Assembly: GCA_963710645.1 (NCBI GenBank)
Contig: CAVQBD010000002.1
Location: 138,828 to 202,827, forward strand
Length of the DNA: 64,000 bases
Direction: 5' to 3'
From: an uncultured Holophagae bacterium
Lineage (GTDB): Bacteria > Acidobacteriota > Thermoanaerobaculia > Thermoanaerobaculales > Sulfomarinibacteraceae
Part shown: positions 1-64,000 of the stretch, in pieces
Position numbering within the stretch: the first letter of the stretch is position 1
Layout of the letters: each line of letters opens with the position of its first letter
Notes under the pieces: model-generated
Seen by the model: the letters and a program-made list of their open reading frames with translations, nothing else
What the model was told of the DNA's origin: nothing
The model's database searches: none
Translations under genes and position numbers: made by a program

Positions 1-3
1 CCC

Positions 4-4864
<4,861 letters not shown>

Positions 4865-4874
4865 TCGGTCACTG

Positions 4875-4916
4875 GTGAACGGTGAATAGTGAATAGTGAA
4901 TAGTGAATAGTGAATA
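4875..4916. repeat. Heptamer tandem array, GTGAATA x5 plus one degenerate unit
   Basis: Read directly from the DNA. It starts 11 nt after the TAG stop at 4862-4864. Confidence 0.95.
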
Positions 4917-4975
4917 GGGGGCAAGGGGGTAGGGGGCAGCCGAAAAAACGGTACAGGTCGCGGTGCGATGGAATC

Positions 4976-5071
4976 GTAGGCGCGCATCTCATGCGCGTTC
5001 CCGTGACGAATCAGCGATGCGGGAAGATCCTGCGATTGGCGGCCGACTGCGCGCGTAAGACGCGCGCCTAC
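4976..5071. other. GC-rich twin-hairpin element bounded by a 10-bp inverted repeat
   Basis: GTAGGCGCGC (4976-4985) pairs with GCGCGCCTAC (5062-5071). Internal hairpins are CGCGCAT-ctc-ATGCGCG (4981-4997) and GCGCGCG-taaga-CGCGCGC (5049-5067). Confidence 0.6.
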
Positions 5072-5089
5072 TGGTACCTTGAATCCGGC

Positions 5090-5142
5090 ATCTTGGATCT
5101 TGGATCTTGCATCTTGCATCTTGGATCTTAGATTTTGGATCT
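5090..5142. repeat. Heptamer tandem array, ATCTTGG/ATCTTGC, about 7.5 units
   Basis: Read directly from the DNA. It ends about 60 nt upstream of ATG 5202. Confidence 0.95.
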
Positions 5143-5201
5143 CCGACCAGTCACGCAAAAACCGTTGTACGCTTATAGGGCACTGGTCGAAAGGAGCGCT
5201 C

Positions 5202-5417
5202 ATGGAGATTCCAGGCAAGGTCTCCCTGTACTGTCCGCTGGTGGATGCAAAGGGCACTGCGGCAACCCTGGTCGCGGTCTCCCCACAGGGCTACTATCAG
5301 CTCGAGGTGATGGTCCAAGGCAATCGTCACACCATGTTCGTGCCGGTGGGTCATGCCGCGCTGTACTTCTCAGAACCCGAGATCGAACCCGACGAAGATC
5401 TCGAAATCGAACGTTGA
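5202..5417 (+). CDS. Small hypothetical protein (71 aa)
   Basis: ATG 5202 lies 6 nt after an AAGGAG RBS (5191-5196). It is the in-frame inner part of ORF 5079..5417, whose upstream part runs through ATCTTGG repeats. No family was recognised. Confidence 0.55.
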   Translation: MEIPGKVSLYCPLVDAKGTAATLVAVSPQGYYQLEVMVQGNRHTMFVPVGHAALYFSEPEIEPDEDLEIER

Positions 5418-5478
5418 ACGTCGCAGAACGCGGGATGAAGCGCGAATAATCGGGGGTCATGCTGCTGTTAAAGGTGGC

Positions 5479-6633
5479 GTGACCCAATTGGAAGATCTCC
5501 GCGATGTACTGGGCGAATCTCTGCCCGCGGTGCTGGAAAACCTCTCCGAGGCCGTGCTGATCCTGGATCACCAGCGCACGCTCAGGTTCGTCAATGAACG
5601 CGCCCGGCGTCTGCTCGGCTATGGCGAGTCCGAACCGCTGGGCGGCAGGTGTCGACTCACGACCCGTGGCATCGACTGCGAGAATGCGTGCCCCTTGACC
5701 TTCGCCCTGGAGAGTCGTCTGGACCGCGTCGACGATTTTGAAACGGTCTATCACACCCGGGACGGAAGAGCAGTTGCGCTCAAGGTGACGGTCATTCCGC
5801 TGAATGACTCCGATGGTGGCTTCCGAGGGGCTGTGGAGATCCTGAGGCCCACCGAGCCGGATCCCGGGGTGCTCCTTTCCGGACGAAGCGATGCGGCGCT
5901 GGCACTGCGTGACCGGGTCGCCGAGTTGGCCACATCCGATGCTCACCTGATGTTGGTCGGCGCGTCACCGGCGTGTTCGGACGTGGCGAGGACCATCCAC
6001 CGCTACTCCGGTGTGGCGGAGTCACTCTTCCATTGCTGGAATGGCTCCTGGAGTGGCATTCCGCCGTGGCCTCCGGGAACCATGTTTGCCGCCTCCGATG
6101 GCGAGGCGGGACCGTTGTCGGAAACCCCTCCCGAGGGATGGCGGGTCATCGTCGGTGTTGACGAACCGCCGGATGTGCACGGTGATGATTTGTTGCCGCA
6201 CGAGGTGGTGGAAATTCCGACGGCGAAAGACCTCCGGGTTGATATCCCGCTGATAGTGTCCGCTTGGTTGCGCGAGCTTGCTCCTTCGCTAAAAATCCAC
6301 CCGCTTGCCCTCGATAAGTTGACCAGGGTGGCTCAGGACGTGGGATTCGAACGATTTCAGAGGGTGCTGCATGGGGCGGTGGGAGCCGCCGGGGACCAAT
6401 TAGAAGAGCACCACATCCCCGAAGACGGATATCGGGCAGCCTATGTTGACGAGTTGTTGGCGCAGGACGATCCGTTGTCAGCCCTCGAGCGACGGTTGCT
6501 CTTCGAGGTGCTGGAACGCAGTGGCTGGCGGATGCAGGAGGCGGCCGATCGGCTCGGCATCTCCCGGGTGACCCTGTGGCGGAAACTCAAGGACCACGGC
6601 ATCGAACGGCCGAACAACCACTGTGAGAAGTGA
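5479..6633 (+). CDS. PAS-domain, degenerate sigma-54-activator-like protein with Fis-type HTH
   Basis: Part of ORF 5353..6633; the start is uncertain (GTG 5479 proposed). It has a Cys-rich PAS (GGRCRLTTRGIDCENACPL). The AAA+-like core has no Walker A (LVGASPACSD in its place) and no GAFTGA. The C-terminal HTH reads MQEAADRLGISRVTLWRKLK. Confidence 0.7.
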   Translation: MTQLEDLRDVLGESLPAVLENLSEAVLILDHQRTLRFVNERARRLLGYGESEPLGGRCRLTTRGIDCENACPLTFALESRLDRVDDFETVYHTRDGRAVALKVTVIPLNDSDGGFRGAVEILRPTEPDPGVLLSGRSDAALALRDRVAELATSDAHLMLVGASPACSDVARTIHRYSGVAESLFHCWNGSWSGIPPWPPGTMFAASDGEAGPLSETPPEGWRVIVGVDEPPDVHGDDLLPHEVVEIPTAKDLRVDIPLIVSAWLRELAPSLKIHPLALDKLTRVAQDVGFERFQRVLHGAVGAAGDQLEEHHIPEDGYRAAYVDELLAQDDPLSALERRLLFEVLERSGWRMQEAADRLGISRVTLWRKLKDHGIERPNNHCEK

Positions 6634-6653
6634 AGGGTTTGTGCGGGCCTTGG

Positions 6654-6690
6654 GGAATTAGAAATTAGAAATTAGAAATTAGAAATGTGA
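6654..6690. repeat. Heptamer tandem array, GAAATTA, about 5 units
   Basis: Located between convergent genes. A related degenerate array (CCCATTT CTATTTT CCCATTC TGCCTAT) at 6731-6760 abuts the stop of the minus-strand regulator. Confidence 0.9.
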
Positions 6691-6755
6691 AGTGGTTCCC
6701 GTCCGCCCGGGGAGCCTGGGATCCTCAAATTCCCATTTCTATTTTCCCATTCTGC

Positions 6756-7505
6756 CTATTCTTCCGGGTCGCCGGTGAACCGGTATCCCACTCCACGGAC
6801 GGTGTGGAAGTGAAGGGGGTGGCGGGGATCCTCCTCGAAGTGTTTCCGGAGCCGGTGGACAAAGGTGTCCAGAGTGCGTGTTGAAGTATCGAAAGTGTAG
6901 CCCCAGACCCTCTCGAGGAGTTCGCCGCGAGTGAGGACCCTGCCGTCGTTCTCGGCAAAGAAACGGACCAGCATCACCTCTCGTTCGGTCAACGATACCG
7001 GTCCATCGCTGGTATTGGCGCGCATGGTCGTCATGTCGAGTTCGTGCTCCCCGACGCGAATCACGGGCCCGGTTTGAGCGGGAGTGCGGGACCATGCGGC
7101 CCGCCGCAGGATGCCTCGGACCCTGAGTACCAGTTCCTCGACGACAAAGGGCTTTGGAAGGTAGTCGTCCGCGCCGAGCTGCAGACCCAAAACCCGATCG
7201 GCGTCGCTGCCTCGAGCCGTGAGGAACAATATGGGAATCGTGTCTCCCTGGGCGCGAAGCCGACGACAGACCTCGAGGCCATCGATGCCAGGCAGCATGA
7301 TGTCGAGAATTACCAGCCCGTAGTTCGGGTCCGCCCCGCCGATTTCCTCGAGAGCGTCCTCACCGCTGTGGACACTCGAGACCCCGAAGCCCTCCATCTC
7401 GAGATTGCGGCACAACCCCTGGGCAAGCCTCACATCGTCTTCCACGACGAGCAATCGCGGGGCGGGCCTGTCCTGATCGACGGTGTTCACACGGGCCTCC
7501 TGCAC
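6756..7505 (-). CDS. OmpR-family response regulator (winged helix)
   Basis: Receiver (LLVVEDD...LDIMLPGIDG...LTARG...ADDYLPKPF) plus the trans_reg_C signature (VHRLRKH...TVRGVGYRF). Confidence 0.9.
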   Translation of the reverse strand: MQEARVNTVDQDRPAPRLLVVEDDVRLAQGLCRNLEMEGFGVSSVHSGEDALEEIGGADPNYGLVILDIMLPGIDGLEVCRRLRAQGDTIPILFLTARGSDADRVLGLQLGADDYLPKPFVVEELVLRVRGILRRAAWSRTPAQTGPVIRVGEHELDMTTMRANTSDGPVSLTEREVMLVRFFAENDGRVLTRGELLERVWGYTFDTSTRTLDTFVHRLRKHFEEDPRHPLHFHTVRGVGYRFTGDPEE

Positions 7506-7689
7506 ATTGTCTGTACCTATTGTAGCCCCCCGGCCCGTCCAGCCGGTGTGGACGGTGTGGATTCCCGCATCCGAGTCCGTGCCCGATGAGGGCTCCGAAT
7601 TCCAAGCGAGTGGAAGAACCCAGATCCCGGAACCCGAAAACAGGCAGATTGTCGCCGGCTATAATCGCGATCTGTGCGGGAGGTGCCTG

Positions 7690-8208
7690 ATGAGGTCACG
7701 ACGTCTTTGGTTGGTTCCGATCCTCGCTCTGCTGCTCACCGGCACTGCTGCCGCCGGCAAGATCGGTTTTCTGGACGCCGAGCGCGCGGTGATCACCGTG
7801 GACGAGGGCAAGGCCCAGGTCAAGCAGCTCGAGGACTGGGCGAACCCGCAACGGGAGAAGGTCGAAGAGTTGGCGCAGCGCGTGAACGGGTTGCGGGAGC
7901 AGCTCGAGGCCCAACGCCGGGTGGCCTCTCCGGAGACCGTCGCTCAGCTCGAGCAGCAGGAGATGAGCGCCCGGCGCTCCTTCGAAGAAGCCCGCGTGAA
8001 TTTCGAACGACAGCTCGAACAGAAACAAAACGAGTTTTTGGCGGATGTGGCGGTGAAGGTGGGCCGGGTGGCCAGTGACTACGCCAAGGCCAACGATTTC
8101 GATGCGGTGTTCGTGCTCACGGCACAGCCCCTGGTGTACATTGCTGAATCCGCCGACCTCACCGACACCGTGATCAGGCTCTACAACGAACGGTTTCCGG
8201 CGAAATAG
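7690..8208 (+). CDS. skp: OmpH/Skp-family periplasmic chaperone
   Basis: ATG 7690, inner start of ORF 7483..8208. Signal peptide MRSRRLWLVPILALLLTGTAAA and a coiled-coil-rich body ending in DFDAVFV...VYIAESADLTDTVIRLYN. Confidence 0.8.
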   Translation: MRSRRLWLVPILALLLTGTAAAGKIGFLDAERAVITVDEGKAQVKQLEDWANPQREKVEELAQRVNGLREQLEAQRRVASPETVAQLEQQEMSARRSFEEARVNFERQLEQKQNEFLADVAVKVGRVASDYAKANDFDAVFVLTAQPLVYIAESADLTDTVIRLYNERFPAK

Positions 8209-8235
8209 TCGGTCGAAAGTCGAAAGTCGAAGGTT
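8209..8235. repeat. Heptamer tandem array, GTCGAAA, about 3.5 units
   Basis: It begins at the skp stop codon. The 11-mer AATAGTCGGTC, which contains the stop, is identical at 4860-4870 and 8204-8214. Confidence 0.9.
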
Positions 8236-8280
8236 GTCCTGGCCTTCCCGGAGCGCTAGGGCACGACGAGTGTTACCAAG

Positions 8281-8336
8281 CTGCCCGCTGCTCCCTGCCC
8301 CCTACTGCCTACTGCCTACTGCCTGCCGCCTGCCCG
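8281..8336. repeat. Heptamer tandem array, CTGCCCG/CTACTGC, 8 units
   Basis: CTGCCCG CTGCTCC CTGCCCC CTACTGC CTACTGC CTACTGC CTGCCGC CTGCCCG. Confidence 0.9.
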
Positions 8337-8423
8337 TTGGGCGGTTGGTCGGGCGGGGTTTTCGAATTTTACATTTCACATTTCGAATTGGGTGGGCGGG
8401 GGCCAGATATACTCGCCGCACCC

Positions 8424-11198
8424 ATGAGGCGCCTCACCCTCCCCGGATTGCGACTCGTCGCGCTGACCCTGGTGGTGGCGTTCTGGGCGGCCTTGGCCGC
8501 GGCCTCGGTGGAGGTTCTGGATCACCACGTTCCAGCCGAAGTGGAGCCGGGATCGAGGGCTACGGTAACGGTGGAGATCGCCAATCGAGGGGTTGATCCC
8601 TGGGATCCGGCGCTGGGGTACAAGCTCTCCTATCACTGGTTCGACGCAGACGGCGATGTGTTGGTATGGGATGGAGTGCGCACCGAGTTGTCGCGAGTCG
8701 TCGGAGTCGGAGAGGCGGTGGAACTCGAGGCTGTTATCGAGGTCCCCGGGCGGGAGGGCCGGCTTCAGCTGCAGTGGGACGTAGTCCAGGAGGGCCAGCG
8801 GTGGATGTCCGAGACCGACGATGCGACCGCGCGGCTCATAACGGTCGTCGCGGGCGTGGATTACGCATTTTCGATCGTGCGGGGCTCCGCCCCCCACCGC
8901 ATGGCGCCGGGCCGACGAACTGAACGTGAGCTGGTGGTTCGAAACGACGGCTCGCTGGAATGGCCGGCCGGGGCGGAAATCGCGGTCTCCTACCATTGGC
9001 TGACGCGGGACGGTGAGACTGTGGTGTGGGACGGGCTGCGGACGGCTCTGCCCACCAGAGTGTCTCCGGGACGCGAGGTCAAGGTCTCTGCCGTGGTGGA
9101 GGCACCAGGTCGATCGGGCAGGTATGAGCTGCAATGGGACCTGGTCCACGAGGGGGTTTTGTGGTTCAGCCAGCGGGATCCTTCGCCCGAGCCGCCATCA
9201 ACGGTTGCGGTGATGGGACTCGCCACCCTGGGGCTCGCAGGTTGGGCTGTGATCAGCCTGGGGCTTGCGATGGTGGCGGTTGTGGTTGCCGGCGGGCGGT
9301 TGCGACCGTTGGCCGGGTTGGTGGCGTTGGCGGACATCCCGTGGTGTGTCGCAGCCGTGATCGTGAAACAGAACGCCGTCCTGCTGGAGTTCGGACAGTC
9401 GCCGGGGTCGTGGTCCGTTCTTCTGACCGTGGCGGGGATTTTTGTGCTCTTGTTGCCGGCTCTGTTCTTTCCGCCGCGGTTTCGGGTGTGGTGCAGTTGG
9501 GTCCTGGCGGCCGTTGCTTCGGCGGTCCTGTACGCCGATCTGGTGTACGGGAGGTTCTTCGGTGACCTCCTGTCGGTGTCGGTGGCGGGCGCAGCGGGCC
9601 ACACCGACGAGGTGAGTGCCAGCATCATCAGCCTGCTGAGACCCGGTGACGTGTGGTTCTGGCTCGACCTTGTGGCCGGGGTCGTGCTGGTTGCCGCGGT
9701 GGCCCGGCTCGCCGCGATGCTCGATGAGCGGCCTCCGCGAGTTGTGGCCGGCGGGCTGGCGGCGGTCGTGATTCTCGGCGGGCTGGTGGCGATGTCCCTG
9801 GTCCGATCGCAGGCGGTCTCCGTCAGCCAGATCTTTCGTAACGTCTACCTCGCGAGGGAGATCGGCGTCCTCAATTTCCACGTCGTTGATGCTGGTGCGG
9901 GCCTGTTCCGGAGTGTTGAATCCGGTCCGCTTGATGAATCGGAGGTGGCGCGTCTGACGCAGTGGTTTGCCGACCGGTGGCCGTCGAGAACGGGTGTGGG
10001 GCCGGCTTTCGGTGCGGCGGCAGGTGCCAATGTGGTGATGGTGCAAGCCGAGTCGTTGCAGGCGTTCGTGCTCGGTCTTTCAGTCCGTGGCCAGGAGATT
10101 ACCCCATTCCTTAACCGCTGGTCCCAGAGTGCGCTGGTGTTTTCCAACGTCACCGACCAGACGGCACAAGGCCGGTCGTCCGACTCGGAACTCGCCACCC
10201 AGGTGTCGCTGTTGCCACCTCCCGCAGGGGCCGCGGCGTTCCTTTATGCGGGCAACGACTTCACCGGCATGGCCGGCATCCTGGACGGTCTTGGATATCA
10301 CACGCTGTCGGCGGTGGCGTTCGAGGCCTCGTTCTGGAATCGGCAGTTGACCCATGCCGGGTATGGCTACTCCGAGAGCCTCTTCGAGGGTGAATTCGAG
10401 GGCGGACCGGCCGTGGGATGGGGTCTGAACGACCGGAGTTTCTTCCAACAGATGGCCGGTCGGCTGGCCGGGCTGCCGGAGCCATTTTGCGCATATTTGT
10501 TGACCTTGTCGCTCCACCACCCCTTCGATGGTTTTCCTGAGCAGTTCAAAGAACTCGATCTGGGCGATCAGGAGGGACAACCGATTGGCAACTATCTCCA
10601 CACGATGCGGTTTTTTGACCGGGCCTTCGAAGCTCTGATCTCAGAGCTCGAGTCGACGGGGCTGGCCGAACGAACATTGGTGGTGGTCTGGGGGGACCAC
10701 GACGCGGGCTTCGAGTGGACGCCAGAGTTCGCGGCCCTGACCGGCCACAGGCCGGATCCGGTGGGCTGGTACCAGAGCCAAATGGTGCCGCTACTGATCA
10801 AAGTCCCGGGGGCCGAAGGACCGAGCGGCGATGTGGGGGCGCCGGCCGGACATCAGGATGTGGCGCCGACCCTTCTGGCATTGCTTGGAGTGGACCCGGC
10901 GCCGTATGCCTTCGTTGGTCGCAACCTGCTGGGCGATCCCGGCAGCGGTCCGGTGGTTGGCGAGTACCACTGTTGGCGTGACGCGCGGCACATTTTCCTC
11001 CAGGGCGGAGGTCGGCTGGAAGACGGAGAGTGCTTCATCCTGCCGGATCTCACACCGGTGGCCCCAGCGGCGTGTGCCGACGGATTCGCGGCCGCCATGG
11101 CTCAGGTCGATGCATCGCGGATCGTGCTCGAGCACGATCTGCAGGCGGAGATCCATCGGCGGTTGGTCAATGGAGATGGTGGGAAGGTGAAAAGGTGA
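8424..11198 (+). CDS. Membrane protein with two N-terminal Ig-like repeats and a C-terminal LTA-synthase/sulfatase (alkaline-phosphatase superfamily) domain
   Basis: ATG 8424 followed by a signal/TM segment. There is a duplicated roughly 110-aa module (YKLSYHWFDADGDVLVWDGVRT...LQLQWDVVQEG versus VSYHWLTRDGETVVWDGLRT...YELQWDLVHEG). A multi-TM block follows, then sulfatase-like motifs (VVMVQAESLQ, GWGLNDRSFF, LSLHHPF, VVWGDHDAG). Confidence 0.75.
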   Translation: MRRLTLPGLRLVALTLVVAFWAALAAASVEVLDHHVPAEVEPGSRATVTVEIANRGVDPWDPALGYKLSYHWFDADGDVLVWDGVRTELSRVVGVGEAVELEAVIEVPGREGRLQLQWDVVQEGQRWMSETDDATARLITVVAGVDYAFSIVRGSAPHRMAPGRRTERELVVRNDGSLEWPAGAEIAVSYHWLTRDGETVVWDGLRTALPTRVSPGREVKVSAVVEAPGRSGRYELQWDLVHEGVLWFSQRDPSPEPPSTVAVMGLATLGLAGWAVISLGLAMVAVVVAGGRLRPLAGLVALADIPWCVAAVIVKQNAVLLEFGQSPGSWSVLLTVAGIFVLLLPALFFPPRFRVWCSWVLAAVASAVLYADLVYGRFFGDLLSVSVAGAAGHTDEVSASIISLLRPGDVWFWLDLVAGVVLVAAVARLAAMLDERPPRVVAGGLAAVVILGGLVAMSLVRSQAVSVSQIFRNVYLAREIGVLNFHVVDAGAGLFRSVESGPLDESEVARLTQWFADRWPSRTGVGPAFGAAAGANVVMVQAESLQAFVLGLSVRGQEITPFLNRWSQSALVFSNVTDQTAQGRSSDSELATQVSLLPPPAGAAAFLYAGNDFTGMAGILDGLGYHTLSAVAFEASFWNRQLTHAGYGYSESLFEGEFEGGPAVGWGLNDRSFFQQMAGRLAGLPEPFCAYLLTLSLHHPFDGFPEQFKELDLGDQEGQPIGNYLHTMRFFDRAFEALISELESTGLAERTLVVVWGDHDAGFEWTPEFAALTGHRPDPVGWYQSQMVPLLIKVPGAEGPSGDVGAPAGHQDVAPTLLALLGVDPAPYAFVGRNLLGDPGSGPVVGEYHCWRDARHIFLQGGGRLEDGECFILPDLTPVAPAACADGFAAAMAQVDASRIVLEHDLQAEIHRRLVNGDGGKVKR

Positions 11199-11207
11199 GA
11201 AGGTGAG
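11176..11207. repeat. Period 7-8 array, (R)AAGGTG x4, overlapping the end of a CDS
   Basis: GGTGGGAAGGTGAAAAGGTGAGAAGGTGAGCGG. The TGA stop of the LtaS-like gene (11196-11198) lies inside the array. Confidence 0.8.
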
Positions 11208-11335
11208 CGGTCCCCCTCTCACCCGGAGCGTTCTTAGTGTCGGCCCTGGCACCGGGAGGCCCTGATAGCGGGACGAAGCGCCCGAAGTGTCGGCCCTGGC
11301 ACCGAGAGGGGCCCTTGTTCCATCTGGCACCGGGA

Positions 11336-11497
11336 GGCGCGTTCGGTTTGACTCGGTGATTTCGTCGCGCCCATCTCCCAACCGCGCTCCCCGCGGGAGC
11401 CACCCCTGACACTTATCGGGATCCGAGGACGTTGAGAACCCCAAGGGGACGACCCCGAAAGTGTCAGAAGTGGCACGCCCGCCCATCGCGCCCACAG
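11336..11497 (-). repeat. Dispersed roughly 160-nt repeat, copy A (inverted relative to copy B at 23806-23966)
   Basis: The reverse complement aligns by eye with 23806-23966. The shared cores are GGGCGCG(T)ATGGGCGGGCGTGCC and GTGTCAGGGGTGGC..C..CGGGGAGCGCGGTTGGGAGATGGGCGCG. Confidence 0.8.
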
Positions 11498-11651
11498 GCG
11501 CTCCGGATCGGTGAGGGCCACAACCCACAACCTACACCCTGGTCGGGCGGGGGAATTGACACTCCCGGTGCTTGCTTGTCCTATTGACTGTCGGCGGTGC
11601 CCTCCCTACGATGAACTGGTCCCGCCGCACCTCGGAATCAAAGGAGCCAAC

Positions 11652-12695
11652 ATGAATCAGAAGGCCGACAAGCTCAAGGCATTGGAGACCGCCATCGGGC
11701 AGATCGAACGGCAGTTCGGCAAGGGTGCGGTCATGCGCATGGGGGAGCAGCCGGGGATCCGGGTGAACATCATCCCCACCGGATCGATCGCTCTTGATGC
11801 GGCCCTGGGCGTGGGCGGTGTCCCCCGCGGCCGCGTGATCGAGATCTATGGGCCCGAGTCCTCCGGGAAGACGACCCTCGCCCTGCACGTGATCGCCAAT
11901 GCCCAGGCCACCGGCGGGCTGGCCGCGTTCATCGACGCGGAGCACGCTCTCGATCCGGAATATGCCGGCAAACTGGGGGTCAATCTGGACGAGCTCTTGA
12001 TCTCTCAGCCGGACTTTGGTGAACAGGCGTTGGAGATTGCCGAGACCTTGATCCGGTCGGGTTCGGTGGACGTCATTGTGGTGGACTCGGTGGCGGCGCT
12101 GGTCCCCAGGGCCGAACTCGAGGGCGACATGGGAGACGCGCAGATGGGACTTCAGGCCCGTCTGATGTCGCAGGCCCTGCGGAAGCTCGCGGGCATCGTC
12201 TCCAAGTCCAACACCAGCCTGGTTTTCATCAACCAGGTCCGGGAGAAGATCGGAGTCATGTTCGGCAACCCGGAGACCACCACCGGTGGCCGGGCCCTCA
12301 AGTTTTACAGCTCGGTGAGGATCGACATCCGGCGCACCAGCGCCATCAAACAGGGCGACGCGGTCATCGGCAACCGCACTAAGGCGAAGGTGGCCAAGAA
12401 CAAGGTCGCCGCACCATTCAAGATCGCCGAGTTCGACATTCTGTACGGTGAGGGGATCTCACGCACCGGCGAACTGCTGGATCTCGGTGTGGAGCACAAG
12501 CTGGTCCAGAAGTCGGGTTCCTGGTATTCGGCGGGGGAGACCCGGATCGGCCAGGGCCGTGAGGCGGCGCGGGCTTTTCTGGCCGAAAACTCTGAGTTGG
12601 CAGCGGAGATCGAGTACAAGCTGAGGGAGGCTCTGGGGCTGATTCCGACAAAGGAAACCAAGAGTCCGGATGCCGCTGAGAAACCCTCAGACTGA
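11652..12695 (+). CDS. recA: Recombinase RecA
   Basis: ATG 11652 follows an AAGGAG RBS. Walker [11 protein letters not shown], and the classic [16 protein letters not shown]-terminus. Confidence 0.97.
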
Positions 12696-12779
12696 GGTCC
12701 TCGGAATATCTGACCCCACCACACTGTGTTTTGATTGGCGGTGGCCCGGTGCGCCGCAGCGTTCTTCTGAGAGGTGAGC

Positions 12780-13904
12780 ATGAGTCCGAAATCCGCGTGG
12801 GCAGTGGTCATGATTCTGGCTGGGTTGGCGGTTGGAGTGGGAGCCGAAACTGCCGACCCGCCGGATCAGGATCCGGTACTGCTCCGTTTCATGGAACGTG
12901 CCATGACCTACTATCCGGACTCCACCTTCCGGGTGACTTCCATCGACCGCAGGCAGACACCGTCGGGTTCGTACCGCTTGGTCGAGGTCGACCGAGCGTG
13001 CGCAAACGACCGGCTCTCCGGTCCCCGGACCGTGGTGATTGACGACGTTTCGGATTTGGCGTGGTTTGGAAGCGCCGCCCAACTCCCACTGCAGGAAACC
13101 GGTGTCGGCGGCGATGCGTTGCGGAGCTTTCTCAACGAGTTCCTGCCCGGTGCCTTGAAATCGAGCCTGCGGATGAAGGCGACCCTGGACTGGTCCGACC
13201 CCCCTTACCGCAACGGCGCCTTACTGTCGTTTTGGCTGCTGGTGGACTCCGGCTACGGCGAGTACCGGAGGGCCGCTTCGGTCACCTCGGACGGAGCATA
13301 TGTGGTGCTCGGACCCGTCTACCCGCTCAACGTGGATCCGGTGGAGTATCGGCGCCGCTTGCTCTCTGACAGTGAGGTGGTGGTCTGGGATCATGTGGGC
13401 TCCGACGACGCCAAGGTGCAGATCGTGGAGTTTTCGGATTTCGAGTGCCCGGCGTGCCGGCGCACCTGGCCCACGGTCAAGACCGTGCTTGAAACCAAAG
13501 GCTCGACGGTCAGCCACGGGATGGTGAGCTACCCGCTGACCGTCATCCATCCGTGGTCCTTCCGGGCAGCGTCCGCATCGTGGTGCGTCAGCGCCCAGCA
13601 ACCGGATCTCATGCTGCCGTTCAAGGAGCTGTTCTACGATCTCCAGACTGAAATGGGTGTGTCGCTCGTAACCCCCACGGCAAACGACTTCGTGGCCGCC
13701 AATGGACTGGATGAGGTGGCTTTCGACGCCTGCTATTTGAAGTCGGAGTCCCTTGATGCCGTCCACCGCCAGATATCCCTCGCCCACGAGATCGGCATCA
13801 TTTCCACGCCCACCTATCTCGTCAACGGATATGTTCTCCAGGTTGTTGCAGAGGATTGGCTCGTGAAACTCATTGACGACCTGGCGGCCGGTGAGGAACC
13901 GTAG
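12780..13904 (+). CDS. Secreted thioredoxin-fold thiol:disulfide oxidoreductase (DsbA-like)
   Basis: Signal peptide (SAWAVVMILAGLAVGVGA) and a C-terminal thioredoxin-like domain with a CPAC active site (VEFSDFECPACRR). GTG 12774 is an alternative start. Confidence 0.7.
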   Translation: MSPKSAWAVVMILAGLAVGVGAETADPPDQDPVLLRFMERAMTYYPDSTFRVTSIDRRQTPSGSYRLVEVDRACANDRLSGPRTVVIDDVSDLAWFGSAAQLPLQETGVGGDALRSFLNEFLPGALKSSLRMKATLDWSDPPYRNGALLSFWLLVDSGYGEYRRAASVTSDGAYVVLGPVYPLNVDPVEYRRRLLSDSEVVVWDHVGSDDAKVQIVEFSDFECPACRRTWPTVKTVLETKGSTVSHGMVSYPLTVIHPWSFRAASASWCVSAQQPDLMLPFKELFYDLQTEMGVSLVTPTANDFVAANGLDEVAFDACYLKSESLDAVHRQISLAHEIGIISTPTYLVNGYVLQVVAEDWLVKLIDDLAAGEEP

Positions 13905-13906
13905 GA

Positions 13907-13988
13907 GAAAATTCGAAATTCGAAAACCCTCACCCTCCCGGTTGGGCGGGGGCCACTTCTCATTTCTCATTTCACATTTCTCATTTCC
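13907..13988. repeat. Heptamer arrays, AAATTCG x3 (13907-13927) and CATTTCT x5 (13954-13988), flanking a GGTTGGGCGGGGGCC motif
   Basis: The first array starts 3 nt after the TAG stop at 13902-13904. The second ends 7 nt before the sigma-54 -24 element. Confidence 0.9.
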
Positions 13989-13994
13989 CCCCCC

Positions 13995-14010
13995 GGCACA
14001 CCGATTGCAT
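13995..14010 (+). promoter_or_regulatory. Sigma-54 (-24/-12) promoter candidate for the small Cys protein and NuoEFG-like/GltD-HdrD operon
   Basis: CGGCACACCGATTGCA. GG at 13996-13997 and GC at 14008-14009 give canonical 12-nt register against TGGCAC-N5-TTGCW. It lies about 25 nt upstream of ATG 14034. Confidence 0.6.
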
Positions 14011-14033
14011 CGCCTCACACCAGGCGGTGGACC

Positions 14034-14276
14034 ATGGCCCAGCCAATTTTCGGGAGGGGTGACTGTCAAAGTTGCCGGTTCTTCATCGACGACCCTCACC
14101 AGTTGGAGAGGGTGCTCATCGGGGTTTTGGCGCTGTCCTCCACCTACGGTTCGACCCGCGGTGACAGCGGCATCTGCACCGTCCATGACACCTTCCAGTA
14201 CCCGTTGACCGACTGCGAACACTACCGTTCCCGAGACCGGTGTTTCGAGGTGGTGGCCGGAGATGTTACGCAATAG
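14034..14276 (+). CDS. Small Cys-rich hypothetical protein (80 aa)
   Basis: ORF 14034..14276 with G/C-rich third codon positions. Motifs CQSCRFF, GICTVHD and DCEHY. It lies directly downstream of a sigma-54-type promoter and overlaps the start of the next gene. Confidence 0.55.
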   Translation: MAQPIFGRGDCQSCRFFIDDPHQLERVLIGVLALSSTYGSTRGDSGICTVHDTFQYPLTDCEHYRSRDRCFEVVAGDVTQ

Positions 14277-16416
14277 TGACGGCGCCGGGTCCGGTCAGAT
14301 GATATCCGGGAGTTGGCAGGTGCAAAGCAAAGGCTCGACCCCCCGACCCGAACATCTGGCGGAGCTGGCGGATGATTTTCTGACCAGGTGTCGAGGCGAC
14401 GGACCAGCCAACTGCGCCGCCCGCTGTCCGCTGCACGTTGATGCTCACGGCTATATGCAGTTGACCCGCCTCGGCAGGTTTCGCGAGGCATTGCAGTTGA
14501 TTCGCGAGGAACTCCCGTTTCCGGGCATCCTGGGCCACGTGTGCGTCCATCCGTGTGAGCTGCACTGCAAGAGGATCGATACCGATTCGGCCGTTCGGAT
14601 CCGTGATGTGAAGCGTTTTCTCGCCCAATGGGAGCCCGGTGACCCGCAGCACGTGACCGATTGCCTCCCGTCGAAGGAACAGACCGTGGCCGTGGTGGGC
14701 TCCGGTCCGGCGGGGCTGATTGCCGGCTATGACCTCCGTCGCCAAGGCTACCGGGTGACGATTTTTGAAAAAGAGGACCGGATCGGCGGCTGTCTGACCC
14801 ACAGGATCCCGGAATGGCGGCTGCCGGCAGATGTGCGGCAGCGGGACCTGTCCATCGTCGATGCGGTGGGACTTGCCGTCGAGACGGGTGTGGAGGTCGG
14901 GAAGGACCTCAGCCTCGGCGAGCTCTGCGCCTCCCACCACGCCGTGCTTCTGGTGGTGGGCTTCGGTGGCGGGCAAATCCTGCTCGATCGGGAATCCTCC
15001 AGCCTTCGCCGGTCGGCACGTCAGACGATAATGGTGAATCCAAACACCGGCATGTCGGACATCGAGGGTGTGTTCGCCGGTGCTGATGCCGTGACCGGGC
15101 CTGGGACGGTGATCCACGCTCTGGCGTGGGGTCGGAGGTTGGCCAGGTCGGCGGAGAAGTTCCTCGACGGCCGAGACCCGGCCGAGGACCAATGGTCCCA
15201 CCGCCCGCCACCCCTGTTGTGGCGCCTCGAGGTGGACGAGGCCGAGCGACGTCGGCGAGAGCGACCGCCGGTGATGCTGCGACCGCCTCCAGAGGAGATG
15301 ACCGAGGCCGAAGCGGTGGCAGAGGGCGAGAGATGTCTCGACTGTGTCTGTGGACTCTGCACGGTTGAGTGCGAATTCCTGGCCAAGTATTGCGATGTGC
15401 CGAGGCAGCTGGCTGCAAAGATCCGGGACGGTCCGGAGCATCACCTCGACATGGTCTATTCCTGTAACCTGTGTGGTCTCTGCCGCCAGGTCTGTCCGGT
15501 GGACCTGGACACAGGTGAGTTGATGCTCGAGGCGAGACGGCGTGCTGTGCGCAGTGGGGTCGCTCCGCTTGATCGTCACCGCAAGGAATTGCGGTTCTTT
15601 CGACTGGGCGTCTCCAAGACCTTCTCGCTGGCAGCTCCGGAGCCGGGCCGCCGCACGGCCAACAGTTTGTTCTTCACCGGTTGCTCGTTGCCGGCCTCCT
15701 CCCCTGAAAACACCCTCCGCCTTTACCAGGAACTGCGACGCCTTTCCCCCGGCATCGGTGTTCTGATGCACTGTTGCGGTGCGCCGGCATTCGCCATCGG
15801 GATGGAGGAGGAAGCTCGCTCCGCCCGGCAAAACGTGCTGGAGATGGCCCAGAGCCTCGGTGCCGACGAGCTGATCGTGGCGTGTCCCGGGTGCCAGAAA
15901 ACCCTTGACCAGCCCGATTTCGGCCTCAAGGTGCGGTCCGCCTGGCAGCTCCTGGCCGAGTCCTGGTCACCTGAGGTGGACTGGAAGGGGCTCGACGTTT
16001 CGGTGCACGATCCGTGCGTGGCCCGTCACGACGCCGCCACCCAAGACGCGGTGCGATTGCTCATCAACGGGACCGGTGCAAGGACCGTCGACTTGGAGGC
16101 CTCGGGGGAGGACACGAGGTGCTGCGGTCTTGGCGGGAGGATTGGCGGCGTGGATCCCCAGCTTTCCCGGGCGGTTGCACAACGGCGGGTGGCCGAGGCC
16201 TCGGATCCGATCGTCACCTACTGCACGAGGTGCCGGGCCGCACTGCAGAGCGGTGGGGGAGCTCCGGTCCACCTCCTGGAACTATTGTTCGCCAATGATC
16301 TGGAGAGGGCCCTGGCCAGAAAACCGCTGGGTGCCATTCGGCGCTATGCCAATCGTTTGTTGGCCAAGAGATCATTGCGCCGTGGCCCGCTCACCGGCCG
16401 GGTGCAGGGCGGATGA
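14263..16416 (+). CDS. GltD/DsrL-like NAD(P)H flavoprotein fused to an HdrD/GlpC-like module (2x[4Fe-4S] and 2 CCG domains)
   Basis: N-terminus matches the glutamate-synthase small-subunit pattern (CAARCPLHVD...FPGILGHVCVHPCELHCKR; dinucleotide fold VAVVGSGPAGL...IFEKEDRIGG). Two ferredoxin motifs follow (CLDCVCGLCTVEC, CNLCGLCRQVCP). Two CCG motifs complete it (HCCGAP...ACPGC and CCGLGG...YCTRC). Confidence 0.75.
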   Translation: MLRNSDGAGSGQMISGSWQVQSKGSTPRPEHLAELADDFLTRCRGDGPANCAARCPLHVDAHGYMQLTRLGRFREALQLIREELPFPGILGHVCVHPCELHCKRIDTDSAVRIRDVKRFLAQWEPGDPQHVTDCLPSKEQTVAVVGSGPAGLIAGYDLRRQGYRVTIFEKEDRIGGCLTHRIPEWRLPADVRQRDLSIVDAVGLAVETGVEVGKDLSLGELCASHHAVLLVVGFGGGQILLDRESSSLRRSARQTIMVNPNTGMSDIEGVFAGADAVTGPGTVIHALAWGRRLARSAEKFLDGRDPAEDQWSHRPPPLLWRLEVDEAERRRRERPPVMLRPPPEEMTEAEAVAEGERCLDCVCGLCTVECEFLAKYCDVPRQLAAKIRDGPEHHLDMVYSCNLCGLCRQVCPVDLDTGELMLEARRRAVRSGVAPLDRHRKELRFFRLGVSKTFSLAAPEPGRRTANSLFFTGCSLPASSPENTLRLYQELRRLSPGIGVLMHCCGAPAFAIGMEEEARSARQNVLEMAQSLGADELIVACPGCQKTLDQPDFGLKVRSAWQLLAESWSPEVDWKGLDVSVHDPCVARHDAATQDAVRLLINGTGARTVDLEASGEDTRCCGLGGRIGGVDPQLSRAVAQRRVAEASDPIVTYCTRCRAALQSGGGAPVHLLELLFANDLERALARKPLGAIRRYANRLLAKRSLRRGPLTGRVQGG

Positions 16417-18944
16417 CGAGCCTGAGAAACGTGCGGGTCACGGTCGATGGAACGCCGGTCGACGTGCCGGTGGGCCGCTCTCTGCTGCAGGTCTTGCGAG
16501 ATCTTCGCGTACGCGTTCCGACCCTCTGTCATGACGACCGACTCACTCCCTACGGAGGATGTCGGCTGTGTGTGGTGGATCGAAGGGACGGTAACCGCGG
16601 TCTAGTGACCGCCTGCTCCACCCCAGTGGAGGAGGGGATGGTCGTGAGGACCCGGACGCCGGAGATCGTGGAGTCCCGGAGGCGGCAGCTGCAGCTGCTT
16701 TTGCTCAACCACCGGCTCGACTGTCCGGTGTGTCAACGCAACGGCGACTGTCGGTTGCAGGACCTGATCTACGAAATCGGCGTGCCGGACGAAGATCTGC
16801 CCTTTGAATCAACCCCGGTACCGGCGGACGACCCCTCGCCGATCATCCTTCGTGATCCTGGAAAGTGCATCGTTTGCGGGCGCTGTGTGCGACTGTGCGA
16901 GGAGGTGCAGGGCGTCGCGGCCATCGGTTTCAAGGGCAGGGGATTGGAGCTGCGGGTGGCGACCTTCGACGGTCGCCCGCTGGACTGTGAGTTCTGCGGC
17001 CAGTGCGTGAACGCGTGCCCGGTTGGAGCCCTCACGACGCGGACCGACGGTTCGGATGTGCCGGCCTGGTTGCGGGAGTCGGTCACCACGACCTGCGGTT
17101 TCTGCAGTTGTGGATGCCAGCTCACCGTGGAGTCAGACGAGGGCCGGCTGCAGCGAGTGACCTCTGCGCCGGGGAGTTCGCCCAACAACGGAAAGCTGTG
17201 TGTCAAGGGGTGGCTCGGGCATGACCTCTTGGCCGACCCCGATCGGTTGACAGAACCGCTGGTCCGCCGGGGTGGTCGGCTCGTTGCTGTTGGTTGGTCC
17301 GAAGCCTTGGCAGCGGCGGTTGCCGGAATCGAAGCCGCCGCGGGTTCGGGGCGGCCCGTGGTGGGTCTTGGAAGTGGCAGGCTGAGTTGTGAGGACGGCT
17401 ATCTGCTCCAGCGGTTCATGCGGGGTGTGCTGTCGTCGCCCCACGTGGCCCTCGCCCCCACCGGTGGTGTGGAAGCGCTGGTGGACGGGCTCGGCCGGGT
17501 TCTGACCCGGGCGGCCTCCACCGGCAGTTTCCAGAGCTTGGCGGAGGCCGATCTCGTGGTGGTTCTGCGTGCGGACCCGGGCCGCACCCATCCTCTGGTC
17601 AAGACGGAGATCGTCCAAGGGGTTCAGCAGCGCGGCCAACGGCTGATTCTGGCTCACGCCCTGTCGGGTGGTCTCGAGCGACACGCCGAAAGTTACGTGC
17701 GGTTGGAGCCGGGGTCGGAGGCCGATCTATTGGGAGGTGTGACCAGGGCGCTGCTCGAAGAACGGCCGGTTCTCGAGCATCGCATCGAGGAGATTCCTGG
17801 AGCGCGGGGATTTGTCGACAGTCTGGCCGGTTACACCGAGGGTTGGGTCTGCAGGCGGACGGGAGTGCCGGTAACTGAGTTTCGCCGGCTCGTACACCTC
17901 CTACTCCAGGCCCGCCGTCCCCAGTTGGTGGTTGTCACGGGTCTCGGAATTCCCGGTGACGAGGCGGCCGTTTCCCGGGCTGCCGTTCAACTGAGTGCTC
18001 TTCTTCCTGGGAATGGGGGCGTGCTGGTGCTCGGCGAAAAGGCCAACGTTCAGGGCCTGGTGGATGTTGGAGTCCACCCCCGGCTGCTTCCCGGACACCG
18101 CCCGGCATCGGATATCTCGGCCCGGGAGGATCTGACGGCCCTCATTGGATGCGATTTTGCGACCGGCGTTGGCTGGACGGCGCGCGAGGCATGTGATGCG
18201 GCGGTGGAAAGGGAGGTGGGCGCTCTGCTGCTTGCGGGTGTGGACCCGGTGCGGAATTTCCCCAGGGAGTATCAGGGTCGTGCCGCGGTGGACGGCGCCG
18301 GATTCGTGATCTGCCTCGACGCCTTTCCCACCGAATCCGCACGGATGGCGGACGTGGTGCTGCCGGTGGCGATCCTCGCCGAGCGAGATGGGAGTACGGT
18401 GGGATTGGACGGGGTCCGGCGGTCGTTGCGGCAAGCGCTCGCGCCACCGGTTCCCTTGCCCGGGGATGGTGATCTGTTGCGCCAGCTGGCGGTTCTGATG
18501 GGGTCCGACCTACCGGCGGGGGGGCGGCTCTCCAGTGAGATGGAGCGGGTGGTGGGATGGCCCTATCCCACCGCAGCTCTCCGGCGCCTGCTGCCGGCAC
18601 CGGAATCGGGAGGCGGCCTCGGCTGGTCGGGCATCCTGCTCGATGGATCGCCTCAGCTCTTTCACTCCGGCTCGGTGACGACCCGTAGCGCGAACCTCAG
18701 GGAGCTTGCTCCGCCTGTGGCCCTGCGTCTCCATCCGGAAGATGCTCTCGAGCTGGACGTGGGAGCCGGAGACGTGATTTCGGTGGCCAGCGGAGGCCGC
18801 GAGCTCCTGCTCCGGGCGAGAGTGGACTCCACGGTCCGCCGAAGCACGGCAGTCGTGCTTTGGGGGGCGGGCCGCCACGGAGCGTCGGAGCTGATGGACA
18901 GCGAATCACAGCCGGTCGCCGTCACCCTCCGGAGGTCCCGGTGA
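16413..18944 (+). CDS. NuoG/FdhA-like Fe-S protein with a molybdopterin-oxidoreductase-like domain that appears to lack a catalytic Cys/Sec
   Basis: ATGA overlap with the upstream gene. 2Fe-2S (CHDDRLTPYGGCRLC), CPVCQRNGDCRLQ, CIVCGRCVRLC, CEFCGQCVNACP and the CGFCSCGC...GKLCVKG cluster. The stretch where FdhA has its active-site C/U-H reads SSPHVALAPTGG, by my eye alignment. Confidence 0.7.
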   Translation: MTSLRNVRVTVDGTPVDVPVGRSLLQVLRDLRVRVPTLCHDDRLTPYGGCRLCVVDRRDGNRGLVTACSTPVEEGMVVRTRTPEIVESRRRQLQLLLLNHRLDCPVCQRNGDCRLQDLIYEIGVPDEDLPFESTPVPADDPSPIILRDPGKCIVCGRCVRLCEEVQGVAAIGFKGRGLELRVATFDGRPLDCEFCGQCVNACPVGALTTRTDGSDVPAWLRESVTTTCGFCSCGCQLTVESDEGRLQRVTSAPGSSPNNGKLCVKGWLGHDLLADPDRLTEPLVRRGGRLVAVGWSEALAAAVAGIEAAAGSGRPVVGLGSGRLSCEDGYLLQRFMRGVLSSPHVALAPTGGVEALVDGLGRVLTRAASTGSFQSLAEADLVVVLRADPGRTHPLVKTEIVQGVQQRGQRLILAHALSGGLERHAESYVRLEPGSEADLLGGVTRALLEERPVLEHRIEEIPGARGFVDSLAGYTEGWVCRRTGVPVTEFRRLVHLLLQARRPQLVVVTGLGIPGDEAAVSRAAVQLSALLPGNGGVLVLGEKANVQGLVDVGVHPRLLPGHRPASDISAREDLTALIGCDFATGVGWTAREACDAAVEREVGALLLAGVDPVRNFPREYQGRAAVDGAGFVICLDAFPTESARMADVVLPVAILAERDGSTVGLDGVRRSLRQALAPPVPLPGDGDLLRQLAVLMGSDLPAGGRLSSEMERVVGWPYPTAALRRLLPAPESGGGLGWSGILLDGSPQLFHSGSVTTRSANLRELAPPVALRLHPEDALELDVGAGDVISVASGGRELLLRARVDSTVRRSTAVVLWGAGRHGASELMDSESQPVAVTLRRSR

Positions 18945-21379
18945 TTGTCCACCCCTCCGGGGTCTCCACTGGCTATTACGGATCGCAGCCATCGGTGCCC
19001 CTGGAACCTGCGGTGGTGGATCTGGTGGACGCCTTCTTGTCCGCCAATCCGGGGGGTCGGGAGAGGTTGATTCCACTGTTGCAGTGCGTTCAGGACGAAG
19101 TCGGCCACCTACCCGTCGAGGCTCAGGAGCTGGTGGCAGATCGTCTGGCCATGTCACCGATCCAGGTCGCAGGAGTGGTCAGCTTCTACGATCTGTTCAC
19201 CCTCACGCCGCGGGCACCATTCGAAATCCGGGTCTGCGCGGGGACCGCCTGCCACGTTCAGGGTGGCGAAAGGGTGCTCGATGCGCTCACCGACGCTCTT
19301 GGAGTGACTGCCGGTGGCATCTCGGCAGACGGGTTGTTCAACCTCGAGCGAGGCCACTGCATCGGTGCCTGCGCCCTGGCCCCAGCGGTGATGGTCAACG
19401 GAGTTGTCCACGGGCGAATGACGGCCGGATCGGTGCGGCGGCTGGTGAGTCGGTTGCGTCACTCGGTCAAGGCTGCGGCGGAGCGGCCCGGTTCCATGGG
19501 TGCCGTCCGGTTGAGCCCTATGGGAGGCCTGTGGCGGAGCGCCCGTTGGCTGCCGACCGATGCATCCGGTGATGAAATCGGTGTGCGCACGATCCAGATC
19601 TGTTCAGGAAGCGGTTGCCTCGCCAACGGAGCTTTGGAGGTGGCGGAAGCCCTCAAGGCCTGTCTCCGCCGGCTGCGACGGGATGGTGGCCCGCGAGGTG
19701 CTTCGGTGGATCGGGTCAGGATAGAACTTGGAATCACTGGCTGTCGTGGCTTCTGCGCCGCCGGACCCCTGGTGAAGATCCCTGAAGTCGGTGTCCTGTA
19801 CTGCGGTGTAGGGGTCGACGACGCCGACGAGATCATCCAGAAGACGGTGTTCCAGGGTCACGTCATTCCGCGGCTGATATTTGGCGGCACAACTGGCGAC
19901 GGAAGGTACCGCAGCCAAGACGATATTCCCTTCTTCTCCGGCCAACAGCGACATGTGCTCGGGCTCTGCGGTGAAATCGACCCCGAGCGTATCGAACAAT
20001 ACGAATCTCAGGGTGGTTACCTGGCACTCGAACGGGTTGTCCGGGAATTCCGGCCGGACCAGGTGATCCAGCGGGTGATGGAATCCGGGTTGGTGGGTCG
20101 AGGCGGTTCCGGATTTCCGACCGGACGGAAGTGGCAGTTGGTCGCCGACGCCCCGGACGAGACCAAGGTCGTCATCTGCAATGGTGACGAAGGCGATCCC
20201 GGGGCGTTTATGGACCGCAGCTTGATGGAGGGCGACCCCCATTCGGTGCTGGAGGGAATGGCCATAGCGGGCTATGCGGTGGGCGCCCACATCGGCTACG
20301 TCTACCTGCGCGCCTCCTACGAGATGGCGGTGAGGAGAATGTTGCACGCCGTCGCGCAGGCACGTGAGCGCGGTTTTATCGGGGACGATGTCATGGCCAG
20401 CGGATACCACTTCGATGTCCGGATCGTGCAAGGTGGCGGCGCTTTCGTGTGCGGCGAGGAAACCGCGCTCATAGCCTCCATCGAGGGGCGACGAGCCATG
20501 CCCAGGACCCGTCCGCCACATCCTGCGACCCGCGGCCTGTGGGGACACCCCACGTTGATCAACAACGTCGAGACTCTGGCCAACATCCCGCAGATCTTGA
20601 TGCCGAGAAACCAACGGGGAGCCGGCCGCGCTACGACCAAGACGTTTGCGCTCACCGGTGCTGTTCGCAACGTCGGGCTGGTGGAGGTCACTCTGGGCAC
20701 CTCCCTGCGGGAGATCGTGTTCGGCATAGGTGGCGGACTGGCCGAGGGGCGAACATTCAAGGCGGCATGGATCGGCGGACCCGGAGGTGGGTGTCTCGGA
20801 GAGCCCCAACTGGACACCCCCATCGACTATGACTCCCTGGAGGAACAGGGAGTGGCCATGGGTTCGGGTGGGTTGGTGGTGGTGGACGACCGTACCTGCT
20901 CCGTTCGGCTGGCGCGTTTCATGCTCGCGTTTTGCGTCGAAGAATCGTGTGGCAAGTGTTCGCCCTGCCGAATCGGAACGCGGGTTCTGCTCGGTCTGCT
21001 GACTCGCGTCAGCGAGGGTGAGGGGCGGGCGGGAGACCTGGAGAGAATCGAACGCCTCGGAGAACACGTGCACAGGACATCTCTCTGTGGACTGGGACAG
21101 TCGGCCCCAATGCCGGTTCTGACTGCGCTCCGCCATTTCCGTTCGGAGTTCGAATCCCACCTCAACAGCCGCAGTTGCCCCGCCGGGGAGTGCTACCGGT
21201 TGTTGGATCTGCGTATCGATGCCGAATTGTGCGAGGGCTGTGGAGACTGCGTCGTGGTCTGTCCGGAGCAGGCGATCGTGGGAGAACCCGGTTCGAGCTA
21301 CGCCATCGACCTCGACCGATGCAACCGCTGCGGGCTATGTATCCACTGCTGCCCGTACGATGCTATCGAAACAGTGTAA
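18941..21379 (+). CDS. NuoE-like/NuoF-like fusion flavoprotein with an extra 2Fe-2S domain and a C-terminal 2x[4Fe-4S] ferredoxin domain (HydB/HydC- or Bfu-type)
   Basis: GTG 18941 overlaps the upstream TGA. NuoE motif (VCAGTACHVQG...GHCIGACALAP) and a second thioredoxin-like 2Fe-2S (CSGSGCLANG...GCRGFCAAGP). NuoF motifs GRGGSGFPTGRKW, CNGDEGDPGAFMDR and SCGKCSPCR...LCGLG. Ferredoxin motifs CEGCGDCVVVCP and CNRCGLCIHCCP. Confidence 0.8.
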   Translation: MIVHPSGVSTGYYGSQPSVPLEPAVVDLVDAFLSANPGGRERLIPLLQCVQDEVGHLPVEAQELVADRLAMSPIQVAGVVSFYDLFTLTPRAPFEIRVCAGTACHVQGGERVLDALTDALGVTAGGISADGLFNLERGHCIGACALAPAVMVNGVVHGRMTAGSVRRLVSRLRHSVKAAAERPGSMGAVRLSPMGGLWRSARWLPTDASGDEIGVRTIQICSGSGCLANGALEVAEALKACLRRLRRDGGPRGASVDRVRIELGITGCRGFCAAGPLVKIPEVGVLYCGVGVDDADEIIQKTVFQGHVIPRLIFGGTTGDGRYRSQDDIPFFSGQQRHVLGLCGEIDPERIEQYESQGGYLALERVVREFRPDQVIQRVMESGLVGRGGSGFPTGRKWQLVADAPDETKVVICNGDEGDPGAFMDRSLMEGDPHSVLEGMAIAGYAVGAHIGYVYLRASYEMAVRRMLHAVAQARERGFIGDDVMASGYHFDVRIVQGGGAFVCGEETALIASIEGRRAMPRTRPPHPATRGLWGHPTLINNVETLANIPQILMPRNQRGAGRATTKTFALTGAVRNVGLVEVTLGTSLREIVFGIGGGLAEGRTFKAAWIGGPGGGCLGEPQLDTPIDYDSLEEQGVAMGSGGLVVVDDRTCSVRLARFMLAFCVEESCGKCSPCRIGTRVLLGLLTRVSEGEGRAGDLERIERLGEHVHRTSLCGLGQSAPMPVLTALRHFRSEFESHLNSRSCPAGECYRLLDLRIDAELCEGCGDCVVVCPEQAIVGEPGSSYAIDLDRCNRCGLCIHCCPYDAIETV

Positions 21380-21390
21380 TCTCTGGAGCC

Positions 21391-22806
21391 ATGGCGTCTA
21401 CCAGCGAGACTCCGTTTGCCTATATCTTCGCCTCCGAGCTGCACGGGCGTCTGTTGTGGTTCGCGCGGCTGAGGTGGTTCGCGGTTGCGGTGCTGGCCGT
21501 CGCCTCGGTGGTCGGACCCCGATTCGGGTGGTCCGACGTCTGGCCAAGCCTCGCAATCATCGCGGGGCTCGTGGCAGTGTACAACCTGATCTTCACCAAG
21601 CGGCTCCGGAGTTATCTGCTGTGGGACAGGCCGTACCACGATCTACGAGCCGTAGCGATCGTGCAGATGCTGACCGACCTTGGTGCGCTGCTACTGGTGG
21701 TGCACTTCACAGGTGGCTGCCACAGCCCTGTGTTGCCGTTCGTGGTGTTCCACATGGCCATCGGCACGATCATGATCTCCACCCGGCTGATGTACGTGCT
21801 GGCGATGGTGACCATCATGGGCACGCTGGGATTGTTCGCCCTCGAGGGCTGGGTTCTGGAGCACCATCATCCCATCACGCCTCATACTGACGGCCTGGAG
21901 CTGTCATGCGTGCTCAACGCCGCGGTCATGGTGGTTCTGGTCTTCGGCATGGTCTACCTGACGGACACCGTGACCAGTCGTTTCAAGACCCGAGGCATCC
22001 AGCTCCACAAGACCAGCGAGCAGCTCAGATACCGGAAAGAAGAGCTCCAACAGTTGCTCCGCGAGCGTGAAGGCGTGGAGAGGCGCAAGTCTCACTACAT
22101 GCGGATCTCGGCCCACCAGTTGCGGTCGCCCCTCGGTACCATCAAGACTTCTCTGCAGGTCCTGGTGGACGGCATCGTCGATCCCGCCAGTGACGGTGGA
22201 CGGAGACTCATCGTGGGCGCCTCGGAGCGGGTGGATGATTTGCTGGAGATCGTCAACGACCTGCTGGAGCTGGCCAAGATGCGCGAGGGTCGGTTGCGGG
22301 CGCCCTGGGCTCGCCAGGTCTACATCAACCAGGTCCTGGCCGATATTTTTGACGCCATCGGACCGTTGGCCCAGGAGGGCCGGGTGGAGCTGGTGGCTGA
22401 TGTGGATGGTGTGGCGCTGCTCGACTGGGGGGTTCCGCCCGATCTGGTCTACGTCTTCGAGAACCTCATCGGTAACGCCATCAAGTACTCCCTCGAGGGT
22501 GGCGAGGTCCGGGTCAGATTGCGGGTCGAGGATGGCGTGGCGAAGGTCGAAGTGTCGGATCAGGGCATCGGTATTCCGGAAGAATTCTTGGACGATGTCT
22601 TCTTGGAGTTTGTTCGCGCGCCAAATGCCAAGAAACACGCGGCGGGCGGCACCGGTCTCGGCTTGTCCATTGTGCGCGAGGGTGTGGAGATGCACGGCGG
22701 CACCGTCGAGGTGGCAAGCGAGCCTGGCCGCGGCACCACCTTCACCGTCAAGCTCCCGTTGCATTTCGTTCCACCGGAGGTCGAGGATCGCGTCGATTCC
22801 GAATGA
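21391..22806 (+). CDS. Membrane sensor histidine kinase
   Basis: ATG 21391, inner start of ORF 21175..22806. Multi-TM N-terminus, H-box RISAHQLRSPLGT, N-box ENLIGNAIKYS and G-boxes DQGIGIP and GGTGLGLSIV. Confidence 0.85.
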   Translation: MASTSETPFAYIFASELHGRLLWFARLRWFAVAVLAVASVVGPRFGWSDVWPSLAIIAGLVAVYNLIFTKRLRSYLLWDRPYHDLRAVAIVQMLTDLGALLLVVHFTGGCHSPVLPFVVFHMAIGTIMISTRLMYVLAMVTIMGTLGLFALEGWVLEHHHPITPHTDGLELSCVLNAAVMVVLVFGMVYLTDTVTSRFKTRGIQLHKTSEQLRYRKEELQQLLREREGVERRKSHYMRISAHQLRSPLGTIKTSLQVLVDGIVDPASDGGRRLIVGASERVDDLLEIVNDLLELAKMREGRLRAPWARQVYINQVLADIFDAIGPLAQEGRVELVADVDGVALLDWGVPPDLVYVFENLIGNAIKYSLEGGEVRVRLRVEDGVAKVEVSDQGIGIPEEFLDDVFLEFVRAPNAKKHAAGGTGLGLSIVREGVEMHGGTVEVASEPGRGTTFTVKLPLHFVPPEVEDRVDSE

Positions 22807-22898
22807 CCGGATCCAGAGCATGGTGACCCGGACGGCCGGAGCGGCATATTGGGGATGGGACGGAGGGCCTGGAAGGGCCCCCCTCCTGGAGGATCCGC

Positions 22899-23588
22899 AT
22901 GGCAGGCACAGGGTGGAGCAGCAGGTGGTGGAAGCCCGCAGCCGGGGTGGCAGGGGTTGCGGTGGGAATATTGCTGGCCTGGCGGTTTGGCGCCTTTGAC
23001 CTGCTTACGGTTGACAACATCGACCGAATGGACCGGTGGTTCGACGTTCTTGGGATCTGGGCGCCGGTGGTCTTCATCCTGCTGTGGGTCGCAGCGGCGG
23101 TCTTCTTCCTTCCGGGGCTTCCCATATCCATCGCCGGGGGCCTGATCTTCGGTGCCGTCTGGGGCACCGTCTACACCACAATCGGCGCCAACCTGGGCGC
23201 GGCCGCAGCTTTTCTCATCGGCCGCTACCTGGCGCGGGACATGGTGGAGGGCCAGATCGAGAACAACGCCTCCCTGGTAAAAATCGACGAAGGCGTGAGG
23301 CGTCACGGCTGGCGCATGCTCATGATCACCCGGCTGGTGCCGGTCTTCCCCTTCAACATTCAGAACTACGTCTACGGTCTGACCGACATCGGACTCGGCA
23401 CCTACGTGTTGGTCAGTCTGGTGTGCATGGTGCCCGGGACCGTTGCCTACAACTTCGCGGCCGGCTCGGTCCGCACCGGGGATCTCGGCATGACCCTCTG
23501 GTATCTCGGAATCGCGGCCGTATTCTTCGTGCTGCTGTCGTTGCTGCCGGGGTGGATCAAGAAGCGGTATGGCGCAGGGGTGGAATAG
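22899..23588 (+). CDS. TVP38/TMEM64 (DedA-related, SNARE-associated) membrane protein
   Basis: Motifs FLPGLPISIAGGLIFG, GANLGAAAAFLIGRYLARD and RLVPVFPFNIQNYVYGLT. Confidence 0.75.
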   Translation: MAGTGWSSRWWKPAAGVAGVAVGILLAWRFGAFDLLTVDNIDRMDRWFDVLGIWAPVVFILLWVAAAVFFLPGLPISIAGGLIFGAVWGTVYTTIGANLGAAAAFLIGRYLARDMVEGQIENNASLVKIDEGVRRHGWRMLMITRLVPVFPFNIQNYVYGLTDIGLGTYVLVSLVCMVPGTVAYNFAAGSVRTGDLGMTLWYLGIAAVFFVLLSLLPGWIKKRYGAGVE

Positions 23589-23595
23589 GGTTCAA

Positions 23596-23782
23596 GTTGA
23601 AAGTCGAAAGTCGAAAGTCCCACCGGTCCAGGAGGCCAACAACTCGGGACTCGGGACTCGGGACTGAGGACTCGGGACTCGTCCCCCGCCCTCCCTCCCG
23701 GGACGACAACAGGGCGCGATGGGCGGGCGTACCACTCCGGGCACCTTCAAGTTGAAAGTTGAACGTTAAACGTTGAACGTTC
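23596..23782. repeat. Composite of heptamer arrays: GTYGAAA x3 (23596-23616), ACTCGGG x6 (23642-23683), AAMGTTG x5 (23748-23782)
   Basis: Each array is followed by CCC.CCCTCCCTCCC-GGACGACAACAGGGCGCG-ATGGGCGGGCGT. This makes a roughly 150-nt super-unit present twice in tandem (about 23590-23745 and 23746-23835). Confidence 0.85.
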
Positions 23783-23805
23783 CCACCCTCCCTCCCAGGA
23801 CGACA

Positions 23806-23966
23806 ACAGGGCGCGTATGGCGGGCGTGCCGTCTCTGACGATTTTGGGTTGAGGTCGAACAGTCTGCGTGTCGCGACGAGTCCCGAACAGTGTCAGGGGT
23901 GGCAACCTCGGGGAGCGCGGTTGGGAGATGGGCGCGTCGAAGCCGGTGAATCGAACCGTACGCCCG
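23806..23966 (+). repeat. Dispersed roughly 160-nt repeat, copy B
   Basis: See copy A at 11336-11497. The ORF-track translations of both loci share ...CQGW.PRGARLGDGR...ESNRT.... Confidence 0.8.
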
Positions 23967-24081
23967 TGCCCGGGTTCCGGCGCCAGCGGCAGCGTTCAGC
24001 GACAGTAACCAGCGACAGCAACCAGGCAACAGCGATCCGGGGGAGCGGCCGAACGGCTCACAGGGCGGGCGGCGGATCGAA

Positions 24082-24183
24082 CATCCAGGATCCAGCATCG
24101 AACATCCGGCATCCGGCATCCGGGTGGGCGGTGGATCTTGAATCTTGAATCTTGGGTCTTGCATCTTGGGTCTTGCATCTGGT
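24082..24183. repeat. Heptamer arrays, CATCCGG x6 (24082-24123) and ATCTTGR/GTCTTGC x7 (24135-24183)
   Basis: The arrays are separated by GGGTGGGCGGTGG. The second array belongs to the same unit family as 5090-5142. Confidence 0.9.
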
Positions 24184-24441
24184 CGGGTGGGTGGGGGCCC
24201 GGCGTTACGCGCTGGGAACGGCAAGAACGCCGGTGTCACAGCCAAATCCCAGGGTTCCGGGCGCCCTTTTGCGAAAGGCACAAGCGACAGCCGGCCCCAA
24301 GCCTTTCACCAACCGCGATTTCCGACGGTGGAGAGGGTTGGTGGGTGATCCGGGGAGACTCGAAATCATACCGTTTTCCTAAGGAATAGGAATTGCTCAA
24401 TTGTCCGGGGATGAGGTGTGCCTGTGGGCGATGGATCGAAT

Positions 24442-24471
24442 TTGAAATCCCTGCAAAATCTCCTCTATTTG
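24442..24471 (+). promoter_or_regulatory. Weak sigma-70-type promoter candidate for dsrMK
   Basis: TTGAAA (24442-24447), an 18-nt spacer, then TATTTG (24466-24471), inside the only AT-rich tract of the 940-nt spacer. Confidence 0.3.
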
Positions 24472-24529
24472 ATCGACTATCTCAATATTCCAGAAGAGAA
24501 TTCGGTATGATGGGCGAGGAGTGCTACTG

Positions 24530-25465
24530 ATGACTATTATTACTTATATGATCGCTTACTGTGGCATCGCAATCTTCCTGGTGGCCTGCGTGGCCCGGTT
24601 CAAGATGTGGTCGAAGATGCCCATGCACCTTCGCTGGGAACTCTACCCGGTGGCCCATGAGGGTGGCGGCAGAGCCGCGTACGGCGGTTCCTACCTCGAG
24701 GAAAGTGATTGGTGGACCAAGCCTCGCAACGTCTCGCTCGTGGGCGAGGCCAAGGTGATGGTGCCTGAAATCCTCTTTCTCGAGGCTCTCAAGGAGCACA
24801 ACAACCAGCTCTGGAAGCGCTCATTCCCGTTCCATTTCGGGCTCTACCTGGTGGCAGCGTGCACCATCCTGATGATGATCAACGGCATTCTGAGCGCCCT
24901 GCTGCCGGGGCTCATGGGTGGAATCATCGGGACGCTCTTCTCCTGGATGATCCCGATCACCGGCTACGCCGGGTTGATCATGGGATTGGTGGGTGCGGTG
25001 GGTCTGATCCAGCGGCGATTCGTCAAACCGCTGCGCGACTACTCGGCGCCCGTCGACGTGCTCAACCTCGTGTTCTTCGTGGTGGCCTTTGGTACGGCCC
25101 TGGTGACAGCACTTTGGGTCGACCACGGCTTCGAGCGGGTCACCGCGTTTGTCGGAAATCTGGTGACATTCCACGTCGCCCCGCTCCCGGGAACAGGGCC
25201 GGAGGTCCTGATGCCCATGATCTCGGCCATCCTGCTCGCTCTTCTGGTGGCCTACATTCCACTCACACACATGTCCCACTTCGTGGGCAAGTATTTCGCA
25301 TATCATTCCATCCGCTGGGCAGATGAACCCAATCTCCGCGGCGGAAAGCAAGAGAAGGTCATTCACGAGTTGTTGGACCAGCCCGTGTCATGGTCGGCCC
25401 CCCATATTCAGGGTGACGGCAAGAAGACGTGGTTGGATGTCGCGACGGAGGATCAGAAGAAATGA
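24530..25465 (+). CDS. dsrM: DsrM-like membrane b-type cytochrome (NarI/HdrE family)
   Basis: ATG 24530 lies 8 nt after a GAGGAG RBS. It is a polytopic membrane protein with the NarI-like N-terminus ...RFKMWSKMPMHLRWELYP. An ATGA overlap couples it translationally to the DsrK-like gene. Confidence 0.75.
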   Translation: MTIITYMIAYCGIAIFLVACVARFKMWSKMPMHLRWELYPVAHEGGGRAAYGGSYLEESDWWTKPRNVSLVGEAKVMVPEILFLEALKEHNNQLWKRSFPFHFGLYLVAACTILMMINGILSALLPGLMGGIIGTLFSWMIPITGYAGLIMGLVGAVGLIQRRFVKPLRDYSAPVDVLNLVFFVVAFGTALVTALWVDHGFERVTAFVGNLVTFHVAPLPGTGPEVLMPMISAILLALLVAYIPLTHMSHFVGKYFAYHSIRWADEPNLRGGKQEKVIHELLDQPVSWSAPHIQGDGKKTWLDVATEDQKK

Positions 25466-27066
25466 AGCAACCTGACAGCGTCAAGGATATTTCGAAGCAT
25501 CCGGGTCAGCCGCTGGCCCAGGTCAAGCCCATGGACCTGGTGCCGCTGCCACCCCCATTCGACAAGCTGGACGAGGAACCGGAGTTCGCTCAGTTGTCGG
25601 AAAAAGCTCGGCAGCAGTACGTTGTGCTTGACGACACCATCGCGGTGAACATCAAGAACCCCGAGACCAAGGAGGAGGAGGATCGCCTCGTCCAGAGCTT
25701 CTTGACCGGCATGAAGAAGTTGTTCACGAAGGAGGACAACTGGACGTTCCTACAGCCGCTCGAGATGTCCATGGAGCATTGCGCCAAGTGCATGACCTGC
25801 TCCGAGGCCTGCCACATCTTCGAGGAGTCGAATGAGAACGAGCTCTATCGGCCCACCTACCGGTCGGAGATCATTCGGCGGATCTACTTCAAGTACATCA
25901 AGAAGGCTTCACCCCTGATCCACGGCGACATCGATCTCAATTGGACCACCGTGGGCCGTCTCATCGAATTGAGCTATCGCTGCAATCTCTGCCGGCGCTG
26001 CGCCCAGACCTGCCCGATCGGTGTGGACAACGCGTTGTTGTCACGGGAGATCCGTAAGATCGCGTCCCAGGAGATGGGAATCGTTCCGAAGGAACTCCAC
26101 GACAATGGATCAGTACTGCAGCTCGAGGTTGGGTCTTCCACAGGGATGACCCCGATGATCGTCAAGGACAACATCGAGTTCATCGACGAGGACACGGCCG
26201 AGCGTACCGGCATCGTGTACGAGACCCCATGGGATGTTGAGGGAGCCGACATTCTGCTCATCCACAACGCGGGAGAAATCATGGCGTGGCCGGAGAACCC
26301 GGGCGCCTTTGGCACCATCTTTGATGCCGCCGGTCTGAGCTGGACCATGTCGTCGGAGATCGTGGCCTATGACGGCATCAATTACGGGGTTTGGTACGAC
26401 GACATGATGTTTGCCAAGGTGGCCGTCAAGCATGCTCAGGCGGCGGCCAAGCTCGGCGTCAAGAAGATCGTGCTCGGCGAGTGTGGCCACGCGCACAAGG
26501 CGCTTACCGTGATCGCCGACAGGGTGCTCACTGGAGACCTCAACATTCCCCGCGAAAGTTCCATGGTGACCCTGCTGGATATCGTCCGGTCGGGGAAGGT
26601 CAAGTTCGACAAGAGCCGGAACGACTTCCCGGTGACCCTTCACGATCCCTGCAATCTCGTTCGACTGATGGGTGTTGTCTCGCCGCAGCGGGAGATCATC
26701 GAGGCGGTGGTGCCCGAGGGCCGGTTCCGGGAGATGGCGCCGCACGGAGTCGAGAACTACTGCTGCGGAGGCGGATCGGGCTTTGCCATCATGTCCGGTC
26801 ACAATTTCGCCGATTGGCGTCACTACATGACCGGTCGCAGGAAGTTTCGCCAGATCCTCGACGCCTTCCAGGGCGAGGAAATGGACATGGACCATCCCAA
26901 GTATCTCTGCGCCCCGTGTTCCAACTGCAAGGGCCAGATCCGCGACATCATCACCTACTACGACGCATGGGAGAAAGCCGGTATCTACTACGGTGGCCTG
27001 GTGGAGTTGATGGTCAACGCCATGGTGGATGCCCAGCCGGGCTTCATCGATTGGGAGTGGCACTAG
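25462..27066 (+). CDS. dsrK: DsrK-like Fe-S/CCG heterodisulfide-reductase-type subunit (HdrD family)
   Basis: Ferredoxin motifs CAKCMTCSEACH and CNLCRRCAQTCP. CCG-type motifs GECGHAHK, HDPCNLVR, YCCGGGSGF and CAPCSNCKGQ. Confidence 0.8.
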   Translation: MKQPDSVKDISKHPGQPLAQVKPMDLVPLPPPFDKLDEEPEFAQLSEKARQQYVVLDDTIAVNIKNPETKEEEDRLVQSFLTGMKKLFTKEDNWTFLQPLEMSMEHCAKCMTCSEACHIFEESNENELYRPTYRSEIIRRIYFKYIKKASPLIHGDIDLNWTTVGRLIELSYRCNLCRRCAQTCPIGVDNALLSREIRKIASQEMGIVPKELHDNGSVLQLEVGSSTGMTPMIVKDNIEFIDEDTAERTGIVYETPWDVEGADILLIHNAGEIMAWPENPGAFGTIFDAAGLSWTMSSEIVAYDGINYGVWYDDMMFAKVAVKHAQAAAKLGVKKIVLGECGHAHKALTVIADRVLTGDLNIPRESSMVTLLDIVRSGKVKFDKSRNDFPVTLHDPCNLVRLMGVVSPQREIIEAVVPEGRFREMAPHGVENYCCGGGSGFAIMSGHNFADWRHYMTGRRKFRQILDAFQGEEMDMDHPKYLCAPCSNCKGQIRDIITYYDAWEKAGIYYGGLVELMVNAMVDAQPGFIDWEWH

Positions 27067-27070
27067 GTCA

Positions 27071-27126
27071 GTGACTCGTGAATAGTAAATAGTGAATAGT
27101 GAATAGTGAATAGTGAGTCGAGAATA
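27071..27126. repeat. Heptamer tandem array, GTGAATA family, 8 units
   Basis: It starts 5 nt after the dsrK TAG stop and belongs to the same unit family as 4875-4916, 22 kb away. Confidence 0.95.
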
Positions 27127-27154
27127 GTCGGAAGCTGACAGCATCAAATGATCA

Positions 27155-27236
27155 GAGACCGCCCACCCGCGTGGGCGGTTTTTTCAATGGCCCCGCCCTG
27201 GCCGATCCAAGAACGAAGAACGAAGAACGAAGATCC
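27155..27236 (+). repeat. 75-82-nt direct repeat, copy 1 (terminator hairpin, CAATGGCCCCGCCCTGGCCGATCC, then AAGAACG array)
   Basis: Apart from the AAGAACG unit count, I saw no difference from 27501-27575. This copy has three full AAGAACG units; copy 2 has two. Confidence 0.9.
27159..27184 (+). terminator. Rho-independent terminator downstream of dsrK (copy 1)
   Basis: CCGCCCAC-ccgc-GTGGGCGG gives an 8-bp GC stem with a 4-nt loop, followed by TTTTTT. Confidence 0.8.
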
Positions 27237-27263
27237 CCCCCACCCGCCCGGGTGGGGGTTTTT
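27237..27263 (+). terminator. Second hairpin and T-run terminator
   Basis: CCCCCACCC-gccc-GGGTGGGGG followed by TTTTT. Confidence 0.65.
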
Positions 27264-27500
27264 GTCGTCCCGTCCAGAGTGGGGGAGTGATCGGAACGAG
27301 ACCGCAACCCCGTTCCCGCTCCCGTTCCCGTTCCCGGGCACGGGGGCAGGCAGTACGGAGTGCAGTAGGGAGCAGGGGGCGGTCCACCTCTGAGCCCGTT
27401 GTCGTTACCGTTACCGAATACTCGGACCGGGGTGTCTGGGGGCCGTGAGCCGTGAGCTGTGCGCAGGCAGTCGGCAGGAACCCATAGAACCCAATCGATC

Positions 27501-27575
27501 GAGACCGCCCACCCGCGTGGGCGGTTTTTTCAATGGCCCCGCCCTGGCCGATCCAAGAACGAAGAACGAAGATCC
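27501..27575 (+). repeat. 75-82-nt direct repeat, copy 2
   Basis: See copy 1 at 27155-27236. Confidence 0.9.
27505..27530 (+). terminator. Rho-independent terminator (copy 2; identical hairpin to 27159-27184)
   Basis: Same CCGCCCACCCGCGTGGGCGG hairpin and T6, inside the second copy of a 75-82-nt direct repeat. Confidence 0.7.
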
Positions 27576-27813
27576 CCCATCCGCTCGAGGAGCGCGTTCG
27601 GAGAAAGTCGTTCTTCGGAGGTGCCTGGACTCCTGACGTTGTGGAGCAGCCGTCTCGGCTGCAATTCTTGCCCCAATTGAATGCATAAATGCGGGCCGGA
27701 GGATTGCTCCACAGTGACTCTCCGGTCTTGTACGTGTCTCGTATCTGCGCGGGCGGGTGGGCGGGGGTCTCATAGCTTATAGCGCAGGGCTTATAGCCTG
27801 AACGGCCGGGTGG

Positions 27814-27848
27814 GCCCGAACCCGGAACCCGGAACCCGGAACCAACGA
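27814..27848. repeat. Heptamer tandem array, CCCGGAA x5
   Basis: GCCCGAA CCCGGAA CCCGGAA CCCGGAA CCAACGA. Confidence 0.9.
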
Positions 27849-28017
27849 GGATGGCCCGCGGCCAGCGGTTCATGGCTTGCGACCGGAGCAAACTGCGATC
27901 CCCGACGGTCGTCTTCCATTGCAACTTGCGACGGTGCCGCTCGTGGATTGCCGGGAAGTCAGCCCGAAATATTGATTTTAAGAGACTTGTGCATAATTTC
28001 ACGAAATCTAGGAAAAT

Positions 28018-28033
28018 GGCACGCCGGTTGCTG
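28018..28033 (+). promoter_or_regulatory. Sigma-54 (-24/-12) promoter candidate for the beta-propeller and hmc-like operon
   Basis: TGGCACGCCGGTTGCT matches the consensus at every conserved position (GG 28019-28020, GC 28031-28032). It lies about 60 nt upstream of ATG 28092, with an AT-rich tract just upstream. Confidence 0.7.
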
Positions 28034-28091
28034 TTTCTCATCGTGGAGGGAGGGATTTGCCCTCCGCTTGGCACGGAGAAAGGGAGTGGCC

Positions 28092-29354
28092 ATGGTTGAC
28101 CTGGAGGGCTGGAATTGGGAGGAGGGACGGAGGGCCGTCGCCGACGTTTCCCGACTGCGGGAGCAGTTTGCAGATGTCCATGAGTTTGCGGTCAGCGGCG
28201 ACGGAGAGGTCATCGCCGCGCCGGTGGTCGACGAGTCGGGTGGCTTTGGTGTCTGGGTCAACGGCGCACTCTGGGAGGGAGAGTTCGAGAAAGCGTGGCA
28301 TCTCGTTTTCACTCCGGATCAGCGGTTGACGGCGTTGGTCCGCGTCGACGATGAGTGGACTCTGGCGGTGGACGGAGAGCTCTGGGATCAACGCTGGGAA
28401 TTTGCCTGGAACCCGACCTTCAGCCGCGATGGTCGGGTGATTGCGTTGCAGATCAAGGACAACATGGAGTACTCGGTTGCCGTCAACGGAACGCCGTGGG
28501 ACTGCCGCTTTCCCTCGAGCCGCGGTCTGGCGGTGAGCGACGACGGCAACACCGTGGCCGCGCTGGTTCAGGTGGTTCCGTTGGCAGAGGCGGACATCGT
28601 CGGCTTCATGGATGGAACCTGGTCCATCGCGGTCAACGGCGAGCCGTGGCAACAGAAATTCATCAACGTCTACGGCCTCGCGATCAGCGAAGACGGCTCG
28701 GGCGTTGCCGCCGAGGTCCGGCTTGACATCTGCAAGTACACGCTGGCTGAGAACTCACGGCCCTGGGAGAGCCGCTTCGGGTGCGTGTGGGAGCCCGCCT
28801 ATCGAAACGGCAGCCGGAATCTCCTGGCGCCGGTGCGGGTCGAGGGCTCGTGGACAATCGCGGAGAACGGGAGCCCCATCTGGTCGAGTCGCTTCATGCA
28901 GCTGTGGAACCTGCGGCTGAGTCAGGACGGAAGGCGGCTCGCCGCGGTGGCCGCGGGGGCTTTTGGCTCGTGGACGGTGGTGGTCGACGATCGGCCGTGG
29001 CCGGTCTCGTTCAACGATTTGATCCTGCCGCCGGTCTTCTCGCCAGACGGCCGAAGGGTCGCCGCAGGAGTCCGCCATGACGGCGTGTGGAGCGTGGCCG
29101 TCGACGGTACCCGCTGGCAGGAGACCTACGACATGGTCTGGGATCCGGTCTTTGCGCCCGACGGTGCGCGGGTGGTGGCGAAGGTGGAGCGCGACAGGAA
29201 GTTTGCCGTCGCGGTCGACGGCGAGGTCCGCGGCCCGTGGTTCGAGGCGATGTGGGAACCGGTGGTGAGCCCCGATGGGCAGCGGCTGCTGGTACGGGCC
29301 GTCGAGGACGGTGTCTACACCCGCCGGGTCGTTTCGTTCGACGGTCTCGGCTGA
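28092..29354 (+). CDS. Cytoplasmic repeat protein, about 10 PD40/WG-like beta-propeller blades
   Basis: ATG 28092 follows a GAAAGGGAG RBS; no signal peptide. The roughly 40-aa unit FSPDGrrvAa.v..dg.WsvAVdG..W...fd.vWdPv recurs about 10 times (for example FSRDGRVIALQ, VSDDGNTVAAL, FSPDGRRVAAG, FAPDGARVVAK, VSPDGQRLLVR). Confidence 0.7.
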   Translation: MVDLEGWNWEEGRRAVADVSRLREQFADVHEFAVSGDGEVIAAPVVDESGGFGVWVNGALWEGEFEKAWHLVFTPDQRLTALVRVDDEWTLAVDGELWDQRWEFAWNPTFSRDGRVIALQIKDNMEYSVAVNGTPWDCRFPSSRGLAVSDDGNTVAALVQVVPLAEADIVGFMDGTWSIAVNGEPWQQKFINVYGLAISEDGSGVAAEVRLDICKYTLAENSRPWESRFGCVWEPAYRNGSRNLLAPVRVEGSWTIAENGSPIWSSRFMQLWNLRLSQDGRRLAAVAAGAFGSWTVVVDDRPWPVSFNDLILPPVFSPDGRRVAAGVRHDGVWSVAVDGTRWQETYDMVWDPVFAPDGARVVAKVERDRKFAVAVDGEVRGPWFEAMWEPVVSPDGQRLLVRAVEDGVYTRRVVSFDGLG

Positions 29355-29369
29355 TCGAGAGGAGGGAGC

Positions 29370-30017
29370 ATGTTCGACTTCATCAGCGGTCCGCTCGTTT
29401 GGATCGCCTTCGCCGGCCTCTTTGGAGGGCTCGCCTACCGGCTGGTCACGATGGCTGCACTGGCGCGGCGGGAGCGGGTGGTCTACCCGACGCTGGACGC
29501 CAAGTACGGCACCCGCTCACTGCTCCATTGGCTGATCCCCTTCGCGGGAAGAAAGACTCGTCTGCACCCTGCCTACACCTTGGTGTCATACGCCTTTCAC
29601 GTCTGTCTGCTGGTGACGCCGTTGTTTGCCGCCGGGCACGTCCTGCTCTTCAAGCGGTCATGGGGATTCGGCTGGTGGACCCTGCCCGACGCGGTCGGCG
29701 ACGGGATGACCCTCGTGGTGGTCTTCGCCTGCCTGTTTTTTATGATCCGGCGCCTGCTGCAGCCTGAGGTTCGCAACGTCAGCGACGCCTCAGACTTCCT
29801 CCTCGCGGGCGTGGTCCTGGTTCCATTCGCGACGGGGTTCCTCGCCCACCGGCAGTGGCTCTCCTACGAACCGATGCTCATCATCCACGGTCTTTCCGGC
29901 GTGCTGGCCCTGTTGCTGATCCCGTGGACGCGTCTGGTGCACCTGCTGTGGTTCACCTTCACCCGCGCTTTCATGGGCTCCGAGTTCGGGGCCGTCCGTC
30001 ACGCGAGGGATTGGTAA
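29370..30017 (+). CDS. hmcE: HmcE-like membrane b-type cytochrome (NarI/HdrE/DsrM family)
   Basis: 215 aa and polytopic, with His residues inside TM helices (AFHVCLL...AAGHVLL...IIHGLSG...LVHLLW). It sits directly upstream of an HdrD-like subunit. RBS GAGGAGGG. Confidence 0.65.
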   Translation: MFDFISGPLVWIAFAGLFGGLAYRLVTMAALARRERVVYPTLDAKYGTRSLLHWLIPFAGRKTRLHPAYTLVSYAFHVCLLVTPLFAAGHVLLFKRSWGFGWWTLPDAVGDGMTLVVVFACLFFMIRRLLQPEVRNVSDASDFLLAGVVLVPFATGFLAHRQWLSYEPMLIIHGLSGVLALLLIPWTRLVHLLWFTFTRAFMGSEFGAVRHARDW

Positions 30018-30059
30018 TGAACCGCCACCATCAACCGATACCGACTGGAGCACGGCAGC

Positions 30060-31379
30060 ATGGCTGATCTGCAGGACATCCAGGTCATGGATCCCGGCGT
30101 TGACGACAATATCGCCAAACTGACGCCGGAGCGTATCGAGACCACTATCAACAGGGTGCTGACCGACGAGTGCGGCGCGCGGCTGCGGGTCTATCTCGAC
30201 ACGTGTGTCCACTGCGGCCTGTGTGCCGAGGCGTGCCAGAGCTACGTCTCCCGCAACGGCGACCCGGACTACGCGCCGGTGGCCAAGGTCAAGGACACGT
30301 TGTGGGAAATGGTCAAGCGCAAGGGTCGCGTGGACGGCGAATTCCTCCACAACGCGGCCCGAATCGCCTTCATTGACTGCGGGGCGTGCCGCCGCTGCAG
30401 CATGTACTGCCCATTTGGGATCGACATCGCCTATCTGATCATGACCGTGCGTCGGATCCTCAACCTGCTCGGGGTGGTTCCCCAGTACCTTCAAGACACC
30501 ACCAACAGCCACGCCGCCACCATGAACCAGATGTGGGTCCAGCAGGATGACTGGATCGACACCCTGATGTGGCAGGAGGAGGACGCCCAGGAGGAGCTGG
30601 CGGGCACCAGGATCCCGCTCGACAAGGAGGGCGCCGACATCATGTACTCGGTGATCGGTCCCGAACCCAAGATCCTCGCCCAGCTGATCGCCAACATGGC
30701 GATCATCTTCAAGGTGGCCGGCGCCGACTGGACCATGCCGTCCACCGACGGCTGGGACAACTCGAACATGGCCATGTACTCGGGCGACTTCGAAACCATG
30801 GGACGGGTCGAGCGGCTGCACTGGGAACGTGCCATGCAGCTCAAGGTCAAACGGGTGGTGATGGGCGAGTGCGGCCACGCCTACCGCGGGGCGGTTTACG
30901 ACGGACCGAGGTGGCTTGGTTGGACCAAGCCACCCATTCCCATGGTGCACGCCGTCGAGTACTACTACGAGATCATCAAGAGCGGTCGGCTGAAGATCGC
31001 CCGAAAGATCGAAGAGCCGGTCACGGTGCAGGATCCCTGCAACATCGTCCGCGGCCGCGGGCTTCACGACAAACTGAGGTACGTCGTCAACGCGATCTGC
31101 GAGGACTTCCGGGACATGGATCCCCGTTACGAGCACAACTACTGCTGTCAGGCCGGAGGAGGGCTGATCAATTGCGGCCCACCGTGGAAGGTGTCTCGGA
31201 TGAAGAGCAACAAGATCAAGGCGGAACAGATCGTCGGCACCGGGGCCCACACGGTCATCACCCCGTGCCACAACTGCCACAGCGGCATCGAAGACATCAT
31301 CGGTTACTACAAGCTCGGCGCCCATGTGTCGTTCATCAGCGAGCTCCTGGTCAAGACCATCGAGCTTCCGGAAGCCTGA
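30060..31379 (+). CDS. hmcF: HmcF-like Fe-S/CCG protein (HdrD/DsrK family)
   Basis: Motifs CVHCGLCAEACQ, CGACRRCSMYCP, GECGHAYRG, QDPCNIVR, YCCQAGGG and TPCHNCHSG. Confidence 0.7.
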   Translation: MADLQDIQVMDPGVDDNIAKLTPERIETTINRVLTDECGARLRVYLDTCVHCGLCAEACQSYVSRNGDPDYAPVAKVKDTLWEMVKRKGRVDGEFLHNAARIAFIDCGACRRCSMYCPFGIDIAYLIMTVRRILNLLGVVPQYLQDTTNSHAATMNQMWVQQDDWIDTLMWQEEDAQEELAGTRIPLDKEGADIMYSVIGPEPKILAQLIANMAIIFKVAGADWTMPSTDGWDNSNMAMYSGDFETMGRVERLHWERAMQLKVKRVVMGECGHAYRGAVYDGPRWLGWTKPPIPMVHAVEYYYEIIKSGRLKIARKIEEPVTVQDPCNIVRGRGLHDKLRYVVNAICEDFRDMDPRYEHNYCCQAGGGLINCGPPWKVSRMKSNKIKAEQIVGTGAHTVITPCHNCHSGIEDIIGYYKLGAHVSFISELLVKTIELPEA

Positions 31380-31382
31380 GGG

Positions 31383-32903
31383 GTGGTGGGAATGTCCGCA
31401 CGCAATTGGTATCTGGCGGTTTGGTGTGTTGTGCTGTTGCTCGCGGCCACGGTTGGGGTCTCGGCCGGGGAGGTCGGGGCTTTGCGGGCCATCGGCCCGT
31501 CGATCATCGTCATGGACAACATTGGCGCCTTCGACGTCATGGAGCGGCCATCGGTGGAGTTCGACCATGCGGCACACGCCGATGCGATGAAGTCTGAGGG
31601 CTGCACGGCGTGCCATCGGGTCGAGAACGAACGGCTGATGCCCAAACTGTCCGGGATTCCCAACGTCGGCGACCGAGATGAGTTGCTCGACGGCTTTCAT
31701 GGGAGGTGTATCGGTTGCCACTCCGAGCGCGCCGATGCGGCCCAGTCCAGCGGTCCGGTGACCTGCGGCGAGTGCCACGTCCGTCGGCCGGACGGTGTCT
31801 CGACTCGGGCGGCCATGTCCTTCGATTACTCGCTCCACGCACGCCACGCGCAGGCCTACCCCGAGCGGTGCGAGGAATGCCATCACGTCTACGACGAGCA
31901 GCAGCAGAAGTTGGTTTACGTCAAGGGCGAAGAAGATGCGTGTCGCTCGTGTCACGGAGAGTCGGACGTGAATGATACGCCCTCGCTCGAAAATGCCTCC
32001 CACCGAGGCTGCATCTCGTGCCACCTGAATCGGCAGGCGGCCGAGCTCGAGGCCGGCCCGGTGCGGTGCGTCGGGTGCCATGATCTCGATCACCAGCTTG
32101 CGATCAAGACCCTCGACGCGGCCGAGATTCCCCGCCTGCTGCGAGGCCAGCCGGACAGCGTCTGGATCGTCGACGACGAGGCTCGGACCAGGGTCGTGGC
32201 CTTTGATCACAAGGGACACGAGTCGGTCACCACCTCGTGCTCCACCTGCCATCACCAGACGATGAAGCCCTGTGGTGAGTGCCACACGTTGGTTGGCTCA
32301 ACGGAGGGTGGTGGGGTCACCATGGCGGTGGCTTATCACCTCGATGGCTCCGAACACAGCTGTGTGGGGTGCCATACGCTCGAAACTCGCGAGCAGGAGT
32401 GCTCCGGCTGCCACGCCCAGCCCTCGGTGGCACCGGCCGAAAGTACTTGCACGGTGTGTCATGCGGGTCCGGTCGCTGGACCCGAGGTGGCCGAGATGCC
32501 GGTGCCGGTTGCTCAACAATCGGAAATGGCGGCTCTTCCCCAGATCTCGGAATCCTACCCGGAGACGGTGGAGATCGCCGTGCTGGTGGACCGATACCAG
32601 TCCTCCAAGCTGCCCCACGCCAAGATTGTGGCCCGGCTCGACGCAGCGGTACGGGCCAGCGATCTGGCCGGTCGATTCCACCAGAATGTGGAGACCTTGT
32701 GCGCGGGCTGTCACCACCACAGTCCGGCGGGGATCCGGCCGCCGCCGTGTCGCGCGTGCCACGCCGAGGCTGCCGCCACCCGGGACATGCCCGGACTCAA
32801 GGTTGCCTACCACCGGCAGTGCATGGGCTGCCATGCCGAGATGGGGATCAAGGCTCAGAGCTGTACGGATTGCCACGCAGAGAGGGAGGGCGAAGAGTCA
32901 TGA
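31383..32903 (+). CDS. hmcA: Periplasmic 16-heme cytochrome c (HmcA-like)
   Basis: Signal peptide, and 16 CXXCH motifs counted in the translation: CTACH, CIGCH, CGECH, CEECH, CRSCH, CISCH, CVGCH, CSTCH, CGECH, CVGCH, CSGCH, CTVCH, CAGCH, CRACH, CMGCH, CTDCH. Confidence 0.85.
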   Translation: MVGMSARNWYLAVWCVVLLLAATVGVSAGEVGALRAIGPSIIVMDNIGAFDVMERPSVEFDHAAHADAMKSEGCTACHRVENERLMPKLSGIPNVGDRDELLDGFHGRCIGCHSERADAAQSSGPVTCGECHVRRPDGVSTRAAMSFDYSLHARHAQAYPERCEECHHVYDEQQQKLVYVKGEEDACRSCHGESDVNDTPSLENASHRGCISCHLNRQAAELEAGPVRCVGCHDLDHQLAIKTLDAAEIPRLLRGQPDSVWIVDDEARTRVVAFDHKGHESVTTSCSTCHHQTMKPCGECHTLVGSTEGGGVTMAVAYHLDGSEHSCVGCHTLETREQECSGCHAQPSVAPAESTCTVCHAGPVAGPEVAEMPVPVAQQSEMAALPQISESYPETVEIAVLVDRYQSSKLPHAKIVARLDAAVRASDLAGRFHQNVETLCAGCHHHSPAGIRPPPCRACHAEAAATRDMPGLKVAYHRQCMGCHAEMGIKAQSCTDCHAEREGEES

Positions 32904-33937
32904 GCATCACACGCCGGTCCATGATCGGAGGCCTGGTTGGTGGGGCGGCCGCCATGGCGGCCGAGTCCGCCGATGCCGGCTCCCATAAGCATTTCGAGGG
33001 CTATCCGGGCCGCTACGGGCTCCTCCACGACACCACCCTGTGTGTGGGCTGCCGGTCCTGCGAGATGGCCTGTGGCGAGGTCAACGATCTGCCCGCCCCA
33101 GAGGCTCCCATTGGTGACCAGCGTGTCTTTGAGGACACGCGGCGGACCACTGCCACCCATCTGACGGTCGTCAACCGCTATGTTGAACGAAGCGGCAATC
33201 AGCCGGAGGTGTTCCGCAAGCTCCAGTGCATGCACTGCAACGAGCCGTGCTGCGCCACCGTGTGCCCGGTTGGAGCATTCACAAAAACCCCCGAGGGACC
33301 GGTGCTCTATGACGCCGAGGTCTGCATGGGTTGCCGCTACTGCATCATGGCCTGCCCCTACAACGCCTTGGCCTATGAGTATGACAATCCGCTGACGCCA
33401 AGGGTCATGCGCTGCACCATGTGCTATCAGCGGATCGTGGAGGGCCAGGTTCCGGGTTGTGCCGAAGCCTGTCCAACAGGCGCCATCACCTTCGGCCGGC
33501 GCGACGAACTCATTAAAGTGGCCAGAGAGAGGATCCGCAAGGAACCCGGCCGCTACATCGACCACATCTTCGGTGAGAACGAGTTCGGCGGCACGAGCTG
33601 GCTGCTGCTGGCCGGCGTGCCCTTCAGTCAGCTCGATCTGCACGAGGGTCTGACCTATGAGCCCCTGCCGGCCATCGCGACCAGCTATCTCAGCGTCGTG
33701 CCACTGGTGATCACGATCTACCCGGGCCTGCTCCTCGGTCTGCACGCCTTCAGCAAACGCCAGGAGGCGGTGGCCCGCAAAGAGCGGGATGAGGCGGTGG
33801 CCGAAGCCCTGAAAAAGGCCGACGACGACGCGAAACAGAAGCTCACCAAGGCCGCCGAGAAGGCGAAGAAGGACCAGCAACGGGCGGTTGACATGGCGGT
33901 TAAAAAGGCGCTCGAGGAGCACGGGGGTGGAGCATGA
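32900..33937 (+). CDS. hmcB: HmcB-like Tat-exported 4x[4Fe-4S] protein (DsrO/PsrB/NrfC family) with a C-terminal TM anchor
   Basis: ATG 32900, with an ATGA overlap to hmcA. Twin-arginine leader MSITRRSMIGGLVGG. Four Cys clusters (CVGCRSCEMAC, CMHCNEPCCATVCP, CMGCRYCIMACP, CTMCYQR...CAEACP) and a late hydrophobic helix. Confidence 0.8.
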   Translation: MSITRRSMIGGLVGGAAAMAAESADAGSHKHFEGYPGRYGLLHDTTLCVGCRSCEMACGEVNDLPAPEAPIGDQRVFEDTRRTTATHLTVVNRYVERSGNQPEVFRKLQCMHCNEPCCATVCPVGAFTKTPEGPVLYDAEVCMGCRYCIMACPYNALAYEYDNPLTPRVMRCTMCYQRIVEGQVPGCAEACPTGAITFGRRDELIKVARERIRKEPGRYIDHIFGENEFGGTSWLLLAGVPFSQLDLHEGLTYEPLPAIATSYLSVVPLVITIYPGLLLGLHAFSKRQEAVARKERDEAVAEALKKADDDAKQKLTKAAEKAKKDQQRAVDMAVKKALEEHGGGA

Positions 33938-35121
33938 GTCAGGCCGGTGTCGAGAGTCTGCAGCCGGCGCCGTCAAAGCCCGGTCTGCTGACTCCGTTCA
34001 ACGTGGTGTCGGGGATCATATTGATCGGTGGTGCGGCGATCCTGGCCCTCCGATTCATCAAGGGGTTGGAGGCGACGACCAACCTCACCGACACCTATCC
34101 GTGGGGGCTGTGGATCGGCTTCGATGTCATGAGTGGGGTCGCGCTGGCAGCCGGTGGCTTCGTCACTTCGACTGCCGTTTACCTCTTCGGCATGAAGGAG
34201 TACAAGCCCATCGTCCGGCCGGCGATCCTGACGGGATTCCTCGGTTATTTCCTGGTGGTCCTCGGGCTGCTTGCGGATCTCGGACGCCCCTGGCGCCTTC
34301 CCTATCCCTTTATCAAACAGGCGGGCCCGACCTCACCGTTATTCGAGGTGGCGCTCTGCGTGGCGTTGTACCTGACGGTGTTGTTCATCGAGACGACGCC
34401 GGCCGCGCTGGAGTGGCTCGGTCTGAAACGGTGGCGCAGGGTGGTGGGCAGCCTGACCATCGCGCTCACCGTTTTCGGCTTGATATTGTCCACCATGCAT
34501 CAGTCCACCCTCGGGGCCATGTACATGGCGGCGCCCACCAAGGTGCACCCGCTTTGGTACTCGGCCCACATGCCGGTGCACTTCTTCGTGTCGGCGGTGG
34601 CGGCGGGCATCGGCATGGTTATCGTGGAAGGGGCCATCTCCCACCGGGCCTTCCACCATCAAGTACAGATCACCCAGGATCAATTCAGGGATATCAACAT
34701 CGGACTGGCCAAGGCCGGTGCGGTGGCTCTGGCTGTCTATTTCGCCGTCAAGGTGGTCGGTCTCGCCATCGAGGACGAATGGGCGTTGTTGGGCACGGGC
34801 TGGGGTGCGTGGTTTCTTCTGGAGATCCTCGGTTTTGTTCTGCTGCCCTGCATCCTCTTTGCGGTTGCATACCGGGAAAGGAATGTGGTGCTGGCCCGAG
34901 TCGCGGGCGTCCTCACGGTTGTGGGCGTCGTCCTGAACAGATTCAATATCACGTTTGTCGTATTCAACTGGAATTACACGACCGAGCCCAGGTACTACCC
35001 GAACTGGATGGAGATCTGGGTGACCGTCGCGTTCATCACATTCGCGGTGGTGGTGTTCAAGTTGATCGCGAGCTACATGCCGATCATGTACGAACACCCC
35101 GACTGGAAAGGCGAGCACTGA
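33934..35121 (+). CDS. hmcC: HmcC-like NrfD/PsrC/DsrP-family integral membrane quinone-interacting subunit
   Basis: ATGA overlap with hmcB. 395 aa and polytopic, with the NrfD-type N-terminus ...TYPWGLWIGFDVMSGVALAAGGF. Confidence 0.8.
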   Translation: MSQAGVESLQPAPSKPGLLTPFNVVSGIILIGGAAILALRFIKGLEATTNLTDTYPWGLWIGFDVMSGVALAAGGFVTSTAVYLFGMKEYKPIVRPAILTGFLGYFLVVLGLLADLGRPWRLPYPFIKQAGPTSPLFEVALCVALYLTVLFIETTPAALEWLGLKRWRRVVGSLTIALTVFGLILSTMHQSTLGAMYMAAPTKVHPLWYSAHMPVHFFVSAVAAGIGMVIVEGAISHRAFHHQVQITQDQFRDINIGLAKAGAVALAVYFAVKVVGLAIEDEWALLGTGWGAWFLLEILGFVLLPCILFAVAYRERNVVLARVAGVLTVVGVVLNRFNITFVVFNWNYTTEPRYYPNWMEIWVTVAFITFAVVVFKLIASYMPIMYEHPDWKGEH

Positions 35122-35131
35122 GGAGATGACA

Positions 35132-35278
35132 ATGTACACCTTGTTCGATTTCCTGACCCACACCAAAGGCATCGGGTACATCGTGGCCGGGTTGCTGCTG
35201 GTGAGCTTTATTCCGTTCTGGCGCTTCCTCACAGAGCGGGAGACGAACGACGACGCACTGTCGCAGCGGTCCCATTGA
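35132..35278 (+). CDS. Small single-TM protein (48 aa), HmcD-like by position and size
   Basis: Below the 60-aa ORF-track cutoff; found by reading the DNA. AGGAG at 35121-35125, ATG at 35132 (also at 35126), TGA at 35276-35278. Translation MYTLFDFLTHTKGIGYIVAGLLLVSFIPFWRFLTERETNDDALSQRSH contains one hydrophobic helix. Confidence 0.55.
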   Translation: MYTLFDFLTHTKGIGYIVAGLLLVSFIPFWRFLTERETNDDALSQRSH

Positions 35279-35291
35279 AACGGAGGCAACC

Positions 35292-35657
35292 ATGGGTCAC
35301 ACGGTTCTTGTGGTGGACGACGAGCCGGATGTCAGGACATTTCTGATGGCCGTGCTCAAAAAGAGGGGATACGAGACCTTGTCCGCCTCCGATGGCCGGG
35401 AGGCTTTCGAGGTCTTGCAGCGTGAGAAACCGGACTTGGTCATCCTGGACCTCCAAATGCCCAATCAGACCGGGACTGACTTTTTCCGCCGACTGACCAA
35501 GGACAAGGAACTCAGTCAGACGCCGGTGATCGTCGTCAGTGGACTTGCCGGACGCCACCTGGCCTTCAAGGAGCCGGTGGCTGTCTTTGATAAACCGATC
35601 GACCCCGACGAGTTCGGCGAAATGGTCGACAAAACCCTCGGCGTGGACGAGGGGTGA
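35292..35657 (+). CDS. Single-domain CheY-like response regulator
   Basis: VLVVDDEPDVR...DLVILDLQMPNQTG...VIVVSG...DKPIDPDEF. Confidence 0.9.
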   Translation: MGHTVLVVDDEPDVRTFLMAVLKKRGYETLSASDGREAFEVLQREKPDLVILDLQMPNQTGTDFFRRLTKDKELSQTPVIVVSGLAGRHLAFKEPVAVFDKPIDPDEFGEMVDKTLGVDEG

Positions 35658-35691
35658 CGGAGAGGGTCAACCCCTCGGAAGGGAGGCGACG

Positions 35692-36504
35692 ATGTCTCTT
35701 TTGGAGAAAAAGGACTATAAGCACGAGAACCCTCAGGTTCGACTCAAGGCGGTGGAAGAAATGAGTGACCCGGAGATGCTGGTCTCGGTGGCCTGCACAG
35801 ATGACTCTCCCCGGGTCCGGCTGACGGCCGTCGCAAAACTGAAGGACGATCAGACGCTGGAACGAATCGCCCGTGGCGCGGAGTCCCTCGATGCTCGTCT
35901 GGTTGCGGTGGAGAGGATCTTCTCGCAGGGGGTCATCGCTGACTTGTTGAAGGACCCCAAGAACTTCGAGCTCATGTCGGTGTGCTTTTCACGCATCAGC
36001 GATCGCCGCATCATCGAGTCCATCGCCCAGGACGAAGCCTACGGTGGGGTCGTCCGTCGGATGGCGGTGGAGTACTTTGCCGATTCGGGATACCTGGACG
36101 AGGTCGCGGAAGGCGCCGTGGCTGAGATTCCGGAGACCACAGCAGATCAGAGGGTGGAAGCATTTGTCGAAGTCTACGGTGGGGGCCTGCGGGGAGTCCG
36201 CGCCATCGGCCGATTCCGCCGTTCGGAAAAGGCCCTCAAGGCACTGGGGACAATCGCCCGCAAGGGTGGCGAGACAGGTGGACTGGCGATCGAATATCTG
36301 TGTTCGGCCCTGGCCAGCCCCAACCCCAAACTGGCTGACTGTGCTGCGGATGAACTCGGGGTTCTCAAGGATTCCGAGGCGGTGGACAGTTTGATCCGTG
36401 CGATGGACAATCCCAACCTGCGAGAGCCGGTTCGGCGCGTGCTTCGCAGGATCGGGACGCCTGAAGCCGTCGCCGCTCTCGGCGACGAATCGTGGATCAG
36501 CTAG
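35692..36504 (+). CDS. HEAT-repeat protein
   Basis: ATG 35692 follows a GGGAGG RBS. Repeated ...NPQVRLKAVEEM.., DDSPRVRLTAVAKL.., SLDARLVAVERI.. and NPNLREPVRRVLRRIG segments typical of PBS-lyase/HEAT-like repeats. Confidence 0.7.
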   Translation: MSLLEKKDYKHENPQVRLKAVEEMSDPEMLVSVACTDDSPRVRLTAVAKLKDDQTLERIARGAESLDARLVAVERIFSQGVIADLLKDPKNFELMSVCFSRISDRRIIESIAQDEAYGGVVRRMAVEYFADSGYLDEVAEGAVAEIPETTADQRVEAFVEVYGGGLRGVRAIGRFRRSEKALKALGTIARKGGETGGLAIEYLCSALASPNPKLADCAADELGVLKDSEAVDSLIRAMDNPNLREPVRRVLRRIGTPEAVAALGDESWIS

Positions 36505-36525
36505 ACCGCATGCAGGGAGAGCATC

Positions 36526-36900
36526 ATGGCGAAGAAAATTCTGATCATCGATGACGAGAAGGACATGCAGGTCTATCTCGGCACTCTGTTTCGGAAGGCG
36601 GGTTTCGAGACCAAGACCGCCTCAAATGGCGAGGAGGGCCTCAAGCTGGCCTTGACCTTCGAACCGGATCTCATCACGCTCGACGTGTTGATGCCGAAAC
36701 AGTCCGGGGTCAAGGCCTACCGAGGTCTCAGGACCTCCTCGCAGACCGCCTCGATTCCCATCGTCGTGCTGACCGGGCTCACCCGGCTGGATGACTTTTT
36801 TGGAGATCTCGGCGATTTGCGGAAACCGGACGCTCTGGTGGAGAAACCCATCGACCGGGACACCTTCCTGACCACGATCGAAGGACTCCTCAACGGCTGA
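36526..36900 (+). CDS. Single-domain CheY-like response regulator
   Basis: KILIIDDEKDMQ...DLITLDVLMPKQSG...IVVLTG...VEKPIDRDTF. Confidence 0.9.
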   Translation: MAKKILIIDDEKDMQVYLGTLFRKAGFETKTASNGEEGLKLALTFEPDLITLDVLMPKQSGVKAYRGLRTSSQTASIPIVVLTGLTRLDDFFGDLGDLRKPDALVEKPIDRDTFLTTIEGLLNG

Positions 36901-36983
36901 TTTTCTATCAGATAGCCCGGGGATTTTCGCGGGGCCGAAGACTGCGACCTCATCGTCGGCGTTGGGCCAACATCCGATCGTGG

Positions 36984-38510
36984 TCAACGAGCAACGGGCA
37001 AAACCACGGCAAACGTGCTGCCCTCGCCGACCTTGGATTCGACCTTGATCTCACCGCCGTGTTTCTGAATGATGCCGAGCGACACGGAAAGACCGAGCCC
37101 GGTCCCGCTGCCGCTCGATTTGGTGGTAAAAAAGGGATCGAAAATCGCTTTGAGTACGCGAGGCGACATTCCGGGGCCGGTGTCCCCGATGTAGATTGCG
37201 ACACATCCGGTGTCCAGGCTCACGTCACTGCTCAGGGTGAGTGTGCCCCCACTCTCCATTGCGTCGATCGCGTTGAGGATCAGATTGAGAAACACCTGGC
37301 TCAGATACTGCCGATCACCGTTGATCTCCGGCAGATCATCGGAGATGTCATAAACCTGCCTGACCCCGGAGAGTTTGAGCTGGTTGGACGCGAGTCTGAG
37401 TGCGTTTCCGACCACCTCGTCGAGGCTCAACCGTTCGGTCTTGATCTCGCTCTCGCGAGCGAAGTCGAGGAGATTTCGGACGATCTTACGGGCCCGCTCC
37501 GCCTGTTCTGATACGTCTCTGATCAACTCCTGTTTCTCGCCGTCTGGCAGGCTTTCGAAATCCTCCTCGAGAACCGCTGCGGTCAGCATGATGTTGTTGA
37601 TTGGGTTGTTGACCTCGTGGGCGATACCGGCGGTCAGGGATCCGACGGCTCGAAGCTTCTGGGACTGGAGGAGGAATTCCTCCCGGCGCACGAGTTCGCG
37701 GGTCATCCTGTTGATCGCGATCGCGAGATCGGTGAACTCGTCACGGGATTTTCGAACCGGCACGATCGGGGAAAAATCACCGGCCCCGATACGGCGTGCG
37801 GCGGCCATCAGAAGATCGAGGCGCAGCATGATATGGCGCCACATGAAGGTCGCCGCATAGACCGACAACGTGACCACCAGGAGCAGATAGACCGCGGGAA
37901 AGACCTTTGAAACAGCCAATAGCCTGCGAACGCTGTCGCGCTCCCTGTCGGCGACCTTCTGACCGCAGGAGACCAGGCCCGATCCGCAGTCTCGGAGCTC
38001 CTGGTCAAGCGCCTGACGGGAGGTTGACATCGCGGGTTCGCCGGACTGTTCGAGGTCACGAAGCTCGCCGATGAGCTCGCGGTAGTGTCGCAAATTTTTT
38101 TCGAGGAACTCGATACATTCGCCGCTCACCGAGACAGTGAGATCCTGCATTGACTGTTCCACGGCTGCTGCTGCGGCGTCGATGTGGTAGTCGACGTGCT
38201 GAAGGTCGCTGCCATAGAGCAAAAAGTTCTTCTCGAATCGCCGAGTTTGGAGAATCTCGTAGTTCAGCTGATCGGCGACACCGATCAAGGTGATTTTTCG
38301 CTCGATCCGGGACACCAGGACCCACGTTACGGCGGTGATCGCCACGGATCCGATGGCGAACAGGGCGAACATTGTGGCGAGTCGCATGCGGATACTAACC
38401 TTTGGGCGAGAGAGGAGGGTTCTTTCGGCCTCAGTGGTCGTCACCACACTGTGTTCGACGAGGTCGAACCCTCCGACAAGCGTTTCAGGGTTCTGCCCCG
38501 TATCCGTCAT
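36984..38510 (-). CDS. Membrane sensor histidine kinase (HAMP, HisKA, HATPase)
   Basis: Two TM segments flank a roughly 150-aa sensor region. H-box AGIAHEVNNPINNI, N-box LNLILNAIDA, and G-boxes GDTGPGM and GSGTGLGLSVS. Confidence 0.85.
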   Translation of the reverse strand: MTDTGQNPETLVGGFDLVEHSVVTTTEAERTLLSRPKVSIRMRLATMFALFAIGSVAITAVTWVLVSRIERKITLIGVADQLNYEILQTRRFEKNFLLYGSDLQHVDYHIDAAAAAVEQSMQDLTVSVSGECIEFLEKNLRHYRELIGELRDLEQSGEPAMSTSRQALDQELRDCGSGLVSCGQKVADRERDSVRRLLAVSKVFPAVYLLLVVTLSVYAATFMWRHIMLRLDLLMAAARRIGAGDFSPIVPVRKSRDEFTDLAIAINRMTRELVRREEFLLQSQKLRAVGSLTAGIAHEVNNPINNIMLTAAVLEEDFESLPDGEKQELIRDVSEQAERARKIVRNLLDFARESEIKTERLSLDEVVGNALRLASNQLKLSGVRQVYDISDDLPEINGDRQYLSQVFLNLILNAIDAMESGGTLTLSSDVSLDTGCVAIYIGDTGPGMSPRVLKAIFDPFFTTKSSGSGTGLGLSVSLGIIQKHGGEIKVESKVGEGSTFAVVLPVAR

Positions 38511-38553
38511 GATCCTCCGGTCTGCAGCGATGGAGTGTCCAGCGGTGCCACCT

Positions 38554-38934
38554 TCAGCGTTTCATTTCTTTGATCGCTCGCAGGATGATTTCGCGCAAAT
38601 CATCAGGCTTGAATGGTTTCGCAATGAAGTCGAAGGCACCGCGTGTGAGAGCCTCGCGCGCGACCTCCACCGTGGCGTAGCCGGTGATGAGGATCACCTT
38701 TGTGTGAGGCGACTTTTCGAGCACGTGCTCGAGCACTTCCATGCCGCTGAAGCCCTCCATCCGCACATCGGTCACGACGATGTCGAATGCCTTTTCCACC
38801 ACGCGCGCAACAGCCAGACGACTTTCCTGGAAGATCTCCACGTCATAGTCGGACTTCTCAAGCGCGGTCTTCAACCGCTTGCCAACAATTTCCTCGTCAT
38901 CGAGCACCAGAATCTGGATCTTCGGTTCGCTCAT
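38554..38934 (-). CDS. Single-domain CheY-like response regulator
   Basis: IQILVLDDEEIV...DIVVTDVRMEGFSG...VILITGY...FIAKPFKPDDL. Confidence 0.9.
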   Translation of the reverse strand: MSEPKIQILVLDDEEIVGKRLKTALEKSDYDVEIFQESRLAVARVVEKAFDIVVTDVRMEGFSGMEVLEHVLEKSPHTKVILITGYATVEVAREALTRGAFDFIAKPFKPDDLREIILRAIKEMKR

Positions 38935-38967
38935 CCGCTGCCTCCCGACCGCCCGGCACCGGGCCGT

Positions 38968-40062
38968 TCAGTTTTCGTTTGAAACAACCGCCGATTCCGC
39001 GAGCCGCCGCCGTATCGATGCCTGCCTGCGAAAAGCCTTGATGACGTTGAAAATAATCACCACAACGCCTGATACACCGGCAACAAAGAGCATACCCTTG
39101 CTGACGGCGTTCAATTGTCCGACCCAGACCTCATCAAAACTGACCAAGCCGAGTTGGCGGAGGTACACCGGTATGGCGACGCCGCGCGAGATGACGCAGA
39201 GCAGGATGACGATACTCGTCACCAACCGGATCACGACCTCTTTGACGACTTTAGTCCCGTAGGTACCGATGTAGATACCGATCAGAGACCCCAGGTACAG
39301 CAAGACCACCAAACGCACGTCGATGAACCCCTCGAGAACATAGTTCAGGGCTCCAAAGGCGCCCATGAACATGGCCAGAAAAAGTTCGGTCCCGGTGGCC
39401 ACGGCGGTCGGAACTCCAAAGACGTAGATCATCGCTGGAACGCCTATGAACCCTCCGACTCCGATAGTTCCGGCGAGGTACCCGGTGGCAAGCCCGACGA
39501 GGGCCAGCACCCACAGCGATACCTTCACGTCGGCCACCGGAAATTCAATCACCGGCGACAAACGCATACGTCCCAGTCTCTCGGCGATCTTCCGAGAAGG
39601 GCCCTCCTCCGCTCTGGATTTCACCACGTCCCGAAGCATGGAAATCGCAACCGCCGACAGAATACAGACAAAGACCAGACTGATGTACAGGTTGGCAGCC
39701 GCCCCCTTGCCGCCGCCGTGGGTGTCGGCGACCCCAAAGAGGGTGGCATTGATCCACACCGCGAGGCGGATTCCGACGAATGAGGTCGCGAGCAGGAAGA
39801 TGCCGAGTTTTTTGTCGACGTTGCCGAGTTCACCGTGTTTTCGAGATCCCATGAGGGCCTTGCCGAATTTGTGGGTGATATTGCTGCCGACGGCGATCAC
39901 GCCGGGAACACCCAGGTTCATCATTCCGGGGGTCATGAAGAATGCCCCACCGCTGCCGATGAAGCCACTGAGCACTCCGCCGATGAAACCGAGCAGAACC
40001 ACCTGGAGCGAGGTGCCGAGATCGAGAACGATGAAATCCTTGAATATCAGTTCTGGCATCAA
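38968..40062 (-). CDS. TauE/SafE-family (TSUP) anion exporter-like membrane protein
   Basis: 364 aa and polytopic. GG-rich helix motifs occur in both halves (GGVLSGFIGSGGAFFMTPGM... and ...GYLAGTIGVGGFIGVPAMIY). Confidence 0.7.
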   Translation of the reverse strand: MMPELIFKDFIVLDLGTSLQVVLLGFIGGVLSGFIGSGGAFFMTPGMMNLGVPGVIAVGSNITHKFGKALMGSRKHGELGNVDKKLGIFLLATSFVGIRLAVWINATLFGVADTHGGGKGAAANLYISLVFVCILSAVAISMLRDVVKSRAEEGPSRKIAERLGRMRLSPVIEFPVADVKVSLWVLALVGLATGYLAGTIGVGGFIGVPAMIYVFGVPTAVATGTELFLAMFMGAFGALNYVLEGFIDVRLVVLLYLGSLIGIYIGTYGTKVVKEVVIRLVTSIVILLCVISRGVAIPVYLRQLGLVSFDEVWVGQLNAVSKGMLFVAGVSGVVVIIFNVIKAFRRQASIRRRLAESAVVSNEN

Positions 40063-40134
40063 TCAACTTCCGGCCAGGGAATTTTGTCACCGCCGTTCGT
40101 CGCCATGGCGGTGGCTGCGCGGCCCAAGTCTTTG

Positions 40135-41664
40135 TCACTCCACATGGAACAACTTCAGGACGGTTCCGGCGAGCGTACCGTATATCACGGCGAAGACCGG
40201 CACAAAGACCAACAGAACCGCGGCGGCCACCACTTTTGCCCCGGCTGTCGCGGGTGAAAAAAACGCCAACATTTCGTACTGATGATCGAAGACCAGGAGG
40301 ACAACAGCGACCACGATGGCCGCCAGCGCAATCATCTTCGCGTAGTCGGACCAGCCGGTGTGAACCATCTGACCAAGATCCTCGGCGTTGACCACTGGCG
40401 CCTTGATGACATCTCCGAGCCGTCCTACCAGCTCTCTTGTCTTTCGGAGTCTCGTGGCGTGGCCGTGGTCCAGATATACGTCACCGACGACCACCAGACT
40501 GCAGGGAATCGATCGGTCAATGACCGCACCGATTCTCCCAACGTCAACCGGGAGTCGGCTTGCGCTGCCGGCGATTCCGCGAGCGTTCAATTCACCGATC
40601 ATCTCGCGCAGGTCGGCATCCTTCCCGGGTTGTCCAGGTGCGAGCTCCACATCCTCTTCGATCCCGCCGTCCACCTGGCGGACGTTGAACAACGGGAGAG
40701 GGTCGGCGTTCGCCGCACCGGCGTCAGTACTGTCTGTCACCGCCGAAAGCGAGGTGGCCGGGGTGAGAGTCACGAGCTCCACGGCCGAGTGCCAATGGGT
40801 CGCGGTCTTGACGACTGCCTCGAAGGTGGAACCCGTTGCCTGAAAACGCTCTTGCACCCACAGGATGTTGGTGGCCGCCATGGCGCAGGTCAGGTCTTTC
40901 ACACCCGGAATCGAACCGACGACCTCGGGCGCCCTGACGCCGACGGCCGCATCCTGCGGAAGAAAGGAGACCGCCACGAAGCCGGCCTCCGCCCTCACCG
41001 AGAATCTCGCCGCCCAGGTGCGTTCATCCCTGGCCAGGGCGATCCTTATCCGGGCGGCAAGCAACAGGTTCTCGAGCACCTTGATGGATGCAGGGAATGC
41101 CTGGAACTCTGGAAGTTGTGCATAATCGCATAGGGCCGTAGTGGCGCCTCCGACATCGACGCGATCGAGGTTGACGACCAGGTCATGCCCGGTCCACGGG
41201 TCCCCGCTCACGTTGTACATTGTCCGAATCCAACGTGCGATGTCCTCGTTCACGCTCTCCACATACTGCTTGGCTTTTGCGCGATCGAGGGACAATCGGC
41301 CCATGACCTCGGCGATGTGGGTGTCGGTGTCGATGGCCGTGCGGATGCGCAAGACGTGTGTCAAGCCCGGCGCCGCCAGATGAGCGGCTCGCCCGTGAAA
41401 CACCAGATCGTCCTCGATGGCGCGTTCGCACAGCACCCGCGTCATGAAGGCCAGAAAATGCTCTTTTTCCAGAATCTGCCGTTCACTCAACTGACGTCTC
41501 TTGACTGCTGCCGTTTCAAGTTTGCCGACGGCAATTCCGTCTCGGATAGCCAACTCGACAATGTCCTCCTGGCTGAGGCACCGGAAATCGAGTTTCTGGG
41601 CGAGGGTTTGAGCAAAGAGCTTGCCCTTCTCCTGCTCTCCCCGCGAGACACATACTATGCGCAC
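40135..41664 (-). CDS. Cytidylate-kinase-like (PF13189-type) / BON-like / membrane-anchored protein
   Basis: GTG start with a GGGGAGG RBS. The N-terminus MRIVCVSRGEQEKGKLFAQTLAQKLDF... has a degenerate P-loop, and the LTHVLRIRT...DIARWIRTMY...DLVVNLD pattern follows. A BON-like segment ends in GSIPGVKDL. Two TM helices lie at the C-terminus. Confidence 0.6.
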   Translation of the reverse strand: MRIVCVSRGEQEKGKLFAQTLAQKLDFRCLSQEDIVELAIRDGIAVGKLETAAVKRRQLSERQILEKEHFLAFMTRVLCERAIEDDLVFHGRAAHLAAPGLTHVLRIRTAIDTDTHIAEVMGRLSLDRAKAKQYVESVNEDIARWIRTMYNVSGDPWTGHDLVVNLDRVDVGGATTALCDYAQLPEFQAFPASIKVLENLLLAARIRIALARDERTWAARFSVRAEAGFVAVSFLPQDAAVGVRAPEVVGSIPGVKDLTCAMAATNILWVQERFQATGSTFEAVVKTATHWHSAVELVTLTPATSLSAVTDSTDAGAANADPLPLFNVRQVDGGIEEDVELAPGQPGKDADLREMIGELNARGIAGSASRLPVDVGRIGAVIDRSIPCSLVVVGDVYLDHGHATRLRKTRELVGRLGDVIKAPVVNAEDLGQMVHTGWSDYAKMIALAAIVVAVVLLVFDHQYEMLAFFSPATAGAKVVAAAVLLVFVPVFAVIYGTLAGTVLKLFHVE

Positions 41665-41808
41665 TCTCGAACCTCCCCGAGCGACTCCTTCACATCGAAA
41701 ATCAACAGCCCCTGCATGGCGACCCCATCGCTTTCTGTTCAGCCCAGCGGCTCGATTGTACTCCCGGTCGTGGGATTTCCCGCAACAGACAAATGGTTAG
41801 GCTGTGGC

Positions 41809-44800
41809 CTACCTATTCACCACCTCGATCAACGGACACGGACGTTCGTCGGTGCCCTCGTGGGCTTGTCCGTGAATTGCCTCGATCGCACGGGCGCGGG
41901 TCGGAAAGACCGACTCCCGGCCAATGGTCGCGAGACAGCCGGTCCGTTCGAGAATGTCGAAAATGTCATCCTTGAGACCGCTGATTGAAACCTGGTAACC
42001 GGCGCTTCGAAGATCCAGTACCAGGTCACCAAGGTCCTCCGCCGCGATCTCATCCACGGTCGAAAGACCGTGACACGCGAGCAGGATGTGGCGCGTCTCG
42101 GGGCGCGCGGCGACACGCGCCTTGATCTCGTGCGCGACGAAATCCACGGTCGCAAAATTGAGAGGCCCGTCGATCCGCATGGCTGCGATAAATCGGCAGA
42201 CGGCGAGACCATAGTGGTCGGCGTTGCGGAGCGATCCGTCCGCATGCATCGAAATCTCCACGACCCGAGGCAGGAGCGGCTGCATCGGGCAGTGCTCCTC
42301 AGAGTGTCCACGATGGGCCTCGGCGTACATGCTGGCCACTGCAGAGTCCGCGGTCGGGAAGATATTGTCCAACCCGATTTCGTCGGCAACACCCGACCGT
42401 CCGAGCTCCTCGAAAACGTGATCTCTGAAGCTGCAGAACGACACCGAAAAAGCCGCCTTTCTCAGGCGTTCCACCAACTCGCGAAGCCTTTGTGCGTCTT
42501 CCGAGCCGTGTCGTTCAAGGGTGTGAGCGACAAACAAAATGTGAGTCACCTCAAGCCGATTCTTGACCCACTTGGTGAGCTCCAACTCCAGAGCCGCCGG
42601 GTTGGCGAGAATCAACGGTCCATCGAAGCGAAGGGCCGCGATGTGAGAACACAGTCCAAGGCCGTGCCGTCGAGCTTCGCGCAAACTCCCGTCAGGATGC
42701 AAGGAAAGTTCGGTGACACGGGGCGCCATGGGCTGGAACGGGCAGTTCGGCTCGCTCGATTCGGCGTGCGCCTGCGAGCACAGGGCGGCGATCGCTGCGA
42801 ATTGGGTGGGGAAGCGGTGATTTGAGCCGATGACCTGGTCAGTGTCAATCCGGTCGAGGACCTCCAGGACTTCATCCCGGAAGCCCGAGAACGACACGCC
42901 CAAACCCTGCTCGCGGAGACGGTTGACGACCTGAACGAGCTTCTGCGCCCCGGACGGATCGACCTCCGCAATACCGTGGGCGACGAATATGACCTGTCGC
43001 AGCTCCGATCTCCCCTCCAATTTCAGGAGGATCTCCTGCTCGAGGAAATCCGTGTTGGCATAGGTGAGCGGATCGTCGAAGCGGAGGACTGCCATGTGCC
43101 GGCACAACTGGAGGTCATGGCGTACAGCATCGCGAAGCGAACCGTCGGGATGGACCGAGAGTTCCGCGAGTCGGGGCATCACCGATCGATAGGGGCAACC
43201 CGGCTCGGGATCAGTGTGGGCCGAGGCGTAGATCGCAGCGATGGCCTGGGCCTGAGTGGGGAACTGGTGGTCCCCGCCGAGGACATCGTAGAGGTGGGAC
43301 CGTTTGAGCACGTCGACGACCTGGTCCTTGAGGCCGCAGAAAGAGACGTCGTACTTCGCCTCCCGCAAGTGCTCCACCAGGTGGCGCAACATTTCCTCAC
43401 CCGAGGCGTCGACCTCGTTGATGCCCTCGGCCACGACCAGGACGTGCTTGAGATCCGGCATCTTGGAGACCCGATCGAGCACCTCGTCCTCGAGGTAGGA
43501 GGCGTTGGCGAAGTTCAGCGGGCCGTCGAACCGTATTGCGGCCAGGTACCGGCATTGCTCGAGGCCATGCCTCCTGGCGTCCTTCAAACCGCCCTCCGAA
43601 TGGGGGGCCAATACGGCCACGCTGGGACGCATCGTACGGAAGAGGTACCCGCCAAGCGACAGGGTCACCCCGATCAGGATCCCCCACTCGAGGTGCGGCG
43701 CAAGAATGAGAGTGCACACGAAGGTCACGACCGACACGAAACCGTCGAATGGTTGGGTCCGCCAAGCATGGACAAAACCACTCACGTTGAGCAGGCCGAA
43801 TACGGCCATCATGATGATCGACGCCAGCACCGCCTGTGGCAGGTTGTAGAGCATGGGTGAGAAAAAGAGCAGGACGATCGCGACGATCAACCCGGAGAAG
43901 ACGTTGGACATGCCGGTGCGCGCTCCCGCCTGCAGGTTGACGGCCGAGCGCGAGAACGATCCCGAGACGGCATAGCTCTGACCCATGCAGCCAACGATGT
44001 TTGCCAACCCCTGACCGATCAGCTCCTGGTTCGGGTCGAGCTTCTGCTTTGTCTTGGCGGCCATCGCTTTGGCGATCGAGATCGCTTCCATGAATCCGAG
44101 GATGGAGATGATGATCGCTGCGGCGATGAGCTTGGGTATGACCTGGAAGTCGATGACGGGCGGACTGATTGGCGGGAGGCCGGCGGGGATTGTCCCGACC
44201 ACAGCCCCTCCTCCTGTCATCATCAAATTCTCTTGATCGATGGCGACGTTGCCCACCTTGATCCGCCATGTGCCAGGTTCCACCTCGAGATCCTGGGCCG
44301 ACTCACCCCGCACGATGAATTGGGGCTCACCCTTTGCATCGACGGCGCGCTGGAAGCGGTAGCCTCTCAGCTCGGTTCGAACATCCGACACGTGGTGTTT
44401 GAGTTCCTCGATCCGAATGTCGATCAAGCCTGCCATTTGGTGAAGGGCCAGCGTCCTGCGCTCGAAATCGCCCGCCACAGCCGGACCACCGCCTGACCCA
44501 AACCCCGTCGCCGAGCGCAGCGCGTGGCAACCCATGCACTGAGTGACGAGATCGCTGTTCTGGTCGTCGAGGAGGACGTTCCCGGAGGCCCTCGCTTCCT
44601 CCAAGAGTCGCTCCTCGAGCACGGCGTCGTTGAACTCAGTGATCTGCTCTTTCACTTTTTCGGATTCGATCTGGTTGCCCTGGACGTTCTCGTTCCTTTC
44701 AAATCCGAGCGTTGCGGCAAGCGCGGTGGTTACGACAACTGCCACCAGCACATTCGGGATCCGGGGGTTGAGTCGCCTCAACGTGATCATGATTGCGAAC

Positions 44801-45414
44801 GACAAGATTGCCATCGCGAGCGTTGGAAGGTGGGTGTAGTGGAGGGCGGCCTCGAAGACCCGGTAGATGGTCCCGTAGTGATGTTCCGCCTTGTCTACAT
44901 AGACGCCGAAGATTTTCGACAATTGGGACGTTGCGATGATCAGGGCGGCGGCATTGGTGAAGCCGTTGACCACCGGATGGGAGAGGAAATTGACAATCAG
45001 GCCGAGGCGAAGGATGCCAAGGGCGAGCTGGAAAACGCCCACCATCAACGCCAGCAAAATGGCGTAGGCGATGTACTGCTGGCCGCCTGCAGTGGCGAGT
45101 GGCTCGAGTGCGGCGGCGGTCATCAGCGACACCACCGCAACAGGTCCCGTCGCCAACTGCCGGCTCGAGCCGAAGAGGTTGGCTACGATGGGCGGCAGAA
45201 AGGCCGCATAGAGCCCGTAGTAGGCCGGCAGCCCGGCCAGCTGCGCATACGCCATCGACTGGGGAACGAGAACGAGGGCTACCGTGAGCCCTGCGATGAA
45301 GTCACTTCTGAGAGTCGAGGCGTCATAGCCCTGGAACCATGTGAGAAATGGGAAAAGGCGTCGCAGGATGGTCATATCCCAGATACTCCAAGCTTTCGGA
45401 GTATACGACAGCAC
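41809..45414 (-). CDS. SulP/SLC26-family anion transporter with an inserted soluble loop and four tandem C-terminal STAS domains
   Basis: SulP signature region (LRSDFIAGLTVALVLVPQSMAYAQLAGLP...). There is a roughly 165-aa non-membrane insertion (residues about 239-404) before the VVGTIPAGLPP motif. Four roughly 150-aa STAS-like repeats occupy residues about 600-1201. Confidence 0.85.
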   Translation of the reverse strand: MLSYTPKAWSIWDMTILRRLFPFLTWFQGYDASTLRSDFIAGLTVALVLVPQSMAYAQLAGLPAYYGLYAAFLPPIVANLFGSSRQLATGPVAVVSLMTAAALEPLATAGGQQYIAYAILLALMVGVFQLALGILRLGLIVNFLSHPVVNGFTNAAALIIATSQLSKIFGVYVDKAEHHYGTIYRVFEAALHYTHLPTLAMAILSFAIMITLRRLNPRIPNVLVAVVVTTALAATLGFERNENVQGNQIESEKVKEQITEFNDAVLEERLLEEARASGNVLLDDQNSDLVTQCMGCHALRSATGFGSGGGPAVAGDFERRTLALHQMAGLIDIRIEELKHHVSDVRTELRGYRFQRAVDAKGEPQFIVRGESAQDLEVEPGTWRIKVGNVAIDQENLMMTGGGAVVGTIPAGLPPISPPVIDFQVIPKLIAAAIIISILGFMEAISIAKAMAAKTKQKLDPNQELIGQGLANIVGCMGQSYAVSGSFSRSAVNLQAGARTGMSNVFSGLIVAIVLLFFSPMLYNLPQAVLASIIMMAVFGLLNVSGFVHAWRTQPFDGFVSVVTFVCTLILAPHLEWGILIGVTLSLGGYLFRTMRPSVAVLAPHSEGGLKDARRHGLEQCRYLAAIRFDGPLNFANASYLEDEVLDRVSKMPDLKHVLVVAEGINEVDASGEEMLRHLVEHLREAKYDVSFCGLKDQVVDVLKRSHLYDVLGGDHQFPTQAQAIAAIYASAHTDPEPGCPYRSVMPRLAELSVHPDGSLRDAVRHDLQLCRHMAVLRFDDPLTYANTDFLEQEILLKLEGRSELRQVIFVAHGIAEVDPSGAQKLVQVVNRLREQGLGVSFSGFRDEVLEVLDRIDTDQVIGSNHRFPTQFAAIAALCSQAHAESSEPNCPFQPMAPRVTELSLHPDGSLREARRHGLGLCSHIAALRFDGPLILANPAALELELTKWVKNRLEVTHILFVAHTLERHGSEDAQRLRELVERLRKAAFSVSFCSFRDHVFEELGRSGVADEIGLDNIFPTADSAVASMYAEAHRGHSEEHCPMQPLLPRVVEISMHADGSLRNADHYGLAVCRFIAAMRIDGPLNFATVDFVAHEIKARVAARPETRHILLACHGLSTVDEIAAEDLGDLVLDLRSAGYQVSISGLKDDIFDILERTGCLATIGRESVFPTRARAIEAIHGQAHEGTDERPCPLIEVVNR

Positions 45415-45541
45415 TTCCTTTATGCGATGTCGGATGGAGAATCAGACAAGATCATGCGACAGTTTGACAGCCGAGATGGCGACTGACAGAATTCTGGTGC
45501 CTGCGATGTGATGTCGGGGCTTGAGCCGAGGGGGTCGAAAC

Positions 45542-46767
45542 GTGGCGATCATTACGATCGACAGTGCGACGTTCTGCCACGGGCCGGAGGTGGCATCTTC
45601 AGTGGCCGACCGTCTGAAACTGGACCGCCTCGAGGACGACGCGGTCTTTGCGGCCGCCGCCGCCGTCGCCGGTATGGATGCAGCCAAGCTGGTCCGTATC
45701 GTCTACGGTCCGGCGCCCATTTTCCCGGTCGGGGTGCGTGACACGGCGAAGGCAGTCGCCGCCCTCCGCGTCGCCTTGATCGAGGTCATCAGCGCGGATC
45801 AGCTGGTGTACCACGGTCTCCTCGGTCGGCTGCTTCCCCAAAAGCTGTCTCATGTGCTGCGAGTGTGCTTGGCAGGCGACACCGATTTTCGAATCGGGGA
45901 GGCGGACAGGCAGGGAGTTCCGCCCGGGAGGCGAAACGCCGCATCAAGGCCGACGACGACGCGCGGGCGGACTGGATCGACCTCGTGGTTGGTATGGGCC
46001 CATGGGACACGAGCATGTACGACATTTTCGTGGCCATGGACAAGACGTCTCTCGAAGGTGCGGTCGAGTTGGTCTGTGATCACGCGACTCGGCCGCTTCT
46101 GGATCTGACTCGAGCGGGCGAACGCGCCCTGGCCGAAGCTCGCCTTTCAGCGGAGGTCAATCTCGAACTCGCCCGCGAGGGCCACGACGTCGACGTGGTG
46201 TGCGACGATTCTCGGGCCACCATTTTGATCAAGAAGGAAAGCGTATTCAGGGACCGGCAGCGGAAGGAGTTCGAGAAAATTGCCCTCGGTGTCGAGGGGG
46301 TGTCTGCCGTCGAGGTCCGGCGTGGACCGCGCTTCAAGGAGCCGGACATATCATTCAAGATCGACCTCGACGTGCCGTCAAAGGTGCTGTTGGTCGATGA
46401 CGAGCAGGAGTTCGTCAACACCCTGTCCGAGCGGCTCGAGACCCGGAGCATGACGCCGGCAATCGCCTACGACGGCGAAGAGGCTCTGGCGATGGTCGCC
46501 GACGATCAGCCGGAGGTGATGGTGCTCGACCTCAAAATGCCGGGCATCGACGGCCTCGAGGTGCTGCGCAGAATGAAGAAGAGCCACCCCGAAACCCAGG
46601 TCATCATCCTCACAGGGCATGGTTCGGCGGCGGAGGAGGAATTGGCCGCCGAACTTGGCGCCTTTGCATACCTGCGCAAGCCGGTGGACATCGAGGAACT
46701 CACGGCGACAATGAGAAAAGCGTATCGTGAGATCGAGGCGCGACGCGAAGGACGCGACGACGACTGA
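45542..46767 (+). pseudogene. Cytidylate-kinase-like / BON-like / receiver-domain protein split by a frame change near 45900 (pseudogene, assembly indel or recoding)
   Basis: ORF 45521..46108 carries the N-terminal half of the kinase-like domain (...LSHVLRVCLAGDTDFRI). The continuation (SAREAKRRIKADDDARADWI...YDIFVAMD..., a BON-like segment, then a full receiver VLLVDDEQ...MVLDLKMPGIDG...ILTGHG...LRKPVD) is in the -1 frame (ORF 45865..46767). Colinearity with the paralog at 40135..41664 spans the junction. Confidence 0.7.
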
Positions 46768-46771
46768 GAAA

Positions 46772-48505
<1,734 letters not shown>

Positions 48506-48510
48506 ATTGA

Positions 48511-48894
48511 ATGAGTCGTCTTCGAGTCTTGTTCGTCGACGATGAAGAGGAGTTCGTATCGGCGGTCGTCGAACGACTCCAACTTCGAGGGATCGAAGCC
48601 ACAGGTGCGATAACTGGTGCAGAGGCTCTCGATCTGATCGACCGGGAAACCTACGACGTCGTCGCGGCCGATGTGAAGATGCCGGGGCTCGGAGGGCTCG
48701 AGATCGTCCGGCGCATCAAGGATCGACATCCCGGGCTGCAGGTGATTCTGCTGAGCGGTCACGGCTCGCGAGATGATGCCGAGGAGGGGCGTCGGCTCGG
48801 TGCCTGCGATTACTTGGAAAAACCCATCGACATCGAGATTCTGATAGAAATCTTGCGCAAGGCTGCCGCGTCGGCAGGGCCGGTGGTCCGGTGA
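48511..48894 (+). CDS. Single-domain CheY-like response regulator
   Basis: RVLFVDDEEEF...DVVAADVKMPGLGG...VILLSGHG...YLEKPIDIEIL. Confidence 0.9.
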   Translation: MSRLRVLFVDDEEEFVSAVVERLQLRGIEATGAITGAEALDLIDRETYDVVAADVKMPGLGGLEIVRRIKDRHPGLQVILLSGHGSRDDAEEGRRLGACDYLEKPIDIEILIEILRKAAASAGPVVR

Positions 48895-49613
48895 CCGACT
48901 CCGATTCCTCTCGAAAACGGGATGAGGGCCTTGCTTTCTTCGGCACGATGATCGCCGGACAATCCCACGAGCTCACCAACGTCCTCAATATCATCAAGGA
49001 GTTGGCCGGCCTGCAACACGATCTTCTGGAGGCAGGAAACACCGGGCGCCCCGTCGATCTTTCGAGGATTCAGGAGGTCGCATGCAGGATCCAAAACCAG
49101 GTCATGCGGGGCGACACGATCATTCGCAACCTCAACCATTTTGCTCACAGCGTCGACCTGCCGACGGCGGTATTCGATCTCAGGGAGGCGATTGAAAGGG
49201 TTGTGTTCTTCGCCGAGCGGTCGGCCCGGCTGGCCCGGGTCGAGTTGAGTCCGGACCTGCCGGAGGAATCGATGGCCCTCGAGAACAACCCGTTCAGCCT
49301 CCAGCAGGCGTTGTTCATTTGCATCGATCTTGCTCTGCAGTCCGCCACTGACGAACGAAAGGTGACCGTGGATTACAGCGTCTGCGAAGACGGGGCGAAG
49401 ATCCGGATCAACTCGGCCGACAGGCTGGCCAACGATGGTCTCGTCGCCGAGAAACTGGGGTTCCTCAGGCTGTTGCTGTCGGACCTTGGCGGGGTCCTCC
49501 TCAGGGGTCCTGGAGAGGAGCCGTACAACGCGATCGTTTTCAAAATCGGGCTGCACCGGGGCGAGCCATCCGGGCGGCTCGGATCGGCCCGAAGCTCAGG
49601 GGAAGAGAATTGA
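48891..49613 (+). CDS. Soluble histidine-kinase-like protein with a DHp/H-box but a degenerate ATPase domain
   Basis: GTGA overlap with the upstream gene. The H-box-like IAGQSHELTNVLNIIKELAG aligns with AGVAHEINNPLAII of the neighbouring kinase. The downstream region has no recognisable N, G1 or G2 boxes. Confidence 0.55.
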   Translation: MTDSDSSRKRDEGLAFFGTMIAGQSHELTNVLNIIKELAGLQHDLLEAGNTGRPVDLSRIQEVACRIQNQVMRGDTIIRNLNHFAHSVDLPTAVFDLREAIERVVFFAERSARLARVELSPDLPEESMALENNPFSLQQALFICIDLALQSATDERKVTVDYSVCEDGAKIRINSADRLANDGLVAEKLGFLRLLLSDLGGVLLRGPGEEPYNAIVFKIGLHRGEPSGRLGSARSSGEEN

Positions 49614-49668
49614 TACAGTGCGGACACCGGAACCGGCGGCCGGTGACGGCGGGTCGGAATGGAGGCGG

Positions 49669-50103
49669 ATGATGCGCGTCGAGAGCGTGTTGTTGGTTGA
49701 TGACGAAGTGGAGTTTGTTCAGACACTTGCAGAACGCATGCAGGCACGGGGACTGGCCGTCGAGTACGTCACCAACGGCCACGATGCCATCGAATCGGCG
49801 AGATCCAAGACCTACGATGCGGTGGTCCTCGATTTGGCCATGCCTGGAATGAACGGTCTCGAGACCCTCAAGATCCTCCTCCGAGATCATCCCGGCCTCC
49901 AGATCATGCTTCTCACCGGGCAGGCCACCGTTGGCGATGCCGTCGAGGCAACAAAGATCGGGGCGGTGGACGTCTTCGAAAAACCCACCGACATCGAGAC
50001 CCTGGTGGAGAAGATCCGCGAAGCCAGGAAAGCGCGACTCGCCCTGGAGGAGCAACACGCCCTCGATGAGATCGACAAGATCATGTCCACCAAGGGTTGG
50101 TGA
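49669..50103 (+). CDS. CheY-like response regulator with a short C-terminal helical tail
   Basis: ATG 49669 or 49672 follows GGAGG. VLLVDDEVEF...AVVLDLAMPGMNG...LLTGQA...VFEKPTDIETL. Confidence 0.85.
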   Translation: MMRVESVLLVDDEVEFVQTLAERMQARGLAVEYVTNGHDAIESARSKTYDAVVLDLAMPGMNGLETLKILLRDHPGLQIMLLTGQATVGDAVEATKIGAVDVFEKPTDIETLVEKIREARKARLALEEQHALDEIDKIMSTKGW

Positions 50104-50218
50104 GATATTCAGGCTGGCTAGCTCATATTGCGCGCGGAAAAGCGGTCCGGGTTTTCTGATTTTCCAAGCAGCATCAGGACGTCCCCTTCGCCGAAACGAG
50201 TATCGGCCGGAGGCGCAT

Positions 50219-52282
50219 TCAGCCTGCCCTCTCGAACCGTTCGAGGTGTTGTTCACTCCCCAACACCAGCATCACATCGCCCTCCTGAAAGACGTAGCCC
50301 GCACTGGGCATTTCGTCGATAAAAGTTTCCCCGTCGCTGCTCTTTCGCTTGATGAGCAGAAGGTTGACACCAAATTTCTGTCGAATGTCGAGCGAACCCA
50401 GACTCTGACCGAAGAAACTGGCGGGGACCGGGACCTCGGCAAGGCTCATGCCCCGAACTCCTGGGAGCGCTCGGGCTGACGGACCATTCCCCATTGTTCC
50501 GGCCATGGTCGAGGCCATATCGCGCTTGAGAATCTCGCCATTGTATGCCTCGATCACATCCTGCGGCCACAGGGTGCCCACGAGCCGTCCGCGATCCACC
50601 ACCGGCGCCATGAACCGATACCGTCCGAACCGCCTCATGACCTCGTCGAGCGGATCGTCGGGACCGAATACAGGGAAGCCGGTTTCCCTCATCATATCCT
50701 CGGCGATGACCAGACCTCGTGCCGATGCCGGATCGGTCATGAGGGGTCTGATGTCATCGATGGTAATCAGACCCAGGAGGTGGTGATTGGCGTCGGTCAC
50801 GAACACCGTATCGCCGGGGCGTTCGACAAAACGAGAAATCACGGGCATCAAATGGTCTTCTCGTCGGACCACGGTGACCTCGGTTCGCATCGCCTCGCGT
50901 GCGTTGAGCTGGCCAAGCACGTTGGCCGAGTATCCGCCCCGAATGTCGACCCCGCGTCGAAGCAGCTTGAGTGTATAGATCGACGCTGTCTGCATCCGTG
51001 TCGCGAGCAGAGTGGCGATGATGCAGCTGATCATCAGGGGAAGAATGATCTTGTAGTCGCCCGTGAGCTCGAAGATCATCACGATGGCGGTGATGGGAGC
51101 GTGGGTTCCCGCCGCGACAACGGCACCCATCCCCACCAGTGCGTAGGCGCCGGGGCTGGCCGACGCGTCGGGCCATAGGGAATGCACGATAGTCCCGACC
51201 GCCCCGCCGGCCATCGCGCCGATGAACAATGAGGGAGCGAAGATGCCGCCGGATCCGCCTGAACCGATGGTCAGGGAGACCGCCACGATCTTTACCAAGA
51301 CCAGGATCAGCAGCAGCTTCCACCCCAGTCCACCACTCAGTGCCTCGTTGATGGCTTCGTAGCCGACTCCAAGAACCTCCGGGAATTGGATCGCGATCAA
51401 TCCGATGAGCGCCCCGCCCATCGCTGGTTTGACGACAGCTGGAAGACTGAGAGCATCGAAGAGGTCTTCTGCGCCGTACAACGCACGAACAAAAACCAGG
51501 GCCACCAACCCGGCGATGATGCCCAACGCACCGTAGGCGAAGAGTTCGAGTGGGCTTGCGAGGCTGTAGGCCGGCACCTCAAATGCCGGGAAATTACCAA
51601 GGAAGTGTCGACTCACCACTGTTGCCGTGACAGATGAAATCACGATGGGAGAAAACTGGGTGACTCCAAAATCGCCGAGGATGATCTCCACTGAGAACAG
51701 GGCCCCGGCCACCGGCGCATTGAATGTGGCCGCGATCCCGGCCGCCGCGCCGCAGCCGACCAGGGTCCGCAGTCGCCGTTCTCCCACGCCCAACCACTGA
51801 CCGAGGGATGATCCGATCGCAGAGCCGATCTGGACGATCGGTCCTTCCCGACCCACTGACCCTCCAGATGCGATACACACGCCCGAGGCGAGGAGCTTGG
51901 CGACAACCACACGCGGACGGATCCGACCGCCCCGAAGGGCCACCGCCTCCATGACTTCCGGCACACCATGCCCCTTGGCTTCGGCAGCATAACGGACGAT
52001 GATCAGCCCGACGATCAGACCACCCACCGCCGGCGACAGCACTTTCCACCAACTCGGCAGACTTCTGAGGTATGCAAGAGTTACGTTGTCCGTTTGCCAG
52101 GCGACGGCCTGGAAGAGGCGTATGGACTCCCGGAACCCAACCGCACCAAGTCCACCGAGCAGCCCGATGACAACGGCCACGAGCACCATGTACGAGTGTT
52201 CGGTGTACTTCAGGAACAGGTGGGCACGCTCCGCCGCCTGGCGAACAAGATTGACAACCGGGATTCGGCTCAGCCAGCCCAT
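50219..52282 (-). CDS. ClC-family chloride channel/antiporter with a CBS pair and a C-terminal TrkA-C (RCK_C) domain
   Basis: GSVGREGPIVQIGS, GSGGSGGIFAPSLFIGA and the CBS region. The terminal segment VPASFFGQSLGSLDIRQKFGVNLLLIKR...GDVMLVLG is TrkA-C-like. Confidence 0.85.
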   Translation of the reverse strand: MGWLSRIPVVNLVRQAAERAHLFLKYTEHSYMVLVAVVIGLLGGLGAVGFRESIRLFQAVAWQTDNVTLAYLRSLPSWWKVLSPAVGGLIVGLIIVRYAAEAKGHGVPEVMEAVALRGGRIRPRVVVAKLLASGVCIASGGSVGREGPIVQIGSAIGSSLGQWLGVGERRLRTLVGCGAAAGIAATFNAPVAGALFSVEIILGDFGVTQFSPIVISSVTATVVSRHFLGNFPAFEVPAYSLASPLELFAYGALGIIAGLVALVFVRALYGAEDLFDALSLPAVVKPAMGGALIGLIAIQFPEVLGVGYEAINEALSGGLGWKLLLILVLVKIVAVSLTIGSGGSGGIFAPSLFIGAMAGGAVGTIVHSLWPDASASPGAYALVGMGAVVAAGTHAPITAIVMIFELTGDYKIILPLMISCIIATLLATRMQTASIYTLKLLRRGVDIRGGYSANVLGQLNAREAMRTEVTVVRREDHLMPVISRFVERPGDTVFVTDANHHLLGLITIDDIRPLMTDPASARGLVIAEDMMRETGFPVFGPDDPLDEVMRRFGRYRFMAPVVDRGRLVGTLWPQDVIEAYNGEILKRDMASTMAGTMGNGPSARALPGVRGMSLAEVPVPASFFGQSLGSLDIRQKFGVNLLLIKRKSSDGETFIDEMPSAGYVFQEGDVMLVLGSEQHLERFERAG

Positions 52283-52304
52283 GGGGCAAGTCTACGCCCT
52301 TCAG

Positions 52305-52748
52305 TCACCGGTTGCGGCGCCACTCGCGCCACGCACGCCAAGCATGGCGCGAGGAGAGGAGCAGCGCCACTCCAACTGCGATATAGACCGCGCCGACGAT
52401 GCCACGCGTGACCGCGCCACGCAGCAGGCGGCCGGCAGCGATCATCACAATGACCAACGCCCAGGTGCTCAGCGAGAGGAAGCCACCGAGACATCGGCCG
52501 TCGCCGCGGGCACGGATTCGTTCGACGACCTTCCGCGCCGCACGATCGAGCACCAGCTGTGACTTGATCGCACCGACGACGACCGCGCCGGCCGCGATCC
52601 ACGGCGCGGCCGCGGGTGCCGCCCCCCACAGCCACCGAACTCCGAAGCCCGCCAGGGCCGCCCCCACCACCGCCCACATGAGCCACGCCAACATCAGGTG
52701 GGTCGGTACCGACGCCGCCGGTTTGTGGTTTTCTGCCCAATGGGTCAA
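52305..52748 (-). CDS. Hypothetical small membrane protein (about 4 TM)
   Basis: 147-aa ORF located 22 nt upstream of the ClC gene on the same strand, with hydrophobic helices. No family was recognised. Confidence 0.5.
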   Translation of the reverse strand: MTHWAENHKPAASVPTHLMLAWLMWAVVGAALAGFGVRWLWGAAPAAAPWIAAGAVVVGAIKSQLVLDRAARKVVERIRARGDGRCLGGFLSLSTWALVIVMIAAGRLLRGAVTRGIVGAVYIAVGVALLLSSRHAWRAWREWRRNR

Positions 52749-53019
52749 TGGAGTCCTCCGCGTGGGGGGTGCAGCCGGTCCCGTGAGAGAGAACCCGTTC
52801 GGATGATTATGACCCGATCACGCTCAATGGGGTGACCATGCGTGGAAATTTCATAGAGAGATTCGGTCGCTCGGCGCGACAGGATTCCTGGCTCTGTTGG
52901 ATTCTTCGGAGTTGGGACTGTCGGATTGGCCCGAGTGCCGATCTGGCATTTGATCCGACAGCGGAGTCCACAGCGAAGCCTTGTTTTGGGTACGCCGCTT
53001 GCATTTCAGGTGGGCGAAT

Positions 53020-53937
53020 ATGAATGTCCAGCAGGTGATTTCCACCGTGACAGATCCAGTGGCTGCAGGGCCGGGGACCGGGTCGGTCGTCGGATCGGTC
53101 AATGAGGGACACGATCCGCCACGGCGAGGTGTGCCATTGAGCCTGCTCCTCGGAGTGACCATCTCGGCGCTGGTTGTTCTTCTGCTCGGTGCGCTCACGA
53201 CCCTTCAGCTGCGACGTGAGGAACGGAGGGAGATCACTGCCCGAGAGGCCTTATTGGCCCAGTCGCTCGTGCCGCTGGCCCAGGAAGTCGAGCAGGCGGG
53301 CAGCCTCGGTGAGATCGAGCAGGTCCTATCCTCTTGCCGGGTCGGCGAGATCGCTCTCGGCCGATCCGGCTACAACGTGGTGTTTCGCGATGACCGAGGC
53401 CGCGTGTTGGTCTCGGCTGATGCATCGGGCGGGGTTTCGCCGCCCGACGATTCGCTTCGGGCGAGTGTGGCGGTGCGTTCGAATGTGCTTTCCGCGGGAG
53501 GCGGAACACTCGCAGCGTGGCAGGACACCTCGAGTCTCGCCAAAGAGATGATGTTACGTCGAAAGGTGGCCTGGGTCGATATCGCGATCACCGGATTGGC
53601 CGTCATAGTCGTCATCCAGTTGGCGGTATATCTCCTCGTCACGCGGCCCATGAACCGGTTGCTGACAGCCATCGACAGATTCGAACAGGGGTATCCCGCA
53701 AAGTTCCGAAATGGCGCCGTCGCGCGCGAACTGCGCTGGTTGGGGTGGCGGTTCCACCGGATGAACACCAGCCTGACCGACAACGCCCGTTGGTTGGTGG
53801 CTGCGCACCGGCGAGCAGTGGAAACCTCGAGATCTCGGCGACAACAAGAAACTGGATCCTCTGCCCTTCGACCCTCTCGACCTGGATCGCGCCGAGGTGA
53901 CGGCTGGAAACGAGATCATGCGGCGCTTCTTGAGTGA
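53020..53937 (+). CDS. Membrane protein with two TM segments and a HAMP-like linker
   Basis: ATG 53020. TM1 LSLLLGVTISALVVLLLGAL, then a roughly 140-aa outer region, then TM2 VDIAITGLAVIVVIQLAVYLLV, then a HAMP-like segment TRPMNRLLTAIDRFEQG. Codon-position GC indicates that the last roughly 35 codons of the listed frame are probably not the true frame (see findings). Confidence 0.6.
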   Translation: MNVQQVISTVTDPVAAGPGTGSVVGSVNEGHDPPRRGVPLSLLLGVTISALVVLLLGALTTLQLRREERREITAREALLAQSLVPLAQEVEQAGSLGEIEQVLSSCRVGEIALGRSGYNVVFRDDRGRVLVSADASGGVSPPDDSLRASVAVRSNVLSAGGGTLAAWQDTSSLAKEMMLRRKVAWVDIAITGLAVIVVIQLAVYLLVTRPMNRLLTAIDRFEQGYPAKFRNGAVARELRWLGWRFHRMNTSLTDNARWLVAAHRRAVETSRSRRQQETGSSALRPSRPGSRRGDGWKRDHAALLE

Positions 53938-54635
53938 CCGATGTGCGTGGCTCGAAGGTTGTAGTCCGGAAAATCCAGAGGCTCGGGACGACCGCCCTGG
54001 AGGTATGGACAAACGATGTCGTCGATGCTGAGCGATTTGGTGAGATGGCCCTCCGCGCGCGGCTCGAGAACGCCGCCCTGAAGGTCCTCGATCCGGAGGC
54101 CTTCGATGGGGTGAGCAGAGGACTGGAGTCGATGGTCGCTGCGCAGGCCACGTGGTGTGCTGCGACCGAAGCGGCCATCGTCTCGGCACTTTCCGCCGAT
54201 GGCGTGCAGTATGTGGCGATCCAGCGCAGGGCCAAGCACGTCGCGGGGGTGTGGCGAAAAATGAAAGAGAAACACCTTGCCCTTGAAGACGTGCAGGATT
54301 TGTTCGCCTTTCGGATCATCGTTCCAGGGCAGGATGAATGCTATCTGGCTCTTGCCACCGTCCATCGTTTGTTCGACCCGGAGCCGTTTCGATTCAAGGA
54401 CTACATAGCAAATCCCAAGGCGAACGGCTACCAGAGCCTCCACACCAGTGTCCGTGATCGGGGCGGTTTTGCATTCGAGATCCAAATCCGAACCGTCGAC
54501 ATGCACCGTGCGGCTGAGGAGGGTGCTGCCGCCCATTGGCGTTACCGAGCCGGCAAATCCGTGCGCAACAGGGCATCGGCGAGGTCTGCGGGTCTGGGTG
54601 GTCTTGGTGCTCTGATCAGGCGTCGGCGTGGGTGA
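53934..54635 (+). CDS. RelA/SpoT-domain small alarmone synthetase-like protein
   Basis: Synthetase-domain motifs RAKHVAGVWRKMKEK, DLFAFRIIV, YIANPKANGYQSLHTSV, FEIQIRTVDMH and AAHWRYR. GTG 53934 overlaps the upstream TGA. Confidence 0.8.
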   Translation: MTDVRGSKVVVRKIQRLGTTALEVWTNDVVDAERFGEMALRARLENAALKVLDPEAFDGVSRGLESMVAAQATWCAATEAAIVSALSADGVQYVAIQRRAKHVAGVWRKMKEKHLALEDVQDLFAFRIIVPGQDECYLALATVHRLFDPEPFRFKDYIANPKANGYQSLHTSVRDRGGFAFEIQIRTVDMHRAAEEGAAAHWRYRAGKSVRNRASARSAGLGGLGALIRRRRG

Positions 54636-56049
54636 CGGGCGTCAGGGACGGGGTGGCTGGTAGGGTTACGGTGAAGGTCGTGCCCTTGCCCTGCTCCGTG
54701 GTGAAGGTGACGTCCCCGCCATGTTCTTCGGCGACCTTCTGAACCACCAGAAGACCGATGCCGGTGCCCTCGCTGCCCTTGGTCGAGAAAAAGTCCTCGA
54801 AGACCCGGCTGTTCATCTCGTCGGGAATCCCGGCGCCATCGTCCTCCACCTCGAGGATCATGGAGCCCTTGATGTCGGTGGTGCAGCGAAGGGTGATGGT
54901 GTGGTGTTCCTTCGCGTCTGACGGATCGAAACGACAGGCGTCGATGGCATTGGCGACCAGGTTGGTGAGCATGTTGTGGAGTCCGCCGGGATCGAAGGTG
55001 CCATAGACCGGCGGGTCACAGAGTTCGGTTTCCAGGGTGATGCCCTCTTCGGCCATGCGGTCGGCAAAGAGATCGCGGACCTCCATCAGAATGGTGTTCG
55101 GGCAGACCCCGTCCTTGAAATCCGGGGTCCGATCCTTGGAACAATAGAGCAGATCCATGACGATCCTCGAGACCCGGTGGACGTTTCGTTCGACCATTTC
55201 CCACCCTTCAGCAATGGTCTCGCGATCATCGGTTTCGAGCCCTGTGTTGACGACGAAAATGCCGCCCTCGAGCCCCATCAAAATATTCTTGATTCGATGT
55301 GCCATACCGGCTACGGCACGTCCCATGAGGGCCAACTGGCGTTGCAGCGCCTTGACCTCGGTGACGTCGGTGAACACCTCCATGACGGCGCTGATCTCGC
55401 CATCGTCGTCCACGATGGGCATTGTGTGCACCACGGCATTGACCCGTCTGTGATCCCGCGTCACGAGAATCTCTTCGTCGGAGTGGATCAGGCCGTCGGC
55501 AAAGGTCAGGTCCACCACGCAGTTTGGACACTTGCTCGTGCGTTTCTTGCACACCTCGTAACAGAAAGAACGGTTGGTCGCCCCGAACTCCTCGCGGTAC
55601 ATGGCGTTGGCCTCGAGGATTCGATGGTCCCGGTCGATGACGCAGATAAAGCATGGGACGGAGGTGAAGAGGCGTTCGAAACCACGTCGAGTTTGATTGA
55701 GTTCACGTTTGAGATCGTTGAAGGGTGGCGCGTCGACGACTCTCGGTCGCCGGGTGAAGACCCACACGCCGAGGCTTGCCAGGCAGAAGAAGAGGGTCGC
55801 CGCGATGACGATGGGAGACAGGAATCGAACTCCACCCGCCACCGCAACGCACAGGATCGAGATGACCGAAAAATACACCGCGACGATGCGCCGCCGCTGA
55901 ATGATCGGGTCGTTAACCTTCCTGGTGACCTTCGGGCCTGCCGGCGGGACGATGTCGTTGGGTGGAGTTCTGGTGTGGTGATGGGCCGGGGCACCATTGC
56001 GCTGATCTTGAGAGGGTGTTGTCCCGTCAGGTATGTCCATCGACGCCAC
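54616..56049 (-). CDS. Membrane sensor histidine kinase with a Cys-rich PAS domain
   Basis: Two TM segments, a PAS with SFCYEVCKKRTSKCPNCVV, H-box AGMAHRIKNIL, N-box LTNLVANAIDA, and G-boxes DDGAGIP and GTGIGLLVV. Confidence 0.85.
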   Translation of the reverse strand: MASMDIPDGTTPSQDQRNGAPAHHHTRTPPNDIVPPAGPKVTRKVNDPIIQRRRIVAVYFSVISILCVAVAGGVRFLSPIVIAATLFFCLASLGVWVFTRRPRVVDAPPFNDLKRELNQTRRGFERLFTSVPCFICVIDRDHRILEANAMYREEFGATNRSFCYEVCKKRTSKCPNCVVDLTFADGLIHSDEEILVTRDHRRVNAVVHTMPIVDDDGEISAVMEVFTDVTEVKALQRQLALMGRAVAGMAHRIKNILMGLEGGIFVVNTGLETDDRETIAEGWEMVERNVHRVSRIVMDLLYCSKDRTPDFKDGVCPNTILMEVRDLFADRMAEEGITLETELCDPPVYGTFDPGGLHNMLTNLVANAIDACRFDPSDAKEHHTITLRCTTDIKGSMILEVEDDGAGIPDEMNSRVFEDFFSTKGSEGTGIGLLVVQKVAEEHGGDVTFTTEQGKGTTFTVTLPATPSLTPVTHADA

Positions 56050-56361
56050 TCCCAGCGCCTCTTTCCGGTTGATCGGCGTCAGCCCGTTTGGAGGCCTGCT
56101 GCGCTAGTATGGCACACTCGTTTTCGCGGGGCGTCCGGCGGCTCGTGCTGCGGGTACAACCTCGGCCATGGGCCGAGCGTCAATCAGGTCTTGAGAAAAA
56201 TAGCTGAACAGGCCGATCGAATACCAGCTCGAAGGCTGATCAGAGGTCCATGGCCTGCCGTTGCGGTTGAACTACGACACGGCGCGACATACCTTGGATT
56301 GCGGGAGCCGAGTTGGCGGCAGCGCAGAGCCGGGAGGTTGGGTTCGGCTGAGGAAGATTCG

Positions 56362-57720
56362 ATGGATAACAGTGATTTCGATCCGGCACAGATCATTCTT
56401 GACAGCGTCGCCGACGGGGTCTTCACCGTCGATCGCCAGTGGCGCATCAGCTCGTTCAACCGGGCAGCGGAAGAGATTACAGGCGTGCCCCGGGAAGAAG
56501 CTCTGGGACAACGCTGCTGCGATGTGTTTCGGGCCAGCATCTGTGAATCCGGTTGCGCCCTCAGACACACCCTCGAAACCGGGGAAAATGTCGTCAACAA
56601 AAAGGTTTTCATTGTCGATACCGACGGTACCAAACTCCCGGTGAGCGTTTCGACGGCGATCCTCAGGGACGCCGATGGGCAACCCAAGGGTGGTGTCGAG
56701 ACCTTTCGCGATCTCAGCCACGTCGAGCAGCTGCGCAAGGAACTCGAGGGCCGTTTCTCGCTCGGCGACATCATTGGCCGCAGTCGTCCCATGAGGGACC
56801 TTTTCGAAGTGCTTCCGGCGATCGCGGCCAGCGAGAGCACCGTCGTCGTCCACGGCGCCAGCGGGACAGGCAAGGAGCTCTTCGCCCGTGCGATCCACCA
56901 GCTGTCACCGAGACGGGACAAACGGTTTGTTGCCATCAACTGTGGTGCTCTTCCGGACACTCTGCTTGAAAACGAACTCTTCGGCCACGTGGCCGGCGCC
57001 TTCACCGACGCCCGTCGTGACAGGCCGGGTCGTTTCGCCCATGCGGAAGGGGGCACCATCTTCTTGGATGAGATCGGGGATATTTCCCAGGCGATGCAGG
57101 TTCGTCTGCTGCGGGTTCTCCAGGAGCACGTCTACGAGCCTCTCGGCTCGGTGGAGCCGGTGACAGCCGACGTCCGGGTCATCGTCGCCACTCACCGCGA
57201 TCTCGCAAGCCTCGTTGAGGATGGAGTTTTCAGGGAAGACCTCTACTATCGCATCAACGTGATGAAGCTGGAGCTGCCGGCATTGAAAGAGCGCCGGGAG
57301 GACATTCCGCTGCTGGTGGATCATTTTGTCCAGCGATTCAACCGGCTTCAGGACAAGGACGTCGTCGGAGTGTCGGACGAGGTTCTCAGCCTGCTCATGA
57401 CATATTCGTTCCCAGGCAACGCCCGGGAGTTGGAAAACGTCATCGAGCACGCCTTCGTGCTCTGCAATGAAGGCTGCATCGAACTCAGACACCTGCCACC
57501 TGAAATCAGTCAGGGATCCGAAGTTCCTCCGGTGGAATCCCGGGGGGGAATGACTCTCCGTGAGATGGAAGCCCTGCAAATATCGCTTGCACTCCACCGC
57601 CATGGCGGAAACCGGAAGGCGGCGGCCGATGAGCTTGGGATCCACCCGAGCACCCTCTTCCGGAAACTCAAGGATCTGGAGATCGAGCCGCCGGAGCGCG
57701 ACGGTCGGAATAGTCAGTAG
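56362..57720 (+). CDS. Sigma-54-dependent transcriptional activator with an N-terminal Cys-rich PAS domain
   Basis: ATG 56362 is residue 463 of listed ORF 54976..57720; the upstream 462 codons are the antisense shadow of the kinase gene. PAS with GQRCCDVFRASICESGCAL, Walker A GASGTGKE, GAFTDA loop and a C-terminal Fis-type HTH. Confidence 0.9.
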   Translation: MDNSDFDPAQIILDSVADGVFTVDRQWRISSFNRAAEEITGVPREEALGQRCCDVFRASICESGCALRHTLETGENVVNKKVFIVDTDGTKLPVSVSTAILRDADGQPKGGVETFRDLSHVEQLRKELEGRFSLGDIIGRSRPMRDLFEVLPAIAASESTVVVHGASGTGKELFARAIHQLSPRRDKRFVAINCGALPDTLLENELFGHVAGAFTDARRDRPGRFAHAEGGTIFLDEIGDISQAMQVRLLRVLQEHVYEPLGSVEPVTADVRVIVATHRDLASLVEDGVFREDLYYRINVMKLELPALKERREDIPLLVDHFVQRFNRLQDKDVVGVSDEVLSLLMTYSFPGNARELENVIEHAFVLCNEGCIELRHLPPEISQGSEVPPVESRGGMTLREMEALQISLALHRHGGNRKAAADELGIHPSTLFRKLKDLEIEPPERDGRNSQ

Positions 57721-57748
57721 GCCGTGAGCGGCCCACCCACCCGCCCAG

Positions 57749-57834
57749 GCAGTAGGGAGTAGCGCCCGCCCCCCCCAGGCAGTGTTCCGGGTTTCGAGTT
57801 GCCCCCCACCCGGATGCGAGATACGAGATGCGAG
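57749..57834. repeat. Heptamer units GCAGTAG/GGAGTAG (57749-57762, the reverse complement of the CTACTGC family) and ATGCGAG/ATACGAG x3 (57814-57834)
   Basis: Located between the activator stop codon and the IS3 left end. Confidence 0.8.
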
Positions 57835-57889
57835 TTCCCCCTCCGGTGGCGTCCTGTAATAGGTTGACACTCGAGAAGGGGGTGGGCCT

Positions 57890-58291
57890 ATGGCGGGAAG
57901 GACGATGCGATACAGTGAGGCATTCAAGCAGCAGGTAGTGGACGAGCTCGAGGCGGGGCGATTTGGGAGTCCACATGAGGCATCACAGGCCTACGGTGTT
58001 GATTCGGGGTCGGTGAAGCGTTGGGCTAGACAGTACGGCAAGGGGCACTTGCTGCGGAAGGTGGTACGAGTGGAGAAGCAAGACGAGCCTGGGGAGATCA
58101 AGCGTTTGAAGGAACGGGTGCGAGGCTTGGAAGCTGCGTTGGCGGATTCGGTGATGGACCAGGCGTTGGATCAGGCGTTTTTCGAGATTCTGTGCGAGCG
58201 GATGGGCATCGACGCGAGAGAGTTTAAAAAAAAGCACGCTGGTCAGGCGTCCACCGGGCGGGCAAGAAACTCCAAGGACGACGCGGAGTAA
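57890..58291 (+). CDS. IS3-family transposase OrfA (HTH)
   Basis: MRYSEAFKQQVVDELEAG...VKRWARQY plus a leucine-zipper-like region, typical of IS3 OrfA. Confidence 0.85.
   Translation: MAGRTMRYSEAFKQQVVDELEAGRFGSPHEASQAYGVDSGSVKRWARQYGKGHLLRKVVRVEKQDEPGEIKRLKERVRGLEAALADSVMDQALDQAFFEILCERMGIDAREFKKKHAGQASTGRARNSKDDAE
58228..58234 (+). other. Programmed -1 ribosomal frameshift heptamer A AAA AAG in the IS3 element
   Basis: TTTAAAAAAAAG at 58223-58234. In the orfA frame the codons are AAA AAA AAG. The -1 frame downstream reads ARWSGVHRAGKKLQGRRGVSIERLCCKVGMTRQNYY with no stop codon before orfB. Confidence 0.7.
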
Positions 58292-58302
58292 GCATCGAGA
58301 GG

Positions 58303-59109
58303 TTGTGCTGCAAGGTGGGCATGACCCGGCAGAACTACTACAAGCAGAGGCGGCGGCGAAGACGGAGAGAAGTCGACGAGAGTCTGATCATCGCTCTGGT
58401 CAGGCGGGAGCGACAGCAGCAGCCGCGGCTTGGTTGTAGGAAGCTCCATCGGCATTTGCGTCAGCAGTTTCGAGACGCCGGTATCCAGGTCGGTAGAGAC
58501 CGGATGTTTGAGGTTCTTCGTCATCACGGGATGCTGGTCAGACCGTTGCCGAAGAAACCCCGCACTACGTTTTCGGGGCACTCTTTGCCGGTGTATAGGA
58601 ATCTCATCTCTGAGCTTGAGGCCACGGCTCCAAACCAGATCTGGGTCAGCGACGTGACCTACATCCGGACGTGGGGGGGGTTTGAGTACCTCACTCTGAT
58701 CATGGACCTGCACTCCCACAAGATCGTCGGCTATCACTGTGGAGAAAGCCTCGACACCAAGACTTCCATGAAAGCGTTGGATCAGGCGATTGCGGATCTG
58801 CCAGACGACAGGTATCCAATTCACCATTCAGATCGAGGAAGCCAGTACTGTAGCCACAAGTATGTCGAACGCCTGAATGGTCGCTACTTGCCGGTGAGCA
58901 TGACCGAGTTGAATCACTGTGCCGAAAACTCAACTGCAGAGAGACTCAACGGCATCCTCAAACAGGAGTATGGCCTCGGAAGAACTTTCCTCAGCCGGCA
59001 GCAGGTACGACGCGCTGTCGATGAAGCCGTCTGGCTCTACAACCACCGCCGACCCCACATGACCCTCGATTACCAATACCCTGCCAAGGTCCATGAACTG
59101 GCCGCCTGA
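58303..59109 (+). CDS. IS3-family transposase OrfB (rve/DDE integrase core)
   Basis: IWVSDVTYI (D), HHSDRGSQY (D) and AENSTAERLNGILKQE (E). The -1 frame is open from the slippery site at 58228 through to this ORF. Confidence 0.9.
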   Translation: MCCKVGMTRQNYYKQRRRRRRREVDESLIIALVRRERQQQPRLGCRKLHRHLRQQFRDAGIQVGRDRMFEVLRHHGMLVRPLPKKPRTTFSGHSLPVYRNLISELEATAPNQIWVSDVTYIRTWGGFEYLTLIMDLHSHKIVGYHCGESLDTKTSMKALDQAIADLPDDRYPIHHSDRGSQYCSHKYVERLNGRYLPVSMTELNHCAENSTAERLNGILKQEYGLGRTFLSRQQVRRAVDEAVWLYNHRRPHMTLDYQYPAKVHELAA

Positions 59110-59603
59110 CAAGGCTGGCTCCTTCACACAACTTGATCACTTCTCCACAGCCTGATGAACCACCGCGCGGCCCACCCTCCCGACTGCGGAGTTGCGGAAA
59201 GCTGGCCCCCTCCCCACCTCCCTCCACCTTCCCACAGCCTCCGCAGCCACGACGACGAATAGTGACAACTTTTCGCCAGGACTTGACCAGCGTTTCATCT
59301 TGGCATCCTGAGCGAGGCCCACCGGGCCGAGTCGAAGGATCTGGGTGGGTGGGGAGCCGATGCGTTCTTGCCCCCACCCAGACCCTTCGTCGCTCCGCTC
59401 CTCAGGATGACATCTGTCTTCCTCATTCTCGAGTTCAATCGAGGCTGGAACTGCCTACTGCCTACTGGCATCAATCGCGAAATGCGACGGTAGCCTCCGT
59501 TGCCCGGGCAGCGTTCTGCGAGGCAGCCGTGGCGCGTCTCGTTCGTTCGTTCGTAACTATATTTTTTTGAACATCTTAAGACCGAGAGTGCAGCAGAAAG
59601 AGT

Positions 59604-59619
59604 TGGCAGGATCATTGCT
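59604..59619 (+). promoter_or_regulatory. Sigma-54-like -24/-12 element abutting the NifX-like start codon
   Basis: TGGCAGGATCATTGCT has correct GG-N10-GC spacing. However, the predicted transcription start would fall at or within 2 nt of ATG 59631. Confidence 0.35.
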
Positions 59620-59630
59620 ATAGCTGGAGC

Positions 59631-60095
59631 ATGCGACTCGCCGTACCAGCTTGGGAAGGCCGAGTGTCGCCGCTCTTCGACGTGGCGAAGTGGCTTATGG
59701 TCATTGACGTCATCGGCGGTGAGGCGACCTTCACAAAGGTCTATCCAATCGGCGGCCCCAACCGCAAGCGGGTTGTCTCTGAGCTCGGCATCGATGTCCT
59801 GATCTGCGGCGCCATTTCCCGTGAACTCGAGGACGGATTGGTGGCCAGCGGGGTCGAGGTGGTCGCCGAGATCAGGGGCCGGATCGAGGACGTCGTGCGA
59901 GCGCATACCCAGGGCAGCCTGGTTCAGCCGCGGTTCTTGATGCCGGGATGCCATGGTCGGCGTCGCCGTGCCCGGACCCGGGCGAGCCGCATGGAGACGG
60001 TGGACGCGTCCGAGCGGCGATCCGCCGAAAGGGCTGATGGCGCTTCCGGAGGTTGGCCTGACGGTGGGGGACCGGAGGGTTGGATGGTCCACTAG
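59631..60095 (+). CDS. NifX/NifB-like (dinitrogenase Fe-Mo cofactor-binding fold) small protein with an Arg/Gly-rich tail
   Basis: MRLAVPAWEGRVSPLFDVAKWLMVIDV...GIDVLICGAISRELEDGLVASGVEVV is the typical pattern of this family. The C-terminal roughly 50 aa are low complexity. Confidence 0.65.
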   Translation: MRLAVPAWEGRVSPLFDVAKWLMVIDVIGGEATFTKVYPIGGPNRKRVVSELGIDVLICGAISRELEDGLVASGVEVVAEIRGRIEDVVRAHTQGSLVQPRFLMPGCHGRRRRARTRASRMETVDASERRSAERADGASGGWPDGGGPEGWMVH

Positions 60096-60250
60096 CCTGG
60101 TCGAGACCGAAAACCCGTGCGGTTCGCGGGACGAGGTAGATGGGTCGAAACGTGGCAAGGCCGTTGTCGTTACTGACTCGTGACACTTTTCACGAGTTCC
60201 CGCCCATGGTCGAGCAATCGGCTCGGAGAGCACCATTTTACATGTCTCAA

Positions 60251-60296
60251 CCTATTGCAAATAGGAATCTTAGAAAGCACGTTACGGTCTCGTAAC
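60251..60296 (+). promoter_or_regulatory. Two small palindromes, candidate activator-binding (UAS) sites upstream of the 60391 promoter
   Basis: CCTATTGCAAATAGG (60251-60265) and GTTACGGTCTCGTAAC (60281-60296) lie 95-140 nt upstream of the -24 element. Confidence 0.3.
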
Positions 60297-60390
60297 TGAA
60301 ACCCGGGTTGACCGCCGGGCAACTGTGGGTGGCGCGAGGCAATCCTCAGTTGTTGCAATGGCTTGCGTCACCGGACGCCGGCTGTCTCTC

Positions 60391-60406
60391 TGGCACAGCG
60401 GTTGCA
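60391..60406 (+). promoter_or_regulatory. Sigma-54 (-24/-12) promoter candidate for yeiH-like and dsrAB
   Basis: TGGCACAGCGGTTGCA (GG 60392-60393, GC 60404-60405). It lies about 47 nt upstream of ATG 60453. Confidence 0.7.
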
Positions 60407-60452
60407 CTGCTCCAATGGGCTGAGGTGTGTTTCGAAACCATCGGAGCGTGAG

Positions 60453-62105
60453 ATGGCCAGCGGAATCAAGAAATTCTGGACGACCGAAGACTACTGGGCC
60501 GTGTGGCTCGGTCTCGGGATTGTCTTGCTGGCGCTTGGCGCGTTTGCGGCGGGGGGCTCCATCAAGGGGTGGGCGGTCACGCCTGGTTCCTGGTCGACTC
60601 CGGGCGAGTTGGGGGCAGACCTTGCCAATCATTGGTCCGGCTATCTGACCATTTTTCTGCTCTTTGGTGTGGTGTTCTCGGTTTCCATCGCCGTGATGGG
60701 CCGCAAGATCTCAGAGTTCGTTCCAGGATTCACCATCTTGTACCTCGGTTCGTTGGCCATCTTCTACCTGGCCGCCAATCCATTCGTTGGCAAGACCCTC
60801 CATCTGGGTGCTCCCCTCCTGGCCCTCATTCTCGGTCTCATCATCGGCAACGTGATCCACTTGCCGGAGTGGTTTTCCGCCGCGTTGAGAACCGAGTACT
60901 ACATCAAGACGGGCATCGTGCTGCTAGGGGCGACCCTGCCGCTGACGCTGATTTTCAAGGCCGGACCGATTGCCTTCGTGCAGGCCACCATCGTTTCGGT
61001 CTGCACGTGGCTCACCATCTACCTGGCGGCCACGAGGGTTTTCCGGTTGGAACCGCAGTTCGCTGCTGTGCTCGGTGCCGGCGGCGCGGTCTGTGGAGTT
61101 TCGGCCTCCATTGCCGTGGGAGGTGCGGTGAAGGCCAAGAAAGACCACATCGCCATCGGAATCGCGGTGGTGTCGGTTTGGGCCATCGTCATGATCCTGG
61201 TCCTCAGCGTGGTGGTGAAGCTGATGGTGCCGACGCCGATCTCACCCGGAGAGGCGGGCGCGTGGGTGGGGACTTCGGAGTTTGCCGACGCTGCCGGTTT
61301 CGCGGTGGTGGCGGAGCTGTCAACGGTCATCGAAGCGGGCGTCATACGGGCTGCCGACGGCTCGATGATGAACCCCGACGACCCCATCAACACCTTCACC
61401 CTGATGAAGGTGATCGGGCGCGATATCTGGATTGGCATCTGGTGTCTGATCCTGGCCGTTGTGTCGGTGATGTTCTGGGAGAAGGACGAGGGAGCCCAGC
61501 GGACGGTGGGGCCTGGAGTGATCTGGGAGCGGTTCCCGAAATTCGTGCTCGGTTTCTTTGCCGCGTCGATCATCATGACGGCGGTGTCTGCCAACCCGCC
61601 CACAGACCACGTGGGGCGGGCATCGGTTGAGGGCACCTACAAGACCAGTGCCGAAAAGATCGTGTATGACGCCGACTTCTCCGACTACGCGGCACCGGGG
61701 GAACTGGCCGGCCGATTCGCCTACGATGCGCCCGCTGGCGAGATCACATACCTGGGCGAGATGAGGCTTTCCGAATACGACGACCTGGCGGCCGCGATTC
61801 CGGCGAGCGATCCCGATCTCAAGGACAAGAAGGGAGCCCTGAAACAGCTTCGCTTCAAATCCGACTGGTTCGAGTCCGAGCTCAGACCGCGGGTGATCTC
61901 ACCCATCAAAAAACTCCGGTCATGGGCCTTCGTGCTGTGCTTTCTGTGCATCGGGTTGTCCACCAGGTTCAAGGATCTGCTGACCTTCGGGCTCAAACCG
62001 TTCTGGGCCTTCACCATCGGTGTGGCGGTCAATGTGCCCCTCGGGTACTTTTTATCAACTGTCGTTTTTTCAAAGTTTTGGAGCAATATCAGCGACATGA
62101 TGTGA
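60453..62105 (+). CDS. YeiH/UPF0324-family putative sulfate-exporter-type membrane protein with a roughly 110-aa soluble insertion
   Basis: ATG 60453 follows GGAGCG. Polytopic, with a family-like core (...YIKTGIVLLGATLPL...VLGAGGAVCGVSASIAVGGAV...). A hydrophilic insert (ANPPTDHVGRAS...FKSDWFESELRPR) precedes the last TM segments. Confidence 0.65.
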   Translation: MASGIKKFWTTEDYWAVWLGLGIVLLALGAFAAGGSIKGWAVTPGSWSTPGELGADLANHWSGYLTIFLLFGVVFSVSIAVMGRKISEFVPGFTILYLGSLAIFYLAANPFVGKTLHLGAPLLALILGLIIGNVIHLPEWFSAALRTEYYIKTGIVLLGATLPLTLIFKAGPIAFVQATIVSVCTWLTIYLAATRVFRLEPQFAAVLGAGGAVCGVSASIAVGGAVKAKKDHIAIGIAVVSVWAIVMILVLSVVVKLMVPTPISPGEAGAWVGTSEFADAAGFAVVAELSTVIEAGVIRAADGSMMNPDDPINTFTLMKVIGRDIWIGIWCLILAVVSVMFWEKDEGAQRTVGPGVIWERFPKFVLGFFAASIIMTAVSANPPTDHVGRASVEGTYKTSAEKIVYDADFSDYAAPGELAGRFAYDAPAGEITYLGEMRLSEYDDLAAAIPASDPDLKDKKGALKQLRFKSDWFESELRPRVISPIKKLRSWAFVLCFLCIGLSTRFKDLLTFGLKPFWAFTIGVAVNVPLGYFLSTVVFSKFWSNISDMM

Positions 62106-62179
62106 GGAGTTTGTGTCGGGTGGGCCATCGTTGGTCTCCCCGCCGAGAAAATTTCTGAAATCAATGGAAAGGAGTGGCC

Positions 62180-63391
62180 ATGACAGAAGAGAGAAAAACG
62201 CCGCTGCTTGACGAGCTCGAAAAGGGACCGTGGCCGAGCTTTGTCAAGGAGATCAAGAAGGAGGCCGTTCGCAACGATATGTCGAACGACGTCCTGGGCA
62301 TCCTCGAACGGTCCTACGAGGAGCACATCAGCCACTGGAAGCATGGCGGACTAGTGGGTGTGATGGGGTATGGCGGGGGCGTCATCGGACGCTACTGCGA
62401 TATCCCCGAGGATTTCCCCAACGTCAGGGAGTTCCACACCTATCGCGTCAATCAGCCGTCGGCGTGGTTCTACAACACCGCGGCCCTGCGCCAGCTGTGT
62501 GATATCTGGGAGAAGTACGGCTCCGGTCTGACAAACATGCACGGCTCCACCGGCGACATCGTCTTCCTCGGGTCCGACACTGCGGCCCTGGAACCCTGTT
62601 TCGCCGAACTGAGCCACGAGCGTGAAGGTGAGCCGAGCTGGGACCTGGGCGGATCGGGCTCCAACATGCGGACCCCGAGCTGCTGCGTCGGTCCGGCGCG
62701 GTGCGAGTGGGCCTGTTACGACACCCTGGATGCCTGCTACGACATCACCCAGACCTTCCAGGACGAACTGCACCGGCCGTTCTTCCCCTATAAGTACAAG
62801 TTCAAGTTCGCCGGCTGCCCCAATGACTGTGTGGCGTCCATCGCACGATCGGACTGCTCGGTTATCGGCACCTGGAAGGACGACATCCAGGTCGATCAGG
62901 CCAAGGTTGCGGAGTACGCCGCGGGCGGCACCGACATCCAGGCCGAGGTCATCGACTACTGCCCCACCGCCTGCATGGCGTGGGACGGCAAGACCCTGGA
63001 CATCGACAACTCCAACTGCGTCAAGTGCATGCACTGCATCAACGTGCTCCACTTAGCCCTCAAGCCCGGCAAAGAGCGCGGCGCCACCATCCTCGTTGGT
63101 TCGAAGGCTCCGATCGTCGGCGGCGCGCTGCTGTCGTCGGTTTTCGTGCCTTTCCTCGAGATGGAACCCCCGTACGAAGATCTCAAGGAGCTCACCGAAG
63201 CGATCTGGGATCTCTGGGGTGAGCACGGCAAGGCCCGTGAGCGCACAGGCGAGTTCATCCAACGGGTGGGCCTCGGCAACTTCCTCGACGAGATCGGTCT
63301 CGAGCCGATCCCGGAGATGGTCATGCATCCACGCACCAACCCCTACATCTTCTTCGACACCGAGCTCGATGAAGATGAAGACGAAGAATAG
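62180..63391 (+). CDS. dsrA: Dissimilatory sulfite reductase alpha subunit
   Basis: ATG 62180 follows GAAAGGAG (GTG 62174 is an alternative). [21 protein letters not shown]-terminus, siroheme/Fe-S Cys motifs ([19 protein letters not shown]) and a ferredoxin insert (CPTACMAW...[10 protein letters not shown]). Confidence 0.93.
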
Positions 63392-63404
63392 AAGGGAGGC
63401 CCTC

Positions 63405-64000
63405 ATGACTGAATTCGAACGCCAAACCGATATCGGGCCGCCACACTACGGGCAGTTTCTTCCGCCCGTCATCAAGAACAACTACGGCAAGTGGGACCAT
63501 CACGAGATCCTCAAGCCGGGCGTGATGGTGCACGTGGGTGAGACAGGCGACAAGCTGTTCACCGTGCGCGCAGGAACACCGCGACTCCTGGCGATCACCT
63601 CGATTCGTGAGATGGCTGACCTGGCGGACAAATATTGTGATGGATACCTTCGTTGGACCAGCCGCAACAACGTCGAGTTCCTGCTCACCGACGAGTCCAA
63701 GATCGAGCCGTTGATCAAGGACGTGGAGACGCTGGGCTATCCCGTCGGCGGGACTGGCAACCAGATTTCCAACATCGTTCACACCCAGGGCTGGGTCCAC
63801 TGCCACTCCTCCGCGTCGGACGCGTCGGGTGTGGTCAAGTCCGTCATGGACGAGCTCTTCCCGTACTTCAGCGGTGAGAAGAGCCTGCCGGCCAAGCTTC
63901 GGGTGGCCTACGCGTGTTGCCTCAACATGTGCGGCGCGGTGCACTGCTCGGACATCGCGATCCTCGGGGTCCACACAAAGGTGCCGGCGATCAACCACGA
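63405..64000 (+). CDS. dsrB: Dissimilatory sulfite reductase beta subunit (5' part; runs off the window end)
   Basis: Not in the ORF track because it has no stop in the window. ATG 63405 follows a GAAGGGAGG RBS. My translation is [40 protein letters not shown]...[18 protein letters not shown]...[13 protein letters not shown]...[18 protein letters not shown]. Confidence 0.9.

Follow-up and report, generated by a model that had tools for sequence, protein, structure and literature searches.

A SulP/SLC26 transporter with four tandem STAS domains, a putative heme c insertion and a conserved phosphorelay neighbourhood in an uncultured Holophagae bacterium

The solved and characterised SulP/SLC26 transporters, such as AtSULTR4;1, Rv1739c, SLC26Dg, BicA, DauA, prestin and pendrin, combine a 7+7 inverted-repeat membrane domain, holding the residues of a sulfate/proton site, with one STAS domain placed straight after TM14; a single STAS is thus the usual state, as the initial annotation of this locus had assumed. 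The protein described here shares the fold, the site residues and the position of the first STAS domain, the closest solved STAS being that of Rv1739c (PDB 2KLN). It differs in carrying four STAS domains (two to six in its relatives) and a 185-aa insertion between TM7 and TM8 that contains a CxxCH motif. In addition, it has a family-specific start Cys and a His-x3-Glu-x2-Cys-Pro tail, both outside any alignment with a solved STAS domain (profile positions 29-140), and unlike the canonical members it sits in a fixed phosphorelay neighbourhood.

The STAS fold is also that of the antagonists SpoIIAA, RsbV and RsbS and of the stressosome proteins, and the first unit of the protein keeps the D-x-S-G loop that bears the phospho-Ser in SpoIIAA. 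However, SpoIIAA-type proteins are free-standing, whereas the units here are chained to a transporter, have no cognate GHKL Ser kinase or PP2C nearby, and have lost the Ser as a family feature in units 2-4. For the insertion, the nearest parallels are Geobacter GSU0582 and GSU0935 and the heme Cache domains, which likewise have one periplasmic CxxCH between two membrane helices (PMC3460858, PMC12889525). In these heme c sensor domains CxxCH was apparently gained as a short inserted fragment, as in the SulP hairpin. They use a PAS/Cache fold, whereas the SulP scaffold is a helical hairpin within a transporter, with no similarity to them in fold or sequence, and its heme is predicted only. Functional ties between a transporter and a periplasmic-sensing histidine kinase are outlined in PMC5703999 for the co-sensors DctA/DcuS and E. 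coli DauA. In the present case, by contrast, transporter and kinase are linked by a gene neighbourhood that is fixed across phyla, the relay is without a DNA-binding regulator and the STAS array is expanded.

The window, by which we mean the whole 64,000-nt stretch of contig CAVQBD010000002.1 that was analysed, encodes the 1188-aa transporter on its minus strand (Table 1). The stop codon is at 41809-41811 and the longest open reading frame reaches a GTG at 45414 (41809-45414, minus strand). Most likely the ATG at 45375 is the true start, since it is common to the homologues and makes the protein as long as P0001 (1188 aa), the identical database entry. The segment 41809-43617, noticed initially as four STAS repeats, corresponds to residues 600-1201 in the numbering of the longer frame; its translation reads as quoted there, with all four linker strings, VDASG, VDPSG, HGSE and a unit 4 lacking the Ser. 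The Pfam profile PF00916 (Sulfate_transp) scores 359 bits against a cut-off of 23, and the NCBIfam profile TIGR00815 (sulP) 544 bits against 380. The four-STAS protein is an intact SulP/SLC26 transporter and a member of a distinct subfamily. The sulfate/proton residues, the periplasmic CxxCH insertion and the phosphorelay neighbourhood were not picked up in the initial annotation.

Table 1. Features of the SulP locus and the adjacent phosphorelay genes (window coordinates; residues in the 1188-aa numbering)
Feature	Position	Strand	Basis or remarks
SulP/SLC26 transporter gene	41809..45375	-	ORF translation, Pfam, TIGR00815, identity with P0001
Membrane domain, first inverted repeat (TM1-TM7)	44707..45333	-	Sulfate_transp profile positions 1-225, AF2 helices, phmmer to 7lhv_A
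Predicted periplasmic insertion, ~185 aa, TM7-TM8	44146..44706	-	AF2, alignments, flank charges
CMGCH (Cys280, Cys283, His284), hairpin tip	44524..44538	-	Invariance in homologue alignments
His312 in LALHQMAG, candidate distal heme ligand	44440..44442	-	Invariant in alignments
Membrane domain, second inverted repeat (TM8-TM14)	43636..44145	-	Pfam, AF2, AtSULTR4;1 alignment
STAS unit 1, residues 583-732	43180..43629	-	Site Cys608, His720, Glu724, Cys727-Pro728
STAS unit 2, residues 733-883	42727..43179	-	Site Cys758, His870, Glu875, Cys878-Pro879
STAS unit 3, residues 884-1034	42274..42726	-	Site Cys909, His1021, Cys1029-Pro1030
STAS unit 4 (terminal), residues 1035-1188	41812..42273	-	Site Cys1060, His1172, Cys1180-Pro1181
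Response regulator: Cytidylate_kin2-like domain, linker, receiver	45542..46767	+	Pfam; divergent from SulP gene
dCache_1 histidine kinase	46727..48505	+	Pfam, synteny
Single-domain receiver	48511-48894	+	Phosphorelay member
240-aa protein with HisKA-like H-box	48891-49613	+	Phosphorelay member
Second single-domain receiver	~49669-50103	+	Phosphorelay member

The 7+7 inverted-repeat core is the best conserved region, with a mean pairwise identity of 74-75% among homologues, and aligns with AtSULTR4;1 at an E-value of 2e-78 (phmmer). In the alignment to 7lhv_A, Gln39, Tyr43 and Ala80 of the first repeat fall on Gln112, Tyr116 and Ala153 of the plant protein, and in the second repeat Glu430 falls on Glu347 and S473-F-S-R476, within GSFSRSAVN, on Ser390-Arg393. 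The roles of these residues in sulfate binding and proton coupling have been described for AtSULTR4;1 (PMC8298490). The core keeps them all, among them those of the anion site on TM1, TM3 and TM10 and the acidic residue that proton-coupled members have on TM8; within the family each is either invariant or conserved at 90% or more. It must be noted that binding-site residues do not reveal substrate selectivity (PMC8298490). The AF2 model has a mean pLDDT of 82; its pTM is 0.53, so the geometry between domains is uncertain. The top Foldseek matches are prestin, AtSULTR4;1 and SLC26A6, which span only the membrane domain and one STAS; E-values to these and to SLC26Dg and BicA run from 1e-29 to 1e-10.

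Pfam finds STAS (PF01740) in four stretches of the whole protein. Scanned singly, units 1-4 score 46.3, 37.5, 25.9 and 43.7 bits (E-values 4e-12, 2e-9, 9e-6 and 3e-11) against a gathering cut-off of 22.6. Each unit alone exceeds the threshold; false or degenerate STAS calls were therefore rejected, and the claim of four genuine STAS domains on one SulP chain holds. The beta-alpha DSSP pattern of the domain likewise occurs four times in the model, with unit pLDDT values of 68-94. The units are 38-46% identical to one another in protein and 49-56% in DNA, and neither Tandem Repeats Finder nor a second repeat finder detected long DNA repeats across them. The four go back to an ancient tandem duplication of the whole unit, that is, beta-hairpin, STAS core and tail. 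Unit 1 is the best conserved and retains E-[IV]-D-A-S-G-E-E, whereas unit 3 is the most divergent and usually the one absent from three-unit relatives. Among homologues the STAS units average 45-58% identity, as against 37% for the TM7-TM8 insertion.

The repeat had been read as four units joined by near-identical linkers. The number of units stands, but their borders are better placed at 583, 733, 884 and 1035 (1188-aa numbering), and the linker as a separate module has to be given up. What looked like a connecting element is a unit's own tail, AH-x3-E-x2-CP, which closes every unit including the last, followed by the beta1/beta-hairpin HPDGSLRDA, which opens every unit including unit 1, straight after TM14. 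Single-STAS relatives possess both the hairpin start and the Cys-Pro tail. The units are characterised by a Cys ... His-x3-Glu-x2-Cys-Pro set. Across 29 diverse units the only invariant columns are G13, C26, H138, E142, C145 and P146; across 452 units C26, His and Cys-Pro are conserved at 90% or more, a level that Glu reaches only within the 29-unit set. The invariant His and Cys fit a metal or redox site, as had been proposed. In the more distant representatives, taken at 50% identity, Cys26 and the Cys-Pro pair are kept in 62 of 72 units, all six units without Cys26 also lack the His, and His and Glu are not conserved. The Cys pair alone may thus be the ancestral feature of the site.

SulP proteins with two to six units form at least 120 database clusters and come from about 50 species-level MAGs, mainly of Acidobacteriota, Planctomycetota and Myxococcota and almost solely from uncultured bacteria. 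The architecture, found in more than 100 independent assemblies, is therefore not unique to this window but recurs as a clade present in the public databases. Positional orthology in the order u1-u2-u3-u4 holds for 72 of 85 four-unit proteins, across phyla. Two-, three-, five- and six-unit relatives arose by loss of inner units or by addition of unit-2-like copies. The multi-STAS variant is real and conserved, and our literature search found no paper on tandem or multiple STAS domains within one chain, in keeping with the suspicion that a four-STAS architecture had not been described; the databases give only generic names ('SulP family inorganic anion transporter', 'STAS domain-containing protein'). 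Members of the subfamily with one unit occur in Desulfatibacillum alkenivorans DSM 16219 (L080) and in MAGs of Ignavibacteria, Zixibacteria, Nitrospirae and Myxococcota (also P0141). They share the hairpin/beta insertion, including WR-x-KVGN and GGGAVVG-x-IP-x-GLP, the Cys...Cys-Pro signature, and the dCache kinase and Cytidylate_kin2-like/receiver neighbours. They differ in that many lack the CxxCH tip of about 30 aa and that the STAS site varies at His and Glu. One hit of the representative search, P0207 (1859 aa, 20 'stretches'), was rejected as a false positive, being a leucine-rich-repeat protein.

The TM7-TM8 insertion is modelled by AF2 as a long alpha-helical hairpin with a small beta-sheet. 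Its periplasmic location, and that of the CxxCH, is predicted from the positive-inside flanks (RRLNPR before TM7, AKTKQK after TM8), the cytoplasmic N-terminus of a 14-TM protein and the topology of SLC26. No Pfam family, and no cytochrome family among them, matches the insertion at E<=1, and a Foldseek search of the PDB gave no solved fold below E=0.09, the best being helical hairpins of HelD and MacA (E ~0.1-0.4). CxxCH lies at the identical position in all full-length homologues among the best 120 and is invariant in alignments of 80 and of 24 sequences, although the surrounding loop is poorly conserved. It is probably a heme c attachment site. Since a multiheme class III cytochrome c is encoded in the window too, the organism does mature c-type cytochromes. 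The CxxCH tip is an addition that short-hairpin relatives lack, and there is precedent both for periplasmic heme c sensor domains, in Geobacter chemoreceptors (PMC3460858), and for a Cache sensor scaffold that took up a short fragment with CxxCH (PMC12889525). Relatives often have His at the position of His312 even without CxxCH, and conversely L055 bears CxxCH without the His; His312 may not have evolved as a heme ligand. A literature search for SulP together with CXXCH gave nothing relevant, and a covalent heme would be a first for an SLC26 transporter.

Upstream of the transporter gene lies a set of phosphorelay genes (Table 1). The dCache kinase is 47-82% identical over ~520 aa in about 50 loci, across phyla. 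Among the 46 loci of at least 17 kb it is present in 36, and it and/or the Cytidylate_kin2-like/receiver gene lies within 10 kb in 38, the relay genes being absent from the other eight. The Cytidylate_kin2-like/receiver gene is syntenic at most loci of the subfamily, and the linker of its product shows, in a paralogue, a weak match to BON. The remaining phosphorelay genes keep their order at L084 and L082, and the synteny extends to single-STAS relatives, for example in Desulfatibacillum alkenivorans. This synteny shows a functional linkage, with neither its direction nor physical contact with the STAS units implied. No DNA-binding output domain occurs among the proteins of the relay. We found no description of such a relay with a cytidylate-kinase-like regulator, and a literature search for this domain combined with a response regulator gave nothing relevant; the arrangement suggests that a two-component system controls a transporter post-translationally. 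A minus-strand ORF at 48810-49556 was rejected as a gene, its tblastn conservation being the antisense shadow of the plus-strand gene at 48891-49613.

Function is hinted at most strongly by the CxxCH insertion and by the phosphorelay genes conserved next to the transporter gene. While the architecture is solid, the mechanism is what we infer. The best explanation, in which we have about as much belief as doubt, is that the protein is a transporter or transceptor regulated by redox state and by the phosphorelay. The core would move sulfate or a similar oxyanion along with protons, and the periplasmic hairpin, bearing covalent heme c, would report the external redox state or a gas ligand. The STAS chain beneath the membrane would serve as a regulatory platform: unit 1 would touch the membrane domain, as in other SLC26 proteins, and units 2-4 would offer the receiver proteins surfaces to dock on, besides Cys/His sites responsive to thiol, metal or heme status. 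Transport would then be gated by redox state and by the output of the phosphorelay. Alternatively, the occupancy of the transporter might be signalled to the relay, which would make the SulP protein a transceptor. A fuller and, in our estimate, unlikely version would be a new class of signalling device built around a transporter: an SLC26 transceptor with covalent heme c on the periplasmic hairpin and a cytoplasmic chain of two to six Cys/His STAS units, exchanging the external redox state (or NO, O2, sulfide) and the internal thiol, metal or heme status with a dedicated phosphorelay; the target of the receivers would be the STAS array and not DNA, and the number of units would set that of docking or sensing sites. 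If heme c is indeed present, it would tie anion uptake, probably of sulfate, to the environmental redox state in soil and sediment Acidobacteriota, Planctomycetota and Myxococcota. The natural multiplication of the STAS unit, in an order fixed across phyla, offers a direct handle on STAS function.

A somewhat unlikely alternative holds that the extra STAS units are purely architectural. They would build a rigid cytoplasmic stalk or oligomerisation scaffold with structural zinc (Cys2-His-Glu) at the junctions, CxxC(H) would be a structural disulfide or metal site, nothing would sense redox state, and transcription or other targets would be all that the two-component genes control. A Cys2-His-Glu set could plausibly bind zinc tetrahedrally, and the invariant residues lie exactly at the unit junctions, where a tail meets the start of the following unit; however, the last unit and the lone unit of one-STAS relatives close with the Cys-Pro tail too, and no junction follows there. 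The decay in units 2-4 of the SpoIIAA-type Ser and of other functional motifs agrees with a structural role, but their positional orthology and cross-phylum identity of 45-52% indicate more constraint than a spacer requires. Similarly, the insertion matches no cytochrome-like fold, yet an invariant His right after the second Cys is the signature of heme c and not of a disulfide. Control of transcription, finally, accords poorly with a relay devoid of a DNA-binding output domain.

The STAS array has also been considered as a phospho-regulated partner-switching module, in which the Ser of D-x-S-G would be phosphorylated by a kinase of the SpoIIAB/RsbW type and dephosphorylated by a PP2C phosphatase; we judge this very unlikely. 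Ser or Thr is present in the E-[IV]-D-A-S-G of unit 1 in 80 of 80 homologues (77 Ser, 3 Thr), and the STAS profile also matches the structures of SpoIIAA and TM1442. The initial annotation had pointed to D-x-S-G in units 1 and 2, and both motifs, DPSG in unit 2 included, are there in the window protein; conservation in the family is limited to unit 1, since only 18 of the 80 homologues have the Ser in unit 2 and it is absent from units 3 and 4. Ordinary SulP STAS domains that are not known to be phosphorylated commonly have a D-S/A-S-G loop. Signalling genes do adjoin the SulP gene, but all HATPase_c proteins encoded in the roughly 10 kb to each side belong to the classical HisKA histidine kinases. 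Neither a SpoIIAB/RsbW-type kinase nor a PP2C/SpoIIE gene was seen among the Pfam-scanned ORFs from ~30 to 57.7 kb of the window, and no such partners occur among the Pfam labels of L001, L082 and L084. SpoIIAA-type phosphorylation, as first suggested, is thus weakened on both counts.

According to a further proposal, which we regard as highly improbable, the system is centred on heme: the H-x6-7-Cys-Pro-hydrophobic tails would be heme-regulatory motifs binding labile cytoplasmic heme, the periplasmic CxxCH would handle heme outside, and the protein, instead of only being redox-regulated, would sense or transport compounds related to heme or porphyrin. A CP dipeptide is the defining feature of heme-regulatory motifs, for example at C265 and C282 of HO-2 (PMC8808069). 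The STAS tails resemble the motifs of HO-2, Rev-erb beta and Irr in having a hydrophobic residue after the Cys-Pro and a His shortly before it. In the wider family no element of the unit is better conserved than Cys-Pro (102-103 of 104 aligned units); the residue after it is L, F, Y or M there and, in units 1-4 of the present protein, Y, F, M and L, respectively. The likeness is one of motif only. The CP Cys of the STAS units lies at the margin of a folded domain and is accompanied by another conserved Cys. This co-conservation with Cys26 suggests a structured two-Cys site and not a flexible heme-regulatory motif. Moreover, the core retains a complete SULTR-type site for small oxyanions and protons, unsuited to porphyrin, and the neighbourhood holds no genes of heme uptake or heme biosynthesis.

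That the four copies are an artefact of assembly or sequencing, produced by expansion of a repeat, can be dismissed, for although a 1-nt frameshift within a C/G run near 45923-45925, which breaks the adjacent Cytidylate_kin2-like/receiver gene, proves the assembly not to be error-free, copies so far diverged in protein and DNA, undetected by repeat finders, exclude expansion, and dozens of independent assemblies from several phyla share the four-unit order. The frameshifted gene is itself undamaged, at 408 aa, in L003 and L084.

The uninterrupted translation of the minus-strand ORF at 41809-45414 runs to 1201 amino acids. The ATG at 45375 is the likely start (1188 amino acids), since the homologues and P0001, a database protein identical to the transporter, begin with MTILRRLFPFL; residues are numbered on this 1188-aa form unless another numbering is given. 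Pfam detects Sulfate_transp in two pieces (residues 35-255 and ~402 onward, in the numbering of the 1201-aa ORF) and STAS in four stretches, and the sulP model of NCBIfam gives 544 bits, above its cut-off of 380. On every criterion that could be checked, this is a genuine SulP/SLC26 member. Scanned one by one, STAS units 1-4 (u1-u4) reach 46.3, 37.5, 25.9 and 43.7 bits, each by itself above the Pfam STAS gathering score of 22.6. This bears out the proposal of the initial annotation that a single SulP chain carries four STAS domains. The strings and coordinates quoted there are all correct, and we hold the architecture as described with high confidence.

The structural model matches prestin, AtSULTR4;1, SLC26A6, SLC26Dg and BicA in Foldseek (E-values 1e-29 to 1e-10), over the membrane domain and one STAS. 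In the phmmer alignment with AtSULTR4;1 (E = 2e-78), Q39, Y43, A80 and E430 correspond to Q112, Y116, A153 and E347, and S473-F474-S475-R476 to S390-F391-S392-R393, residues that serve sulfate coordination or proton coupling in the AtSULTR4;1 structure (PMC8298490). Throughout the family, each of the equivalent positions is either invariant or conserved at 90% or more. Judged by its sequence, the membrane core is an intact, working-type SULTR-like transporter. Because the authors of that structure caution that selectivity is not readable from these residues (PMC8298490), the probable substrate is left at sulfate or a similar oxyanion, proton-coupled.

The AF2 model of the whole protein (mean pLDDT 82, pTM 0.53) contains four copies of one secondary-structure pattern, in which a beta-hairpin leads into the STAS core and a last helix, with a short tail after it. 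The conserved linkers previously described between the units are real but are not separate elements, as each consists of one unit's tail, AH-x3-E-x2-CP, and the hairpin that opens the following unit. The hairpin starting each unit reads P-R-V-x-E-L-S-L-H-P-D-G-S-L-R-D-A. Unit 1 opens with it immediately after TM14, the terminal unit closes with the same tail as the inner ones, and both elements are found in one-STAS relatives, so the duplication took in the complete SulP-type STAS unit. When each homologue unit is matched to whichever of the window's four it resembles best, the order u1-u2-u3-u4 is seen in 72 of 85 four-unit proteins; two-unit proteins are u1-u4, three-unit proteins mostly u1-u2-u4, and five- and six-unit proteins have additional u2-like copies. 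On these patterns the four-unit order is ancestral and has been kept, with inner units occasionally lost or gained.

Over 8000 SulP relatives came from a search of 5.8 billion proteins; the 120 best-matching clusters at 90% identity all fall inside the multi-STAS clade. By unit profile these hold four units in 86 cases, three in 21, two in 6, five in 4 and six in 3, counts that take in some fragments. With one genome per GTDB species, 348 stretches contain a relative of the STAS unit; of the 80 best loci, about 50 carry at least two, all of them in MAGs. The multi-unit loci belong to Acidobacteriota (Holophagae, Thermoanaerobaculia, Sulfomarinibacteraceae, Bryobacteraceae), Planctomycetota (Phycisphaerae), Myxococcota/Polyangia and Gemmatimonadota, the closest to the window transporter among the loci listed being in Holophagae MAGs (87-88% identity). 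Since clustering at 50% identity leaves the full-length four-unit proteins with a single representative (P0026), they form a tight clade, though one distributed over several phyla. The architecture is not confined to this window: the family is already in the databases, unremarked, under the generic names 'SulP family inorganic anion transporter' and 'STAS domain-containing protein'. No paper dealing with more than one STAS domain per chain turned up in full-text literature searches, where 'two STAS domains' denotes only homodimers. Several inner units of the six-unit variants are near-identical, indicating recent duplications. One six-unit gene (P0007; locus L083, 8001-12500) has no dCache relay nearby and adjoins an arsenic-resistance-like set (ArsR-type HTH, LMWPc, methyltransferase, SBF/ACR3-like).

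Features of the window and conservation of the transporter (identity: mean pairwise, 80 homologues)
Feature	Window position	Strand	Details
Class III multiheme cytochrome c	31383-32903	+	506 aa
Other members of the respiratory-type cluster	30060-35121	+	HdrD-like CCG/4Fe-4S protein, 4Fe-4S dicluster protein, NrfD-type membrane subunit
Paralogue of Cytidylate_kin2-like domain	36984-41664 (set)	-	509 aa; uncharacterised 340-aa C-terminal part
TauE/SafE sulfite-exporter-family protein	36984-41664 (set)	-	
Receiver	38554-38934	-	126 aa
HAMP histidine kinase	36984-41664 (set)	-	
Transporter membrane halves			identity 74-75%
Insertion	44146-44706	-	~185 aa, residues 224-410, between Pfam profile positions 225 and 235; identity 37%
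CMGCH motif	44524-44538	-	
STAS unit 1			C608, H720, E724, C727-P728; identity 58%
STAS unit 2			C758, H870, E875, C878-P879; identity 52%
STAS unit 3			C909, H1021, C1029-P1030; identity 45%
STAS unit 4			C1060, H1172, C1180-P1181; identity 49%
Cytidylate_kin2-like/receiver protein	45542-46767	+	
dCache_1 histidine kinase	46727-48505	+	
Single receiver	48511-48894	+	
Protein with HisKA-like H-box	48891-49613	+	240 aa
Second single receiver	~49669-50103	+	
ClC-type chloride channel/transporter	50219-52282	-	CBS and TrkA_C domains

The membrane domain bears an insertion in the TM7-TM8 loop that the initial annotation does not mention. This loop should be periplasmic because RRLNPR precedes TM7, AKTKQK follows TM8 and the SLC26 N-terminus is cytoplasmic. 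Modelled alone by AF2 (pLDDT 82, pTM 0.70), it is predicted to start with a beta-strand and a 34-residue helix, followed by a short helix with CMGCH and an ill-defined loop; a 35-residue helix then runs back to a four-stranded sheet. It belongs to no Pfam family, and Foldseek gives no PDB fold match below E = 0.09. All 80 homologues compared keep Cys280, Cys283, His284 and His312, although the loop around them is poorly conserved, and CxxCH is present in all full-length members of the best 120 clusters. His312 is often found also in relatives without CxxCH, and is missing from one CxxCH-bearing relative (L055). Single-STAS relatives form two groups, one keeping the CxxCH tip and the other with a hairpin shorter by ~30 residues, the motif among them; because of the latter, the motif looks like an added fragment. 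In this it resembles heme-containing Cache domains, where the motif has been described in the same terms (PMC12889525). Periplasmic heme-c sensor domains flanked by two membrane helices are known from Geobacter chemoreceptors (PMC3460858). The window encodes a class III multiheme cytochrome, so the source organism produces c-type cytochromes; the respiratory-type gene cluster holding it (30060-35121, plus strand) shows that they are matured in this organism.

Five relay genes lie on the plus strand, divergent from the transporter gene. The same five recur in unchanged order beside a 75%-identical transporter gene in one relative (L084), and most of them in another (L082). About 50 of 81 loci have a tblastn match to the dCache kinase, with 47-82% identity over ~520 aa. 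Where a locus offers 17 kb of sequence or more, the kinase and/or the Cytidylate_kin2-like/receiver gene lies within 10 kb in 38 of 46 cases: 23 of 28 with several STAS units and 15 of 18 with one, Desulfatibacillum alkenivorans being among the latter. Synteny this strong across phyla indicates that transporter and relay are a functional unit. No relay protein contains a DNA-binding domain, and the searchable literature yielded no description of a response regulator with a cytidylate-kinase-like domain. Three undescribed features co-occur: the STAS array, the CxxCH hairpin, periplasmic by prediction, and the dedicated phosphorelay.

In 29 diverse STAS units the sole invariant columns are Gly13, Cys26, His138, Glu142, Cys145 and Pro146. 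Across 452 units Cys26, His138 and Cys145-Pro146 are at least 90% conserved; Gly13 and Glu142 fall below that. Further out, in representatives at 50% identity, 102 of 104 units keep the tail Cys-Pro, which is accompanied by Cys26 in 62 of 72, and all 6 units without Cys26 also lack the His. The nearest solved STAS, Rv1739c (PDB 2KLN), aligns only over profile positions 29-140, and both Cys positions lie outside that span. From these alignments, the site is an addition specific to the subfamily. Candidate roles for it are a Cys2-His-Glu metal site, a thiol/disulfide switch and a Cys-Pro heme-regulatory motif, the last with precedent (PMC8808069).

As with all functional statements on this transporter, its mechanism is what we infer. 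The hairpin would carry heme c and respond to a gas or to redox conditions outside the cell. Unit 1 would play the usual STAS role at the membrane domain, and units 2-4 would add further sites responsive to redox state, metal or heme, along with surfaces on which the relay receivers dock. Redox state and the relay would then gate transport, or the transporter would act as a transceptor for the relay. We offer this mechanism as a whole tentatively, at somewhat short of an even chance; architecture and mechanism taken jointly stand about evenly balanced. Specialists on SLC26 would find the architecture surprising, and it gives experimenters a way to probe STAS function. P0072, a four-STAS homologue of 1323 aa, has a precomputed Response_reg match (PF00072), which suggests that here the array ends in a fused receiver domain. 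Such a fusion would fit a direct STAS-receiver relationship.

We consider unlikely the main rival, in which the extra units are purely structural and a structural zinc occupies every junction. A SpoIIAA-type phospho-switch array is distinctly less probable. The D-x-S-G motif, initially noted in units 1 and 2, holds as a family feature in unit 1 (77 Ser and 3 Thr in 80 homologues) but not in unit 2 (Ser in 18 of 80), and the serine is absent from units 3 and 4. The SpoIIAB/RsbW-type kinase or PP2C phosphatase suggested as a possible neighbour is found neither in the part of the window scanned with Pfam (~30 to 57.7 kb) nor in the L001, L082 and L084 loci. A heme-centred reading, to which the CxxCH and Cys-Pro motifs would lend themselves, is given a slighter chance still. 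That the four copies are an assembly artefact is barely conceivable and was rejected: units are only 38-46% identical in protein and 49-56% in DNA, neither Tandem Repeats Finder nor a repeat finder detects a long repeat in 41700-45500, and the architecture is found again in independent assemblies.

The Cytidylate_kin2-like/receiver gene is broken into ORFs 45521-46108 and 45865-46767 by a 1-nt deletion relative to locus L003, which lies in the run CCGCCCGGG at ~45923-45925 (plus strand). Either this is a real pseudogene or the long-read MAG has a sequencing error here. A 248-aa minus-strand ORF at 48810-49556 has tblastn matches in 21 loci, and was rejected as a gene because it is the antisense shadow of the plus-strand gene 48891-49613. 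The G+C content of the window (61%) calls for caution over long antisense ORFs. The four-gene set immediately downstream of the transporter (36984-41664, minus strand) is kept only in the closest relatives (L002, L003, L005, L007, L084) and in L054 and L056. The ClC-type protein is 83-87% identical in L004, L005 and L029, and adjoins the module in L084 too.

Follow-up and report, generated by a model that had tools for sequence, protein, structure and literature searches.

A conserved CXXCH motif and candidate heme site in a predicted periplasmic hairpin domain of a SulP/SLC26 transporter subfamily

The transporter gene and its neighbourhood

The window, i.e. the whole analysed stretch of 64,000 nucleotides, contains on its minus strand a SulP/SLC26 transporter gene (41809..45414), for which 1201 residues are counted from the GTG codon at 45414 given in the ORF list. 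The true start is probably the ATG codon (M14) at nt 45375, which would give a protein of 1188 residues; the ortholog at locus L001 begins with MTFLRRLFPFL. The Pfam family Sulfate_transp (PF00916) matched in two pieces (residues 35-255 and about 402-600) with an E-value of 2.7e-107, and the model TIGR00815 (sulP) scored 544 bits against a curated cutoff of 380. The equivalog models of DauA and BicA scored the transporter far below their cutoffs; its best solved relatives are, by similarity only, sulfate transporters. Judged by its sequence, the gene product is a SulP/SLC26 (TC 2.A.53) secondary transporter of the sulfate type with predicted transport function, which belongs to a large subfamily.

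The first inverted repeat, TM1 to TM7, is encoded at 44707..45321 (-) (residues 32-236), as delineated from the secondary structure of an AF2 model, Foldseek alignments, and loop charges; TM7 ends with ...TALAATL. TM8 to TM14 form the second inverted repeat (43630..44139 (-), residues 426-595), which includes the TM10 motif SGSFSRSA. After the transporter domain, Pfam gave four tandem STAS matches with a summed E-value of 1.3e-39. These predicted cytoplasmic repeats (41812..43626 (-); residues 597-745, 746-896, 897-1047, and 1048-1201) each have a conserved cysteine near the start and the motif AH-x(4-7)-E-x2-CP at the end, whose H, E, C, and P are each at least 90% conserved in the homolog alignment A1. 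The linker between TM7 and TM8, which connects gate and core, accommodates a 165-residue insert (44203..44697 (-), residues 240-404).

On the plus strand lie a divergent Cytidylate_kin2-receiver response regulator (45521..46767 (+)) and a dCache_1 sensor histidine kinase (46727..48505 (+)), both assigned by Pfam. The response regulator is represented by two reading frames in the window; its ortholog at locus L001 is intact (408 aa). Homologs of the response regulator adjoin the transporter gene in 48-52 of 80 loci, and the Cache kinase is found near it in 57 of 80, alongside both the long and the short form of the transporter described below. A homolog of the TauE family of sulfite exporters is encoded two genes downstream of the transporter, and the window also encodes an Hmc-like complex consisting of a 16-heme cytochrome, an Fe-S subunit, and NrfD. 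According to the 80 loci, the TauE and Hmc genes are not conserved neighbours of the transporter, whereas the two-component system is.

The 16-heme protein, whose proximity had already been pointed out in a preliminary description of this DNA, is an HmcA-like class III cytochrome (31383..32903 (+)) with 16 CXXCH motifs and a match to Pfam Cytochrom_CIII. Its presence implies a cytochrome c maturation system; since it is encoded 9 kb from the transporter gene, the host should be able to attach heme c. No ccm or ccs genes were found among the window ORFs scanned.

Fold of the transporter and location of the insert

A Foldseek comparison of the AF2 model of the transporter (pTM 0.80, pLDDT 84) with prestin and AtSULTR4;1 gave E-values of about 5e-23, and TM-scores of 0.84-0.88 were reached across the TM domains of BicA and SLC26Dg. 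The model shows the 14-TM 7+7 inverted-repeat fold with core and gate domains; seven TM segments precede the insert, seven follow it, and the STAS domains are placed in the cytoplasm. In the SLC26 7+7 inverted repeat, both termini are intracellular (PMC3988826). Lysine and arginine account for 9 of 58 residues in the predicted cytoplasmic loops versus 2 of 53 in the periplasmic ones, and the insert itself is net acidic (18 K/R versus 30 D/E). Because seven TM segments flank the insert on either side and the termini are cytoplasmic, with the positive-inside count in agreement, it is predicted to be periplasmic. A cytoplasmic insert was rejected in view of the fold topology and the bias in loop charge.

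This outcome agrees with the preliminary description, which had placed the loop on the outer face, where c-type heme attachment is possible, had assigned both termini to the cytoplasm, and had proposed topology prediction as a check: the seven plus seven TM segments and the charge count favour the periplasm, not the cytoplasm. The G-x-IP-x-GLP motif had been expected ahead of TM8, and in the model the base of the insert indeed runs into VVGTIPAGLP, which is followed by TM8. Likewise, the length of the insert had been given as roughly 165 residues. As ALAATLGFE ends at residue 239 and VVGTIPAGLPP begins at residue 405, the insert comprises exactly 165 residues. It had further been described as soluble and partly coiled-coil; solubility and helical character are borne out by the model, but the helices form a hairpin and not a classical coiled coil.

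In the AF2 model, the insert consists of a long antiparallel helical hairpin (~45 residues per arm), which stands on a small beta-sheet base and would point away from the membrane into the periplasm. Helix 1 (44524..44661 (-), residues 252-297), delimited by means of the model and conservation tables, holds the subfamily-conserved residues N262 and R275 and has the CXXCH motif at its end. This motif, CMGCH (C293, C296, H297), is the candidate c-type heme attachment site, and its position at 44524..44538 (-) is the one given in the preliminary description. According to alignments, it belongs to a tip module of ~27 residues (44467..44547 (-), residues 290-316, VTQCMGCHALRSATGFGSGGGPAVAGD), for which the confidence of AF2 is low (pLDDT below 50 to 67). 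Helix 2 (44362..44475 (-), residues 314-351) has a face composed of L322, L324, H325, A328, G329, L330, and D332; the codon of H325, the candidate distal axial heme ligand, is at 44440..44442 (-). The base (44209..44355 (-), residues 354-402) was predicted with pLDDT values above 90 and contains the conserved residues F366, W383-R384, and GGG401-403.

Pfam families gave no match to the insert, and no cytochrome family emerged even at E-values up to 10. A Foldseek search of the PDB with the insert gave nothing with an E-value below 0.001 and no recognisable cytochrome c fold; the insert should not be added to any existing cytochrome c family. The weak, non-significant resemblances indicated by Foldseek are to hairpin proteins, e.g. 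MacA (TM-score 0.34, E 0.86).

Distribution of the insert and its long and short forms

A word-indexed search with the insert alone found one match, a fragment of a frameshifted ortholog, which created a false impression of rarity. A query consisting of TM domain plus insert corrected this impression and revealed the homologs. An exhaustive phmmer search with the insert against 1.84 billion representatives gave 20 matches, all of which are SulP proteins or fragments thereof, and no other type of protein; the number is low because the insert diverges fast. A profile search with the insert alignment A2 gave 3 matches, apparently owing to the word prefilter.

The insert marks a large subfamily of SulP, relatives of which occur in at least 559 species genomes of GTDB, and was found in all 120 closest homologs. 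A local artefact or assembly error was ruled out, as over 190 homologs show a conserved insert that stays in frame. The preliminary description had named absence from all relatives as a sign of such an artefact and had implied an insertion peculiar to one gene. Neither holds: hundreds of relatives have the insert, it characterizes a widespread subfamily, and a short version of it had been noted earlier (PMC5840216).

The transporter encoded in the window is of the long form. Carriers of this form belong to Acidobacteriota, Myxococcota/Polyangia, Methylomirabilota, Planctomycetota, and others, and the closest relatives of the transporter are found in lineages of Acidobacteriota whose names refer to sulfur cycling. 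The short form occurs mostly in Desulfobacterota, e.g. in Desulfovibrio, Desulfobacterium, Desulfoprunum, and Desulforhabdus; the sampled sulfate-reducer lineages carry this form, which is without the motif. It corresponds to a clean deletion of the ~27-residue tip together with the CXXCH; all 44 of 44 short-form loci are without the tip. Hairpin and beta base are kept in both forms; conservation and prediction confidence are highest in the base, and W383 is invariant in long and short forms alike. The positions of H325, A328, and G329 are unconstrained in 53 short forms. Two proteins, P0137 and P0140 (743 and 758 aa), were considered as long proteins without CXXCH and turned out to possess short-form inserts and longer C-termini.

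In a tree of the TM domain, there are only two short-form clades; hence, the joint loss of the CXXCH and of the HxxAGL face rests on about two events. Midpoint rooting of this tree, which has no outgroup, favours two deletions of the tip.

Conservation of the CXXCH motif

CMGCH is the sole CXXCH in the whole protein. Based on the Cys and His frequencies of the window, the number of such motifs expected by chance is ~0.0013 in 165 residues and ~0.0096 in 1201 residues. Both cysteines and the histidine are invariant in 133 of 133 distinct long-form inserts, which rules out a chance match, while the tip columns flanking the motif are less than 35% conserved. The reservation expressed earlier that a single CXXCH can arise by chance is thus countered, and the alignment of orthologs proposed at that time has the two Cys and the His in every relative possessing the tip segment. 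Outside the motif, H325 is conserved in 130 of the 133 long-form inserts, G329 in 128, A328 in 121, and R300 in 107. H325, the second histidine, is located within the helix face LxLHxxAGLxD, at a spacing from H297 of 16-32 residues (mode 28) across the long forms. The CXXCH tip and the residues H325, A328, and G329 behave as a linked module, these residues being conserved where the tip is present and unconstrained where it is missing, which we count in favour of a heme.

The insert might be mainly an interaction or architectural device, used for dimerisation, for docking the Cache domain of the kinase, or for reaching towards the outer membrane like adaptor hairpins, with the CXXCH being a minor, lineage-specific decoration. 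Such a role agrees with the conservation of hairpin and beta base in both forms, with the Cache kinase adjoining both of them, and with the hairpin proteins among the look-alikes. We nevertheless regard it as improbable: it accounts for the hairpin but not for a motif that is kept in 133 of 133 cases across phyla while its surroundings drift, and the fold matches are non-significant.

Somewhat greater, though still low, is the probability we assign to a structural role of the motif, in which Cys-x-x-Cys-His and H325 constitute a disulfide (a CXXC oxidised by Dsb) or a Cys2His2-type metal site (Zn, Cu, or Fe) stapling or capping the hairpin tip. The Cys and His residues conserved are exactly two of each, a poorly ordered tip in the apo AF2 model would suit a metal- or disulfide-dependent loop, neither a cytochrome-like family nor such a fold was detected, and the apo model does not obviously bring H297 and H325 near enough for bis-His ligation. 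However, a disulfide leaves unexplained why the residue following the second Cys is a His in every one of the 133 inserts and why helix 2 has a flat HxxAGL face of small residues. For a metal site, an adjacent Cys-His pair on one metal ion would be sterically atypical, and zinc sites built on Cys are uncommon in the periplasm, which is oxidising. Also counted against both variants is that in hosts with System I or System II, an exported CXXCH alone is the recognition element for heme attachment (PMC8112865).

Proposed heme and its possible function

Taken together, conservation of the motif, its predicted location, and the capacity of the host make it rather likely in our judgement that the periplasmic domain of the long form carries a covalent heme, which would most likely be sensory; long-form SulP proteins probably bind heme. 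The cytochrome c maturation system of the host would attach one heme to C293 and C296, with H297 as the proximal ligand and H325, located on the small-residue HxxAGL face of helix 2, as the likely distal one. We count against a heme that neither a cytochrome family of Pfam nor a solved fold matched the insert and that the CXXCH continues helix 1 in the apo AF2 model. Judged by the hairpin register, H297 and H325 are roughly 20-25 Å apart along the axis of this model, whose confidence at the tip is low. As this distance is too large, ligation of one iron by both histidines would need the tip to fold back.

In the proposed mechanism, the structured domain replaces the short periplasmic linker joining TM7 (gate) to TM8 (core). 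A sensory function is suggested because this linker moves in the elevator-type sliding of core and gate. The heme may act as a periplasmic sensor of redox state or of a small ligand (e.g. NO) on the gate-to-core linker, and the sensor could tune transport or signal to the four STAS domains or to the Cache kinase and response regulator encoded next to the transporter. That these two genes adjoin the transporter gene in 48-57 of 80 loci is counted for signalling. Transport would not require a heme, since short-form transporters evidently function in the absence of the motif. More tentatively, anion uptake might be gated directly, via the heme-tipped hairpin, by the redox state of the periplasm or by a diatomic ligand (e.g. 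NO), or the hairpin might make the transporter a co-sensor for the Cache kinase, in which case up to five STAS domains would serve as cytoplasmic output; the tip module would have arisen or vanished by insertion or deletion of ~27 residues. We consider this possible and do not expect it.

Alternatively, the heme could be a working redox centre. Its electron partners would then be the cytochrome pool of the periplasm and a sulfur oxyanion, either the transported one or a related one; or else it would dock periplasmic redox partners at the mouth of the transporter. The Hmc-like complex and the TauE-family homolog encoded in the window speak for it, as do the closest relatives from Acidobacteriota lineages named for sulfur cycling; moreover, redox and not sensory roles have been suggested for stand-alone sCache_heme proteins (PMC12889525). 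We give this alternative little credence, as there would be a single heme on a long stalk, around which no second cofactor or catalytic residues are conserved. In addition, the conserved neighbours are the genes of the two-component system and not those of TauE or Hmc, the sampled sulfate-reducer lineages have the heme-less form, and the periplasm is not known as a site of reduction for sulfate itself.

Research on SLC26/SulP proteins extends from those of bacteria to human disease genes and the prestin motor, and their regulation, as far as known, runs via the STAS domain in the cytoplasm. If the outer face indeed carries a structured sensor, probably with heme, this would represent a new regulatory principle for this family, and it may bear on the control of sulfur-oxyanion uptake in uncultured Acidobacteriota, Myxococcota, and Methylomirabilota of redox-stratified habitats. 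Natural versions with and without the heme site make the idea of a heme directly testable. Our literature search found no paper linking SulP/SLC26 to CXXCH or covalent heme c, and to our knowledge covalent heme c is known on no other secondary transporter.

Comparison with known systems

With canonical SulP/SLC26 proteins (SLC26Dg, 5DA0; BicA, 6KI1; AtSULTR4;1, 7LHV; prestin; DauA; Rv1739c), the transporter has in common the 14-TM 7+7 fold, a TM10 motif of the SGSFSRSA type, VVGxIPxGLP before TM8, and a cytoplasmic C-terminal STAS. In contrast, the canonical TM7-TM8 linker consists of about 10 residues or fewer, whereas here it is a 165-residue structured domain with CXXCH, and there are four STAS domains instead of one. 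Residues 10-211 of BicA (6ki1) align to residues 34-236 of the query and residues 202-385 of SLC26Dg (5da0) to residues 406-588; the alignment of AtSULTR4;1 leaves just about 10 loop residues at the insert site. As the solved structures cover the sequence on either side of the insert but have nothing aligned to the insert itself, canonical SulP proteins are without it, in line with what the preliminary description had said of the bacterial ones.

Class II cytochromes c (cytochrome c', c556) have their CXXCH at a helix end, and the heme is packed between antiparallel helices. Cytochromes c' and c556 fold into soluble four-helix bundles; their CXXCH is close to the C-terminus, and the sixth ligand is Met or absent. 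Neither Pfam nor Foldseek detected a similarity between the insert and class II cytochromes c.

A close counterpart among described SulP proteins is 'Group Ci' of sulfate reducers (about 710 aa), in which Marietou et al. (2018) noted an insertion of about 90 residues, described as adding a TM helix, with heme unmentioned (PMC5840216). Group Ci appears to be the short form, the two being equated by length and taxa only. Short form and transporter are 57-62% identical across TM domain plus insert, carry hairpin and beta base at a common position, and share the neighbouring Cache kinase and response regulator; the short form is without the ~27-residue CXXCH tip, and H325, A328, and G329 are not conserved. 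Note that AF2 models predict a soluble hairpin instead of the added TM helix. The short-form insertion was thus apparently already noted in 2018 (PMC5840216).

Sensor domains with c-type heme between two TM helices occur in the Geobacter chemoreceptors GSU0582 and GSU0935 (PMC12889525). In sCache_heme (DUF3365/Tll0287), a short CXXCH fragment was inserted between beta3 and beta4 of an existing periplasmic sensor domain, and a 99% conservation of the motif served as the defining mark of heme binding, later confirmed by experiment (PMC12889525). The long-form insert resembles sCache_heme in having a single CXXCH in an extracytoplasmic domain (here a predicted one) between TM helices, on a short segment that in the insert may have been introduced into an older heme-less domain, and near-absolute conservation of the motif likewise argued for heme in sCache_heme, whose output is sensory for NO or redox. 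Unlike sCache_heme, the insert is predicted to be a helical hairpin on a small sheet and not a Cache (PAS-like) fold, PF11845 (sCache_heme/DUF3365) did not match it, and there is no relation in sequence or fold. Carriers of sCache_heme are chemoreceptors, kinases, and stand-alone proteins with proven heme, whereas here the carrier is a transporter with a putative one. The likeness would lie in the principle of operation only. If true, gain or loss of a CXXCH fragment in SulP would parallel the origin proposed for the heme-Cache sensors.

The transporter gene and its insert

The reading frame at 41809-45414 (-) encodes a SulP/SLC26 transporter of 1201 aa with a GTG start. Because the ortholog of a related MAG begins with MTFLRRLFPFL, which corresponds to M14 of the window protein, translation probably starts at the ATG at 45375. 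Membership in the SulP family is clear: the NCBIfam model TIGR00815 (sulP) gives 544 bits (cutoff 380), and Pfam reports Sulfate_transp, split into two pieces, followed by four STAS matches. Between ALAATLGFE (up to residue 239) and VVGTIPAGLPP (from residue 405) lies an insert of exactly 165 aa (residues 240-404, nt 44203-44697, -), which contains CMGCH (residues 293-297, nt 44524-44538, -), the sole CXXCH of the protein. Given how frequent Cys and His are in the proteins of the window, the chance expectation of such a motif is 0.0013 per 165 aa and 0.0096 per 1201 aa. The preliminary description had reported the length of the insert, its flanking motifs and the position of CMGCH accurately in every particular. 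It had also described canonical bacterial SulP proteins as lacking the segment, and solved SLC26/SulP structures bear this out: both flanks can be aligned, the insert cannot. BicA residues 10-211 align with query residues 34-236 and SLC26Dg residues 202-385 with 406-588; AtSULTR4;1 has space for only a loop of ~10 residues at this site.

Predicted fold and membrane side

An AlphaFold2 model of the TM domain plus insert, computed from a 121-sequence alignment, reached a pLDDT of 84 and a pTM of 0.80. Comparison with prestin and AtSULTR4;1 gave E-values of ~5e-23, and the model covers the TM domains of BicA and SLC26Dg with TM-scores of 0.84-0.88. In order, the modeled insert has a short strand, a first helix (252-297) that terminates with CXXCH and is joined by a low-confidence loop (298-313) to a second helix (314-351), and a small beta sheet (354-402) that runs into TM8. 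When modeled alone, the insert has the same anatomy, with pLDDT values above 90 at the base and of 55-67 at the tip of the hairpin. No Pfam family matched the insert at E-values up to 10, and a Foldseek search of the PDB gave nothing below 0.001; the weak look-alikes, HelD and MacA, are likewise hairpin proteins and reach TM-scores of at most 0.34.

Seven TM segments precede the insert and seven follow it. Since the N-terminus and the STAS domains are cytoplasmic in the SLC26 fold (PMC3988826), this count supports a TM7-TM8 linker on the outer face, i.e. a periplasmic insert. The periplasmic position proposed in the preliminary description is also in agreement with the charge bias of the loops: K and R account for 9 of 58 residues in the assigned cytoplasmic loops versus 2 of 53 in the periplasmic ones. 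The insert itself is net acidic (18 K/R, 30 D/E).

A SulP subfamily with two forms of the hairpin

Used alone as a word-indexed query, the insert retrieved a single 141-aa fragment, which comes from a frameshifted ortholog located on a contig of 180 kb and has the motif CVRCH. With the TM domain plus insert as query, the 120 best matches showed 57-79% identity over 98-100% of its length. The insert is not unique to the window gene: all 120 possess it at the same place. Among the best matches, CXXCH occurs in 106 and is absent from 15, which have a clean gap of ~26-27 residues at positions 290-316 of the window protein. In the following, members with and without this CXXCH-bearing tip are named long and short form. 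Sequence divergence is much faster in the insert than in the TM domain; with the insert as sole query, an exhaustive phmmer search of 1.84 billion representatives yielded only 20 matches, all of them SulP proteins or fragments. Scanning one genome per GTDB species gave at least 600 pattern matches, at least 559 of which encode a relative. The insert defines a SulP subfamily.

Loci were compared for the best 80 of these at least 559 relatives. Within this set, CXXCH is present in every long-form locus, including two with frameshift-broken genes, and absent from 44/44 short-form loci. Long-form hosts are Acidobacteriota (Holophagae, Thermoanaerobaculia, Sulfomarinibacteraceae), Myxococcota/Polyangia, Methylomirabilota, Planctomycetales, and some unclassified MAGs. 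Short-form hosts are mainly Desulfobacterota (Desulfovibrio, Maridesulfovibrio, Desulfobacterium, Desulfoprunum benzoelyticum DSM 28570, Desulforhabdus sp. TSK, Syntrophobacteraceae), besides Zixibacteria and Ignavibacteria. Among these loci, the closest stem from Holophagae MAGs, with a DNA identity of ~80% over the aligned 8-9 kb; an uncultured acidobacterium of the Holophagae is therefore the probable source of the window. In two such MAGs the orthologous gene has two frameshifts, one of them within or beside the insert (L001/L028 on contig_51778, ~9900-10430; L003, ~8146-8159 and ~9100), and keeps its CXXCH as CVRCH; these look like assembly indel errors and not like decay. One short-form protein (P0090, Pseudodesulfovibrio profundus, 708 aa) bears the name 'DNA repair protein' in both NCBI and UniRef; this annotation is very likely wrong and may have been prompted by the hairpin, which resembles a coiled coil.

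Conservation of the motif

Conservation was counted in a pool of 133 distinct long-form and 53 distinct short-form inserts. The preliminary description had proposed to check whether orthologs retain both cysteines and the histidine: C293, C296 and H297 are each found in 133/133 long forms. R300 follows with 107/133; this segment is absent from short forms. On the second helix, the long forms keep L324 (122/133), H325 (130/133), A328 (121/133), G329 (128/133), L330 (124/133), and D332 (111/133). In the short forms L330 is mostly V and the other positions are not conserved, with E, Q or K replacing H325 and N, S or D replacing G329. The remaining tip positions of the long form are conserved below 35%; N262, R275, R346, F366, W383-R384, and GGG401-403 at the hairpin base are kept in both forms. 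This pattern reveals a two-part module, CxxCHxxR plus the helix face LxLHxxAGLxD, whose parts are present or absent together. The H297-H325 spacing varies between 16 and 32 residues (mode 28) in long forms, which would be the behavior of a variable loop joining two fixed ligands. In a neighbor-joining tree of the TM domain only, short forms fall into two clades, requiring a minimum of two changes under midpoint rooting; the co-variation of both parts is therefore consistent but based on few independent events, which may be insertions or deletions.

STAS repeats and gene neighborhood

The four tandem STAS repeats (41812-43626, -) of ~150 aa each have a conserved Cys near the start (LxxCR) and end with AH-x(4-7)-E-x2-C-P, in which H, E, C, and P reach a conservation of at least 90% over the family. 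Arrays of 2-5 repeats occur in the long form only (44/137 versus 0/58 short forms). The Cys-Pro and His pattern suggests a candidate cytoplasmic metal or heme-regulatory site.

Divergent from the transporter lie genes for a Cytidylate_kin2-receiver protein (45521-46767, +) and a dCache_1 histidine kinase (46727-48505, +). Both adjoin the SulP gene, irrespective of its form, in 48-57 of the best 80 of at least 559 relatives, suggesting a conserved transporter plus two-component unit. In the window the Cytidylate_kin2-receiver gene is split over two reading frames, with the shift near 45880-45949, and its ortholog in L001 is a single intact 408-aa ORF; either the split stems from a sequencing indel, or the gene is a pseudogene. 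Downstream of the transporter, 36984-41664 (-) encodes a Cytidylate_kin2-family protein of 509 aa, a sulfite exporter-like membrane protein of the TauE/SafE family, and a HAMP histidine kinase; within the same 80 loci, the first two are common only to the closest relatives, and a nearby CLC-type chloride channel/antiporter homolog with CBS and TrkA_C domains (50219-52282, -) only to the two nearest. At 14263-21379 (+) lies a cluster of large genes for Fe-S and flavin oxidoreductases. It codes for an HdrA-like protein containing CCG domains, a fusion of a molybdopterin oxidoreductase with NuoG-like Fe-S domains, and a NuoE/NuoF-like fusion, and would fit an anaerobic lifestyle with electron bifurcation.

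A candidate heme site

Because the CXXCH is predicted to be exported, is invariant across several phyla, and the hosts presumably make c-type cytochromes, it is most simply read as a covalent heme attachment site; we infer attachment and regard the site as a candidate. The preliminary interpretation is upheld in part, for the periplasmic position and the conserved motif. The window itself encodes an Hmc-like redox complex at 30060-35121 (+): a Fer4/CCG protein (30060-31379, +), a 16-heme class III cytochrome (31383-32903, +), which is the nearby 16-heme protein of the preliminary description, a 4Fe-4S protein (ORF 32279-33937, +, overlapping the cytochrome ORF), and an NrfD-type membrane subunit (33934-35121, +). 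The main rival is that CXXCH and H325 form a disulfide or a Cys2His2 metal site, but this leaves both the invariant His beside the second Cys and the HxxAGL face unexplained. With heme, H325 on its flat Ala/Gly face would be the distal ligand, and the porphyrin would pack against helix 2. Note that the tip is poorly predicted and that in the apo model the distance between H297 and H325 along the hairpin would be too great for bis-His ligation unless the 27-residue module folds back.

As the short-form hairpin functions without the motif, any ligand of the motif is accessory to transport and not part of it. TM7 is part of the gate domain and TM8 of the core domain (PMC3988826); a rigid domain in their linker is well placed for sensing or restraining the elevator movement. 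We favor a heme-based periplasmic redox or ligand sensor in this linker, which might modulate transport or signal with the adjacent kinase or via the STAS array; confidence in the sensory role is low. A catalytic or electron-transfer role of the heme and a purely architectural role of the hairpin are lesser rivals.

Comparison with known systems

According to fold and profile comparisons, the transporter belongs to no defined cytochrome c or heme-sensor family. In the full-text literature we found no paper joining SulP, SLC26 or sulfate permease with CXXCH, a heme-binding motif or c-type heme. Marietou et al. 2018 described a ~710-aa SulP group of sulfate reducers with 'an insertion of approximately 90 a.a.', which was stated to contribute a further TM helix; heme is not mentioned there (PMC5840216). 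By length and taxa this group appears to be the short form, whose insertion our AlphaFold2 models indicate to be a soluble hairpin rather than an additional TM helix. What is new is a SulP transporter whose periplasmic domain probably carries heme c. GSU0582 and GSU0935 are a direct precedent, as their heme c sits on a periplasmic domain flanked by TM helices, like the candidate heme-bearing insert. In sCache_heme, a short CXXCH fragment was recruited into an older heme-less periplasmic domain, giving NO/redox sensors, which parallels the tip module; there, 99% conservation of the motif served as the argument for heme, which was then confirmed by experiment (PMC12889525).

Follow-up and report, generated by a model that had tools for sequence, protein, structure and literature searches.

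Two annotated reading frames in an uncultured Holophagae bacterium are very probably one broken gene for a putative membrane receptor–HAMP–(p)ppGpp synthetase

Results

Two overlapping ORFs cover one coding region

Positions 53020–54635 of the 64-kb stretch of DNA analysed here (the window) carry two forward-strand ORFs with a 4-nt overlap, GTGA, all present as the initial annotation described them. Read against their homologs, the two are very probably one gene rather than two, a fusion of a membrane receptor, a HAMP domain and a (p)ppGpp synthetase that has been split by two one-nucleotide insertions. The parts are as follows.

53020–53937, + strand: ORF1, ATG to TGA, the annotated upstream ORF
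53934–54635, + strand: ORF2, GTG to TGA, the annotated downstream ORF, sharing GTGA with ORF1
53020–53838, + strand: segment 1, phase pos%3=1, matched to about 53838 by tblastn with intact orthologs
53131–53202, + strand: TM1, residues 38–61, VPLSLLLGVTISALVVLLLGALTT, from Kyte–Doolittle hydropathy; AlphaFold helix from residue 40
53203–53565, + strand: extracytoplasmic alpha/beta sensor domain, residues 62–182, possibly PDC/PAS-like
53566–53640, + strand: TM2, residues 183–207, VAWVDIAITGLAVIVVIQLAVYLLV, from hydropathy; within a continuous model helix, 171–222
53641–53805, + strand: putative divergent HAMP, residues 208–262, RP...G...ARELrWL..RF..M...L
53839–53854, + strand: junction 1, 16 nt (CGACAACAAGAAACTG)
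53855–53989, + strand: segment 2, phase pos%3=2, linker and first helix, DPLPFDPLDLDRAEVTAGNEIMRRFLSDRCAWLEGCSPENPEARD
53990–53993, + strand: junction 2, GACC
53994–54635, + strand: segment 3, phase pos%3=0, pre-synthetase helical region, synthetase domain and basic C-terminal tail
53839–53937, + strand: out-of-frame tail of ORF1, RQQETGSSALRPSRPGSRRGDGWKRDHAALLE and stop, 33 codons, foreign to the native protein
53934–53993, + strand: out-of-frame head of ORF2, VTDVRGSKVVVRKIQRLGTT, 20 codons, from three-frame translation

More than 100 orthologs of this region are single polypeptides of 500–560 amino acids that share 55–62% identity with the three-frame reconstruction (BLASTP), cover 90–96% of it and align with it from end to end. 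Searched with orthologs by tblastn, the locus returned three HSPs that are collinear and lie in phases 1, 2 and 0. The initial annotation had offered two readings, a single sensor–synthetase fusion broken by indels or a wrongly called sensor C-terminus, and had recommended a search for HAMP–RelA/SpoT fusions; the first reading is borne out by the single-chain orthologs and by the junctions, each of which is exactly one nucleotide longer than in the intact orthologs L081 and L082, the HAMP segment of the fusions lying below the Pfam threshold.

Segment 1 contains the N-terminal tail, TM1, the extracytoplasmic domain, TM2, the HAMP and the start of the linker, and ends in ...AVETSRSR. At junction 1, 16 nt stand against five codons in the closest intact orthologs, a +1 change seen by codon comparison with L081 and L082, in the multiple alignment and in the frame plot. 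Because the linker is variable, this insertion is placed to the 16-nt interval and not to a single base. Segment 2 was matched in its own frame by HSPs from 11 of 12 orthologs and keeps the conserved motifs DPxxFDPLxLD and RRYLxDRCAxLE. The second +1 change falls between ...ARD/E and ALxxW, where four nucleotides replace a single ortholog codon: the window reads GCT CGG GAC–GACC–GCC CTG GAG GTA TGG and L081 reads GCG CGG GAG GCT GCC CTC CAA ATC TGG. Segment 3 then runs to the stop codon TGA at 54633–54635.

Past about 53838, tblastn with orthologs and the alignment gave no homology in the ORF1 frame, and tblastn gave no ortholog match in the ORF2 frame upstream of 53979–53994. The annotated C-terminal peptide of ORF1 includes RQQETGSSALRPSRPGSRRG, which belongs to the out-of-frame tail. 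The GTG at 53934 is the earliest possible start of ORF2 past an in-frame TGA at 53931–53933, and ORF2 as delimited was not found in a collection of 15 billion proteins. As written, the DNA is predicted to encode a sensor–HAMP protein with a 33-residue nonsense tail and, at best, also an unregulated synthetase fragment that lacks an evident ribosome-binding site.

Codon-position signal and the position of the two switches

From G+C content by codon position, two successive +1 changes had been proposed initially, at about 53828 and about 53933. Both changes exist, each with one surplus nucleotide, but only the first lies near its proposed position. At about 53830 in the frame plot, pos%3=0 takes over from pos%3=2 as the low-GC codon position, and the reported drop of the ORF1 third position to about 34% was reproduced (0.78/0.66/0.34 over 53839–53934, compared with 0.68/0.49/0.73 for 53020–53829). 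Frame plot and homology both support a real first switch, which we now place within 53839–53854. The pattern of 83/34/76 reported for the +1 frame over 53830–53934 recurs in weaker form, at 0.68/0.44/0.65, over 53839–53989. Scored as alternative minus own frame, the switch reaches +0.58. All 555 control windows of 150 nt, taken inside ten well-supported genes of the window, stay below this, with a maximum of +0.18 and a mean of −0.47.

The second switch moved. By tblastn with 12 intact orthologs and by multiple alignment, the +1 frame stays in use to 53989 (...RRFLSDRCAWLEGCSPENPEARD) and the ORF2 frame does not take over until 53994 (ALEVWTNDVV...), so that homology puts the change at 53990–53993 and not at about 53933. 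The earlier placement is explained by the 20 codons of 53934–53993, where G+C by chance points to the ORF2 frame (0.60/0.45/0.75).

Gene finding by G+C alone was dropped, as it was confounded by antisense shadow ORFs, and was replaced by a same-strand frame-competition scan with Pfam domain-completeness checks. Across some 20 abutting ORFs in the 64-kb window, these revealed no other frame break or truncated domain; three flagged segments, at about 21.0, 41.6 and 48.8 kb, proved to be ordinary gene boundaries.

Sensor, HAMP and synthetase modules

Intact members of the family are predicted to be single chains of about 520 amino acids, in which a short cytoplasmic tail would be followed by TM1, a sensor of about 120 residues, TM2, a divergent HAMP, a linker, a helical region and the synthetase. 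The linker is variable, about 25 residues long and probably disordered. In agreement with the two transmembrane segments noted initially, only residues 38–61 and 183–207 reach at least 1.6 on the Kyte–Doolittle scale in 19-residue windows. The AlphaFold model has a pLDDT of 81.6, and a model of the sensor domain one of 87.3; the domain's order of helix, helix, four strands and helix is compatible with that of PDC/PAS domains. Foldseek matches to the sensor domain are weak (best E=6.6e-3, TM 0.37–0.54, with ribosomal proteins interleaved) and include PhoR-type PAS, CusS, LapD, WalK and dCache periplasmic domains; one ortholog has a weak dCache_1 match.

The HAMP assignment stands with a qualification. 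The Pfam HAMP model misses the window protein and, with E=0.02, falls short of its cut-off in the two members it finds among 30, but a family profile of the segment (A2) retrieves almost exclusively HAMP domains from the PDB, led by NarQ (E=4e-4) and followed by Af1503, Tsr and an EnvZ chimera. Profile positions 4–54 align with NarQ 178–229, over the full length and with the conserved P, G and E in register. In the model, which is of a monomer, the region forms a helix (171–222), a connector (223–231) and a second helix (232–273). On this profile and model evidence, we treat residues 208–262 as a divergent HAMP.

The RelA/SpoT synthetase domain recognised initially in ORF2 was confirmed by Pfam PF04607 at E=5.7e-38 (130 bits where 27 is the cut-off; positions 2–111 of the 113 in the profile; ORF2 residues 99–207, at 54228–54554). 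RelA_SpoT is the only Pfam family common to all 30 aligned members, and Pfam gave no hydrolase (HD), TGS or ACT match in the window protein or in these 30. The term 'small alarmone synthetase' is imprecise: the catalytic half is far closer to long Rel/RelA/SpoT enzymes (E ~1e-34; TIGR00691, 6.9e-56) than to RelP/RelQ (E ~5e-6; YjbM model, 4.8e-7). With phmmer, Mycobacterium tuberculosis Rel 175–352 and Escherichia coli RelA 155–370 were matched at E ~1e-34 and about 33% identity. Alignment to Rel and RelA shows the conserved catalytic motifs RxKHxxxxWRKM, DxxAFRIIV, RFKDYIAxPKxNGYQSLHT, EIQIRT and AAHWRYR, among which the basic RFKD motif is typical of Rel/SpoT-type enzymes. Foldseek matched structures of the Rel/RelA/SpoT N-terminal region over 205–219 columns at 3–4 Å, with E down to 5e-15. 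By homology, the pre-synthetase helical region is derived from the long Rel/SpoT enzymes. The likely product is (p)ppGpp, with (p)ppApp synthesis or tRNA pyrophosphorylation as alternative activities.

Synthetase and preceding helices are thus homologous to those of long RSH proteins (M. tuberculosis Rel, 5xnx; Streptococcus equisimilis Rel, 1vj7; E. coli RelA, 5iqr), but the family lacks both the HD hydrolase and the C-terminal region of TGS, helical, ZFD and ACT domains. Against the long-RSH model TIGR00691, the window protein scores 189.9 where the cut-off is 499.2, and covers only model positions 145–328 of 687. Where long RSH enzymes are controlled by the ribosome or partner proteins, this family has an N-terminal two-TM sensor and HAMP instead. 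Small alarmone synthetases (SAS: RelP, RelQ, RelV and the roughly 30 subfamilies of Atkinson 2011 and Jimmy 2020) are likewise monofunctional, with a synthetase and no hydrolase. Unlike them, the family is about 520 residues long with four further modules, membrane-anchored and supplied with a sensor input, and its similarity to SAS in sequence and fold is much weaker than that to long RSH.

Orthologs, other broken loci and the state of the repaired protein

At E≤1e-10, 66 representative clusters share the sensor–HAMP module, 49 of them with a complete synthetase domain; nearly all are built alike, and from these sequences the module appears to be paired almost only with a synthetase output. 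Most orthologs are unnamed metagenome proteins; the few named ones come from Acidobacteriota (Thermoanaerobaculia/Thermoanaerobaculales, Holophagae). Protein searches found no relative above about 64% identity. When genome contigs were scanned with generic RelA/SpoT motifs from the family alignment, nearly all matches were ordinary long RSH, and L001 was the sole true ortholog.

Frame breaks in the linker are also present at three further loci, which come from independent datasets: L084 (ERZ25039603 contig_84377), L085 (SRR10211371) and L086 (IMG 3300040801). Four of about eight C-terminally truncated representatives, a small set biased to fragments, break in this 30-residue linker. Two other representatives were followed up; L088 is a contig-end fragment and L087 loses homology in the HAMP. 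With so small and fragment-biased a set, one contig end and one break in the HAMP, we do not claim the linker as a frameshift hotspot.

Apart from the two insertions, the repaired protein looks like an intact family member. It retains 39 of 39 invariant family columns and deviates at five of 114 conserved columns, all conservatively, where intact members deviate at 8.0 ± 5.9. The RSH gene diverges three to four times faster than its ClC neighbour in every pair compared, and a relative-rate test for relaxed selection gave no lineage-specific acceleration against that neighbour. The gene shares with pseudogenes a reading frame disrupted by two surplus nucleotides relative to intact orthologs, but not relaxed constraint, as neither an excess of changes at conserved columns nor acceleration was found. 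Since the repaired protein is undecayed and the 64-kb window has no other frame break, the insertions would be either consensus errors or very recent mutations.

Alternative readings and the origin of the insertions

The stop/start overlap could be taken as the mark of a true two-gene operon, in which a sensor–HAMP protein from ORF1 and a separate SAS from ORF2 would be translationally coupled and interact in trans; the split calls in L084–L086 likewise give a sensor ORF and then one with RelA_SpoT. We regard this as very improbable. The GTGA that suggested coupling is an out-of-frame reading of TTC TTG AGT GAC CGA, the codons of a conserved F-L-S-D-R, and it sits among fifty codons between the homologous parts that are conserved in a third frame read by neither ORF. 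The ORF1 tail and ORF2 head lack homologs and have their codon-position GC pattern reversed, ORF2 as delimited is missing from the protein collection, the remaining split loci are broken by different indels at different codons, and 49 of the 66 family representatives are fused. Programmed recoding, by which two +1 ribosomal frameshifts or an equivalent would yield the full-length protein and regulate synthetase expression, is less probable still. Both changes are +1, junction 1 is closely preceded by a rare AGA codon, and the synthetase has the same frame relative to the sensor in four of four split loci (net +2 = −1), although chance alone would give such agreement with a probability of about 1 in 8. 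More than 100 orthologs need no frameshift, however, and among the split loci break positions and indel types vary with no common slippery motif. The junctions have no stop codon or Shine–Dalgarno-like stimulator, and RNA of 53810–54030 folds no more stably than shuffled sequence (z=+0.59) and has no Rfam match. In none of these respects, ortholog-conserved site, structure or Rfam signal, does the locus resemble programmed frameshifting of the prfB, dnaX or IS3 type.

For a single gene carrying two insertions, we give an even chance to an assembly or consensus artefact, the organism having an intact 1.6-kb gene that was corrupted, for example, by co-assembly of strains with in-frame linker indels. 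The lack of decay in the repaired protein and the intact codon-position signal of the middle segment would follow directly, and the breaks are both located within or beside the sole poorly conserved, length-variable part of the protein. The 'contig_N' record names of related contigs suggest, from the names only, long-read assemblers, and L084, one such contig, has three frame breaks in this gene. Yet the unbroken remainder of the 64-kb window indicates a low general error rate, the junctions are not homopolymers, it would be odd for random sequencing error to strike twice within 150 nt and nowhere else in 64 kb, and the same linker is broken in a Logan contig, taken as short-read, and a JGI contig (L085 and L086). 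Only a little short of even is the chance we assign to a real and very recent pseudogene, in which two genuine one-nucleotide insertions inactivated the receptor–synthetase of this lineage, perhaps once the preceding DUF2270 gene had been lost or because unbalanced alarmone synthesis was costly. DUF2270 lies directly upstream in L081, L082 and L084 and is missing from the window without remnant; the clean flanking genes imply that local errors are rare; the independent L084, L085 and L086 are also frame-broken, so that broken alleles seem recurrent; and one of these breaks is a TG duplication, of the type produced by replication slippage. What weighs against a pseudogene is the absence of any substitution excess at conserved positions or acceleration relative to ClC, and the improbability of a second neutral indel arising 150 nt from the first before other damage. 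All other origins together receive a small share of the probability.

A methylation-motif context for errors was considered and rejected: four GATC sites in 53830–53920 represent only about twofold enrichment, with 9.2 GATC per kb in the window. The same interval also holds CTCGAG, AGATCT and GGATCC. Compared with frameshifted genes of metagenome-assembled genomes and ordinary pseudogenes, the locus is alike in being an ORF cut by single-base indels and annotated as two pieces; it differs in having two same-direction shifts 150 nt apart, no other decay, and similar independent breaks of this linker in three other datasets.

Discussion

Ribosomes, partner proteins and metabolites, all acting within the cell, are the classical controls on (p)ppGpp synthesis. 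The initial annotation proposed signal-controlled synthesis at this locus, and the domain anatomy of the intact protein fits that proposal. A signal would be sensed outside the cytoplasmic membrane and relayed through TM2 to a presumably dimeric HAMP bundle and on to the helical region, which would gate the synthetase, so that (p)ppGpp would be made in direct response to a cue from the envelope or the environment; a separate hydrolase, encoded at another locus, would take care of its degradation. The same logic of TM1, sensor, TM2, HAMP, helical connector and output is found in HAMP–GGDEF diguanylate cyclases, HAMP adenylate cyclases and histidine kinases (NarQ, EnvZ, PhoQ), which differ in their outputs; here the output is an RSH pyrophosphokinase. 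Cyclases and kinases require dimeric catalytic centres, whereas long-RSH synthetase domains work as monomers, and gating in this family may therefore differ from that in the HAMP cyclases and kinases.

In the RSH classifications and reviews searched, we found no description of a (p)ppGpp synthetase wired to a transmembrane sensor, and the literature searched held no RSH pyrophosphokinase with HAMP sensor input. The main text of the Atkinson 2011 and Jimmy 2020 classifications does not mention transmembrane or HAMP subfamilies. On the papers searched, the gene family seems to be undescribed. Automatic annotation in public databases has already picked up the architecture, for instance in the names of JGI members, and the family is uncharacterised rather than unseen.

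For annotation, ORF1 and ORF2 should be corrected to fragments of one gene, with the 33-codon tail and 20-codon head as artefacts, and the window copy, which is broken, should be flagged as frameshifted pending a read check. A broader proposition, that the intact family is a receptor-type alarmone synthetase working through a HAMP relay and that its linker is also a recurrent target of frame-breaking in wild populations, we consider unlikely as a whole. If true, linker breaks would silence or uncouple the synthetase, and they would have done so at four independent loci in the same relative frame.

If the proposed function holds, alarmone synthesis in these organisms would be under direct envelope or environmental control, as is familiar for c-di-GMP and cAMP. 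The family would then offer a compact system for asking how a HAMP relay gates a monomeric RSH catalytic domain, and it raises the question of which signals are perceived by these bacteria of soil and sediment, which have been little studied.

The sensor and synthetase frames form a single gene

The initial annotation placed a HAMP-type sensor frame (ORF1) immediately upstream of a RelA/SpoT synthetase frame (ORF2), joined by a GTGA overlap, and all three are present in the sequence:

53020–53937, + strand: ORF1, ATG to TGA, 305 aa
53934–54635, + strand: ORF2, GTG to TGA, 233 aa

Up to ~53830, G+C at codon positions 1/2/3 in the ORF1 frame is 0.68/0.49/0.73, the normal pattern of the genome. 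Over 53839–53934, third-position G+C in that frame drops to 0.34, and the low-GC second-position signal shifts to the +1 frame and then to that of ORF2, so that the computed frame plot agrees with the codon-position counts made by hand in the initial annotation. As a control, we scored 555 windows of 150 nt within ten genes of the 64 kb that are well supported. The alternative same-strand frame scored +0.58 over 53839–53989 (control maximum +0.18, mean −0.47); none of the 555 was as strong, and the frame switch is therefore real rather than noise.

The three frames, joined into one conceptual protein, served as the query against 5.8 billion proteins. More than 100 matches were single polypeptides of 500–560 aa (55–62% identity, 90–96% coverage), and the sole 100% match was the annotated 305-aa ORF1 itself (protein record P0052, NCBI/ENA, on a 660-kb contig). 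A 15-billion-protein collection has no entry for ORF2 as initially delimited. By tblastn, 12 intact orthologs matched the window collinearly in three successive phases (position modulo 3):

up to ~53838, + strand: phase 1 match
~53843 to 53989, + strand: phase 2 match
from 53979–53994 and continuing downstream, + strand: phase 0 match

By multiple alignment, the family consensus, ...LLVAAHRRAxExSKSR-(5 aa)-DPxxFDPLDLDR...RRYLxDRCALLE...DPxARD-x-ALEIW..., is found in the window as ...WLVAAHRRAVETSRSR in phase 1, KKLDPLPFDPLDLDRAEVTAGNEIMRRFLSDRCAWLEGCSPENPEARD in phase 2 and ALEVWTNDVVDAERFGEM... in phase 0. At the codon level, junction 1 (53839–53854) comprises 16 nt, against five codons in the closest intact orthologs, and junction 2 reads GCT CGG GAC|GACC|GCC CTG GAG GTA TGG where L081, a locus with one of those orthologs, has GCG CGG GAG GCT GCC CTC CAA ATC TGG; thus, exactly one surplus nucleotide occurs at each junction. 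The second frame change had been put near 53933, about 57 nt too early: homology unambiguously supports 53990–53993, and over 53934–53993 a GC signal drawn from only 20 codons points by coincidence to the ORF2 frame. The GTGA is an out-of-frame view of TTC TTG AGT GAC CGA, which encodes a conserved F-L-S-D-R, and we reject the operon reading built on that overlap. A single fusion broken by indels, as proposed in the initial annotation, is borne out by the single-chain orthologs and the collinear three-phase matches.

Architecture of the intact protein

Hydropathy indicates exactly two transmembrane segments, residues 38–61 and 183–207. Between them, a domain model gives an alpha/beta domain of ~120 residues (pLDDT 87.3) in the order helix-helix-four strands-helix. 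Its fold similarity is weak (best E=6.6e-3), with matches that include the PDC/PAS-like periplasmic sensors of PhoR-type kinases, CusS, LapD, WalK and dCache chemoreceptors, which is suggestive, though not proof, of a PDC/PAS-like domain. The segment directly after TM2, RPMNRLLTAIDRFEQGYPAKFRNGAVARELRWLGWRFHRMNTSL, falls below the threshold of the Pfam HAMP model; a family profile of it matches almost exclusively HAMP domains in the PDB, best NarQ (E=4e-4, full domain), then Af1503, Tsr and EnvZ chimeras. The AlphaFold model (pLDDT 81.6) has a helix, a connector and a helix here, followed by a low-confidence linker at residues ~274–295, which includes junction 1, and then by five helices and an alpha/beta synthetase fold.

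Homology to the long RelA/SpoT homologues (RSH) begins at the helical region: residues 175–352 of M. tuberculosis Rel and 155–370 of E. coli RelA are matched at E ~1e-34, with catalytic motifs intact in the alignment, whereas the small alarmone synthetases (SAS) RelP and RelQ are matched far more weakly (E ~5e-6). A hydrolase, TGS or ACT domain, as in long RSH, is found in neither the window protein nor the 30 aligned family members. The family therefore looks like a long Rel with an N-terminal transmembrane sensor-HAMP module in place of the hydrolase and the regulatory C-terminus.

By analogy with HAMP-coupled kinases and cyclases, TM2 and a dimeric HAMP bundle would move when the outer domain meets a ligand or stress, and this change would pass via the linker and helical region to turn the synthetase on or off. 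The outcome would be receptor-controlled synthesis of (p)ppGpp, with product, oligomer and signal all putative; hydrolysis of the alarmone would be supplied by a separate enzyme. Reviews of RSH regulation describe control by the ribosome, protein partners and small molecules, and SAS enzymes as lacking sensory domains. The main text of the 2011 and 2020 RSH classifications makes no mention of transmembrane or HAMP-linked subfamilies, and full-text searches for HAMP with alarmone or ppGpp synthetase, or with PF04607, returned nothing relevant. The architecture is already machine-annotated in JGI records; the combination of a known catalytic domain with a known relay is undescribed in the literature searched.

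Genomic context

The neighbourhood is loosely conserved, with a ClC channel and DUF2270 upstream in the close clade and two-component genes nearby. Features flanking the gene, in the window or at L081, L082 (also with a close intact ortholog) and L084 (with a split copy), are:

L081 6688–7338, L082 7177–7827, L084 2236–2940, same strand as the ortholog and directly upstream: DUF2270 membrane-protein gene
window 54616–56049, − strand: PAS-HisKA-HATPase histidine kinase, convergent, overlapping the synthetase gene 3′ end by 20 nt

In the window, the place of DUF2270 (52283–53019) is taken by a hydrophobic ORF of 147 aa, unannotated and with no Pfam match, which lies on the opposite strand (52305–52748). 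Beyond the histidine kinase, ~56300–57720 (+) encodes a sigma-54-type activator by the look of its translation, listed inside an artificially long 914-aa ORF (54976–57720) that crosses the kinase gene in antisense. Upstream, the window (46727–52282) has a sensor kinase, a response regulator and a small protein in that order, followed by the ClC channel on the minus strand; in L081 (1003–6346) the order is dCache kinase, response regulator, 228-aa protein, second response regulator and ClC. Identity is 84–85% between the ClC proteins but only 58% between the synthetase proteins. Window block 36984–45414 (−), ~8–16 kb upstream of the synthetase gene, is syntenic with L082 9596–17512 (−), directly downstream of the ortholog there; it encodes a HAMP histidine kinase, a response regulator, a TauE/SafE exporter, a 509-aa protein (Cytidylate_kin2-like in L082) and a 1201-aa protein (in L082 a sulfate transporter with STAS domains).

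Elsewhere, 14209–21379 and 25417–32903 (+) carry a dense redox gene set: heterodisulfide-reductase-like CCG/Fer4 proteins, a molybdopterin oxidoreductase with a NuoG-like N-terminus, an 839-aa protein with NuoE-like and NuoF-like domains, a nitrate-reductase-gamma-like membrane protein and a multihaem cytochrome c3. Such a set points to an anaerobic metabolism of sulfur or of formate/hydrogen. With 589 GATC sites in the 64 kb (9.2 per kb) against ~3.5 per kb estimated from base composition alone, this motif is over-represented.

Origin of the two breaks

A same-strand frame-competition scan of 37 likely genes in the window flagged ordinary gene boundaries only, and in Pfam scans domains were complete throughout ~20 tightly abutting ORFs, the sole exception being an insertion sequence:

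57863–59109, + strand: IS3-type insertion sequence, orfA/orfB pair
57863–58291, + strand: orfA-like ORF, 142 aa
58228–59109, + strand: rve integrase-core ORF, overlapping the orfA-like ORF in another frame

A frameshift between orfA and orfB is normal in the IS3 family, usually as a programmed −1 frameshift. As the window is otherwise free of breaks, the assembly is not generally indel-prone. The repaired protein shows no decay: aligned with 30 members, it keeps each of the 39 invariant columns, and it deviates at 5 of 114 highly conserved columns, always conservatively (intact members average 8.0 ± 5.9). Every pair compared has the synthetase gene diverging 3–4 times faster than the ClC channel gene beside it, and there is therefore no acceleration specific to the window lineage.

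With such conservation and clean flanks, both surplus bases may stem either from consensus errors or from real mutations of very recent date. Consensus error is favoured by the position of both breaks, in or beside the sole length-variable, low-confidence portion of the protein, and by related contigs of the same source class, whose record names look like those of long-read assemblies. Real mutation is favoured by the absence of other local errors, by junctions neither of which is a homopolymer, and by DUF2270, which sits just ahead of the gene in L081, L082 and L084 and is missing from the window without a remnant detectable by tblastn. Recoding, in which ribosomal frameshifting would yield the full-length protein, shows no sign: the RNA fold of 53810–54030 is not more stable than shuffles (z=+0.59), and the region has no Rfam match. 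Whatever its origin, the break is in itself an ordinary matter of annotation or assembly.

Linker frameshifts recur at other loci

Searched alone against 1.84 billion representatives, the sensor and HAMP part gave 88 matches, 66 of them at E<=1e-10, and 49 of these 66 carry a complete synthetase domain. Three of the others, from independent datasets, are split in the same HAMP-to-synthetase linker, in regions whose window counterpart is 53839–53993:

L084, 4440–4660: ENA ERZ25039603 contig_84377
L085, 1900–2130: Logan assembly of SRR10211371
L086, 3760–4010: JGI 3300040801

L084 repeats the phase order 1 to 2 to 0 at other codons, where one C is surplus after ...DQEIF and one base after ...EEYR; the gene there is shifted a third time near the N-terminus, while its ClC and DUF2270 neighbours are intact. 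The break is a single −1 shift in L085 and a TG duplication (+2) in L086. Break sites and indel types differ, and the four split loci have no slippery motif in common. At all four, the synthetase lies in a net −1/+2 frame relative to the sensor, an agreement with a chance of about 1 in 8 in a sample that is small and biased towards fragments (one more truncated member ends with its contig, and in another the homology is lost within HAMP). What is of interest is the intact family, together with the recurrence of frameshifts in its linker, rather than the window break itself.

Follow-up and report, generated by a model that had tools for sequence, protein, structure and literature searches.

A long-form YeiH-family transporter gene between a predicted sigma-54 promoter and dsrAB in an acidobacterium

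In the window, a 64-kb stretch of DNA from a Thermoanaerobaculia/Holophagae-like acidobacterium, a gene for a long-form transporter of the YeiH family lies, as part of a sulfur-metabolism island, between a sigma-54 promoter and dsrA. Our main reading, to which we give a probability of roughly 0.6, is that we see here the control region and leading genes of an activator-dependent dsr operon whose transporter moves sulfite. Dissimilatory sulfite reductase drives a large share of anaerobic carbon mineralisation; to our knowledge, little appears to be established about the regulation of dsrAB outside a few model organisms, and we know of no sulfite carrier identified in sulfite or sulfate reducers. 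The transporter described here is a candidate for such a carrier in sulfite-respiring bacteria.

Results

The first-pass annotation of this DNA had proposed a -24/-12 element upstream of a 550-aa membrane protein, and the element is indeed there. The sequence TGGCACAGCGGTTGCA at positions 60391-60406 (forward strand, as are the genes and the RNA hairpin located below), that is TGGCAC-AGCGG-TTGCA, matches TGGCAC-N5-TTGCW perfectly, with the -24 GG, the -12 GC and the exact spacing. Two perfect matches are present in the window against 0.05 expected, a number reached by none of 100 shuffles. The element is followed after 46 nt by the ATG (60453) of the 550-aa PF03601 gene, called yeiH from here on, and transcription would be expected to start near 60417. 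A perfect copy of the promoter also lies 42-53 nt 5' of the yeiH start in 21 species-level acidobacterial genome loci. The use of sigma-54 in this organism is implied by the presence in the window of three genes resembling those of enhancer-binding proteins (EBP-like).

Two palindromes had been noticed at a distance typical of activator sites; both exist, but only one of them is conserved. The conserved one, GTTAC-N6-GTAAC at 60281-60296, reads GTTACG-GTCT-CGTAAC in the window. In 17 of the 21 genome loci a perfect palindrome of this form lies at -108 to -111, counted from the T of TGGCAC, and sequence and position are kept while the spacer and the flanks vary. Sites of this type with at most one mismatch occur four times in the window (0.21 expected), and site and promoter are 92-95 nt apart in each of the 62 dsr-linked cassettes from metagenomes, even though distances of 88-99 nt were permitted in the search. 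We infer that 60281-60296 is the main binding site of an enhancer-binding protein. The other palindrome, CCTATT-GCA-AATAGG at 60251-60265, is probably not an activator site and was dismissed as one, since none of the 21 related promoters has the same sequence at that place.

A possible second, weaker site, GTTAC-TGACTC-GTGAC, with one mismatch, is found at 60169-60184, 112 nt upstream of the main one. Full palindromes occupy the matching position (-217 to -221) in four genome loci (L003, L004, L005 and L029; such labels denote individual compared loci), and among the dsr-linked metagenome loci a near match was seen in 10, a half-site in 3 and neither in 47. These occurrences hint at a second activator site at about -220. 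A further site-like sequence at 24204-24219, about 300 nt 5' of dsrM, is followed by no -24/-12 element and was excluded from the regulon.

A gene upstream of these sites (56380-57720) encodes a sigma-54 enhancer-binding protein with a PAS domain, an AAA+ sigma-54 interaction domain and a Fis-type HTH, as recognised by the Pfam families PAS_9, Sigma54_activat (222 bits), AAA_lid_14 and HTH_8 (45 bits). Its translation shows the loop GAFTDA, of the GAFTGA type, and the PAS-domain sensor carries the cysteine motif CC-x7-C-x3-C. The protein reached no NCBIfam equivalog cut-off, the best being PrdR with 354 bits against 795. In 7 genome loci an orthologue is placed directly 5' of the cassette of site and promoter, and among the dsr-linked metagenome loci the gene holds this position in 22 of the 35 whose upstream sequence reaches 1500 nt or more. 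The protein is the probable cognate activator of the promoter, and its binding is predicted.

Downstream of the transporter, dsrA (62180-63391) codes for the alpha subunit of the dissimilatory sulfite reductase (TIGR02064, 575.8 bits against a cut-off of 392.85). The gap after the yeiH stop had been given as 68-74 nt, and both start codons behind this range exist, GTG at 62174 and ATG at 62180; we favour the ATG, and hence 74 nt, because its AAAGGAG-N6-ATG context is conserved in relatives. The 5' part of dsrB (63405-64000) runs off the window, its frame-2 translation being open to the end. In relatives, the gene after dsrA falls into one homology cluster with it and is taken as dsrB. The gene after dsrB is an 80-aa gene with no Pfam match at 1e-3 in the acidobacterial relatives and a 78-aa gene that matches PF08679 DsrD in Syntrophales. 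Acidobacterial DsrAB have been assigned to the reductive type (PMC10564751).

The adjacency of yeiH and dsrA recurs widely. With GC3-filtered gene calls in the high-GC loci, it was found in 37 of 80 species genome loci, across two phyla (Acidobacteriota and Syntrophales), and the pairs sit inside dsr clusters with dsrMK, dsrD, dsrL, dsrN and dsrC. The distance from the yeiH stop to the dsrA ATG is only about 20 nt in L009, L012, L014-L017 and the Syntrophales. An independent metagenome scan for the site plus promoter gave 103 stretches, from which 80 loci were fetched; in 62 of them the cassette leads to yeiH-dsrA or to dsrA directly (by item, 34 into yeiH and 27 straight into dsrA) and in 6 to dsrT (DsrT-like, RsbRD_N). 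Two loci were of insufficient length, and most of the others are low-GC or unrelated. The linkage is thus not universal, the promoter being often directly 5' of dsrA.

Variants of the locus bear on which gene the promoter serves. In eight loci a stub of yeiH remains between promoter and dsrA: three of them (L105, L152 and L157) have about 16 codons of the yeiH start fused to the last ~30 codons, followed by the same RBS and dsrA, and in the other five (L115, L127, L153, L160 and L151) the gene is reduced to a C-terminal stub. These loci argue that the promoter serves dsrAB. The same is suggested by L018 and L023, where promoter and upstream site lie within the yeiH-dsrA gap instead, and by L025, with the promoter alone in that position, which indicate that the cassette belongs to dsrAB. 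On the other hand, the repeated loss of yeiH from the operon means that the transporter is not essential for DsrAB function. Taken with the conserved promoter and site, the metagenome scan and the ~20-nt gaps, these deletion variants strongly favour the first-pass proposal of a dsrAB unit that is driven by sigma-54 and begins with yeiH, and a single transcript from the promoter through yeiH into dsrAB is most likely in this organism.

It seems unlikely to us that yeiH and dsrAB are instead largely expressed separately here, by attenuation or processing at the end of yeiH or from an unrecognised dsrA promoter, even though several features invite the idea. The 74-nt gap contains an RNA hairpin at 62117-62142; a hairpin with a T-run is found at 62034-62048, inside the yeiH coding sequence; and the last 60 nt of yeiH are AT-rich (GC 0.37 against 0.61 in the gene body), a peculiarity of the window. 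The transcript may therefore be partly terminated or processed there, or an internal promoter may have escaped recognition. Some Syntrophaceae (L043, L052 and L063) have an evident TTGACA-N17-TAnnAT promoter between the two genes, and a membrane carrier is normally present in much smaller amounts than DsrAB. However, simple scans found no sigma-70-like promoter in 59500-64000, the gap included, and no terminator-like site in the gap, in agreement with the earlier statement that nothing recognisable of either kind lies between the yeiH stop (62105) and dsrA, with the two hairpins as caveats. The gap hairpin has no U-run and is not significant (minimum free energy of -24.7 kcal/mol for 80 nt, z = -1.25), and the site at 62034-62048 is in translated sequence and at chance level, with 5 such sites against 3.5 expected. 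Moreover, the deletion variants and ~20-nt gaps of relatives show the upstream promoter serving dsrA. Among the relatives, L001 has a strong version of the gap hairpin (z = -3.9), but L008, L011 and L064 lack it, and the idea of a conserved RNA element was dropped; the hairpin may have a part in RNA processing or stability, or none at all.

The transporter gene (60453-62105) has a GGAG 5 nt upstream of its ATG. Its product belongs to PF03601 (125 bits against a cut-off of 24.5), the match covering residues 93-380 and profile positions 3-261 of 304; the YeiH family is also known as the Putative Sulfate Exporter (PSE) family, TC 2.A.98. PF03601 is the sole Pfam family found in the protein, PF01925 (TauE/SafE) being absent. 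The label "YeiH-type" given to it earlier stands at the level of the family, but the protein falls below the cut-off of the curated YeiH subfamily model TIGR00698, with 66 bits against 232.6. By BLASTP, it shares 27% identity with E. coli YeiH over 182 aa (E = 2e-11), and the core motifs GAGxxxCG...KA and GxxxGT/S align between the two and are invariant within the long subfamily. Whereas canonical members have about 350 aa without a large soluble domain, the 550 residues here include an N-terminal extension of ~90 residues, formed by two helices and without a Pfam match, and an insertion of ~100 aa. More than 100 homologues at least 69% identical share the 550-aa length, and mean column identity across 28 transporter sequences is 75%. 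The AF2 model of the whole protein has a mean pLDDT of 72; with it, Foldseek retrieved from the PDB weak matches to elevator-type carriers (NhaP, CitS and AspT; E above 0.02), and a PDB sequence search found nothing. By its sequence, then, the transporter is a member of a divergent long subfamily of YeiH/PSE carriers.

An insertion of roughly 110 aa before the last helices had been pointed out, and we place it at about residues 381-484 (61593-61904), which is ~100 aa. There it breaks the PF03601 profile ahead of the last two helices, and it is present in 27 of 27 aligned homologues. The AF2 model predicts with confidence a fold of five beta-strands and three helices (block means of pLDDT 84-93 for residues 371-500 when the whole protein is modelled; mean 82 for the insertion alone), for which no match was found in Pfam or, by Foldseek, among the structures of the PDB. 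A profile search of 1.84 billion proteins with the insertion matched 21 representatives. The domain is probably periplasmic, as indicated by the K/R bias in the loops on either side of it together with the C-terminus of E. coli YeiH, which is reported as periplasmic (PMC12880088).

Discussion

In the mechanism that we propose, the PAS-AAA+-HTH activator would bind GTTAC-N6-GTAAC at 60281-60296, and perhaps the weaker 60169-60184, and DNA looping over the fixed distance of ~93 nt would allow it to activate the sigma-54 RNA polymerase at 60391-60406. The transcript from near 60417 would then carry the transporter gene, dsrA and dsrB, and by synteny would extend to dsrD, a gene for a 152-aa protein without a Pfam match, dsrL and dsrN. 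The transporter, which keeps the two core motifs of its family and adds two N-terminal helices and a folded, putatively periplasmic domain, would most likely carry sulfite (bisulfite) through the inner membrane, in coordination with the expression of DsrAB. We lean toward the uptake of external sulfite as an electron acceptor, with export as a relief valve a close alternative. Proton-coupled uptake of sulfite in Desulfovibrio is known at the physiological level from Cypionka's work. The more elaborate idea that the long-form YeiH is the dedicated permease for sulfite uptake in dissimilatory sulfite respiration, with the insertion capturing or gating bisulfite and with co-switching with DsrAB by the PAS activator at GTTAC-N6-GTAAC, is tentative and to us somewhat doubtful.

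That the substrate would be sulfite is suggested by the genetics of the family, published in two papers of 2026 that connect canonical YeiH with resistance to sulfite. In Salmonella, deletion of yeiH causes sensitivity to sulfite, and a regulator that binds sulfite induces the gene (PMC12880088). In Bordetella, excess cysteine induces the YeiH homologue bp2808, a mutant lacking it was cultured with sulfate or sulfite as a supplement, and the authors are undecided between sulfite export, sulfate export or both (bioRxiv 10.64898/2026.04.22.720190). The phenotypes of canonical YeiH are those of an exporter more than of an uptake system, and the transfer of a substrate from YeiH is weak owing to the identity of 27% with the E. 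coli protein and the TIGR00698 score of 66 against 232.6 bits.

Within the same operon, the transporter could instead export the product side of the reaction, namely HS- or by-products such as thiosulfate or trithionate, which we judge quite unlikely. The gene of an exporter usually accompanies that of the enzyme producing its substrate, and the product of DsrAB is sulfide; the low similarity to characterised YeiH proteins leaves room for a different substrate; and the frequent loss of yeiH fits a dispensable efflux aid, as H2S also crosses membranes by diffusion. A parallel is reportedly found in Clostridium, where a gene for a hydrosulfide channel accompanies asrABC, as described by Czyzewski and Wang in 2012. 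Against product export, the protein shows no similarity to FNT channels, PF03601 being all that Pfam detects, and the only known phenotypes of its family concern sulfite or sulfate (PMC12880088; bioRxiv 10.64898/2026.04.22.720190). For roughly half of the long-form transporters, the gene is in unrelated surroundings (with DUF2804, FeoB, MarR or AAA genes, for example), and a sulfur-gene scan around those not adjoining dsrA found heterogeneous contexts. Such non-sulfur neighbourhoods of homologues with 57-64% identity, as well as the frequent deletion of the gene, could suggest a neighbour without a sulfur role, such as a generic anion or osmolyte carrier captured ancestrally between promoter and dsrA, but this is improbable given an adjacency kept in two phyla despite different promoters and surrounding gene orders, the high conservation of the protein and family genetics that indicate sulfite (PMC12880088).

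Among the closest known systems is YeiH of Salmonella and E. coli, with which the transporter shares PF03601, the two core motifs and, through YeiH, a link to sulfite (PMC12880088). The differences are considerable: YeiH has 349 aa and neither the N-terminal residues nor the insertion added here, it is regulated by a divergent LysR regulator such as YeiE and not by a sigma-54 promoter with an enhancer-binding protein, and it is not located inside a dsr cluster. The subfamily described here has an extra folded domain matching nothing in Pfam or the PDB and is embedded in dsr clusters of two phyla. SuyZ and TauZ, the PF03601-type putative sulfate exporters of sulfonate degraders, also belong to operons of sulfite-handling enzymes, are not known to carry the insertion domain, and accompany desulfonation, which generates sulfite or sulfate, whereas the enzyme encoded here consumes sulfite. 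The TauE/SafE exporters of sulfite or sulfoacetate (PF01925) and the asrABC-linked FNT hydrosulfide channel follow the same concept of a sulfur-anion carrier beside sulfite-metabolising enzymes, although both families are unrelated to the transporter by Pfam.

The pairing of yeiH with dsrAB had been thought uncharacterised, and our searches of a literature library returned no description of it, key acidobacterial or dsr papers and a sigma-54 regulon survey being silent at the level of keywords. The intact, deleted and absent yeiH genes behind the same promoter form a natural experiment, and their correlation with the sulfate-activation genes sat, aprAB and qmo across metagenome-assembled genomes would bear on import versus export.

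The regulatory module, with its PAS activator, GTTAC-N6-GTAAC site and sigma-54 promoter at fixed spacing, precedes dsrAB or dsrT in many uncultured marine and wetland Acidobacteriota and, if true, would represent a previously undescribed transcriptional control of these genes in that phylum. Its layout resembles that of NtrC-glnA and NifA-nifH, which have a -24/-12 promoter, a palindromic site ~100 nt upstream and an AAA+ HTH activator encoded beside its target. It differs from them in its targets, dsrAB (with or without yeiH) and dsrT, and in its sensor, a PAS domain with a cysteine motif and not a receiver or GAF domain; the NifA site, TGT-N10-ACA, is also different from GTTAC-N6-GTAAC.

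Two further elements separate the activator gene from the promoter region in the window. Transposase genes of the IS3 family (57890-59109; orfA 57890-58291 and orfB 58303-59109; Pfam HTH_Tnp_1, rve and rve_3) follow the activator gene; terminal inverted repeats of the element were searched and none found, and the element is absent from the same position in the syntenic relatives L001, L006, L008, L011 and L064. Between it and the promoter region is a gene (59631-60095) for a small NifX/NifB-like protein with a Nitro_FeMo-Co domain (PF02579, 36.4 bits), whose homologues are likewise placed between activator gene and promoter region in L001, L056 and L062.

The sigma-54 promoter and the yeiH-dsrA junction

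The window, a dissimilatory sulfur-metabolism island with a GC content of 62%, carries a perfect match to the sigma-54 consensus TGGCAC-N5-TTGCW, TGGCACAGCGGTTGCA, at 60391-60406 on the forward strand. Two perfect matches are present against 0.05 expected, a number reached in 0 of 100 shuffles. The transporter gene yeiH (60453-62105, forward strand, 550 codons) starts at an ATG at 60453, preceded by GGAG and located 46 nt downstream of the promoter; the mechanical list gives a longer ORF that opens with TTG ahead of the promoter, a start we do not consider credible. Its product matched Pfam PF03601 (Cons_hypoth698, YeiH family) with 125 bits, and dsrA matched TIGR02064 with 575.8 bits (cut-off 392.85). 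Since the block AAAGGAG-N6-ATG is invariant among relatives at the start of dsrA, we place this start at ATG 62180 and not at GTG 62174, and the yeiH-dsrA gap is therefore 74 nt. The dsrB gene follows from 63405 on the same strand and runs past the window end, such that only its 5' part is included. Simple scans revealed no sigma-70-like promoter across 59500-64000 and no terminator-like site inside the yeiH-dsrA gap. The first-pass annotation had described a sigma-54 element followed by yeiH, a clean gap and dsrA, and the promoter match, the profile scores and the gap scans bear this out. A hairpin in the gap (62117-62142) is without a U-run and is not significant (z = -1.25), and a hairpin with a T-run inside the yeiH coding sequence (62034-62048) is at chance level.

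Co-transcription of yeiH and dsrA is the best-supported reading of this arrangement, and we give the operon and its regulatory architecture, as described here, a probability of about 0.8. The variants found in related loci are informative in this respect. In three of them (L105:6600-6870 on the reverse strand, L152:295-565 and L157:135-405), a mini-ORF of about 16 yeiH start codons (VHEELQKLWKIEDYW...) joined to the last ~30 codons stands behind the retained promoter and 5' leader, and is followed by the same intergenic ribosome-binding site and dsrA. The other remnants, in L115, L127, L153, L160 and L151, are C-terminal stubs with at least three different end points (residues 472, 505 and 523). 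In these deletion variants the sigma-54 promoter is the sole promoter before dsrA. The differing end points, with start and stop regions kept, indicate repeated loss of the transporter, and such loss behind an unchanged promoter shows the transporter to be accessory.

Two further sets of relatives support read-through of the promoter into dsrA. Three loci with yeiH-dsrA gaps of 252-607 nt (L018, L023 and L025) have a perfect sigma-54 promoter inside the gap and not before yeiH, with the activator site ~110 nt upstream of it in L018 and L023. In L009, L012, L014-L017 and the majority of Syntrophales loci, the dsrA ATG comes ~20 nt after the yeiH stop, which leaves space for a ribosome-binding site only. 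The counter-examples are three loci of Syntrophaceae, where the gap measures 113-245 nt and contains an obvious TTGACA-N17-TAnnAT promoter.

The GC content of yeiH drops from 0.61 in the gene body to 0.37 in its last 60 nt (62045-62105), which is the lowest value of the acidobacterial loci compared (0.43-0.60 in the relatives over the same conserved peptide). This stretch contains the rare AT-rich codons TTT, TTA and TCA, and may reflect drift or else a regulatory or processing signal that escaped recognition.

Conservation of the putative activator site and its promoter

A scan with the transporter profile, with one genome per species, yielded 80 loci. In 21 acidobacterial loci of this set, the yeiH start is preceded at a distance of 42-53 nt by a perfect or near-perfect TGGCAC-N5-TTGCA. 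Seventeen of the 21 also have the palindrome GTTAC-N6-GTAAC, 108-111 nt upstream as counted from the T of TGGCAC, with a six-base spacer and flanks that vary between genomes. Two palindromes had been proposed as activator sites in the first-pass annotation; the one at 60281-60296 is this conserved element, whereas the one at 60251-60265 has no counterpart in any relative and was rejected. A one-mismatch copy at 60169-60184 is possibly a weak second activator site, graded so because full copies stand at the equivalent position in four genomes yet are mostly absent from the metagenome set.

We then searched metagenomes with the pattern GTTAC-N6-GTAAC-N(88-99)-TGGCAC-N5-TTGCA, that is, with DNA alone and without protein information, and of the 103 stretches recovered, 80 loci were examined. 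Downstream of the promoter we found a yeiH homologue in 34 of the 80 (seven of them deletion remnants), dsrA directly in 27, a DsrT-like RsbRD_N protein in six, too little sequence in two and other contents in 11. About nine of these last 11 are low-GC or unrelated contexts; L125, with dsrA at +422, and L151, with an eighth yeiH remnant, are still part of the module. Although the pattern allowed 88-99 nt, the spacing between site and promoter was 92-95 nt in all dsr-linked loci (62/62). In 22 of the 35 dsr-linked metagenome loci with enough upstream sequence, and in seven genome loci too, the site is closely preceded by the end of the gene for the PAS/AAA+/HTH enhancer-binding protein, the putative activator. 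The recurrence of the cassette and of the adjacent activator gene therefore suggests a module of three elements (activator, site and sigma-54 promoter), and by its sequence distribution this module is a recurrent candidate control unit for dsr genes in these Acidobacteriota. The DsrT-like gene (RsbRD_N, PF14361) stands behind the cassette in L091, L118, L129, L137, L146 and L148, and is followed by a DsrK-like gene in L118 and L137; the regulon of the activator thus seems to take in dsrT(MK...) besides dsrAB.

In the window, an IS3-family element (57890-59109) and a NifX-like gene (59631-60095) lie between the activator gene (56380-57720) and the site. The element, comprising orfA and orfB, is inserted between the activator and NifX-like genes and is absent from this position in syntenic relatives; its terminal inverted repeats were looked for and not found. 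A one-mismatch -24/-12 element, TGGCAGGATCATTGCT (59604-59619), ends 12 nt before the NifX-like start at 59631, and its significance is doubtful because this distance is too short for a normal leader. The PAS domain of the activator has a cysteine motif, CC-x7-C-x3-C (RCCDVFRASICESGCALRH, residues ~45-65), also seen in the orthologue of L006 (RCCEVFQASICGTICPLRH), which possibly serves in metal, Fe-S or redox sensing.

Linkage of yeiH and dsrA in two phyla

In the 80 species genomes, yeiH lies directly before dsrA in 37, and the two are adjacent wherever the transporter shares at least 65% identity with the query, the truncated L065 excepted. The order in Acidobacteriota is (kinase, VTT-domain protein, dsrM, dsrK) yeiH dsrA dsrB, an 80-aa DsrD-like gene, a 152-aa protein without Pfam match, dsrL and dsrN, and in Syntrophales it is yeiH dsrA dsrB dsrD dsrN dsrC dsrM dsrK; thus, the adjacency persists despite different promoters and surroundings in two phyla. 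Homologues of the long form with 57-64% identity, from Desulfobacterota and some of the Acidobacteriota, are found in mixed contexts (DUF2804, FeoB, MarR, AAA ATPase and methyltransferase genes), and the subfamily is therefore not exclusively dsr-linked.

Taken singly, the components are familiar: the carrier is from PF03601, the promoter is of the sigma-54 type and comes with an enhancer-binding protein, and the enzyme genes are dsrAB. Our literature search found no paper on YeiH together with dsrAB; keyword searches of key papers on acidobacterial and global dsr genomics returned neither YeiH nor an exporter, nor sigma factors in those searched for them, and a 2025 sigma-54 regulon survey gave no mention of dsr genes or Acidobacteriota. 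As far as can be told, three features are new: a long-form subfamily that carries the insertion domain, the position of its gene at the head of dsrAB operons, and the conserved activator-site-promoter module for dsr genes.

The transporter and its insertion domain

The databases contain more than 100 proteins with at least 69% identity to the transporter, and nearly all are ~550 aa long, the exceptions being a few fragments and mis-called starts; mean column identity in an alignment of 28 sequences is 75%. Aligned with E. coli YeiH (349 aa), the transporter shows 27% identity across 182 residues, which span the two conserved motifs of the family, and the curated YeiH model TIGR00698 scores 66 bits (cut-off 232.6). 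Judged by these comparisons, the protein is a member of the Pfam family, yet not a canonical YeiH. Unlike E. coli YeiH, it has ~90 extra N-terminal residues (two helices) and an insertion at residues ~381-484.

The insertion is conserved throughout the subfamily, and no other part of the protein is modelled as confidently (block-mean pLDDT 84-93 for residues 371-500, overall mean 72; 82 when modelled alone). Its predicted fold has five strands and three helices. It has no match in Pfam, nor does its model among PDB folds. Its profile matched only 21 of 1.84 billion representative proteins, namely fragments of the same transporters and a few giant repeat proteins (P0123, 5844 aa; P0130, 4683 aa; P0132, 3475 aa; P0137, 1532 aa; P0135, 1020 aa) with 4-8 copies of a unit matching the core of the insertion. 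In the two inspected, P0135 and P0137, this unit shares with the insertion the strand-turn-strand-helix motif YDxxxGxLxFxGxMxxxEYxxL. Of the three compared with Pfam, P0132 and P0135 have no match, and P0137 has only a marginal one to CLSTN_C (28.7 bits, cut-off 27). Because these proteins hold units like its core, there is a hint that the insertion may derive from an extracytoplasmic repeat module. The insertion is probably periplasmic, since the flanking loops (343-363 and 504-513) are K/R-rich and the C-terminus of E. coli YeiH is periplasmic (PMC12880088). The whole model bears only a weak resemblance to elevator-type carriers such as NhaP1, CitS and AspT (E above 0.02), which agrees with what is reported for YeiH (PMC12880088).

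Regarding substrate, the genetics of the family points to sulfite. Loss of yeiH renders Salmonella highly sensitive to sulfite, and the sulfite-binding regulator YeiE induces the gene (PMC12880088). In Bordetella, excess cysteine induces the homologue bp2808; a deletion mutant was examined with sulfate and sulfite added, and the authors could not choose between export of sulfite, of sulfate or of both (bioRxiv 10.64898/2026.04.22.720190). As a carrier probably co-expressed with a cytoplasmic sulfite-consuming enzyme, the transporter would most simply be a sulfite carrier, an assignment to which we give about even odds. As for direction, uptake is favoured by operon logic, a substrate permease travelling with the catabolic enzyme, and export by the YeiH phenotypes; export of the product HS- is a third option.

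Other features of the window

The second perfect sigma-54 promoter, TGGCACGCCGGTTGCT (28017-28032), precedes a beta-propeller-like protein gene (28092-29354) whose start context, AAAGGGAGTGGCCATG, is that of dsrA, and after which lies a second DsrMK-type set: NarI-like (29370-30017), Fer4/CCG (30060-31379), Fe-S (32279-33937) and NrfD (33934-35121). GTTAC-N6-GTAAC is absent upstream of this promoter. A one-mismatch copy of the site, GTTACGCGCTGGGAAC (24204-24219), is located ~300 nt upstream of dsrM (24521), with no -24/-12 element between them. A near-consensus -24/-12 element, CGGCACACCGATTGCA (13994-14009), lies 24 nt before the gene of a small cysteine-rich protein (14034-14276, 80 aa, no Pfam match), which is followed by a DsrL/HdrD-like fusion (14263-16416; Fer4_20, FAD/NAD and CCG domains); homologues of the small protein adjoin long-form yeiH in L010, L040 and L075.

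About 13 distinct tandem-repeat arrays of heptanucleotides, each built from a unit of its own (period 7, 3.4-8.4 copies), are distributed in the window, including those at 4882-4917, 5090-5142, 6656-6686, 8301-8324, 13957-13987, 23594-23781, 24082-24180, 27070-27128, 27209-27233 and 27818-27843. They are reminiscent of the cyanobacterial STRR heptamer repeats and lie mostly between called genes, several of them just upstream of promoters or dsr genes, with none in the yeiH-dsrA region. Finally, a block of ~17.6 kb (36984-54635) breaks the synteny of the relatives, in which the order at this place is NrfD, response regulator, HEAT protein, response regulator, kinase and activator. The block contains a histidine kinase, a response regulator, transporter-like genes and a 1201-aa ORF, and several of its genes are closest to genes in the Gemmatimonadota loci L069 and L073.
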